Shown here: piece by piece, positions 1 to 32,000 of the stretch
Layout of the letters: every line of letters begins with the position of its first letter
Position numbering within the stretch: the stretch's first letter is position 1
NCBI GenBank assembly: GCA_030668875.1
Contig: DAOVER010000030.1
Span: 1 to 32,000 of the forward strand
Direction: 5' to 3'
DNA: 32,000 nt
Source of the DNA: Candidatus Heimdallarchaeota archaeon
GTDB taxonomy: Archaea; Asgardarchaeota; Heimdallarchaeia; Heimdallarchaeales; Heimdallarchaeaceae
Translations under genes and position numbers: made by a program
Notes under the pieces: generated by a model
Told to the model about the DNA's origin: nothing
The model's input: the letters and a program-made list of their open reading frames with translations, nothing else
Database searches by the model: none

Positions 1-179
1 TGTCCTACAGGAATATATGTATTATAAAATTCTGTTTGCATATAGTACGAATATGGGGAAAAATCAAAAGTATGTCCTTCACTATCATCTTGTTGTAGTG
101 CATTTGTAGTACTCATATTACTTAATAAAAAAAGTAAAATAGAAAAATTCATATATATAGTAATTCTTTTCAATTTCAC
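1..179 (-). CDS. 5' part of a secreted protein, running off the window start (absent from ORF track)
   Basis: GTG at 179 preceded by GGAG; open frame MKLKRITIYMNFSILLFLLSNMSTTNALQQDDSEGHTFDFSPYSYYMQTEFYNTYIPVG to window edge; basic N-terminus plus hydrophobic stretch resembles a signal peptide. Confidence 0.6.
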   Translation of the reverse strand, partial: MKLKRITIYMNFSILLFLLSNMSTTNALQQDDSEGHTFDFSPYSYYMQTEFYNTYIPVG

Positions 180-282
180 TTTACTCCAACTTCCACTTTC
201 TTACACAATTGTTAACTTAACAAAGATATTTTACTATTTAAAGATTATTAACAAAATTCCAGCGTGTTCTGTTCTATGTTGA

Positions 283-621
283 ATTTCTTCCTTCAACCAA
301 GTCTCTAATCTAGCTCAAGTTTTTATCTCTTATATCTCACAAGCTTATGATGGAGCAGACACACAGTCACATAACACTTTTTGGGACATAGCAAGTCTGG
401 AAGGTAATTACTGGTCAGAAGGTTATGATGTAAGTATTGGTTACATCATCGATAACTTTGATGGTGCTAGGCATGATGGATACCCACTAGATGAGCCTGC
501 TGAAGCACCCGTAATCAGTGAGTTCATAGGAAAGAATTTCTCTATTGTTTTGGTAATTCCGATATTTCTTGTAATACATTTACTTAGGAAGAAAAGAAAG
601 AATCTAAGACTGAAAAAATAG
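283..621 (+). pseudogene. 3'-end remnant of a NosD/parallel beta-helix surface protein with C-terminal TM anchor
   Basis: Start-less frame after TGA at 280-282: QAYDGADTQSHNTFWDIASLEGNYWSEG...DGYPLDEPAEAPVISEF-TM-RKKRK*, aligning with the C-terminus of 12408..14399 (QAYDDG..EGNYWSD..DPYPLNEP..IIGEF-TM-RRK). Confidence 0.75.
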
Positions 622-624
622 ACT

Positions 625-649
625 CCCTTTTCTTTTTTTTATTTTTTTC
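625..649 (+). terminator. Archaeal T-tract terminator of the NosD-like remnant
   Basis: CCCTTTTTCTTTTTTTTATTTTTTT immediately after the TAG at 619-621. Confidence 0.55.
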
Positions 650-658
650 ATTTTATAC

Positions 659-793
659 TCACTCAAACATCAGGATTACAAAACCATGAGTCTTGTTGTA
701 GACTCTGCTAATCAAGCTACTGTAGGATTATATGAGAAACATAATTCTGTTAAAGGATGGAAACGAGTAACTCATGTTTGGAAGAAAGACTAA
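659..793 (+). pseudogene. 3'-end remnant of a GNAT acetyltransferase (paralogue of 5024..5158)
   Basis: SLKHQDYKTMSLVVDSANQATVGLYEKHNSVKGWKRVTHVWKKD* vs TLKKQGYKTMSLVVDSANEAALRLYEKHHFVKGWKRITHAWKKV*; 686-793 vs 5051-5158 = 90/108 nt identical, no indels. Confidence 0.85.
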
Positions 794-852
794 ATGGATG
801 AAAAAATCTTGAGTTCACCTTTACTTCCGAGGAATACTTAATAGTTATATAC

Positions 853-1815
853 TCAGGTTCTTTTTCTCCGTTTCAACACGATAACAGTAACTTGTAGTAT
901 AGCTAAACCTGCTACGATTGCCACAAAGCTGAAATCTGTTTCTAAGGCAGCAAGTCCTCCTCTAACGATAGCAAAGTTGTGTACATTAGTTGTTGTGATG
1001 TTATCTAATGTTATGATAGACTCTTTGCTAAATGTACCTTTCTCCAACGTTCCACCATTACTATATTCTAGAGTTGCACTTAGAACATACTTATCATAAG
1101 AGAAGTATTCCCAAGTTTGATCTTCAAAGTCATAATTTGTATCTAGAATGTAATCTGTTAAATCAAATTCAAAAGACCATTTAGTAGTTGTACTTTTAAA
1201 TGCTTCTTGAGCGTCTGAAATGTTAGATTCTCCCATTATTTCATATGATGTAATCGACTCTAGAAAATCGTTAAATTCAATGTCAACTATCTCGTATCCA
1301 GTGTTTATTGATGTAATGATTCTTGATTGGTCGACTGATTCCACGAAATATTTGTTGAAGTTTACCCAGTCTGGTTCTAAAAAGGGGATGATGCTATAGA
1401 GATTGATGCTAAATGATGTTAAGATATGTCTGTTGAAATTGTAATCCCAATAATAGTTAAAAGAAAAGATATCTTCTGCATATTCTTGTCCATTTTCTAT
1501 TGCATCATAGTTCAAAGTAATATCCATAGCCAAACCTAAAGAGTATTGAAACTTTGTCTCAGCCTCTTTGTTTTCCGCATCAATAGTCTGAATAGTCATT
1601 TTTATCTCACTTTCCGCTGCAATTGTAGTAGTTCCTTCTAATGTTTCATTCACCCATTCTGTACTACTCTGAAGTGTCTCTCTTACTCCAAACACTATAG
1701 ATTCACCTACCATCCAATCTGTTTCACCCACTGCGATGGCTGAATTAGCACTCATACCTGCAATAAAAAATACAAAAAAGCAAATATTCACAAATAAACT
1801 AAGCTTATTCTTCAT
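853..1815 (-). CDS. Secreted, C-terminally anchored surface protein of unknown function (possibly choice-of-anchor S-like)
   Basis: Likely start MKNKLSLF at 1815; signal peptide; acidic Thr-rich body; TM FSFVAIVAGLAILQVTVIVL plus KRRKRT; paralogue at 31711..32000. Family label is from recall only. Confidence 0.8.
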   Translation of the reverse strand: MKNKLSLFVNICFFVFFIAGMSANSAIAVGETDWMVGESIVFGVRETLQSSTEWVNETLEGTTTIAAESEIKMTIQTIDAENKEAETKFQYSLGLAMDITLNYDAIENGQEYAEDIFSFNYYWDYNFNRHILTSFSINLYSIIPFLEPDWVNFNKYFVESVDQSRIITSINTGYEIVDIEFNDFLESITSYEIMGESNISDAQEAFKSTTTKWSFEFDLTDYILDTNYDFEDQTWEYFSYDKYVLSATLEYSNGGTLEKGTFSKESIITLDNITTTNVHNFAIVRGGLAALETDFSFVAIVAGLAILQVTVIVLKRRKRT

Positions 1816-1949
1816 AATTCCAAATCCCTGATAATTGTTTATCTTAGGAACATTGGTAATAATCACTTTTAAAGGTTAATATTCAAATTGATAAAATATA
1901 TTACGAAACTACTAATCTTAATAAATGTTCATGTCTTTAATTTCTTATA

Positions 1950-3035
1950 ATGTCACAAAAAAATCTAATTAGTGTTGCCTTCCTTCTAATCACGGGTATT
2001 TTCATACTTCAGCCACTAGCTTCCTATAGTGTGGCAGAAAATACTTTTGATACTCATATCTCCTCTTCATGTACGATTTTTACCGCTACTATTGGGGATA
2101 CTGTTTTTTTTGGTAACAATGAGGATTACAAATACAACAGTGCTTACCGTTGGTACATCCCTGCTCAGAACGTTTCTACACAATATTTTGGTGTTAAGGA
2201 AATTTATGGTGCTGTCTTCTTTGGTTTTGATAATAATAATGATTCCAATGTAGATGGGCGGTCACAAGGAGGGATGAACGAATATGGTTTATGTTATGAT
2301 GGCAATGGTCTCCCTGATGTTCCATTAAATCTTGATCCACTTGCTTCGTATCCCTATACTCCCAATGCTCTTGCTCAAGTTTTATGGGATTGTAAAACTG
2401 TTGAAGAAGTTATCGCTTGGTACCAAGGTCATAAATGGAGTGGCTCTTTTGGAGGACAAATTCATTATGCGGATAGTACTGGTGATGCAGTCGTAGTCGG
2501 TGTTAATGCAACCGGGCAGTGGATTTTTGCTAGAATTGATTCTACTTATCTTGTTTCTACGAATTTTAGTTTAGATAATGTTACACATGGTCATTATCCT
2601 TGCTGGAGATATGATAAGGCTACAGAGATGTTCGGAGATATAACCGCTGAAGAGGATCTTACTGTTTCAGCTTGTTCTGATATACTTTATCAAGTCCATC
2701 AAGAGGGAACGTATGCTACTAAGTATAGTAACATCTGTGATCCAGTTAATCTAGAATTTTATTTCAACTGTGGAGAAAACTTCACAGAGAGTGAAAAATT
2801 CAATCTTCTAAACAAACTTTCTGAAACAGAATCTTTTAAGGAAAAAGAAAGTTTCTTTGGAGTAACAGGTACAGATGGAGGAGTTTTAGTAAGAACAGAG
2901 CAGATAGATATTCAATTTGAAACCTATCCAGAAACATCAGAAACAAATGGATTGACTCTTCTAATTAGTGCACTAAGTTTTTCCCTAATTGCTCTAATAT
3001 ATGATATAGTAAGAAAAAAGAAAAAAAGAGTTTAG
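1950..3035 (+). CDS. Surface-anchored Ntn-hydrolase (peptidase C45 / choloylglycine hydrolase-like)
   Basis: Signal peptide, then SSS|CTIF..FFGNNED (N-terminal Cys nucleophile motif), GGMNEYGL, QIHYAD..GDAVVV, TNF, RY; C-terminal TM plus RKKKKRV. Confidence 0.85.
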   Translation: MSQKNLISVAFLLITGIFILQPLASYSVAENTFDTHISSSCTIFTATIGDTVFFGNNEDYKYNSAYRWYIPAQNVSTQYFGVKEIYGAVFFGFDNNNDSNVDGRSQGGMNEYGLCYDGNGLPDVPLNLDPLASYPYTPNALAQVLWDCKTVEEVIAWYQGHKWSGSFGGQIHYADSTGDAVVVGVNATGQWIFARIDSTYLVSTNFSLDNVTHGHYPCWRYDKATEMFGDITAEEDLTVSACSDILYQVHQEGTYATKYSNICDPVNLEFYFNCGENFTESEKFNLLNKLSETESFKEKESFFGVTGTDGGVLVRTEQIDIQFETYPETSETNGLTLLISALSFSLIALIYDIVRKKKKRV

Positions 3036-3040
3036 AATAA

Positions 3041-3068
3041 TTTTTCTTTTTTTTAGTTTTCGTTTTTG
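3041..3068 (+). terminator. T-tract terminator after the Ntn-hydrolase
   Basis: TTTTTCTTTTTTTTAGTTTTCGTTTTTG directly after the stop. Confidence 0.45.
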
Positions 3069-3117
3069 TGTTTAAATGAAGCTAATCTTTAAATGCAGTT
3101 TTTTATTTGAATTATGT

Positions 3118-4053
3118 ATGAAAATAGGTTTACAGGTTCCAAATTTTACCTTCTTGGGAGGAAAGGAAACCTTTGGTCAAGATATTAAGGATATCGCTTC
3201 TCAAGCTGATAAAGCTGGCTTTTATAGTCTATGGGTTATGGATCATTTCTTTCAAATTGGTAGTGAAGGAAGCATTCTTCTAGGTCCTGCTGAAGACGAT
3301 ATGTATGATGGTTATTCTATTCTTAATTATCTTTCAGCTTTAACCAAGAATGTTAAACTTGGTACACTTGTTTCTGGCAATATTTTTCATCATCCTGGTA
3401 TGCTAATTAAAGCTGTTACTACTCTAGATGTTCTCTCTAAAGGTCGAGCTTATCTCGGAATTGGTGCAGGTTGGTTTGAAAGAGAATCTGTTGGTTATGG
3501 TATACCTTTCTATGATTGGACTACTCGTTTTGAGATGTTAGAGGAGACTTTACAGATAGCTAAACTTATGTGGTCAGAGAACAATGGTGAGGAATTCAAA
3601 GGAAAACATTATCATCTTATGGAAACTATGTGTCATCCTCAACCTATTCAGAACCATCCACCCATCTTGATAGGGGGAATGGGTCCTAAAAAGACTCTTC
3701 GATTAGTTGCAAAGTACGCTGATTCTGCTAACTTATTCTTTGGTCGTGGAACTGATAAAGTAGAAAATGCTCTCAAAATACTTAGGGAACACTGTGAAAC
3801 TGAAAACAGACCTTTTGATGATATTGAGATAACTGCTTTAGGTAGTGTTTTTCTAGACCAACCAGACTGTCCTGATGTTAATCCATATGGTGGAAAAAGC
3901 TTCAAAACTGCTAATGATATTATTGCTGTTACAAAAGAACTAGCTGAGATGGGTGTAGACCATGTTATTTTCAATATGAGAAACCCACTTTCAGACCAAG
4001 AACCTCTCAAGATATTCGAAGAAGCAATCATCCCTGCAGTTTCAGAATTTTGA
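3118..4053 (+). CDS. LLM-class (luciferase-like) probable F420-dependent oxidoreductase, Rv1855c-like
   Basis: MKIGLQVPNF, GFYSLWVMDHFFQI, VKLGTLVSG..HHPGML.K...LDVLSKGRAYLGIGAGW, PPILIGGMG.KKTLRLVAKYAD; start moved to ATG 3118. Confidence 0.9.
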   Translation: MKIGLQVPNFTFLGGKETFGQDIKDIASQADKAGFYSLWVMDHFFQIGSEGSILLGPAEDDMYDGYSILNYLSALTKNVKLGTLVSGNIFHHPGMLIKAVTTLDVLSKGRAYLGIGAGWFERESVGYGIPFYDWTTRFEMLEETLQIAKLMWSENNGEEFKGKHYHLMETMCHPQPIQNHPPILIGGMGPKKTLRLVAKYADSANLFFGRGTDKVENALKILREHCETENRPFDDIEITALGSVFLDQPDCPDVNPYGGKSFKTANDIIAVTKELAEMGVDHVIFNMRNPLSDQEPLKIFEEAIIPAVSEF

Positions 4054-4182
4054 TGGACTTATTTCTATTCTGAGCTCCTGAATCTGGAATTCGAATGAAA
4101 AGATTTTATATCTTTGATTTAGTTCATAGTATTGCATTTGTTGCCGTAATAATTTTACATAGAAGAGTTGGTGATAATTAAA

Positions 4183-5158
4183 ATGAAAAATATGAAAATT
4201 CAAACTCAAGTGTTGAATGATCAATTAGATGTACTAGAACTAGCAACATTAACAATTGACCTTTGGAAAATTACTAGACCTGAAATTAACTCTTCTATTG
4301 AAGGAATAGGAAATTGGATTAAGAATCTAGTTTATGATGAAGCTCCTGTAATAGTGAAGGCTTACAATGAAGAAAAATTGGTGGGATGGCTTCTTCTCTT
4401 TGTACATGATTCGAAGAAGTTAGAGATTAATCCATGGGCATTAGGGGGACCCTCATGTCTCACTTGATGAACTCGATAGATCTGAAATAACTCGACTCCT
4501 CCTCACTGAATGCATAGACTTTGCTTTGCAAAATAATCACACAAGAATTGAACTAGCTTACGAGAAGAAGGATAACCTAAAGGAATATCCTGTTGATCCT
4601 TCCATATATTCTCAAGTTAATCTCATGGAGGAAGATGAAATTGTTTTCATGTCTCTTAATCTAGCAGAGCAAGAAATTTCTGAAGTAGAATTTCCAGAAG
4701 GGATAGAAGACATTCTTTTGAAATATGCTGATGATACAGATCATTATTCTTGTTTCTATGAATCTTTCAGTCAAAGTGGAGATAGGAATTTTCTCTCTGA
4801 AACAGATGAAGAAAGAGAAGAATATTTCAAAGAACATTTTGATAAGGAAGATGAGAAGATAGATGAAGCTTCAATAGTACTTGTTAAAGGAACAAAACTC
4901 ATAGGTTTCACACTCGTCAAACCTACCCATGGAGAAGGGAACGGTCATTTGTGGATTATGGGTGTCATTCCTGAATATAGAGGACGCCAACTAGGATCTA
5001 AAATACTATGCCATGCTATTGTTACACTCAAGAAACAGGGATACAAAACTATGAGTCTTGTCGTAGATAGTGCTAATGAAGCTGCTCTAAGGTTATACGA
5101 GAAACACCATTTTGTTAAAGGATGGAAACGAATAACTCATGCTTGGAAGAAAGTTTAG
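4183..5158 (+). pseudogene. Two-domain GNAT N-acetyltransferase split by a frameshift near 4445-4464
   Basis: ORFs 4168..4467 and 4526..5158 join through the +1 frame, open from 4445 (PHVSLDELDRSEITRLLLTECIDFALQNNH); C-terminal motif A IMGVIPEYRGRQLGSKIL and VDSANEAALRLYEK; SD GGTGAT before ATG 4183. Confidence 0.8.
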
Positions 5159-5249
5159 AAAAAGTGAAAAGAACGAGGATCTCCACCCATTTCTTCTTTC
5201 TTTTTAATATGACAATACATATCAATCTGCTAACACTGGTGTAGGAGTT

Positions 5250-5891
5250 TCATCCAAATTCATTTTTATATCTCTTTAGATTTTCCTTGAAAATTGATTG
5301 GTAAAATTCAGCCATTTTTTCTTCCATCATCAAATTTGTTTTTAGAACAGCTAGAATGTTTATTAGTACTACTGTGATTTCTTCCCCATTTTTGGATTTC
5401 CGCACCTTAGCATCGTAAGTATTCCAATATTTATTCAATAATTGAATATTATCAAACATCTTTTGTATCGGTTCAAATCTTGCTTTTGTAATTTGAATCA
5501 AAGAATTTGCAAAAGTTTCATTTTTGTTTATTGATTCTTTTCCTTTCCATTTGAAAATATATTTTCTTGTCCGTTTTCCTTTTACAGGTTGTTTATTTAG
5601 CAGATCCATATCTCCAAGATGTTGAAGCGCTCGACTAATTGTTGAGATTGAGATGTTCCCATTATCTTTGTCGATTTTTTCTTTTAATTCTTGCTGATCA
5701 AAACTACCTTCCTCAAATAGAAGAATTTTCAACAGTTTAGTACTATTTTCTACCCCTTTTTTATCAAAACCAAGCATTATACTAAATATATTTGCAATAG
5801 TTTCTTTTGCAATTCCTATAGCATTGTCCCCTGTTAATATGTTGGTCTTAAATTCACCCTCCATATCATGTTTTTTTTGTTGTTTAGACAT
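5250..5891 (-). CDS. Winged-helix transcription regulator, MarR/GbsR-like
   Basis: FDQQELKEKI..ISISTISRALQHLGDMDLLNKQPVKGKRTRKY wHTH followed by long helices; divergent from an MFS gene; start could be TTG 5900. Confidence 0.75.
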   Translation of the reverse strand: MSKQQKKHDMEGEFKTNILTGDNAIGIAKETIANIFSIMLGFDKKGVENSTKLLKILLFEEGSFDQQELKEKIDKDNGNISISTISRALQHLGDMDLLNKQPVKGKRTRKYIFKWKGKESINKNETFANSLIQITKARFEPIQKMFDNIQLLNKYWNTYDAKVRKSKNGEEITVVLINILAVLKTNLMMEEKMAEFYQSIFKENLKRYKNEFG

Positions 5892-5937
5892 CTTTTCCAA
5901 GACAAATTATATCAACAGCAAATAAACTTTTCGTAAG

Positions 5938-6025
5938 ACTTGCAATTTGCACACCATTTGCAAAACTTTATATGCGCTTCTAACAATTGTCACATAACTT
6001 GCAATTTGCACGTTCTGTGCAAAAC
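5938..6025. promoter_or_regulatory. Twin 29-bp operator repeats flanking a TATA box in the regulator/MFS divergent promoter
   Basis: ACTTGCAATTTGCACACCATTTGCAAAAC (5938-5966) and ACTTGCAATTTGCACGTTCTGTGCAAAAC (5997-6025); the second holds a perfect TTTGCAC-N5-GTGCAAA palindrome; TTTATAT at 5967-5973 lies between them. Confidence 0.75.
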
Positions 6026-6039
6026 AAATACACGTTACG

Positions 6040-7380
6040 ATGATAAAAATGTCAAAAAACGAGAATAATTTACAATCAAAGAATAGCTATAAGCGGTTGA
6101 TGCCTCTGTGGATAGCCATTTTCATGGATGTTTTAGGATATACTTTATTAATCCCCTTATTTCCCACTATAAAGGTACTTTTTAGCGCTACTAACTTTCA
6201 AGTAGCAGCTTTAATGTCAGTTAATGCATTTTTCACTATAATCTTTGGGTTATTACTTGGAAAATTGTCAGATAAATTTGGTAGAAAACCCATACTTCTA
6301 ATTTCACAAATTGGTACTTTAGTTGGATTTGTCGTCTTTGCATTTTCAAATAGCTTAACCATGCTTTACATTTCGAGAATAATTGATGGCTGTTTTGGGG
6401 GTAATTTCCCCGTATGCAAAGCGATAGTTAGTGACTCTGTTCCCTTTAAAGATAGGAGTAAACAAATGGCTAACATAAGTGTTGTTTTTGCTTTATCAAA
6501 TGTTATAGGTCCCGGAATGTGTGGACTGTTATCAACTATTGGTTCAGGTCTTATAGGTCCTGGAATGTTTGGTGTTGTCCTCTCGGCTATATCAATTATA
6601 ATTACTATCTTTCTGATAAAAGAAACATCACCTATTAAAACTGGAAAGTTATTACTAGGTGAAAAAACCATTGAAACGGAAAAAATAGACTTGCTAGTTT
6701 CAAGTGATAGACGTATTTCTAGAAACAAAACCGCGATGATATTACTCACTCAATTTGGATTTCACGCTCTTGCACTGATGATCATCTATTCAAATATGAC
6801 CCTTTTTGGAAATGAAAAACTTGGCTTAACTACTGTCTATTTAGGAATACTACTTTCAATAGCAGGGTTATTTCAAATAGTCTTCAGGTTCACTGTTTTC
6901 CCTCTGCTTCTAAAACATCTGGGAGAAAAGAAATTTTCAACTCTTGGATTAGGGTTGTTCATCATAGATTATGCTTTAATAGGATTTGTTAATAACGAAT
7001 GGCAACTCGTTTTAGCTATTCTTGGACATTCACTTGCTGCAACTGTATCAAGAGGAATACTAATTAGTTTCATTTCTCGCTCTGTAGACCCTCGTGATCA
7101 AGGTAAGATTCAAGGTTTGAGTTCTGGTTTGGATACTCTAGCACAATTATTTGGCCCTTTAATAGGCGGGTTCATAATCTCAAATTGCAGTCTGTATTGG
7201 TATGGTTTAGTACCTGCTATCATAGCGATAATTCCTTTTGCAATGGGTTTTATTCCTTTAAGATTTAAAGGAGAAGAGACGAGATATGAGAAAGAAACAA
7301 CCAAAATTCCTCAATCAGTAATTCCTAATGCTTCAGGATCTCAAGAAAGTACTGTTTCAGCTGAAGGAAGGAGTAAATGA
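6040..7380 (+). CDS. MFS transporter (TetA/DHA1-like drug:H+ antiporter)
   Basis: About 12 TM segments; motif A GKLSDKFGRKPILL; SRIIDGCFGG; DQGKIQG in the second half. Confidence 0.92.
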   Translation: MIKMSKNENNLQSKNSYKRLMPLWIAIFMDVLGYTLLIPLFPTIKVLFSATNFQVAALMSVNAFFTIIFGLLLGKLSDKFGRKPILLISQIGTLVGFVVFAFSNSLTMLYISRIIDGCFGGNFPVCKAIVSDSVPFKDRSKQMANISVVFALSNVIGPGMCGLLSTIGSGLIGPGMFGVVLSAISIIITIFLIKETSPIKTGKLLLGEKTIETEKIDLLVSSDRRISRNKTAMILLTQFGFHALALMIIYSNMTLFGNEKLGLTTVYLGILLSIAGLFQIVFRFTVFPLLLKHLGEKKFSTLGLGLFIIDYALIGFVNNEWQLVLAILGHSLAATVSRGILISFISRSVDPRDQGKIQGLSSGLDTLAQLFGPLIGGFIISNCSLYWYGLVPAIIAIIPFAMGFIPLRFKGEETRYEKETTKIPQSVIPNASGSQESTVSAEGRSK

Positions 7381-7490
7381 GGTAGGAAGTTAAGCTTACA
7401 CAATAGTCTGTTTAACCTACTTCTCCTCCCATTATTTGTATCCTAAAAATCTAAAAATAGACGAAAGAGAAAAAAATTGATTTTTCTCCT

Positions 7491-9743
7491 TTATTCTTTC
7501 TTTTTCTTATATGTTCTAATTTGTAAATGTCCTACAGCTAGAACTGCAAGAGTTATAACGGTCATTAGGGGTGAAATTGGTATTGTTCCTACATTTAGTT
7601 CAACGATGATACTATCTGTTATGATGCAATTTCCCCAAGTATCAAAAACGTATATTTGGTAGCTAAAGAAACTTATATTCTCTGGAATCTGAAGAGTGAA
7701 TATATACTTATCTAAATCATCATCATAGATGGTTTCGTTTTTCCATCCTTCACCGAAATCATAAGATAAAATCACTTTGTCTATTCCAGATTCATCTGAT
7801 GCTTCTACGGTTATTTCTACCTCCTCTCCACTTTTAGGTTTTTTAGGATCAAGTTTGATATCTATTATTTCTGGTGCAAGTTCTTCATGAAAGATTAAAC
7901 TCTTTGTAGCTGATATGCGACTGTTGCCTTCGTTATCTGTTGCATAAATCTTATACATAAGACACCTTACTGATTCTTCATTAGATATACTTACAGAATA
8001 TATATTTTCTCCTGATTCTGACATTGAAACATTTGTCCACCCTGAAGTTGTATTATATGACAGAATAACTTCTGCTAACCCATGTCCATCAATTATTTCA
8101 CTATAAAAACCTACATTTGCACCAAATCCAGGACTTTCAGGTGTTGTTGTAATAGTGGAGAAGTAGGGTCTACTGTCAATATTTATCGATAATTCATAGC
8201 TATAGTTTAAGCTGTAACCATCTATAATTACGCCTAAATATGCTGAACAATTTTCTGTAGCGACATATTGCACCTCTTTTGGATCATCTGATGTGTCGTC
8301 ATAATCCACTATCCGTCCTAATGCATTGTACATATAGATGTTTAGTTCCCCTAAATCATCTGCAGTGAGCTCTGCAGTAATTTTGTCACCTGCAACAAGG
8401 TTTACTGCAAAATACTCATCTATTGTTGCTGTAACGATTTTTGTTTCATCATCACTTAGGGTGTAAAGCGCATCTGGTAGGGCATCGCGCCAAGCGTAAA
8501 TAAATTCTCCCCAACTACTGTTAATAGCGAAATCTAAACCATAATAAGGATTAGGACTCTGATTTACGTATTGATCACCACTATTAGCATAAAACTTTTG
8601 GTAGTCTTCATTAGGTATCCTTGGGAAATAAATCCACAACCCAAAGGGGTGCACCGGGTAAGAAGAATAACTCATGATATTAATGTCCTCAAGAGCTGTT
8701 TGAGTTTCTGATGCTTGTTGTACGATTTCTATTGAGGTACTATCTTGTAGGTTTACAACAAATTCGTAAAGTTCAGCACCATAGTTGGGATAACCGTCAG
8801 AATTCGCTAACTCACGCGCAAGACCTATTTCTTCTGCATAAGTATCCAGATTATCAATAAGTACTATAGCGAGTTCATCTATCTCTGTTTGAACATAAGT
8901 CATATCAGTTGTATTCCAGATGCCAAAAGCAACTCCTAAACCATATTGATCCACATATGTTGTGCAAATATGTTCTCCCAAAACATCACCAGTCATGTAA
9001 GGATCAGCTAAGAGATAAGGTAAGAAGTTTTCATAGTCCCATCCATCTCCTGGTTCATTTAACAATGAAACACCAACATAATCGGCGCTAGGACTTATTT
9101 CATAGACAATTTCGTATTGACCCATTATACATGCATCCATACCAATGAAATCAAAATGATATCCATCAAGTGCTTCTTGGAGTTCATTAATGCCTATGCA
9201 ATTATCATTGTTGTCCCAATCCCAACATATGCCCTCTAGACCACCACCATGATCCCAAAGACTAAGACCATATCTTTCTGCAGGGTAATTAGTCATAACA
9301 AAATCAACAAAGTTGGTGAGTGTCTCTCCCTTACCCATATTCAATTCTCCCTCTTCGCTAATCAAAGTAGATTCTATCTCTATATCATCAGAACCTGCTT
9401 CAATGTAGTAAATTCTTGCCTCAGTCCACGTTACACCATACTCTGAATCACCACCGCTATCGCTTTCACATAAGTCAACTAAAACTATGATATTAACATC
9501 AGCTGTTGACCCACCTGCTGCTTCCATCTCATTGATGTCATCAAGGGCTGCTGCTTCAAGATTGTTATCCCCATCTAAGTAAACCATAAAGGTCCATTCT
9601 TTCATTACAGGAGCATCATCTAGTCTAGACATTTCTCCTGAGCTAGTATGATCAGCTGAATGAGCACTGATAGAACTTGTAGACGAAGAATGTAGTACTA
9701 ATAAACCTAATAACATGAAATAAACTGCTTGCTTCTTAATCAT
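7491..9743 (-). CDS. Surface-anchored clostripain-family (C11) cysteine peptidase with Ig-like C-terminal domains
   Basis: KEWTFMVYLDGDNNLE, E.NMG....L..F, LWDHGGG (His), DFIGMDACIMG (Cys); signal peptide; C-terminal TM plus RTYKKKKE. Confidence 0.9.
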   Translation of the reverse strand: MIKKQAVYFMLLGLLVLHSSSTSSISAHSADHTSSGEMSRLDDAPVMKEWTFMVYLDGDNNLEAAALDDINEMEAAGGSTADVNIIVLVDLCESDSGGDSEYGVTWTEARIYYIEAGSDDIEIESTLISEEGELNMGKGETLTNFVDFVMTNYPAERYGLSLWDHGGGLEGICWDWDNNDNCIGINELQEALDGYHFDFIGMDACIMGQYEIVYEISPSADYVGVSLLNEPGDGWDYENFLPYLLADPYMTGDVLGEHICTTYVDQYGLGVAFGIWNTTDMTYVQTEIDELAIVLIDNLDTYAEEIGLARELANSDGYPNYGAELYEFVVNLQDSTSIEIVQQASETQTALEDINIMSYSSYPVHPFGLWIYFPRIPNEDYQKFYANSGDQYVNQSPNPYYGLDFAINSSWGEFIYAWRDALPDALYTLSDDETKIVTATIDEYFAVNLVAGDKITAELTADDLGELNIYMYNALGRIVDYDDTSDDPKEVQYVATENCSAYLGVIIDGYSLNYSYELSINIDSRPYFSTITTTPESPGFGANVGFYSEIIDGHGLAEVILSYNTTSGWTNVSMSESGENIYSVSISNEESVRCLMYKIYATDNEGNSRISATKSLIFHEELAPEIIDIKLDPKKPKSGEEVEITVEASDESGIDKVILSYDFGEGWKNETIYDDDLDKYIFTLQIPENISFFSYQIYVFDTWGNCIITDSIIVELNVGTIPISPLMTVITLAVLAVGHLQIRTYKKKKE

Positions 9744-10017
9744 AAAGTGGATATTGTTTTGACCCTTTTATTTTTTTTGGAAGCACTCCAGCTGTTCATT
9801 CTATCATGAATTGAGCTTCAAGTCTCTTTCACCTAAAAATTGTGGTTATTTCATTAAATACTTATTATTGAGTGGCCTAGTTATGATAGTTATTGTGTCA
9901 TTCTATCTATGTGGAAAAAGAAGGGAGGATGAAATGTTTTAACAAAAAATGTGCTTATTTTGCTTCCACTGAATTTTTGCTAATTTTACATTTCACCCTA
10001 GTAACGAAGGTTTTCAG

Positions 10018-10617
10018 TTATACTATGTAGAAAGTTACAGGGAATATTCCTATAGTTAGTAATCCCCAAGTAGGATCGTCTACTCTCCAATGAATCTCAA
10101 GACAGTATGTACCTCTAGCTAGTTCCTCAGGTTTGAATAATACACCTTGCATGTACCACCAAACAGCTCCAAATTCTGAAAAAATAGCTGTTTTAATAGC
10201 AGTTCGTCGAGTTTCTAGTTCAACACCATTAAGTAATATCCCCATTGAAAACCATGAAAGAGCTTCAATCAATCCCCAATTGTTTTGAGGGAGACCAAAA
10301 TAAGGCAACCAAGCCAAATCGCTTTCTTGCATAGCGTCACCCTGATAGATTCCATGAGCATCTTCATATCGGAATGATTCTCCGTCAGACTTCAAAGAAA
10401 TTCTTCCAGCTGCACCGGCTATAGGAGCTGCCAAGGGTTCAAGCCACCATTCATTTTCTCCAGGACTATATTGTATAGCCATTGTTCCTCCTAGAGTTGT
10501 TTGAAAGTTAGCTAAAATGTCACCATAAGTTATGATACCTGTTTTAGCTGTGGCAACAGGGAGTAAAGCAAATATTCCACATAACATTACAACATAAGTT
10601 AGTTTTCGTAGTTTCAT
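10018..10617 (-). CDS. Hypothetical secreted protein
   Basis: SD GGTGGTGA before ATG 10617; signal peptide MKLRKLTYVVMLCGIFALLPVATA; no C-terminal anchor. Confidence 0.75.
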   Translation of the reverse strand: MKLRKLTYVVMLCGIFALLPVATAKTGIITYGDILANFQTTLGGTMAIQYSPGENEWWLEPLAAPIAGAAGRISLKSDGESFRYEDAHGIYQGDAMQESDLAWLPYFGLPQNNWGLIEALSWFSMGILLNGVELETRRTAIKTAIFSEFGAVWWYMQGVLFKPEELARGTYCLEIHWRVDDPTWGLLTIGIFPVTFYIV

Positions 10618-11039
10618 TCTTTTCACCACCAAAGCTCAATTGAACTTTAGTAAAGATAACTTACATCGTTTAACTGAAAAAGGATATGTGAAAAGTACTA
10701 ATGCAACGATTCTGCAACTTTTAATTACAGCCCTATTTTCTCGCTGATTTGTAATTAGAAGAGGTGAAATGCCTGTCTGGGTTTAATAATATGATTCTAC
10801 AGAACATTAATATACTTTCCAATATATTATACTTTTAGAAAATTATGAAAAAAATATCCTAATCATGTATGGACCAAACATGGAGGAAGACACTTATACT
10901 CGCCAAAACGCTACAACGATGATTGCTCCTGTCATCATATTGACAATTGTAAGGATATAACCATGCGATTTCTTTCCTTCTATTATTTTCTTTTTAGAAA
11001 AAACATTTAACCCCATTCCTTTATTTATTATATGATAAT

Positions 11040-12158
11040 ATGAGTAACACTGATATTAAACCCAAACCAAAACTCTCTTTCTTTCTTAAGAATCTTAGAT
11101 TGCTTTGGAAATTAAAACGAGCCAATAGGAAGGTTGGTGAGGATTTTGTTAATGCCAACAAGAAGCTTCTAGAGCCTATCTATCCTGTTTCTGAAGGTAA
11201 TAAAGGACCCATGGAAGAGGGTATGATTTATGTTATGTTTAACTCTGAAGGAAAAGAAGATCCGATCAAGATTAATACTGTTTTCAGGTTTTTCTGGGTT
11301 GATTCTCCTTCTCTTCGTTTATCTGTTCTCGATTCTTATATTGTTTCGGAAAAATTTTCTTCTAGACAGTGGGAAACATTCTACCCCAAAGGAGTTCTAT
11401 TAAATAAATCAAAAAATCGTTATCATCAAGAAGTTGCTGAACCTGAACTTGATTTTCTTATCGATGGCACTTGGGAAGAAGGTTATACCTTTGAGTTCCA
11501 TGATAAAAAACTAGATATGAAAGCTAAATTGACTTATACTCCTCTTACCCCCAAGGGGATCTTAGTCTATTATAATGGTAGAATGGCTATTAGTCCTTCT
11601 ATGGCACAAGAATTCTATGATAGTTTTGCTTTCAAAGTTACAGGAGAATTTATTGTAGAAGGTAAGAAAGTAGAAATCAAAAATGGGCGAGGAATTATTG
11701 AGCATGGGACAGGTATATTTTCTATTCTAAATATATACGACTGGCGATGGCTTAACCTTCAATTTCCAGAAGGATCTATTCATTTATTCTATCATTCACT
11801 AGATATAAAGGACGAAGGAATATTTGAAGCAGGAGAAGGTGCTTTAGTTATGAATGATGAATGGTTCCATTTTCAACCATATGACTTCATGATAGAAGAG
11901 CAAGGCTACTCTGAAGATGAGAATATCCCCTCCAAAGTGCCAACAGAGTGGAAAGTAACTGGAGGAAAAGATGAGACAGGCAAACCTCTCTTAGTCTTGA
12001 AAGTTACAACTAATGCTAAAATAACTTGGATTGGTAAACTTGGTAAAGAAAACCAATTTATCACTAATTATGTTTTAACTGCTGAAGGTACCTGGAAAGG
12101 CAAGAAGATTAAAGGAAAAGGAACTATGGAGAATATAATGCATAGAATAATAGAGTAA
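11040..12158 (+). CDS. Uncharacterised protein, tentatively tocopherol-cyclase/AttH (lipocalin-like beta-barrel) fold
   Basis: 372-aa clean ORF; beta-rich VTGEFIVEGKKVEIKNGRGIIEHGTG and YDWRWLNLQF resemble that superfamily (recognition by eye). Confidence 0.6.
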   Translation: MSNTDIKPKPKLSFFLKNLRLLWKLKRANRKVGEDFVNANKKLLEPIYPVSEGNKGPMEEGMIYVMFNSEGKEDPIKINTVFRFFWVDSPSLRLSVLDSYIVSEKFSSRQWETFYPKGVLLNKSKNRYHQEVAEPELDFLIDGTWEEGYTFEFHDKKLDMKAKLTYTPLTPKGILVYYNGRMAISPSMAQEFYDSFAFKVTGEFIVEGKKVEIKNGRGIIEHGTGIFSILNIYDWRWLNLQFPEGSIHLFYHSLDIKDEGIFEAGEGALVMNDEWFHFQPYDFMIEEQGYSEDENIPSKVPTEWKVTGGKDETGKPLLVLKVTTNAKITWIGKLGKENQFITNYVLTAEGTWKGKKIKGKGTMENIMHRIIE

Positions 12159-12407
12159 ATAATCACTATTTACTCCGCTTCTATTGCGAACTTTCTCCTA
12201 TGTTATTAATGAGACAAGGAGATAGAATGTATTCATTATACCTAAACTAATTTTTCTCTCATTTAATTCTTCTGTACAATTAACTCTTGTCAATCTATTT
12301 AATAATTCAATACTTCCTTTCTTAAAATTGAGGTTTTTTTCTCTTCCTAATCTATGACTACTAAATGTGAGTAATAATCTTACTAGATTGCAATTGAGAA
12401 TTTATTT

Positions 12408-14399
12408 TTAATTGGGAAAATACTGACTATTCTTTCGTCGTATATGGCAAAGAGTAACAAAGGACGCAAATAAAATTACGAAATAACCTTTTAGAATAGT
12501 AAACTCACCTATTATTACTACTGTTGGTTCATTTAAGGGATAAGGATCAATAGAAGAAGAAGAGCCAGTTATTAGATAATCACCCGTTCCACTATAATCC
12601 GACCAGTAATTTCCTTCATTAGTTTCAGGGTCATACCAAGTATTATTGATCCCATCATCATAAGCTTGTACGGGGTTACTATTATTGACGAATGTATTAT
12701 GGTGAATAAGGTTGTTATCTGAACCAGTCAAATAAACACCATAACCATTATCGATAATAAGATTCCAAGAAAGAAGATTGAAGTCAGAAGAAGCAAGACG
12801 GATACCATGGTTAGTATTCGAGCTAAATATATTGTCCGTCAAAGAATTATTATTTGAATCATAAGTATCGATGCCCATCAGATTATTTGAGTTGCAGGTA
12901 TTATTTGTTAAAAAATTAAAATTAGAAGAATAAACAAGATTGACGCCTATATCATTATTTGAACAATCATTATCCATCAAAGAATTACTAGAAGATGAAG
13001 AAATATACATGCCTTGATGATCATTTGAATTGCATAAATTATCCGTCATAGAATTAAAGTCAGAAGAAGTATAAAGACAAATGCCCCAGCCATTATTTGA
13101 ACAATCATTATCCGTCAAAGAATTATTATTAGAATTGTAAAGGTGGACGGCATAAAAATCATTTAAGGTGAATGTATTGTTCATTAAAGAATTACTAGAA
13201 GAAAAACGAAGAGAGGTACCATGACGATAATTTGAGGTACATATATTGTCCGTCAAAGAATTATTATTAGAATAATCATGAAGATAGATGCCATGGTAAG
13301 TATTAAATCTGCAAGTATTTTTCGTTAAAGAATTGTTATTAGAAAAATCATAAAGATAAACTCCATGATAATTACTTGAGCAATTATTGTTCATCAAGGA
13401 ATTGAAGTCTGAAGATTCAATATAGAATCCGTATTCTTCATTTAAGACGCATGTATTATTCGTTAAAGAATTATTATTAGAAAGTTCAATATATATGCCT
13501 TGATAATTATTTGAATTGCAATTATTATTTATCAAAGAATTAAAGTTACAAGAATCATAAAGACGGATGCCCCAGCCATTATCTAAACAATCATTGTCCG
13601 TCAAAGAATTATCATTAGAAGAATCATAAAGATAGATTCCATAAAAAGAATTAAAGGTACACATATTGTCTGTCAAAGAATTATTATTAGAAGAAACAAG
13701 ATAGATCCCATAACCATTGTTTGTACATAGATTCCTTTCCAAAGAATTATTATCTGAAAAATGAAGATAGATACCTTGATGAGGATTATCAGAACAATTA
13801 TTGTCCGTCAAAGAATTGTTATTAGAAGAAGCAAGATAGATCCCATGGTAATCATTTAAGTTGCAGGTATTATTCGTCAAAGAATTGTTATTAGAAGAAG
13901 CAAGATGGATCCCATAGCTATTATTTTGGCAGAAATTATTTTCTATCTTAGCAGTACCAGATGCAACACTATCAATGTAAATTCCATAAATACTAGCTAC
14001 TCCTCCTGTATCAATAGAATTATTGCGGATAAAGAAATGTTTAGTGGTACCACTGATATAGATTCCATGGACACCAGAAGTATTTATTTCCCACCCTTCA
14101 ATAATATATGGGTCTCCAGAAGTACCTGAACCACTTGCTACACCATTTGCAGAAGTGAAGTCAGTATTATTATTTATCTCAATAGGCGCATGAGCAGAAT
14201 AAGAGTAATCTAAAGAAAGCTGATAATCCATTGAACCTAAGGTTAAAGAACCACCCACTTCTGTTGTAGAACAACTTTGTATTGTTGTTTGATTATCTTG
14301 TCCATAAGTCTGTGAAGAGGATAAAATTAACCCTCCTACCAAACATAGTACAAGAAGGTAATATCTGATTGATTTGTGAGATTCTAACATTGAAAACAT
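12408..14399 (-). CDS. NosD-type right-handed parallel beta-helix surface protein
   Basis: H.PI.I..N.DF, GSGT..DPYIIEG N-cap; many GIYL.SS.NNSL..N.C..N repeats; HHNTF.NN, EGNYWSDY, DPYPL; signal peptide and GEF-TM-RRK tail. Confidence 0.9.
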   Translation of the reverse strand: MFSMLESHKSIRYYLLVLCLVGGLILSSSQTYGQDNQTTIQSCSTTEVGGSLTLGSMDYQLSLDYSYSAHAPIEINNNTDFTSANGVASGSGTSGDPYIIEGWEINTSGVHGIYISGTTKHFFIRNNSIDTGGVASIYGIYIDSVASGTAKIENNFCQNNSYGIHLASSNNNSLTNNTCNLNDYHGIYLASSNNNSLTDNNCSDNPHQGIYLHFSDNNSLERNLCTNNGYGIYLVSSNNNSLTDNMCTFNSFYGIYLYDSSNDNSLTDNDCLDNGWGIRLYDSCNFNSLINNNCNSNNYQGIYIELSNNNSLTNNTCVLNEEYGFYIESSDFNSLMNNNCSSNYHGVYLYDFSNNNSLTKNTCRFNTYHGIYLHDYSNNNSLTDNICTSNYRHGTSLRFSSSNSLMNNTFTLNDFYAVHLYNSNNNSLTDNDCSNNGWGICLYTSSDFNSMTDNLCNSNDHQGMYISSSSSNSLMDNDCSNNDIGVNLVYSSNFNFLTNNTCNSNNLMGIDTYDSNNNSLTDNIFSSNTNHGIRLASSDFNLLSWNLIIDNGYGVYLTGSDNNLIHHNTFVNNSNPVQAYDDGINNTWYDPETNEGNYWSDYSGTGDYLITGSSSSIDPYPLNEPTVVIIGEFTILKGYFVILFASFVTLCHIRRKNSQYFPN
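12770..13920 (-). repeat. Intragenic 66-69 nt (22-23 aa) tandem repeats encoding beta-helix coils
   Basis: Core AAAGAATT(A/G)TTATT recurs at about 12841, 13117, 13255, 13327, 13465 and onward, in frame with the NNSLT.N.C repeats. Confidence 0.85.
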
Positions 14400-14484
14400 A
14401 AAATTATTCCAACCTACCTACCTTTAGTAAGTTACTTTTTCCTTTTAAGGATTATGGAAAATGGGCCTTTGAGATAATATATAC

Positions 14485-14551
14485 ATAAAAAAGGAGTTAA
14501 TAAGATTTAACTCTTTATGCTTTTCTGCTATTTTTTCTGCCATTACGTCTA
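14485..14551 (-). repeat. Copy of the fprA 3' end including its T-tract
   Basis: 14502-14551 vs 15856-15905 = 47/50 identical (encodes DVMAEKIAEKHKELNL); similarity extends to ATAAAAAAGG at 14485 vs 15837. Confidence 0.95.
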
Positions 14552-14619
14552 CTTGGAAAGGCAAGAAGATTAAAGGAAAAGGAACTATGGAGAATATAAT
14601 GCATAGAATAATAGAATAA
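14551..14619 (+). repeat. Copy of the last 23 codons of gene 11040..12158
   Basis: 14551-14619 vs 12090-12158 = 67/69 identical; both mismatches synonymous (ACT/ACC, GAA/GAG); ends exactly at TAA. Confidence 0.95.
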
Positions 14620-14667
14620 TTTGCTGAATATCTTGGAATGATCATATTATAGGTTGTGGATGTTTTT

Positions 14668-15537
14668 TTACATCTCTTCAAGAATTGTTTTTTTGATTGT
14701 TTGTGTGAATTCATATACACTTGGTTTGGTATGACAGTAATCATATGATTGTATATCGATAAACTTGCTGTTTAATATTAATTCATGAATCATTTGAATT
14801 TCATCAGATTCATGATATTTATCATCTGGTGTTCTAACAATGAAAACAGGAATCTTCATTTTCTTAAAATCCTCTGTTGCATCCCAATAATGTAAATCTC
14901 TACAAGGTTTCCATCTTTGTAGATCAGCATTTTTGATTCTGTCATAGAAGACTTGTTTTTGAAACCCATCAGCTACTTTATTCCTAAAATATATTCTAGC
15001 AACCAGCTTTCCTAGAGAATTCAACACAAAAGCAGGAAATAAGGAAAAGATATTTATTAATTTACTTGGAGCTCGTGGTTTTCTAGCTGGGCCTGTCAAG
15101 AAACAACCTTTTGATGTAATCATGTTTTGCCCTACTAGGTGTGCAACATAACTTGCACCAATACTAGAGCCAAAAAGAACTAATTTCTTTTCATCAAGCT
15201 TTAGAAATTTAATTGCTTCAGCTAAATCAAGAGCAATTCGATGAACTGAACACTCACTGCTTTTCATCAATTTATTAGACTTCTTCTCTCTTGGATCAAC
15301 AATAACTAGATTGAATTCTTGATGTAAAGCATCCCAAAAGTCATTCCAAGTGAAATATCCTGATGCGAAACCTTGAACAAAGAAAAAGACAATATCAGAT
15401 TTCGTTTTGTCACCTAAGGAATACTGACAAAAAATTTTTTGACCATCAGACATTTGGATATAAACTTTGCTTGATTCTTTAAGGAAAATAGTGTCCTGAG
15501 TTTCTTTTTCTACACATGAATTTCTTTTCATATACAT
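14668..15537 (-). CDS. Alpha/beta-fold hydrolase
   Basis: FFVQGFASG oxyanion loop, VIVDPRE, nucleophile elbow LFGSSIGAS, PVFIVRTPDDK, late His in YCHTKP. Confidence 0.85.
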   Translation of the reverse strand: MYMKRNSCVEKETQDTIFLKESSKVYIQMSDGQKIFCQYSLGDKTKSDIVFFFVQGFASGYFTWNDFWDALHQEFNLVIVDPREKKSNKLMKSSECSVHRIALDLAEAIKFLKLDEKKLVLFGSSIGASYVAHLVGQNMITSKGCFLTGPARKPRAPSKLINIFSLFPAFVLNSLGKLVARIYFRNKVADGFQKQVFYDRIKNADLQRWKPCRDLHYWDATEDFKKMKIPVFIVRTPDDKYHESDEIQMIHELILNSKFIDIQSYDYCHTKPSVYEFTQTIKKTILEEM

Positions 15538-15708
15538 ACTTCCTTTAAGTCTATGTGAGGAAACAATGTAATCTAAAGCTTTTAACTCCTGTAGATAATA
15601 TTACTTAGTGAGTGATTTTCCAATTTAAAACATTTTTTGTCTTTATTTCTTTCTTAGTTACATTTTATATCAGAGGAAAGTGTTTTGTTCTAACAACAAG
15701 GCACACCA

Positions 15709-15834
15709 TTAAAACAATCGAATCGATTTCTATGTTAATCTCTATATTATTTTATCATTTTTGTCTCTCTTCTGTACAATCACATTTTCCAACTCAAGTT
15801 GCTTCAAGAATTTCATTATTCCGAGGGGTCTCAA
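15709..15834 (-). pseudogene. Degraded coding remnant, possibly the end of a winged-helix protein
   Basis: LRPLGIMKFLKQLELENVIVQKRDKNDKII*RLT*KSIRLF*; a diverged homologous copy lies at about 12241-12300 (37/60 ungapped identity with 15741-15800). Confidence 0.35.
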
Positions 15835-15849
15835 TGATAAAAAAGGGAT

Positions 15850-17031
15850 TTAAAGAAGATTTAGCTCTTTATGCTTTTCTGCTATTTTTTCTGCCATTGT
15901 GTCTAATGCTTTGAAAATTTCTTCTTTTGGATGACCTTTGGCATAAACAGGTTCTAAAATCTCAACATCCTTTAATCCAGGTACCATACTGACAACTTGA
16001 TCTATTGTCTTTGTAAACCATCCATACGAACCAATTACTGAAATTAGTTTAATTTTTGGTTTCAAGGCATTTAGTAGATAGGCTGCATATACTGCTAATG
16101 GATGGGGACCGCCATGAACTGTAGGAGTACCAAGAATCACTGTAGCAGCATCGACTAGAGTTATAGCAAGTTTTCCTATATCTACAACAGCTAAATCAAA
16201 CTGATGGACAGTCACACCTTTTTTTGCTAATGCACCAACTAAGTATTCTACCATGATTCTTGTGCTTCCGTGCATGGATACATAAGGAATAACAGCAACA
16301 TTTTTTGGTGTATCTGCAATCCAATCTTCATAAGCATCTATTATAAACGATGGTTTGTCATAAATAGGTCCATGACTGGGAGCTATCAGTTGTATTTCCA
16401 ATTGTTTTACTTTCTCAATGTTTTTTCGAATAATTTTGCTAAAAGGCATCATTATTTCTGCAAAATATCTTTTAGCAGCTTCATAGACTAATCCTTCATC
16501 TTTAACATAGAGATCGGTTGTTGCAACATGTGAACCAAAGAAGTCACAAGAAAAGAGTATTTTATCTTCTATAAGGTAGGAAACCATTGTTTCTGGCCAA
16601 TGAACCCATGGAGTATGGATGAATTTTAATGTTTTATCACCTAAACCAATTTCCTCCCCGTCTTCTACAATCTGTATTTGTTCTAGAGAAATTAACAAAT
16701 GATCTATCAACATCTCTTTTCCTTTTTTAGTTGCGAGAACTTTAGCTGATGGATATTTCTTAAGAACAGCTGGTATTAACCCTGAATGATCTTGTTCTGT
16801 ATGGTGAGATACAATGTAATCAATTTTTTCAACATCTTTCAATTGAAAGAAAAACGTATCTGTCATGCTTGGATCTACAGTGTCGAGCAAAACGGTTTTT
16901 TCACTTCCTTGAATCAAATATGAATTATAACTAGTTCCATCTGGAAGAGGTATAAGCGAATCAAATAACCTTCTATCCCAATCAATTCCACCTAACCAAT
17001 AAACATTTTCGATTATCTTTCGTTTTTTCAT
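15850..17031 (-). CDS. fprA: Flavodiiron (A-type flavo)protein
   Basis: GTSYNSYLI, HHTEQDHSG, PWVHWPE, LFSCDFFG, IAPSHGP diiron ligands in a metallo-beta-lactamase fold; flavodoxin domain YVSMHGST, GTPT, GSYGW; start ATG 17031. Confidence 0.93.
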   Translation of the reverse strand: MKKRKIIENVYWLGGIDWDRRLFDSLIPLPDGTSYNSYLIQGSEKTVLLDTVDPSMTDTFFFQLKDVEKIDYIVSHHTEQDHSGLIPAVLKKYPSAKVLATKKGKEMLIDHLLISLEQIQIVEDGEEIGLGDKTLKFIHTPWVHWPETMVSYLIEDKILFSCDFFGSHVATTDLYVKDEGLVYEAAKRYFAEIMMPFSKIIRKNIEKVKQLEIQLIAPSHGPIYDKPSFIIDAYEDWIADTPKNVAVIPYVSMHGSTRIMVEYLVGALAKKGVTVHQFDLAVVDIGKLAITLVDAATVILGTPTVHGGPHPLAVYAAYLLNALKPKIKLISVIGSYGWFTKTIDQVVSMVPGLKDVEILEPVYAKGHPKEEIFKALDTMAEKIAEKHKELNLL

Positions 17032-17299
17032 GTGAAATAAAAAAAATAGGAGTATATAACTTATTCTTAAGGACAATTATATCTAAAATTGATCTCATAC
17101 TTGGAAGAAAAAGTGATTGTAGAAACATTCTTCTTTATTCCATTATTTGTGGGAAATAGAAAGTTACATAGGTATACCTAATCTTCTAATCCTATTACAC
17201 TTTACAAAACTCTTTCACTTGTGATTATCACTACATCCTTCATATATGTATTCAGCAATAAACTTAAGGTGAATATTGTACTATTTCACTTGAAAAATT

Positions 17300-18400
17300 A
17301 TGCGAAAAATCATGTTTGCAGCTTTAGTTGTGATTCATGGTTTCATTCACCTTTTAGGATTTTTTAAAGCATTCAATTTAGCTGATATTAGTTTGTTAAC
17401 ACAAAGTATTTCAAAACCACTAGGGATTCTTTGGTTGCTTGCAGCAATCATCTTTTTGACAGTAGTTGTTTTGTATTTGTTAAAGAGCGGATGGTGGTGG
17501 ATTCCAGCAGTTTTAGCAATTATTCTCTCTCAAACATTGATCATATCTTCGTGGGTAGATTCTCAATTTGGAACATTGGCTAATATATTAATTCTTCCTG
17601 TTTCAATTGTTGGATTTGCTACTTGGCTTTTCAATTTAAAAGTGAAACAGGAAAAGAAAGAGGTTTTATTGCAATCTTCCCCACAAGACAAAACTTTGAT
17701 CACCGAAGAAAACATATCTAATTTACCAAGTCCTGTGCAAAACTGGCTTAAAAATTCAGGAATTGTGGTAAAAGAAAAGATACGAACAGCCTATCTCAAA
17801 CAAAGTGGACTTATGAGATTAAAACCTAATCAAGAGAAATGGATTAAAGTAGAAGCTGAACAATATATTACAAATAACCCTTCATTTATTTGGAAGGCTA
17901 ACTTGTCTATGATACCATTGATAAATGTCGTTGGTAGAGATCTTTATCTTCATGGTCAAGGAAGTATGAAGATTAAAATTGCTTCAATTATACCCGTCGT
18001 TAATGTTTCGAATAACGACAAACTCAACCAAGCTACACTACAACGTTATTTAGGAGAAATTGTTTGGTTTCCTTCTGCTGCAATTAGTCCATATATTAGC
18101 TGGGAAGAAATAGATGATCTTTCTGCTAAAGCAACAATGACATTTAATGATGTTTCGGGTGATGCAGTATTTCATTTTAATGAAAAAGGCGATTTGGATA
18201 AATTTACCGCACAAAGGTATTATGAAACTGATGAAAGTGCTGAATTGAAAGAATGGATTGCTGAAGTAAAGGAAACGAATATTGTAAATGGTGTTAGAAT
18301 ACCTACAAAATTAGAAATTTCTTGGGTTCTGGATACAGGTGTATTTACTTGGTATAAATTTGAAGTGTTTGATATTGAATACAATCAAGACGATTCCTAA
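17300..18400 (+). CDS. DUF6544-like membrane-anchored protein
   Basis: Four N-terminal TMs starting HGFIHLLGF; LP.PVQ.WL..SG, W...EAEQY, F.W.A, RYLGEIVWFP.A, VRIPT..EISW. Confidence 0.75.
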   Translation: MRKIMFAALVVIHGFIHLLGFFKAFNLADISLLTQSISKPLGILWLLAAIIFLTVVVLYLLKSGWWWIPAVLAIILSQTLIISSWVDSQFGTLANILILPVSIVGFATWLFNLKVKQEKKEVLLQSSPQDKTLITEENISNLPSPVQNWLKNSGIVVKEKIRTAYLKQSGLMRLKPNQEKWIKVEAEQYITNNPSFIWKANLSMIPLINVVGRDLYLHGQGSMKIKIASIIPVVNVSNNDKLNQATLQRYLGEIVWFPSAAISPYISWEEIDDLSAKATMTFNDVSGDAVFHFNEKGDLDKFTAQRYYETDESAELKEWIAEVKETNIVNGVRIPTKLEISWVLDTGVFTWYKFEVFDIEYNQDDS

Positions 18401-18599
18401 TTCTATTATGACAATGCAATATTTCTTTATTTTTTTAGTTAATAAAACTGAGAACTTAATCAAATATTTAATTCTCCTGACTTAACTTCTATAATTGGGT
18501 TTGTAGTGCTAATTATAGTGACTATTGGTGTTATTTTTATGACTAGGTTTGTAAAAAATACAAACATAGAGATGAAAAAGGTTCGATTCTTGGGAATGT

Positions 18600-19064
18600 T
18601 TAATTTAGTTCTTCATTATATTCTGCTCTGGTAGAATCATATTTTTTCGCTTCATCTGGGTCTGTTAGATTATTCCAATACTCCTTATATCTGCTAGGGA
18701 TGTCTTGAATGTTTTCGTGATTGAGTATATAATTAGTGGGCATAGGGTGAGTTCCTATCTCTACCTTAACTCTTATATTCTTCTCAATATGATTTTTGAA
18801 AACATCTATGTTAGGACATGGAGGGTATCCGGCTAACATACCAGTTGCAAAATGTATAACGTTTGCACCATAATTTTTCATTCCTGAAGCAACATATTCA
18901 ATATTGCCTCCTGGGCACCCACCACAAGTTGAGTAACCAATTACTTCCACTTCTTCTTTACCATACCTTTTAAAAGCGCCATCTCGTTCTCTAACAGCCC
19001 TGAAACATTTCCCTCCATTGCAAGTTTTATAACGATCACAAATAATAATGCCTATTCTTTTCAT
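18600..19064 (-). CDS. CGGC-domain metal-binding protein
   Basis: IGIIIC.RY..C.GGKC, GYSTCGGCPG, IHFATG...GYPPCP, GTH. Confidence 0.9.
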   Translation of the reverse strand: MKRIGIIICDRYKTCNGGKCFRAVRERDGAFKRYGKEEVEVIGYSTCGGCPGGNIEYVASGMKNYGANVIHFATGMLAGYPPCPNIDVFKNHIEKNIRVKVEIGTHPMPTNYILNHENIQDIPSRYKEYWNNLTDPDEAKKYDSTRAEYNEELN

Positions 19065-19306
19065 CTTAAATCGTAATGAAAATTAATTAAAATGATTTAA
19101 ACCTTATTCATTGACTCTATTTGTTTGATATAGTAAAAAATGAAAATCATTCCAGCTAAATCTTTTTTTTAGTTCTATAATTAGAAATTGTTTTTTTAAT
19201 TTAAAAACTTATGATTTTTCCTTTTTTACTTTCCCAAATCTCAATGTCCTTCCTTCTGTAATTGCGTTTTAGATTATCTAATTAAAAAAAAGAAAGAGAA
19301 AAAAAA

Positions 19307-21950
19307 TTATTTTTTAGGTTTCTTAATTAGTTTGACAATAGTAAAAACTCCCCAGATTGATGCTACTGCTCCTGCACCAACGAGTGTACCCCAACTTTGG
19401 AAAAATGAAACAAATGATGATGGAATTGTTAAGTCTATAGTAAAATTGTAACAATGGTTGTTTCCTGCATTATCATAAGCTACAACCGTGATGTTGTGTG
19501 GACCACTATCTTGTTGAATACTAGTGTCCCAGTTATATTCGTAGATAGTATCTTCTTGAGGTGTTGTAAGAGTAGCAATCAATTGAAGATTATCAATAAC
19601 CTCAACCTTTTGTATACCACTTCCAATATCAGAAGCATTGATTTTGATGTTTGTTATACCAATCGATGGAGAGGTTGCGAGATCAACTATTACCACGTTT
19701 GGTTCTATGTCATCTATTATTTCGTATGAATAAAATGCTCCTGAATTGTCATCTACTCTTAGATTCCCTTTTGTATCAAGTAATTCAAACCTAAACTGAA
19801 CGTTTGTTCCATAGTCAAAAGCTGGTAGTGTAACCTCATAATTACCCATATACGGAATACAAGGTAATCCGACCCAGTTTGATTCATACAGGTAGAAAAG
19901 GTTAATCTCTTCAATTTCTGATAGTAAATCTTCTGCAAAGATATCCATCTTAACTTTATCGTAGTAGGTGGGGGTATCCAAAATTTCCCACGAGAGTAAT
20001 TCTGGTCCATTTGTGTCTTTTACAAAGTTCATATCATCAAACATTACTGAAACATAACTACCTGTGCCATATGCTGCTGCAACTAATTCTACCCTAGTTA
20101 GATTCCAAAGTTCATCTCCAAAAGCATTAGAAGCATCTTTACTAATATCTCGAACTAAATTATTCCATACTCCAGTTTGGTTAAATTGTTTAACCAAATA
20201 GCATTGGGTGCTACTTGTATTTGTAAAAGATGCTACTTGCCCAGCTCCAAGAATGTAGTGGATATTATAACCTCCTTCAAATGTTAATTTTATAGTGGAA
20301 AAGGAATTCGTTACTGCATCAATAGAGTTCAATTTCCACCAAAAATCTGTATAGAGATTGTCTCTGACGTAGAACATCAGATTTCTATATAGTGAAACTT
20401 CGCCATAATTTTCAAAGGATGTGAGATTAGCTCCCCAAATTCTGCTATGGCTGTCATCTGTTGAAGATATGTGTGTTTCAGTAGAGCTAGTACTCCAGCT
20501 TGTAATAGGAACAGAAGGAGTTCTATACCATTCTTCTTCAAAAGAAGGATCAGCTAAAGGATAAGTGTTGATTTGTAAATCATCGATTAATAAATTAACT
20601 GTGGAATTTGCATAGTATCCAGAATTAGTAATCAAACTAAGACTAGTAATAACTTGATTACTTAAATTAAAGGCTTCGTAAAGCTCAAACATATCAATGT
20701 GAAAATGATTCCAAGCCCCTTTTACGCTAGATAAAGAGGTGTTCAAGTAATAATACTCGTAAGTTGGTTGGGAGTAATTTGACCAAGGAATTTCATCTTG
20801 ACCACTTCCTAAAAACCAGTAAAAATAGCTTTGATAACTTTCATTTTGCCCTTGTAAATAGAAATATGCATATTGTTCAGTACCACCGTTTAAAACATCT
20901 GTATATTTCCAATCAAAGTCTATCTCCACCATTCCAGGTGATGAAGGATAGTATCCCCTCCTAAACGTTTCATAGGATGACATAGAGTAAGAAATAGAAC
21001 TTGATGAACTTGAACTTGCGTAGTAAGAATTTGCTGTCAAATTCAAAGATTTATCTCCTTCTATTGAATCATCACTTAATCCAATGTACCCTCTTCCTTC
21101 TTTGTTACCTGCCCAACTTGATCCTGTCCCTGTTTCAAAATCTCCATTATCAGCTAAATAGTTGAAGGAAGAATCATTTTGCATACTAACGTCGTCTATA
21201 ACTAGTTCAGTGAAACCAGTACCATGATACGGTGAAGTTGAGTAGAAATATATGTAATATACATATACTGTAGAAGAAACACTTCCAAAAGCTTGTTCAA
21301 AATCATTTGTAACATTTCTTTGTGCTAAATGTTGCCAACTAGCTGCAGGTCTAATCATATTGAAATATGCTCGATAAGTGTCATTCGTCATCGAAAAGGA
21401 AGATGCTGATAAATAATAGTTTATAGTATACCATTGAAAAATAGCTGGATCAAATATTCTTAGTCTCGCATAAGAACTACCTCCAATAGTTATATCTGGA
21501 TTAGCAACTGTATTCCACCAAAAATCTAAAGATATATTCTCAGCTAAATTCGGTAAAAAAGGTTGACTATAATATCCCCAAATTATGTAATTAGTTGCAC
21601 CACTAATTTTTGTTCCCTCACACGAAGAGTACCCTGAATATAAACCATTATGTGTTAGTGATTGATAGTTAAGTTCACTGTAAGAGTTGCTGCTAATAGA
21701 ATGGTCCATACGTTCAGGTAGGCCTTCAGGAGTTGACTCTTCAAAGTTCCCATTAGGAATAATATTCGTCCATAATTGTTCTTCTCCTCCAGCTCCTACT
21801 GCTGCAAAAATTTGATTTATTTTACTCTGCTGGGGAGAATTGTTTGTTGTGGATATTTGTTTACCTAATACTAGATCTGAAGTAACTGTTGAAATAAAAA
21901 AAAATCGTAAGTAGGAAAACTGCTAAAATAGTTTTACTTTTCTTTTTCAT
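19307..21950 (-). pseudogene. About 880-aa surface protein with three CBM4/9-like domains, Ig-like domain(s) and TM anchor; +1 frameshift in signal-peptide T9 tract
   Basis: ATG 21950 (GGCGAT SD) MKKKSKTILAVFLLTIFF; a T8 instead of T9 at 21896-21904 restores ISTVTSDLVLG...NIIPNGNFEE..RMDHS, in frame with ORF 19307..21709; repeats start NGNFE/NGDFE/DPSFE; tail TM plus KLIKKPKK. Confidence 0.85.
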
Positions 21951-22140
21951 TATATCGCCTTTTATTGTATTTAATTGGATAATTACCTTTTTAAGATAAT
22001 CATCTAAAATATATAAAGTTTCTTTGTAACTGTTTTAAATCATGAAAATTAGTTTTTAAGAAAAAAAAGGAGGAAAAATATTATATTATATTATTTTTCA
22101 TTTCGATTCACTTATGACATGAATTGTGTACAAATTCTTT

Positions 22141-22280
22141 AGAAGTGCCTGAGCACATCATGGAGACGCCACATCCCCTCCTACACCGCCCACATCTTCT
22201 TTCAAAGGTGCTTACGGTTCGCTTTTGGATGTTCGTTGGATGTAGCCCCGAGGATCATCATGTAATTGATGCATAGCTAC
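22141..22280. ncRNA. Candidate structured RNA (unidentified), strand probably minus
   Basis: 22141-22260 is 63/120 GC against about 30% background; on the minus strand GCUACAUCC/GGAUGUGGC form a 9-bp stem with a G.U pair; TATA-like TTATAAAT at about 22290-22297. Confidence 0.35.
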
Positions 22281-22577
22281 AATCCTTAAATTTATAATCT
22301 ACACTACCCTACTTAAACTCCAAAAAAATGTACAAAAAGTATGTTGTAAACAGATGAAATGAGCCTTAAATTTGAAGTTTTTGGTTTTCAAAAGTTTATA
22401 ATTGTATTAACTGTTAATCTCAATAGATTAAAAACACAAGATAAATAAAGCATAAAGAGAAAAAAAAGCAGGAAGTCTCTGTGCAAATTGTGTTTTAAGA
22501 GACAAAGGAATTTCGTCTCGAAATTTCACAATCTCCAAGAGATTAGGGGAGGATTAATCCTCTCCCACTCCTTCTAA

Positions 22578-22628
22578 TTATGGTGGCCAAAATTCTGGCT
22601 CGTCAGGGTCTCCACCGGGACTAAACAT
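22578..22628 (-). CDS. Micro-ORF MFSPGGDPDEPEFWPP (16 aa)
   Basis: Perfect SD AAGGAGGTG (22646-22638) 9 nt before ATG; Pro/Gly/Asp codons explain the local GC spike; followed by hairpins and a T-tract. Confidence 0.5.
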   Translation of the reverse strand: MFSPGGDPDEPEFWPP

Positions 22629-22750
22629 CTTTCCATGCACCTCCTTATGTCACTATTGTTTGGAAGACAACAAGGAGGGATCTTCTATGTCAAAAAGGAC
22701 GAAACTTGGCTTTTTACCCCTCTTCAGTCTGTAAGATGCTGTTTTAGCTG

Positions 22751-22768
22751 TCGGGTATTTTTACCCGA
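22751..22768. promoter_or_regulatory. Palindromic operator candidate upstream of the tandem-Lrp gene promoter
   Basis: TCGGGTA-TTTT-TACCCGA (7-4-7 perfect); TATA TTAAATA at 22794-22800, about 30 nt before ATG 22825; partial repeat TTTTTACCC at 22701. Confidence 0.55.
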
Positions 22769-22824
22769 TACTCCATCATATGAAGGAAAATCGTTAAATA
22801 AAACAAAAAACTCTATAGATTGCC

Positions 22825-24312
22825 ATGTCTGGCATTACAAATCAGAATCTTGTAATTAGATTGGAGGAAGCGGAAAAAATCTTGGAGGATGATTATACTC
22901 AATTCCATAGTATTATAGTTGACAATTATATCCAGTATGAATCTCCATTGTGGGACATAGCTTGCTTTCTGACCTTCTATGAACTTTCACCTAAATCAGT
23001 AAAAAGGCAGAAATGGGTGGAATACTGGTTCAAATTCAGTAAAACAAGAAGATACAAGAATCTAGTTTACATGGTTCCAGCCAGCTATGTTGCATTATCT
23101 GATTTGCGTAAAGCCAAAGACTTTTTCGTCGATCTTTTAGAACAAAGCAGAAAATCAGTGAAAGAGTTAGCTTGGGAAACTTTCCTATCTATTTTCTATC
23201 AATTCAGAGCATCTGTCAAACCCTCATTCAATAAAAGAGAATTTACAGTGTTTAAGACAATTCTAGATAGACAAACAATGGTTTCAAGCGAACTTAAAGA
23301 TTACTTAGATATTGATCTCTCCAATATTTCAAAATATAAAACTATCGTAGAATACAAGAGAGTCTTACATCAAGGTATATCATTAAATTATCACAAACTT
23401 GATCTTTCAGTATATGGTTTGATGTTCGAATACCCTCTGACTAAGGATATTGACCTTTACTCTGAATTGTCAAATAGTGTGTTTTTTCATTCTTTGTATA
23501 CTGGAAATGTTGGATGCAGATCCGCTCTCTCATATTTTGTTGCTCCTAGACATAAAAAGGTGGAAGAAGACTTCAATAAATTATCAAAGAGAATAAGTAA
23601 AAATAATCATATCCCTTACTCTCGTATTTTACGGTTTCTAACAGAAACCAGATTAAAATCATTTAATTGTGGTATTTACGATTTTAAGAATGGACATTGG
23701 ACACTCAATCCTCAAAATCTTCAGTTTACGCTTCAAGATTATGATTCAAGATTAATAGAAACAGTACCCATCCTAACACGTGATTTTGAGAACTGTGATT
23801 ATGAAAAACTAAAATTGAATAAAACGGGTCTTGATATCTTAAATCACATACTAGCAAATATGCATCTGTCGATAAGGGATATAGTCAGTGATCTTGGATT
23901 AACAGAAAAGGAAGTAAAGAAACAAGTTGATAATCTTCGAAAAAACGAGTTGTACAAATTAAGATACAACCCCTTATTCGTGTTTGGCTTAAAACATATT
24001 ATCATATTTCTTCATGATTCTCATAAAAATCAGCATGAGATCCATAAGACTCTATCCTTTTTCCCAGAAGTATATAGTGAACAATATGTATCTAAAGGAA
24101 AAAATGGTCTTTACATTGTTCTTAGGATCCCTTATGAGCTTGTAGTTGATGCAATTGAGTCTCTTACTAACTTTTTCAAAGGAAAAATAGAGAATCTTTT
24201 CATTGTTGACCAAATGATTACAACAAGATATCAGTTGCCTGTAGATAGATATGAAACAGTTTTTCAGGAGTGGAAATACTCTTCTGAAGATATTTTGGGA
24301 GTTGATTTTTGA
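22825..24312 (+). CDS. Tandem Lrp/AsnC-like winged-helix regulator with an extra N-terminal helical domain
   Basis: HTH1 NKREFTVFKTILDRQTMVSSELKDYLDIDLSNISKY with linker LNYHKLDL; HTH2 LNKTGLDILNHILANMHLSIRDIVSDLGLTEKEVKKQVDNLRKN with linker NPLFVFGL; each followed by an alpha/beta domain. Confidence 0.75.
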   Translation: MSGITNQNLVIRLEEAEKILEDDYTQFHSIIVDNYIQYESPLWDIACFLTFYELSPKSVKRQKWVEYWFKFSKTRRYKNLVYMVPASYVALSDLRKAKDFFVDLLEQSRKSVKELAWETFLSIFYQFRASVKPSFNKREFTVFKTILDRQTMVSSELKDYLDIDLSNISKYKTIVEYKRVLHQGISLNYHKLDLSVYGLMFEYPLTKDIDLYSELSNSVFFHSLYTGNVGCRSALSYFVAPRHKKVEEDFNKLSKRISKNNHIPYSRILRFLTETRLKSFNCGIYDFKNGHWTLNPQNLQFTLQDYDSRLIETVPILTRDFENCDYEKLKLNKTGLDILNHILANMHLSIRDIVSDLGLTEKEVKKQVDNLRKNELYKLRYNPLFVFGLKHIIIFLHDSHKNQHEIHKTLSFFPEVYSEQYVSKGKNGLYIVLRIPYELVVDAIESLTNFFKGKIENLFIVDQMITTRYQLPVDRYETVFQEWKYSSEDILGVDF

Positions 24313-25766
24313 TGAATGAAATCTATTTGACATTTTATCAATTTGTACCATTAATAGAAATGACTTACTCACCAGAACTTCGAGATCACTTGAAATTCTT
24401 AGCTGAAGGAAACACTGCAGCTAAAACCATTGAAAAGAGTTATAAAAACAAAAAGATAAGTGAAACGTCAGAAGACATCAAAACTGCTTTTCTTCCAACT
24501 TACAGCGATTTGAGATGGTCTTGGTATGATGATGGTTATAACTATTACAGAAATTTTCGGAGTTTCATTTTTCAAAAGCAACCTCTGAGACCACTTGTTC
24601 CGCTAATATCTAGAACAATAAAATGGAAGGGAACGCCAACAATAGGTTCTAAAATTGTTTCCACAAAAAAAGCTGAATTATCTCCAATTCTAATTGGTCG
24701 CTCGATAAAAAAAATAGTCCTCACGAAAACTGGTAAGAATCTTCTAGACTTTGAATCGAATCTGAAAATATTGCTCCGTTTCTGCAATAAGAGTAAAAAC
24801 AAAGAGAAAATGTGTTTTCTAAATGGAGTTTTCAAAGAAACAGGAGCTATAAGTATTCAAGATTCAGATATTATAACAATCATTGAGACAGATCCACAAA
24901 CGTATAAGAATATTAATTTTACAAATCAGAAAATAAGTCGCATATATTATGGTGGAATAGAGATCTTAGTACACGATATGAAACAAGTTTATATTATTTA
25001 CAAAGAAAAACCACCAAAAATACTAAGGAAGAGAGTAGAGAAAATCGTTTCTTTGTTTTTCAGTTTGAAATTCCTTATTCAACGTGCAACATATTTATTG
25101 AGCACTGATTTATTGGAAAATATGGGGATTAGGGCTGTCTCAAACATTATGGAATACTTTCTATCATCCTTAAATCCGTCAATCTATTCTTCTCAAAATA
25201 TACCAAATCTGCTACCAAAACATTACCAAAGAATGCTATTCAAATCACTTTGTAGAAAGATGAACCTTCTAAATAAATTTTCGTATCTTTTTGAAAAAAT
25301 CAAGAAAAAAATACTCGATATGCCTGCTTATGAAGCAAGTTTCTTTTTCAAGAAGAAGAATATATTTACAAACGATCTGCGAGACAAAGTTATTCTTACT
25401 CTAGCTGAAGAGCCAGAACCAGAATTAACGGAGAAGGAAAGATTGATGTTGGACTTCTTTGTTTCTCAATATAAGAAAGAACTAGAAAATGATGCACTTT
25501 ATGATTTCAAAATCCGACGAAAGAAAACTTTAGGTTCTATGTCTAGAAATTTTATCAGGAAGAACATTAACCATTGGTTAGTGGTTAAGGGTTTTCCAAC
25601 CAATACTTTTACAGATAACGAGTTGAAGAAAAACCCTGTAGCAGATGTATTAAGTAGGCTAAATAAAAAGGACTTGATACTTATTGACCAAATGGAAAAA
25701 GGAAAAACAGATTTTCTTCTAAACCTAAATGACGAGAACAAATTTATAGTAAAATTATTGCTGTGA
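24312..25766 (+). CDS. Unknown protein with a probable C-terminal winged-helix domain, coupled to the upstream regulator
   Basis: TGATG overlap at 24310-24314; C-terminal ELTEKERLMLDFF...PVADVLSRLNKKDLILIDQMEKGKTDFLLNL resembles a wHTH; N-terminal ~370 aa not recognised. Confidence 0.7.
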   Translation: MNEIYLTFYQFVPLIEMTYSPELRDHLKFLAEGNTAAKTIEKSYKNKKISETSEDIKTAFLPTYSDLRWSWYDDGYNYYRNFRSFIFQKQPLRPLVPLISRTIKWKGTPTIGSKIVSTKKAELSPILIGRSIKKIVLTKTGKNLLDFESNLKILLRFCNKSKNKEKMCFLNGVFKETGAISIQDSDIITIIETDPQTYKNINFTNQKISRIYYGGIEILVHDMKQVYIIYKEKPPKILRKRVEKIVSLFFSLKFLIQRATYLLSTDLLENMGIRAVSNIMEYFLSSLNPSIYSSQNIPNLLPKHYQRMLFKSLCRKMNLLNKFSYLFEKIKKKILDMPAYEASFFFKKKNIFTNDLRDKVILTLAEEPEPELTEKERLMLDFFVSQYKKELENDALYDFKIRRKKTLGSMSRNFIRKNINHWLVVKGFPTNTFTDNELKKNPVADVLSRLNKKDLILIDQMEKGKTDFLLNLNDENKFIVKLLL

Positions 25767-26077
25767 AGTATACTGTTTCTTACCTATTACTGTTAATTAT
25801 CATTACTTCGTTTTTATGGTAATTTCTCAGTGTTTTTTTATAATTTTGAGACAAAAAAATCTTCTTTATAATACCATTCATTCTCTGTAAATCAATAACG
25901 TGATTAAATGTTTGATATAACCCCAGTAGTTTATAGTCACAATTTCGTGACATGGAGGGAGTCATGATGATTATGGATAGTACTGGAAGAACTATATTAA
26001 AGAGAGTTTCATTTTTTTTTCAAAATGTGGAGCAATGAAGGTAGGTTGAGTTGATTGATTTAGAATGGAGAATGAAA

Positions 26078-26377
26078 ATGGGCAAAAGTTATCAGTTTTA
26101 CTGTAAAGAATGCGAATTAAATATGATATTATATGAAGGTATCAAGTACAAAACAGATGATACTTCAATAAACTATTATTGCTTTAAATGTAACAAAATA
26201 TCTTATCATGATACTTGTTTAGATTGTGGAGATAAGCTATATTACTCTATTGAGATACCAAAGGAAAAGCGAAAGATGCACAATTCTTCTGATCAACCTA
26301 TTGAAATCAAACTAGCGTGTCCAAAATGTCGATCTAAAGAAACCATTCTTACAAAAATAGGTGAATGGGTGCTTTGA
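26078..26377 (+). CDS. Small zinc-ribbon protein (four CxxC pairs)
   Basis: CKEC, CFKC, CLDC, CPKC; GGAG 7 nt before ATG 26078. Confidence 0.8.
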   Translation: MGKSYQFYCKECELNMILYEGIKYKTDDTSINYYCFKCNKISYHDTCLDCGDKLYYSIEIPKEKRKMHNSSDQPIEIKLACPKCRSKETILTKIGEWVL

Positions 26378-26513
26378 AGTTTGTAAAGAAGCTAGTATCT
26401 ACCTTTCTAATGCTAGCAAACGGACTTGTAAATCAGCTGAAAACATATTTGCAATATAGCGAAAGCAAATCATAAACTATACAAATCTGGTAAACTATCT
26501 GGCACTTCTATAA

Positions 26514-27392
26514 TTATCCTATTTTAAATTTCTCATAATTTGGATATAATGTTACCATTGCTGCCCCTTTTCCTACAGAGTTAACAATCGCAGGAGGAAT
26601 TTTCCAGACATAGCAATTTTCCACCTGTTTTACTTCTCTTACTTCCGCTTCTAACATCTCAGCTTTCTGTTTGTCGTTTGAATGGGATATGATTATGTCG
26701 TATACTAGTTCATCTGACATTTTCAATTCTATTTCTTTTATTATTTTCTTCAAAGTGCCTTTAAACCCTATTCCTCCACCAAACCCTATAACGCCTTCGT
26801 CTAGTGGTATATGATATATCGGTTTTAGCTTTAGTGTGTTGGTTAGTAAAGACATGTGAACACTTTTCTTCACTTTACCTGATTGGAATAATGTCGAGAA
26901 ATCTTTTGAAAAACCAATAGTGTAAATATGTGGTTTAACTATATCAAAATAACTCTTAATCTCTTCAATACTTTTGTTATCCTTCAGCAATTCTAGAGCA
27001 TATAATACAAAAGCAGCTTGACTAGGTCCAGCATATTGAGTAGGATAGTATTCTATTTTGATTTTATCCTTCATCTTCTTTGCAGCAAGACGCACAGAGC
27101 TAACTTGATTTGATGTTTTTGGAGTCATAAATGGATAGAAAACTGTATCATAATCGCTTTCTTCTGCTTGTTTTAATACTATCAATGCGTCACTTGGAGA
27201 GGCAAAACTAGTTTTAGGAGCTGGATTAATTGAATGTAGTTTTTCTGTAAATTCCTCTCTATCTATCTCTGTTATTTCCTTCCTATACTTATCTTTGTAT
27301 TCAACTAATACTTCTAATAGAGCAATTCCTTGCTCTTCTAAGTATTCTTTTGGTATAGTTGAGGTTGAATCTGTTAGTATTATTGTTTTCAT
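26514..27392 (-). CDS. DegV-family fatty-acid-binding protein
   Basis: MKTIILTDSTSTIP, PKTSFASP, LKLKPI, IIISHSN, IVNSVGKGA. Confidence 0.9.
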   Translation of the reverse strand: MKTIILTDSTSTIPKEYLEEQGIALLEVLVEYKDKYRKEITEIDREEFTEKLHSINPAPKTSFASPSDALIVLKQAEESDYDTVFYPFMTPKTSNQVSSVRLAAKKMKDKIKIEYYPTQYAGPSQAAFVLYALELLKDNKSIEEIKSYFDIVKPHIYTIGFSKDFSTLFQSGKVKKSVHMSLLTNTLKLKPIYHIPLDEGVIGFGGGIGFKGTLKKIIKEIELKMSDELVYDIIISHSNDKQKAEMLEAEVREVKQVENCYVWKIPPAIVNSVGKGAAMVTLYPNYEKFKIG

Positions 27393-27892
27393 TTAAGACA
27401 AAAGTTGAAGAACACTGTTACTTTTAAACATATCTTATCAATTAAACACTCCTCTAATCAATTCTATGTCTGTCCTATTGCTTTTTTGAAAAAAGTGAAT
27501 CTAATTTACATATTAATGGATTTAGAAATAATTCTGTTCTTCTTCTTTAGGGATAAAACAATGGTGGAATAATGCCCCTATCTATTTTGTTTTCAATTTC
27601 ACTCAAAACTACTAGTGAGGTAAAAAAGAAAAGAAGAGGAAGTAGTTTTTTCTCCTCTATTCTATTTGCTTCCACTTCTATAGTTTCATCTACTTTTGTG
27701 CGGTGTTTTTGCATTGTTTGACCTTTTTGAGATTTTAGTGCCCACATTCCAGGATTTCAAAGTCTGCAACAAAAGACCTTGACCACTAAAGTTTAAAGAC
27801 TTACTAAAATATACTTAAACCAGTAACTACATGAATAATTGGTAGATATTATTTTTGCAACTGTTACGCAACTATTCGCAAAACTATCCCTA

Positions 27893-27915
27893 CATGTATT
27901 CTACTTGAATACATG
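27893..27915. other. Perfect 9-5-9 inverted repeat (hairpin terminator or operator)
   Basis: CATGTATTC-TACTT-GAATACATG, about 50 nt past the stop of 27966..29429. Confidence 0.5.
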
Positions 27916-27965
27916 CTCGGTATGGTTTGAATTTTCCTGGTATCATCTCCAAAAAAACGTAATTT

Positions 27966-29429
27966 TCAAGTTGTAATCTGCAAATTTGTTTCATATCTCT
28001 CTTCAATAAATTCTTTCCACTGTGTTTTATTTAGCATGAGATCAACATTTAATCTTGTTGAAGGTGATTTTGTTATCAAACCTTGTAAACTAATACTAAC
28101 CCATTCAAAAGAAAACTTAAAATTCATTTTACTCCATAAACGAATAACGATATCGTACCAGATTATAGAATATAAAGACACCAGTAGAGCATAGGTCATC
28201 TTTCCATAACCTAGAGAATTAAGAAGAAAATTTACTCCAGTTATTTCACCCAAAACCAGGTTTAGTGTCCATTTCGGCAATAAATCCAGAATCTCTAGAC
28301 CATAGATTGACAAGGCAATCATTCCCCATCTGCGGCAATATCTAACAAACCTTCTATTTGCGAAAATATGAGCTCTGGCTCTATATTCAACAAATCTAAG
28401 AATTGCAACTAAAGCTATAACTTGTCCCCCGAGTTGTATAAGATGAGTGCTTAGAGCAGTTCTTTGATTAAAAATAGAAAATGGCAACTCTAGTGCAATC
28501 AGAAGCCCTCCCATACCCATAGACACCATTCCTCCGATTAATCCAATAAGTGGTAGTTTTCTTGAAGGTTCTTTTCCCGATAAGACTATACCAAATATGG
28601 CACCTATAAAAGCAGTTGAAAGACAAGGAAAGAGAGGTTCTACCTCTCCTGCAATTATAGCCATAAACCATGCTTTGAATGATGCATTTGAAGCTTGAAC
28701 ATGGATGTTTGGCCAATAAGGAGTTTGGACAATTTCCATATAATCTGGGAAAGTGGTGGGAATTATCCAATTCATTGAATCTACCCAATTCTGTACGAAC
28801 TGTGTTGATATTAAGATGGAAACAGCTAAAGTTACGTATATGATAATATTTCTTTTGATTTTTTTATATCCATCATTACGAATAAGAAAATAGTTGATAA
28901 CTGCTGTAATCATTATACTAAATGCAATAGTCTGTAAAGTGTGGATTTGGAACATTTTACTCCATATCTCATAAGTAGTGTCCCATGTATTTCTTTCTCT
29001 AATTGCTTGTCCAAAGTAGCCATAATATCCAAAGCCGTATATTATTGAACCAAAGATATACAAAAGAAAACCAGATAATAATTGTTTAAAAAGCAATTTT
29101 TTCTCGTCCATACCTTTTGCAGCTTTTTTAAACATAACAAGAGTGTTTGCAGTTATTGATATCAATAGGAAGAAAGTATTCCATGTTCCAACGAATGCTA
29201 CAAATAAACCTAAACCGACAAGAATTTTTGGATACTCAAACAATAATGAAGGATCTTCTACCACCCAGTCGTAATCAAAAACATGGTAGAAACAATGAGC
29301 GAAAGTCATTACAAGAATTGATAATCCCCGGAGAAAATCCAGAGTAACGATTCTTTCAGATGATTTTTTTTCATCTAACTGTTCTTGATTGGTCCTTAAC
29401 TCCATATACTTATTATTTGTAAATGACAT
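27966..29429 (-). CDS. Polytopic membrane protein, HGSNAT/DUF1624-like membrane acyltransferase
   Basis: RIVTLDFLRGLSILVMTFAH at the N-terminus; FFLLISITAN; HTLQTIAFS; PLFPCL...FIG; about 11 TMs. Confidence 0.7.
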   Translation of the reverse strand: MSFTNNKYMELRTNQEQLDEKKSSERIVTLDFLRGLSILVMTFAHCFYHVFDYDWVVEDPSLLFEYPKILVGLGLFVAFVGTWNTFFLLISITANTLVMFKKAAKGMDEKKLLFKQLLSGFLLYIFGSIIYGFGYYGYFGQAIRERNTWDTTYEIWSKMFQIHTLQTIAFSIMITAVINYFLIRNDGYKKIKRNIIIYVTLAVSILISTQFVQNWVDSMNWIIPTTFPDYMEIVQTPYWPNIHVQASNASFKAWFMAIIAGEVEPLFPCLSTAFIGAIFGIVLSGKEPSRKLPLIGLIGGMVSMGMGGLLIALELPFSIFNQRTALSTHLIQLGGQVIALVAILRFVEYRARAHIFANRRFVRYCRRWGMIALSIYGLEILDLLPKWTLNLVLGEITGVNFLLNSLGYGKMTYALLVSLYSIIWYDIVIRLWSKMNFKFSFEWVSISLQGLITKSPSTRLNVDLMLNKTQWKEFIEERYETNLQITT

Positions 29430-29704
29430 TTAAAAATACTTACGAAGCTAGCTGTTCTTTAGATTAGTATTGTTCGAAACCAGACAGAGGGTAGATGTCA
29501 AAGGAATTTGCACTTCCCGCAATAAGGTAATTTCCACATAAAAATTAATTCATAATTCTGGTTATATTCTTCTTTTGAAGGTATTTTATAGGTTAAATGA
29601 CTTGTAAATTGAATCGCAATATGGTTTTGAGTTTAGAAATAAAAAATAAAAATAAAAAATTCTAGAATTTCATCTAGAAAAAATAAAGTATGTTGAAAGT
29701 ATTA

Positions 29705-29908
29705 TTATTCAACAATAGTTACGTTTACAGCTTGTTGTCCTCTATCGGTATCTTCTAAGTCAAAAGTAACTGTTGTCCCTATTTGAAGGGCGTAAAAGTC
29801 ACCACTAACTCCAGAAGAATGAAAGAAAATGTCTTTTTCTGCATCTTCAGCGTTTTCTATAAAACCATAACCTTTATCGGTCATTACTTTTTTAATAGTT
29901 CCTTGCAT
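29705..29908 (-). CDS. csp: Cold-shock domain protein (CspA family)
   Basis: GTIKKV..DKGYGFI (RNP1), DIFFHSS (RNP2), VTF...RG.QAVNV; GAGG SD. Confidence 0.93.
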   Translation of the reverse strand: MQGTIKKVMTDKGYGFIENAEDAEKDIFFHSSGVSGDFYALQIGTTVTFDLEDTDRGQQAVNVTIVE

Positions 29909-30115
29909 TTTAGTTTTCCTCTTATGGATTTTTCACGTTTTTTAACAGGAGTGAAGTCCTTCTTAAATAAAAAAGAGTAATATCAAATATTAAATTTAAT
30001 TAAATCTTGAAGTTTCTAATTTATTTACGATAGTTCTTTTGGGAAATCATTAATAAATTTGTGGATAATACTTATTTTTTGTAAAAATAGGTAGGAATGA
30101 AGTATGAGCGTAGTT

Positions 30116-30214
30116 TTAGAGGCTTCCTCTGTGATAAACTACTGATTTCATAGCTTCGTATTTCATCTTTTTGAGAGCTTTCTCGATTTTTAAGTTTTGT
30201 ATTTTTTTACTCAT
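30116..30214 (-). CDS. Small basic protein MSKKIQNLKIEKALKKMKYEAMKSVVYHRGSL (32 aa; absent from ORF track)
   Basis: AGGTG SD 6 nt before ATG; TATA-like TTTTTAAAAG at about 30246-30255; helical amphipathic pattern. Confidence 0.6.
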   Translation of the reverse strand: MSKKIQNLKIEKALKKMKYEAMKSVVYHRGSL

Positions 30215-30386
30215 TTGTTACACCTAGCCTAACTTCAGTATCCCTTTTAAAAAGGATTGAACACACAAAGAGGTCACAAGTTGTGATATTAATAACAAAA
30301 AATTGTGAAAAACAGCCTGAGAGACTTTAGATCCTTAATTTTGTTCCTTATCTCCACAGCTCAAAATTATTAAAACCACAAGCTAA

Positions 30387-31607
30387 TTGTCTTCAGGTTT
30401 GAGTACATTGTTCGAACAGATAATCAAAACTATTGAATTTGAGCCAATTTTAATTAACAAATCATTGGGTTCTTGGATATGGGATACTGAAGGTAAAAAG
30501 TATTTAGACTGTGAATCTGGCATGTGGTGTTTAAATCTAGGTCATAATCATCCAAGAGTGATTCAGGCTGCAAAAAATCAGCTAGATGAAATTATACATC
30601 GCAATAAAAGTTTCTTAACTCCTATAACTCTCGAGACTGCAGATGTAATCTTAAAGTTTATGCCTACATCTTTTGATAGAATCACTTTTCTAAATAGTGG
30701 GAGTGAAGCAATGGAATTTGCTATTAGTTTTGCTAAGAAGGTGACAAAACAAGAAAAAATATTATCCTTACACGATTCATATCTAGGGGCATATGGCAAA
30801 GCCAAAGAATCTTCTTACACTTCCTTGGATCAATTAGAACTAAAAATACCCTATCCTGTTTGTTACGATGAAAATTGCGACTGTTTAGAAAGTACTAGAA
30901 GTGCTATCGATAGTGTTCTTGATGGAATTATCCCTGAAATTGCTTGTTTTGTTCTAGAACCAGTTATGGTGAGTGGAGGAGTGTTTAAACCTTGTAGTCA
31001 ATTTATTCAATATATTTGTGATAAAATCCAATCCAATGGAGGACTTGTTGTGGTTGATGAAGTTACAACAGGTTTAGGAAGAACTGGTAAAAAGTTTGGA
31101 TATGAACATCTAGGGATAAATCCCGATGTTGTTGTTCTGGGGAAGGCATTAGGAAATGGATACCCAATTAGTGCAATAATAACCTCTTCAGAACACGAAA
31201 GCAAGTGCTCTTCTTCTGAGTTATATTATGCTCAATCCCATCAACTTGATCCTTTGGGAGCAGCTGTTGCAAAGGAAGTAGTTAAAATCTTTGAAGAAGA
31301 TTCAATAATTGAGAGAAATCAAAGTGTTATCCTTGAGTTGGATCAATTTTTCAAATCATTGAATTATAGTTTTATTGGGGAAGTAAGATCTGTAGGAATG
31401 ATATTTGCATTGAAACTAAAAGATTATGAAAATATAAACACTGTCGAGCTAGTAGTAAAACTCAAGAATGAACTACTAGCAGAAGGTGTTTTAGTAGGTT
31501 ATAATATCGGTAAAGGTTTACTTAGATTGTTACCACCCCTAACAATGAATGCTGAAGAAATACAATTTCTGAAAGAAAAAATGAGAAATGTTTTTTGTAA
31601 TATTTGA
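30387..31607 (+). CDS. Class III PLP-dependent aminotransferase (ArgD/GabT-like)
   Basis: GKKYLD..SG.W..NLGHNHP, NSGSEAMEFA, DSYLG, LEPV...GG, DEVTTGLGRTG, LGKALGNG (PLP Lys), LLRLLPPL. Confidence 0.92.
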   Translation: MSSGLSTLFEQIIKTIEFEPILINKSLGSWIWDTEGKKYLDCESGMWCLNLGHNHPRVIQAAKNQLDEIIHRNKSFLTPITLETADVILKFMPTSFDRITFLNSGSEAMEFAISFAKKVTKQEKILSLHDSYLGAYGKAKESSYTSLDQLELKIPYPVCYDENCDCLESTRSAIDSVLDGIIPEIACFVLEPVMVSGGVFKPCSQFIQYICDKIQSNGGLVVVDEVTTGLGRTGKKFGYEHLGINPDVVVLGKALGNGYPISAIITSSEHESKCSSSELYYAQSHQLDPLGAAVAKEVVKIFEEDSIIERNQSVILELDQFFKSLNYSFIGEVRSVGMIFALKLKDYENINTVELVVKLKNELLAEGVLVGYNIGKGLLRLLPPLTMNAEEIQFLKEKMRNVFCNI

Positions 31608-31710
31608 GATGTTTATAATCAAGGAAAGAAAGATATTGAATAACTCATTCATGATGTTGTGTTTCAGAAACCAAATGGTAAAATAGAAAAATAAGAAAAG
31701 AAGTTGAAAA

Positions 31711-32000
31711 CTAGTTCATCCTATTTCTTTTTTTCTTGTTATATAAAATCACAGTTGGCACAATAAGGAAAGACAGTAGAACATAACTGAAGTTATAAGG
31801 AGCTCTAATAGCTGAGGAGCCACCTTTCCTGATCCTATGTTCCATCTCACCTTTGTGTATAGTTTCATCAGTTGTTACTTCATACGATAGAGTGTAATCA
31901 TATGCAATCAAAGTTCCACCATCAGAATAATCTAGGGTTATATCAACTAGGTATCTACTATAGGGGAAATATGAATATGTTTCTTCAATATAATCCCGTT
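31711..32000 (-). CDS. 3' end of an anchored surface protein, paralogue of 853..1815 (begins outside the window)
   Basis: Frame open to window edge: YFPYSRYLVDITLDYSDGGTL...RIRKGG..TM..KKKR vs YFSYDKYVLSATLEYSNGGTL...AIVRGG..TM..KRRKR. Confidence 0.85.
   Translation of the reverse strand, partial: RDYIEETYSYFPYSRYLVDITLDYSDGGTLIAYDYTLSYEVTTDETIHKGEMEHRIRKGGSSAIRAPYNFSYVLLSFLIVPTVILYNKKKRNRMN

Follow-up and report, generated by a model that had tools for sequence, protein, structure and literature searches.

A probable recombination scar joins two alternative gene contents of one locus in series in a Heimdall-group Asgard archaeon

Two cargo genes, one for a NosD/parallel beta-helix protein and one for an alpha/beta hydrolase, lie in series between gene 11040 and the convergent gene fprA in a metagenome-assembled genome (MAG) of a Heimdall-group Asgard archaeon (3.2 Mb, 99 contigs, 4.4% contamination). 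The order is 11040, NosD, a stub of fprA, a stub of 11040, hydrolase, fprA. Our analysis indicates that this arrangement is probably a real chromosomal recombination scar, in which two alternative contents of the 11040-fprA slot were joined in series, the NosD content most likely as a circle that entered by a single crossover. As a trace of integrase-free recombination that added genes, it is neat but unremarkable.

In the window (the whole 32,000-nt stretch that was analyzed), the left flank is formed by the intact gene 11040 (positions 11040 to 12158, plus strand). Its 372-aa product belongs to no Pfam or NCBIfam family, and its assignment as a lipocalin-like AttH/CrtC protein is only a lead. 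The last 23 codons and stop of this gene (12089 to 12158, plus strand) make up the resident repeat copy a. Cargo 1 (12408 to 14399, minus strand) encodes a NosD/parallel beta-helix protein of 663 aa with an N-terminal signal or transmembrane segment, some 20 PbH1 repeats, each of 23 aa, and a transmembrane anchor at the C terminus. Beyond it lie stub f', the 3' end of an fprA allele with its final 17 codons, its stop, and roughly 14 nt of downstream sequence (14485 to 14551, minus strand), and stub a', a 3' end of 11040 with 23 codons and the stop (14550 to 14619, plus strand). The illegitimate joint is the TA dinucleotide common to both stubs, a microhomology of 2 nt (14550 to 14551). Cargo 2, the hydrolase of 289 aa (14668 to 15537, minus strand), is followed by an older relic, the 3' end of a degV-like gene (15544 to 15688, minus strand) that is intact and adjoins the hydrolase in relatives (G009, G012, G007, G011, and G017). 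The 287-aa neighbor of the hydrolase in relatives had been considered as a second hydrolase and was rejected because Pfam identifies it as DegV. The right flank is the intact fprA (15850 to 17076, minus strand), a flavodiiron gene with metallo-beta-lactamase-like and flavodoxin domains; repeat comparison and BLAST place its resident 3' repeat copy, f, at 15837 to 15905 (minus strand).

A repeat search aligned 12089-12158 with 14550-14619 at 68 of 70 positions, as direct repeats flanking the NosD segment, and 14499-14551 with 15853-15905 at 49 of 53 positions in the core. BLAST against the source genome lengthened the fprA pair to 14485-14551 versus 15837-15905 (88%) and revealed no further copies of either stub sequence in the 3.2-Mb assembly. 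The fprA-derived part ends in GTCTA and the 11040-derived part begins with TAC, such that the TA belongs to both parents, and this end-to-end joint directly precedes the second copy of the 11040 end. The limits of the stubs are the limits of homology to the other haplotype, namely, the 11040 stop on one side and about 14 nt past the fprA stop on the other. Both differences between the 11040 stub and the resident end are synonymous third-position changes (ACC/ACT and GAG/GAA), and the fprA stub differs from the resident end by one synonymous change (CTA/TTA), one codon that is two bases apart (ACA versus GTA), and a 1-nt indel beside the stop. The sequence-only reading had proposed two cargos that were each bracketed by both convergent gene ends, with copies of those ends (67/69 and 47/50) meeting at a shared TA. 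The layout is confirmed and the reading supported; our counts differ trivially, and the codon comparison agrees with its claim that the mismatches are synonymous in the 11040 copy and, for TTA/CTA, in the fprA copy.

Do relatives carry this locus with a single cargo? The sister species G010 has 11040, the hydrolase, and fprA in this order without stubs (contig C129), and in the sister population G021 an 11040 end is followed by the hydrolase (contig C61). In both, the junction between 11040 and the hydrolase aligns colinearly with stub a' and the next 48 nt (14620 to 14667). The fprA stub matches the G010 fprA end at 63 of 66 positions versus about 88% identity to the resident end, and at the two sites where the 11040 stub departs from the resident end, it has the base of G010 and G021. 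Thus, in the comparison that the sequence-only reading had suggested, the stubs match the alleles of relatives better than they match the resident ends, and these G010/G021 states support the view that the stubs are allelic rather than freshly duplicated. Copies a and a' differ at 2 of 70 positions and have three to five derived states in common; f and f' differ at 8 of 67 and have none in common. The contrast between the two pairs speaks for entry as a circle by a single crossover, but it is borderline (Fisher P = 0.05 for full stubs and 0.4 for cores) and could also be explained by gene conversion.

The expectation of single-cargo relatives was thus borne out for the hydrolase and not for NosD. 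No NosD-only haplotype was found in the 29 other genomes of the family, 5.8 billion proteins, or JGI contigs, and the joint was likewise not found in the family genomes, the GTDB species representatives, or the proteins. A degenerate pattern of the f'-a' joint had no match in GTDB species genomes, in a scan that excluded the source genome, and exact-protein look-ups with NosD, the hydrolase, 11040, and a 99-aa open reading frame (ORF) across the joint returned no other contig. NosD has no close orthologue in the family. Its closest homologues, P0001 and P0002 on JGI contigs (∼57 to 60% aa and ∼75% nucleotide identity), were rejected as a NosD-only allele because neither 11040 nor fprA has a counterpart in their flanks. 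Scanning metagenome contigs for the 11040 family yielded 15 loci (43 to 72% aa identity), none of which has fprA, the hydrolase, or NosD adjacent. Contig C64 has two ORFs, of 663 and 408 aa, that equal NosD and FprA in length. The possibility that it holds the locus a second time was rejected because tblastn detected no similarity, and the match in length is therefore a coincidence.

Divergence along the locus is uneven. The hydrolase is 94.8% identical to that of G010 and 94.4% identical to that of G021 at the nucleotide level (dS of 0.06 to 0.10, omega of 0.5 to 0.85), and this low dS points to very recent sharing between the source species, G010, and G021. Compared to G010, dS rises from 0.06 in the hydrolase to 0.28 in fprA, and within 11040 it is 0.42 over the first 300 nt and 1.39 beyond them, a gap of >20-fold between adjacent genes. 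All haplotypes have a homologous 11040, and the dS mosaic of this gene is compatible with a crossover near 11300 to 11350. Judging from these patterns, DNA of related lineages appears to recombine at the 11040-fprA locus. The slot is also polymorphic in G021, where contigs C61 and C328 are identical over the first 55 nt, have 11040 ends that are 7% apart, and then continue into unrelated downstream genes. Base composition and GC3 are alike for NosD, the hydrolase, and the flanks and thus give no compositional sign of foreign origin.

The course of events that we favor would start from two parent haplotypes, one with 11040, the hydrolase, and fprA, as in G010 today, and a second, putative one with 11040, NosD, and fprA. 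A linear piece of the NosD haplotype would have begun 70 nt ahead of the 11040 stop and ended 53 nt into the 3' end of fprA. Joining of its two ends at the TA would have created the f'-a' joint and the circle that we infer, and integration of this circle through one homologous crossover inside the 70-nt 11040 end would have duplicated that end on either side of the insert and left both flanking genes intact. An equivalent product would result if a single homologous exchange took place further upstream in 11040 and was combined with a single illegitimate join at the TA, be it as a duplicative form of homology-facilitated illegitimate recombination (HFIR) or as unequal exchange of two haplotypes. 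The same holds for these events with the roles reversed and the hydrolase-fprA block incoming. The order in which NosD and the hydrolase arrived is tentative in the favored course; the hydrolase as the newcomer fits at least as well as NosD, since no part of the locus has been shared with G010 and G021 more recently than the hydrolase block. Of the two mechanisms that the sequence-only reading had offered, integration of a circularized slot fits somewhat better, and we favor a circle and single crossover over textbook HFIR because a piece of the flanking gene was duplicated and the deletion of resident DNA that is typical of HFIR is absent. Its proposal that the slot gains cargo without a recombinase is supported as well: Pfam scans of all ORFs of at least 110 aa in the window turned up no domain of an integrase, transposase, or other recombinase. 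There was also no Rfam match within 11000 to 23000. To our knowledge, DNA uptake, end joining, and short-homology recombination are unstudied in Asgard archaea, and we know of no competence system in this group.

One alternative explanation is a site-specific integrative cassette with its attachment site at the 3' end of 11040-family genes; it would bring a replacement gene end and rely on an integrase encoded elsewhere. The 70-nt direct repeats surround the NosD segment as attL and attR would. Moreover, stacked 3' relics of the 11040 family are present in the archaeal contig L040, where an 11040-family gene is followed by a relic of 425 nt and then by one of about 175 nt, with each of the three extending to the stop codon. 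However, no recombinase domain was found in the insert, in the window, or in the L040 cargo. The relic lengths are unequal (70, 175, and 425 nt), so that a fixed crossover core is lacking, and the insert terminates in a stub of fprA, the gene at the far side of the slot, as expected of DNA cut from an allelic locus and not of an element with ends of its own. No other occurrence of the NosD unit with the same ends was found in the 29 family genomes, the GTDB representatives, or the 5.8 billion proteins. We consider such a cassette highly improbable.

Could the arrangement be an artifact of assembly or of strain mixture? Two single-cargo strains may have been threaded into one contig, or a free circle of 11040 end, NosD, and fprA stub may coexist with a hydrolase-only chromosome. 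The MAG consists of 99 contigs with 4.4% contamination, and related populations co-occur with the source, as evidenced by Logan contigs of 90 to 95% identity that have the hydrolase and fprA in other contexts. Logan contigs from four runs matched the locus with zero differences over 12125-13835, 13877-14540, 14586-14886, and 14857-15894; no piece across 14541-14585, such as the 69-nt unitig over the joint, was among those listed. These contigs are built with k = 31, and their breaks fall at repeats as expected. Skips of 2461 or 1354 nt, as collapsed joints would produce, were also absent from the listed pieces, an absence that carries no weight at k = 31. In the MAG itself, 27 pairs of contig ends overlap by exactly 141 nt, which indicates an assembly graph with k = 141. 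This exceeds the longest exact repeats at the locus (62 and 33 nt), such that single k-mers connect 11040, a, and NosD on one side and f', a', and the hydrolase on the other, and the contig runs through without a fork. An overlap of 2 nt is too short for a de Bruijn assembler to build a joint from. Sequencing depth over NosD and over the hydrolase was approximately that of the flanks in the four runs (for example, X1: 36.8/35.1/36.2/30.7/32.3/33.3), whereas two alternative strains would each fall below the depth of the flanks in these four separately sequenced samples. A 2.46-kb circle without a replication gene that is maintained at 1:1 with the chromosome in all four is implausible. An assembly chimera is therefore unlikely, and we regard an artifact or strain mixture as a whole as highly improbable.

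Equally improbable is a segmental duplication with cargo turnover that gave two full tandem loci (11040-NosD-fprA' and 11040'-hydrolase-fprA) and then lost the inner gene bodies through a deletion at the TA; it would yield the same final structure in a region that is heavily rearranged among species, but it takes more steps (duplication, cargo replacement, and precise deletion), no relative has two full copies of 11040 or fprA, both are single copy in the source genome, and f' and f, with 8 of 67 differences and no derived states in common, do not resemble recent duplicates.

Downstream of an intact 11040-family gene there is one 3' relic in the window and there are two in L040, so that ends of this family form stacks in two separate lineages. 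The 3.2-Mb MAG contains about 11 insertions that are bounded by relics, mostly in the order gene, cargo, relic. Taken together with the >20-fold gap in dS, these observations raise the tentative possibility that integrase-free capture of locus alleles, leaving 3' stubs, is a frequent genome-wide route of accessory-gene acquisition in Heimdall-group Asgard archaea, a proposal that we consider rather doubtful at present. If this is true, these archaea, the closest prokaryotic relatives of eukaryotes, would have to take up DNA of related species actively and to recombine on homologies down to 70 nt in length. The scar itself is a base-level record of how a gene for a surface protein or a hydrolase was gained in a variable chromosomal slot, a gain that kept both flanking genes and used no mobile element. 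Together with the steep dS mosaic, it provides indirect evidence that uncultured Asgard archaea recombine with DNA of related species. Recombination between stubs can collapse the stacked state to either single-cargo form, and this state may therefore give rise to differences in surface proteins among strains.

HFIR is known from naturally transformable bacteria (de Vries and Wackernagel 2002; Prudhomme et al. 2002; Meier and Wackernagel 2003, as cited in PMC5361080 and PMC3240628). The likeness lies in the entry of foreign or allelic DNA without a site-specific recombinase, with homology on one side and a joint at very short microhomology on the other. In canonical HFIR, insertion is coupled to deletion of resident DNA and joints are 3 to 10 bp (PMC3240628). 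In contrast, nothing is missing here compared to G010, 70 nt of the anchor gene 11040 are duplicated, the TA joint is unambiguous but, at 2 nt, below the usual range, and the host is an Asgard archaeon. A closer parallel to the duplication is found in conjugation experiments with Escherichia coli, where duplications of 109 to 950 bp, produced by a recircularized fragment and a single crossover, accounted for most of the events in which homology was one-sided (PMC3240628). There, as here, the homologous segment is directly duplicated around the insert (109 to 950 bp versus 70 nt), and the rejoined ends of the fragment lie inside it. The E. coli case concerned an experimental plasmid, whereas the circle here is putative and its homology is much shorter; unlike the plasmid, the fragment would come from an allelic chromosomal locus, hence the stubs of both flanking genes.

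A further comparison is offered by displacement of Rhs C termini and by the effector-immunity arrays of the Vibrio cholerae type VI secretion system, which arise by sequential displacement (PMC5361080). In these systems too, a new module is placed behind a conserved gene part, the old 3' end is pushed downstream, and repetition leaves strings of orphaned 3' pieces, such as L040 shows for the 11040 family. The archaeal loci show no toxin-immunity logic, however: the cargos are NosD and the hydrolase in the window and a DUF6577/AbiEi-like gene, orf204, and a TBP paralog in L040, and the displaced pieces are short noncoding stubs, not reusable toxin tips. Because bacteria already exhibit this mechanism in principle, the value of the 11040-fprA locus lies in a documented archaeal example rather than in a new principle.

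The interval between gene 11040 (11040-12158, plus strand) and the flavodiiron FprA-type gene fprA (15850-17076, minus strand) carries two cargo genes on the minus strand, one encoding a NosD/parallel beta-helix protein (12408-14399) and one encoding an alpha/beta hydrolase (14668-15537). The product of gene 11040 (372 aa) has no family assignment in Pfam or NCBIfam; AttH/CrtC lipocalin-like proteins came up in an Atlas feature search, as a lead only. The NosD product has a signal/TM segment, ∼20 23-aa repeats, and a membrane anchor at its C-terminus and is most likely a surface protein. A Pfam scan of the window ORFs of at least 110 aa revealed no integrase or transposase domain. The source MAG, from marine sediment, comprises 99 contigs (92% complete, 33.8% GC), and the window lies on its contig C10.

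A repeat search of the window matched the 3' end of gene 11040 (12089-12158) to 14550-14619 (68/70 identical) and the 3' end of fprA (15853-15905) to 14499-14551 (49/53). BLAST on the genome itself lengthened the fprA pair to 14485-14551 versus 15837-15905 (88%) and showed that neither piece occurs again in the 3.2-Mb assembly. The 11040 stub consists of the last 23 codons and the stop, and its two differences from the resident end are both synonymous third-position changes. The fprA stub consists of the last 17 codons, the stop, and ∼14 nt downstream, and differs by one synonymous change, one codon with two bases changed, and a 1-nt indel adjoining the stop. The two stubs abut at the TA at 14550-14551, common to both, where the fprA-derived piece ends and the 11040-derived piece starts. 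Both repeat pairs claimed by the sequence-only reading are therefore real, as seen by repeat search, by BLAST, and in the sequence itself.

We then compared this interval across 30 genomes of the family including the window's own (G000); each represents a different species, and 23 come from further species within the genus of G000. In relative G010 (contig C129), the order is 11040, hydrolase, fprA, and a CGGC-domain gene, with no stubs; in relative G021 (C61), the 11040 end is followed by the hydrolase. The 11040 stub (14550-14619), together with the 48 nt that follow, is colinear with this 11040-hydrolase junction in both relatives. Single-cargo relatives, anticipated for either cargo, were thus found for the hydrolase; the NosD-only form was absent from the 29 other family genomes and the JGI contigs. 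Neither these 29 genomes nor 5.8 billion proteins yielded an ortholog of the NosD gene or of its flanks, and no NosD gene adjoined 11040 homologs in the JGI contigs, so we infer, rather than observe, a NosD-only parent. The nearest NosD relatives (∼75% at the nucleotide level) have fewer repeats and lie in unrelated contexts; their lengths of 470 and 406 aa (L032 2202-3614 and L033 1042-2262) versus 663 aa indicate that the count of 23-aa beta-helix repeats varies between orthologs.

In G021, contigs C61 and C328 have their first 55 nt exactly alike, the mark of a branch point in the assembly graph. Beyond it, the 11040 end on C328 differs from that on C61 by 7% (within the first 183 nt of the contigs, L006 and L029), and past the stop C61 carries the hydrolase and C328 carries the unrelated orf157 and orf434. 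This divergence shows that the slot right behind the 11040 stop is polymorphic within the G021 population, the two contigs being alternative haplotypes of one slot from a single population or MAG. On the other side of fprA, a DUF6544/DUF6920 gene (17300-18400), located before the CGGC-domain gene, is missing from the same interval of G010, forming another presence/absence slot adjoining the scar.

What can be said of the history of the two cargos? In five relatives (G009, G012, G007, G011, and G017), the hydrolase lies elsewhere, upstream of 11040 and adjoining an intact degV-like gene. A match to this gene identifies 15544-15688 as a relic of a degV-like 3' end, showing that the hydrolase block was itself relocated earlier into the 11040-fprA interval of the G000/G010/G021 clade. 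The hydrolase differs from that of G010 by 45 nt and 32 aa (dN 0.052, dS 0.061, omega 0.85), and from these values it was shared by the species very recently and is under relaxed or diversifying selection.

The stubs, as the sequence-only reading had claimed, are allele-like. The fprA stub matches the G010 fprA end at 63/66 positions versus ∼88% for the resident end, with which it has zero derived states in common. At both positions that distinguish the 11040 stub from the resident end, the stub has the base of G010 and G021; stub and resident end nevertheless have 3 to 5 states in common that are found in no other species. The difference between the pairs (2/70 for 11040 versus 8/67 for fprA) is borderline (Fisher P = 0.05). 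Against G010, the hydrolase has a dS of 0.06 and fprA one of 0.28; within 11040, dS is 0.42 over the initial 300 nt and 1.39 thereafter. The background identity of G000 is ∼81 to 87% to G010 and ∼79 to 90% to G021. The 3' two-thirds of 11040 in G000 is farther from G010 and G009 than these are from each other. This mosaic divergence shows that DNA was exchanged several times with related lineages at this locus, and it does not tell which cargo arrived last: the divergent 3' part of 11040 would suit NosD arriving together with it, and the very recent date of the hydrolase would be consistent with its arriving last.

The hydrolase-only order in relatives and the allele-like stubs support the proposal of two slot alleles stacked in tandem, and we consider it fairly likely that the scar is real and arose by one of two routes. 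Every route would take one illegitimate join of the fprA stub to the 11040 stub at TA and one homologous exchange. The route that we favor, at a little below an even chance, is a single crossover of a re-circularized fragment. In Escherichia coli, DNA with one-sided homology gave mostly recombinants with duplications of 109 to 950 bp, which arose by a single crossover of a degraded, re-circularized molecule (PMC3240628). With one crossover in the 11040 end, both 11040 copies would take part in the crossover and heteroduplex, and the fprA stub would be a passive passenger that kept its divergence, which would explain why only the 11040 copies are nearly identical. The second route, duplicative homology-facilitated illegitimate recombination (HFIR) or unequal exchange, is slightly less probable. 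In textbook HFIR, insertion goes together with deletion and the joints measure 3 to 10 bp (PMC3240628). The scar departs from this canonical form in that no DNA was deleted and the anchor gene instead has 70 nt in duplicate.

Could the joint instead be an assembly artefact? In 27 pairs, contig ends overlap by exactly 141 nt, as is characteristic of a de Bruijn graph with k=141. The exact repeats at the locus measure 62 nt (12093-12154) and 33 nt (14512-14544), so each stub is spanned by single k-mers, which tie together 11040, its resident end, and NosD and likewise the fprA stub, the 11040 stub, and the hydrolase. The contig has no fork at the locus, and such an assembler cannot invent a joint with a 2-nt overlap. 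Independent Logan contigs from four runs of one study matched 12125-13835, 13877-14540, 14586-14886, and 14857-15894 without difference, the listed matches ending on either side of the joint with 45 nt across it outside them; with two repeat copies present, a k=31 graph has to break at the points where these contigs end. Depths of the left flank, NosD, hydrolase, and right flank were about equal in all four runs (in X1, 36.8, 35.1, 36.2, 30.7, 32.3, and 33.3), and two alternative strains would not yield such equal depths. The joint is therefore probably not an artefact. In X1, X3, and X4, the hydrolase is also present on contigs of a co-occurring relative, with other DNA downstream (break at window position 14666), and in X1 and X3 further contigs carry fprA with different downstream DNA (break at 15857), indicating other contexts for both genes within this sediment community. 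We consider a site-specific element unlikely, given that a recombinase is absent, the insert terminates with a stub derived from the gene across the slot, and relic lengths are not constant.

Similar 3' relics recur in the genome. Self-comparison for short direct repeat pairs (<20 kb) with one copy a gene end and the other outside ORFs yielded 14 pairs with 3' ends and 3 with 5' ends (∼11 versus ∼2 with doubtful cases removed), with 4 pairs classed as internal that could conceal misjudged 5' ends. Most have the order gene, cargo, relic. Cargos include a HepT/MNT toxin-antitoxin pair on C66 (2776-6557), another NosD-like gene with a PQQ propeller gene on C75 (33985-38521), a histidine kinase on C92, and a formate/nitrite transporter; a DegV gene on C47 (12208-20369) has two successive relics, and further relics lie on C57, C15, and C95. 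No recombinase was found in these cargos. In the window, 660-788 is a 129-nt, 84% copy of 5025-5153 outside any ORF; the GNAT acetyltransferase gene (4526-5158) contributed only its 3' end to this relic, which is located 4.2 kb upstream of it, with genes 853-1866 and 1950-3035 and a luciferase-like gene (3076-4053) in between. The scar would carry greater weight only if such recurrence reflects a general and unusually active way for Asgard archaea to gain genes. Separately, a ∼230-nt repeat at 22112-22348, overlapping a "52%-GC island" pointed out earlier, has at least 5 more copies at 80 to 90% in G000 (C92, C39, C47, C95, and C3) and >10 in G010. Rfam gave no hit to this repeat; a MITE is one possible identity, and an unknown RNA gene is another.

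In another archaeon (L040, JGI Ga0209986_10001292, 5992-10965; the same locus in a second sample is L051), an 11040-family gene is followed by a DUF6577/AbiEi-like gene, orf204, a 425-nt relic of its own 3' end, a TBP gene, and another, ∼175-nt relic. The gene and both relics all stop at the stop codon and are ∼10% apart. This gene-plus-relics array resembles the sequential displacement known at Rhs and T6SS loci (PMC5361080). The scar in the window is a known kind of event, here in an Asgard archaeon, and works like HFIR or single-crossover capture of allelic DNA.

Follow-up and report, generated by a model that had tools for sequence, protein, structure and literature searches.

A conserved micro-ORF with a structured RNA tail lies divergent from two winged-helix protein genes in a Heimdallarchaeaceae accessory module

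The window analysed here, a stretch of 32,000 nucleotides from a Candidatus Heimdallarchaeota archaeon (contig DAOVER010000030.1), carries on its minus strand, at 22578-22628, a frame of 16 codons and TAA that its conservation at 21 loci shows to be a real small gene; a structured RNA tail follows it. The RNA of this micro-ORF is the third obligatory part of a narrow Asgard, mainly Heimdallarchaeaceae, accessory module, of which we found no description in the literature searched; its other parts are two large winged-helix proteins encoded divergently from it. As the most economical reading, and a tentative one, we infer that the encoded micro-protein is a partner or ligand of the module's proteins. 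A preliminary description of this DNA, made from its letters alone, had proposed a peptide/RNA component tied to two regulators; that component proved real, and the case for it rests on the conservation of the micro-ORF beside homologous regulators.

Results

Conservation of the micro-ORF

The micro-ORF (ATG at 22628-22626, TAA at 22580-22578) is flanked by a minus-strand gene for an 800-aa surface protein and a plus-strand gene for a 495-aa protein, which are 1.1 kb apart. Its product, MFSPGGDPDEPEFWPP, is acidic and proline rich, with a pI of about 4, 31% Pro, and no hydrophobic stretch. The window is AT rich, at about 33% GC, with a GC bump at 22450-22750. Gene callers miss such frames: no called gene on the fetched contigs corresponds to any micro-ORF of the family.

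Compared at the DNA level with 40 related genomes, 22425-22830 is kept at 73-89% in four of the same genus. Across the five same-genus genomes, including the window's own, the frame, ATG, stop codon, and last ten residues are intact without exception, and the last 11 codons vary at seven sites, six of them third codon positions. Within an 8-codon core, the variable sites at codon positions 1, 2, and 3 number 0, 0, and 5 in group 1 and 1, 1, and 6 in group 2, a third-position bias that points to selection on the encoded residues, or else on which tRNAs read them. A permissive pattern built on the final six codons matched once per genome in these five and nowhere in 41 other genomes of the order, and the peptide motif has a single occurrence in the window's 3.2-Mb assembly. 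Pattern scans returned four known Heimdallarchaeota MAGs and three bacterial chance matches from genome contigs, and from metagenome contigs only five chance matches, one of them antisense to a UbiX-like gene.

The preliminary description had suggested looking upstream of tandem-Lrp homologues for micro-ORFs led by a Shine-Dalgarno (SD) sequence and bearing a related motif; such frames are indeed there, in the same divergent position. With further loci from contigs fetched via protein searches, the census stands at 18 distinct peptides at 21 loci, from Heimdallarchaeial and more distant Asgard-like contigs, and all 21 micro-ORFs are divergent from a homologue of the 495-aa gene at a distance of 120-245 nt. 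SD-led micro-ORFs accompany even 495-aa homologues whose identity is no more than 29-40%, from species and genera elsewhere in the family (for example, MKGPIEFPPDDPEPWPP, MDPEEWLPDDPSPWPP, and MKSDNWICPPNGDPNDPEPLPVP). Three of the most distant members of the 485-aa protein family described below each have a divergent micro-ORF as well (MWPPEDPSPIPPW, MNWPGDPSPVPPWTF, and MPGDPWPIPPWTPV), on contigs of 32% GC in one case and 45-46% GC in the other two. Family members span 13-24 codons and share the core D-P-x-P-hydrophobic-P-P. Their peptides end in Pro-stop in 13-14 cases of 18, and an alternating pattern of Pro with aromatic or hydrophobic residues persists without Pro-Pro in G005, G012b, and G044.

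Shine-Dalgarno sequence and the stem that can hide it

The SD AAGGAGGTG lies at 22638-22646 on the minus strand, 9 nt before the ATG. Set against long ORFs it is the strongest in the assembly: GGAGGTG stands upstream of 2 of 1926 long ORFs, and the 8-nt AGGAGGTG upstream of none. Most family members have GGAGGTG(A), and four have a shorter GAGGTGA or GGTG(A/G). The 3' tail of 16S rRNA was not found in the assembly, and complementarity is accordingly referred to the generally conserved archaeal anti-SD sequence.

On the same strand, an anti-SD arm, CCTCCTTG-T-TGTC at 22666-22678, can pair with 22640-22651; the arms 22678-22666 and 22651-22640 form 7 bp, one G.U, a one-base bulge, and 4 more bp. 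The coordinates that the preliminary description had given for the micro-ORF, the 9-nt SD, and this stem are all exact. In the 71-nt 5' region the stem is the minimum free energy (MFE) structure (-17.4 kcal/mol, z -1.83); as stable a fold arises in 8 of 200 dinucleotide shuffles, which leaves the stem by itself only a small margin over chance. In a transcript that includes it, the stem would dominate the predicted ensemble, with the probability that the SD is unpaired about 0 in a 241-nt fold.

From this stem the preliminary description had derived a translationally locked mRNA, like that of a type I toxin or an attenuator, whose hidden SD would be opened on a signal. The existence and predicted dominance of the stem speak for such a lock, as does the change of its G.U pair to G-C in G016 and G010. 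Pairing is kept in G010 and G002; in G016 the MFE fold no longer sequesters the SD, and an 8-bp pairing is still possible. Short anti-SD complements recur in G011, G015, G019, and L081, the last as an independent local hairpin, and about half of the more distant loci show some anti-SD pairing. Yet G013 has lost the pairing, and G001, G012a, G005, and L082 lack it (with no local hairpin in its place in L082), while the SD itself is retained; group 2 reads CCTCAT, GCTCAT, or GCTTAT at the homologous arm position. The arm also lies directly 3' of a conserved box, TTTTTGACATAGAAGAT at 22682-22698 on the minus strand, which is kept in groups 1 and 2 and is a candidate TATA/promoter or operator element of the minus-strand RNA. 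Since the arm is at most 26 nt downstream of this best TATA-like box, a start about 26 nt after the box would leave it outside the RNA, and it may thus be upstream of the transcription start; in a fold without the arm, the SD pairs instead with a 3'-terminal CUUCC. No antisense RNA gene is evident, and the resemblance to type I toxins, which are small, hydrophobic, and membrane active, does not extend to an acidic peptide without a membrane segment. The stem, then, exists as placed and hides the SD in the fold, but it is statistically weak and lineage specific, and its pairing is not under consistent selection. An anti-SD lock is possible in this lineage and is not a family trait; the stem is at most a lineage-specific modulator, and as an account of the whole element the locked mRNA seems to us very improbable.

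A structured RNA behind the ORF

Eleven nucleotides after the stop codon, the minus strand can form a hairpin, H1 (GGGAGAGGA / TTAA / TCCTCCCC, 22546-22566). Nearly all loci have such a hairpin 9-19 nt after the stop, with arms that differ yet remain complementary (GAGGAG/CTCCTC, GGGAAC/GTTCCC, GAAGGT/ACCTTC). H1 is followed by a structured 3' domain at 22468-22545, in which nested helices show covariation: P1 pairs 22538-22543 with 22475-22480, P2 and P3 lie within 22499-22518, and a closing helix, P0, joins 22568-22571 to 22471-22474 and starts 7 nt after the stop codon. A run of eight T residues at 22460-22467, with a T-rich run at the same place in orthologues, is the probable archaeal transcription terminator of a small RNA. 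In groups 1 and 2 an 80-nt domain follows the hairpin and is itself followed by CUUCC and the T-run; distant members have a single hairpin and a T-run only.

The long structured 3' untranslated region anticipated by the preliminary description is borne out by both folding and covariation. The 126-nt 3' stretch folds with a z of -4.3, and an RNAalifold consensus of nine sequences, which represent only about three independent lineages, has five helices that together contain 25 pairs; 93.7% of cells are paired, and both partners have changed in 10 of the pairs. In slid controls the paired fraction was 46-63%, and 0-2 of 500 shuffles reached the observed values. A covariance model, R1, found one copy per genome in nine genomes, always behind the micro-ORF; run on 46 genomes of the order, it scored only its 9 training loci. 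Four weak R1 matches (E 0.002-0.008) were treated as noise. Rfam gave no match to the window at the gathering threshold and only chance-level ones (E above 2) at a permissive setting, and no tRNA genes were found in the window.

The core of the 3' domain is identical among four genomes despite diverged ORFs and proteins, which suggests sequence-specific recognition. Four of its segments co-vary, reading ATCTCT / GAGAC / GTCTCT / AGAGAC in one form and AGTTCCT / AGGAA / GTTCCT / AGGAACT in another, and permit either a nested fold, the one that was scored, or local hairpins of which the last is followed by the U-run.

Shared control region

Between the two arms of the module lies a palindrome, TCGGGTA-N4-TACCCGA (22751-22768, no strand), that is kept in 9 of 11 group 1 and 2 loci, has arms extended to 10 bp in group 2, and occurs once in the whole 3.2-Mb assembly. 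It is a candidate operator of the module's winged-helix proteins, and since both palindrome and peptide motif occur just once in the assembly, the circuit looks self-contained. On the plus strand, a TATA-like box at 22793-22803, within a conserved TTTATTTAA/TTTATTAAT block, precedes the ATG of the 495-aa gene by about 25 nt, a spacing that would imply a leaderless mRNA.

The position of the site within a divergent control region raises the question of whether the minus strand bears a gene at all. Its conservation might be that of promoter or operator sequence, or of a long leader of the 495-aa gene on the plus strand, containing an upstream ORF, and the 3' domain does fold almost equally well on the plus strand (z -4.1). 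However, third-position variation tracks the minus-strand frame, the plus-strand ORF at 22635-22859 is not kept in relatives, and the conserved box 25 nt before the ATG points to a regulator mRNA that would be leaderless. The consensus pairs 94% of cells on the minus strand, 24 of them as G.U, versus 86% on the opposite strand, a comparison biased by the derivation of the structure on the minus strand. We consider the absence of a minus-strand gene extremely improbable.

Neighboring proteins and composition of the module

The 495-aa protein (22825-24312, plus strand) is modelled at a pLDDT of 88.8 as an N-terminal helical domain followed by two winged helix-turn-helix (wHTH) and RAM modules of the Lrp/AsnC type, in agreement with the tandem Lrp-like neighbor of the preliminary description. 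In a Foldseek comparison of the model with the PDB, the best match was the siroheme decarboxylase NirDL (E 1e-6), followed by archaeal Lrp/AsnC structures at a probability of 1.00; Pfam HTH_24 scored 20.4 bits, below its cut-off of 21.9, and the Pfam search gave no match to a TPR family. The family is small, with 28 homologues in 5.8 billion proteins, and all those with a named source come from Heimdallarchaeota or Heimdallarchaeaceae. The Trp-rich N-terminal domain is also kept in paralogues without a micro-ORF.

The second protein, of 485 aa (24309-25766, plus strand), has a start that overlaps the stop of the 495-aa gene, and no similarity between the two proteins was found. It is basic (pI 9.65, net charge +29), and its model (pLDDT 85.5) ends in a winged helix with Z scores of 8-9 to the winged helices of Orc/Cdc6 and MarR, which agrees with the second wHTH protein of the preliminary description. 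Its N-terminal 365 residues had no convincing fold match in PDB Foldseek, VIA-wide, Atlas shape, or Atlas feature searches. A profile search for this family retrieved 42 cluster representatives among 1.84 billion, and the gene stands behind the 495-aa gene at orthologous and many paralogous loci. An NCBIfam search gave nothing meaningful, and PADLOC gave only sub-threshold wHTH similarity to Csa3/CARF regulators.

Presence of the micro-ORF goes together with presence of the 485-aa partner. Among loci where both sides are visible, which are interrelated and so show an association rather than a statistic, 16 have both and 8 have neither; one locus has the partner and no micro-ORF, with a TnpB element at the site, and one, G011, has a micro-ORF and no partner, its 3' domain being lost as well. 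Homology makes a 108-aa zinc-ribbon protein (26051-26377, plus strand) the likely fourth member: it is related (33% identity, E 4e-14) to the small genes found behind the micro-ORF RNA at group 2 loci.

Downstream genes and the link to type I CRISPR-Cas

In seven of eight contexts the next gene downstream of the RNA is on the same strand, and this cargo varies by locus: a cas operon, zinc-ribbon genes, an aminotransferase, or a GNAT gene. The RNA might accordingly be imagined as a leader peptide with an attenuator, in which the position of the ribosome picks the fold of the 3' domain and with it termination at the U-run or read-through into the cargo. The alternative folds open to the four co-varying segments, the last local hairpin being followed by the U-run, would suit such a switch, and so would P0, which begins so close to the stop codon that a terminating ribosome would block it. 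Where no cargo follows, this reading fails. G016 and G010 have a convergent gene behind the RNA and no cargo, yet their RNA is 85-89% identical, which argues for a role independent of the downstream gene and against a cis leader. In the window, the next gene is set apart from the RNA by a repeat element (238 bp, in which terminal inverted repeats were not found) and by 870 nt; in relatives, a TATA-like box of its own precedes the ATG of cas6 by about 25 nt; and the distant members have just the one hairpin and a T-run. Archaeal termination needs only a T-run, and we know of no demonstration of translation-coupled attenuation in archaea. We regard attenuation as improbable.

The module directly adjoins type I-B or I-D cas operons, or an array, in four of eight lineages. 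At G044 and G012:C8 the micro-ORF has the regulators on one side and, on the other, a complete type I-B operon (Cas6, Cas8b, Cas7, Cas5, Cas3, Cas4, Cas1, and Cas2; Cas6, Cas8b, and Cas3 assigned by Pfam, Cas7 by homologues, and the rest by sequence and position), and the far end of the G044 locus holds an array and a second 495-aa paralogue. At L078 the micro-ORF faces a type I-D operon (Csc2), and at L080 and L081 the two regulator genes run straight into cas6 or a Csc2-containing operon, with an array beyond the micro-ORF at L080. Regulator paralogues of G040 and G045 are 6-13 kb from cas7. The window has no cas genes, Cas7/DevR, Csc2, and Cas1 were not found in its 92%-complete assembly, and the module in this genome is an orphan without a CRISPR link.

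These neighborhoods bring to mind the CreT toxins. CreT RNAs belong to CreTA, the CRISPR-regulated toxin-antitoxin modules, in which Cascade represses the toxin and a neighboring creA gene combines one or more degenerate CRISPR repeats with a pseudo-spacer that partly complements the toxin promoter. The "proline-codon toxin" CreT of the Pseudomonas aeruginosa type I-F system requires an SD, a mini-ORF ending in Pro-Pro-stop, and a hairpin (bioRxiv 10.64898/2026.06.02.729485), and a study of haloarchaeal type I-B loci describes tRNA-sequestering CreT RNAs and a dependence of CreT toxins on efficient translation signals (PMC8501985). PPD, DPP, PPW, and DDP are among the listed EF-P/eIF5A-dependent pause motifs, and termination is likewise aided by eIF5A (PMC5499558).

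All three CreT parts recur in the present element, whose SD is unmatched in its genome, and the micro-ORFs end in motifs (PPD, DDP, WPP-stop, PPW) that match these pauses, with Pro-stop prevalent across the family. A self-contained module that is patchy in distribution, sometimes multi-copy, and repeatedly adjacent to type I-B or I-D loci also resembles addiction or defence modules. One could therefore picture a CreT-like small RNA whose strong SD loads ribosomes on an ORF that is slow at its end and aIF5A dependent, although we think such proline stalling unlikely. That the RNA, stabilised by its hairpin, would trap ribosomes or report translation capacity is in our view similarly doubtful, and so, to about the same degree, is the further proposal that the divergent winged-helix proteins, in place of a CRISPR guide RNA, restrain it, with arrest or addiction guarding the module and, in relatives, the cas genes.

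Several observations weigh against stalling. The peptide is conserved well past the Pro-Pro pair, several members have no consecutive terminal prolines, and the retention of the motif without Pro-Pro is more in keeping with a binding motif than with stalling at Pro-Pro alone. Searches for a creA-like degenerate repeat, or for complementarity to the control region, gave nothing at G044, G012:C8, L080, or the window: the best matches of local repeats to their own intergenic regions (G044, G012:C8) were reached by 21-34% of shuffles, that of the L080 array tail to the control region by 247 of 300, and the window region had only short matches to G000 and G044 repeats, for which no shuffle comparison was made. 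CreA repeats can be too degenerate for detection. The window's genome, as noted, is without Cas7, Csc2, and Cas1, and we know of no precedent for an RNA toxin held by two roughly 490-aa proteins. A strong SD, a short ORF, and a hairpin are also simply the architecture of any small gene. A protein-controlled CreT-like RNA whose conserved nascent peptide would stall ribosomes in an aIF5A- or proline-dependent manner, and which with its 3' domain and the two winged-helix proteins would make up a new kind of sensor or addiction module for guarding or tuning type I CRISPR-Cas loci, is a minority possibility in our assessment.

Discussion

A micro-protein that may bind back to its regulators

The model we tentatively favor, in which the micro-protein is a partner or ligand of the module's proteins, takes as its starting points the gene itself, the selection on its codons, the structure of its RNA, the fixed architecture of the locus, and the co-occurrence of its parts. 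The minus strand of 22460-22700 would be a small independent gene, transcribed into an RNA of about 200-240 nt with a strong SD, a translated 16-codon ORF, the post-stop hairpin, the structured 3' domain, and a U-run terminator. Its product would be an acidic micro-protein of polyproline-II type, and the module would be completed by the divergent 495-aa protein, the translationally coupled 485-aa protein, and usually a zinc ribbon. The winged-helix proteins would bind the unique palindrome in the 200-bp shared region and so set the transcription of both arms; the micro-protein, then made in large amounts, would bind back to the module's proteins and alter their binding to DNA (or RNA), as a feedback or ligand loop. 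Its likeliest target, given their co-occurrence, would be the basic 485-aa partner, and in relatives the same loop would be wired to type I cas operons. The 3' domain would stabilise the RNA, and it too may serve as a binding site for the module's proteins.

Support for this micro-protein model comes from the coding signature and deep conservation of the peptide core, from the fixed divergent position at every locus, from the co-occurrence with the 485-aa partner (16 loci with both, 8 with neither), from the charge match between an acidic peptide and a basic protein, from the self-contained circuit implied by single copies of palindrome and motif, and from the folds of the 495-aa and 485-aa proteins. 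The Trp-rich domain lends it no specific support, being kept in paralogues without a micro-ORF, and since linked genes diverge together in any case, the parallel divergence of the peptide and protein groups adds no independent evidence. RAM domains, moreover, normally bind amino acids rather than peptides. A model built on the peptide alone leaves the near-invariant 3' domain of four genomes unexplained, and the RNA may have a second role besides encoding the peptide; a feedback loop without an identified output gene in this genome is incomplete.

Micro-proteins that are conserved and demonstrably selected are seldom found in uncultured archaea. The present one marks out a module of three to four parts, namely its own RNA, the tandem Lrp-like and the basic winged-helix proteins, and the zinc ribbon, which within the sequences compared occurs only in Heimdallarchaeaceae and a few more Asgard-like contigs. 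With a peptide short enough to synthesise and a putative operator that is unique, the proposed circuit can be tested directly.

Comparison with known systems

Leader-peptide attenuators such as trpL, pheL, and hisL, and uORFs with a PPW motif such as the eukaryotic, eIF5A/polyamine-sensitive uCC of AZIN1, share with the present element a short and, here putatively, highly translated ORF rich in a slow residue, behind which come alternative RNA helices, in this element candidate ones, and a U-run. They differ in that no conserved downstream gene lies in cis here, and the element is highly conserved even where none follows. NirDL (PDB 4ch7) and Lrp proteins resemble the 495-aa protein in its two wHTH and RAM units in one chain; the latter has an extra N-terminal helical domain of 130 residues, and an enzymatic role like that of NirDL has no support.

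In the Rgg/SHP, ComR/XIP, and other RRNPP pairs of Firmicutes, a very short ORF is divergent from the gene of its cognate regulator, the active part is at the C-terminus of the peptide, the targets downstream are variable, and a genome may hold several paralogous pairs. The Heimdallarchaeaceae module has the same short ORF adjoining a regulator gene, a conserved part at the C-terminus of the peptide, variable genes downstream of the peptide gene, and the possibility of several paralogous pairs in one genome. RRNPP regulators, however, have TPR-type peptide-binding domains, and their peptides are hydrophobic, exported, processed, and re-imported, whereas the proteins here are Lrp/AsnC-like and winged-helix, the peptide is acidic and proline rich, and no exporter or importer is linked to it. 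MgrB, a membrane peptide that feeds back on the sensor kinase PhoQ, has no sequence or structural relation to the micro-protein and offers a parallel for the loop proposed here, in which a regulator-controlled small protein would bind back to the regulatory system. If the ligand reading is true, this would be an archaeal peptide-regulator circuit of new build.

CreT shares with the module a strong SD, a very short ORF mostly ending in Pro-Pro-stop, and a stabilising hairpin on a small RNA, and its location within or beside a type I cas operon is matched in relatives of the module, if not in the window. The differences are that the ORF here has 13-24 codons, with an amino acid sequence that is conserved and under selection, unlike in the known CreT RNAs, whose toxicity comes from consecutive rare or proline codons rather than from the peptide, that neither a creA guide nor, in the window's genome, Cascade genes were found, that control would come from two large winged-helix proteins, and that the RNA carries an extra 80-nt structured domain. 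Should the stalling reading nonetheless be true, the proline-codon toxin principle would reach archaea, tied there to the aIF5A biology of the closest relatives of eukaryotes.

Variation of the module among relatives

The module formed by the micro-ORF RNA and the genes for the 495-aa and 485-aa proteins is accompanied by a zinc-ribbon family of about 105 aa carrying the motif CxxC...CPxC, represented in the window at 26051-26377 (plus strand) and in the related locus L062 at 8187-8956. In group 1 of the loci the zinc-ribbon gene lies after the 485-aa gene; in group 2 it follows the micro-ORF RNA and occurs in one or two copies.

On the minus strand of L076, some 200 nt upstream of where the regulator gene begins (4001), is a member of the micro-ORF family that has lost the usual stop codon; its peptide is longer by three residues and ends in PPIKL, which shows that the family does not strictly need to end in Pro-stop. 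In a close relative whose regulator is 89% identical, at L057:13-1704 (JGI contig Ga0311295_1535462), a TnpB/Cas12f-like gene and its 3' RNA region occupy the micro-ORF's place, immediately upstream of the regulator gene. Contig G042:C37 (L053, L047, and L039) encodes three 495-aa paralogues in tandem, with neither the 485-aa partner nor the micro-ORF.

Sequences neighboring the micro-ORF

A relatively GC-rich repeat element of about 238 bp lies at 22112-22350, with several copies elsewhere in the same assembly (C92, C39, C47, C95, and C3). Other genomes of the genus carry as many as 13 copies, which are 77-96% identical and often sit at contig ends. Despite a search of the element that found no terminal inverted repeats, its sequence looks like that of a MITE-type mobile repeat.

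Within 19307-21950 (minus strand) is an 800-aa surface protein ORF with Big_7/DUF3047-like domains, the start of which has no signal peptide. Upstream, in a different frame, is a 29-aa signal-peptide-like ORF (21861-21950), close to a T9 tract (21896-21904). A frameshift, phase variation, or a mistake in the assembly could account for this arrangement.

CRISPR-cas loci

Searches of the window's genome for Cas1, Cas7, and Csc2 found none, and its sole CRISPR-like array, at C40:2897-3240, comprises five copies of a 37-nt repeat (GTTGCAAT...ATGCAAC). In two related genomes, 495-aa paralogues lie on either side of a complete type I-B CRISPR-cas locus, at L059:8574-19899 and L060 (G044:C1, ~944.5-964.3 kb) and at L061 (G012:C8), with the repeat GTTTAAGCTGAACTAAGTAGTGTGAAAAT. 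Possibly the module constitutes a new pair of CRISPR-associated regulators.
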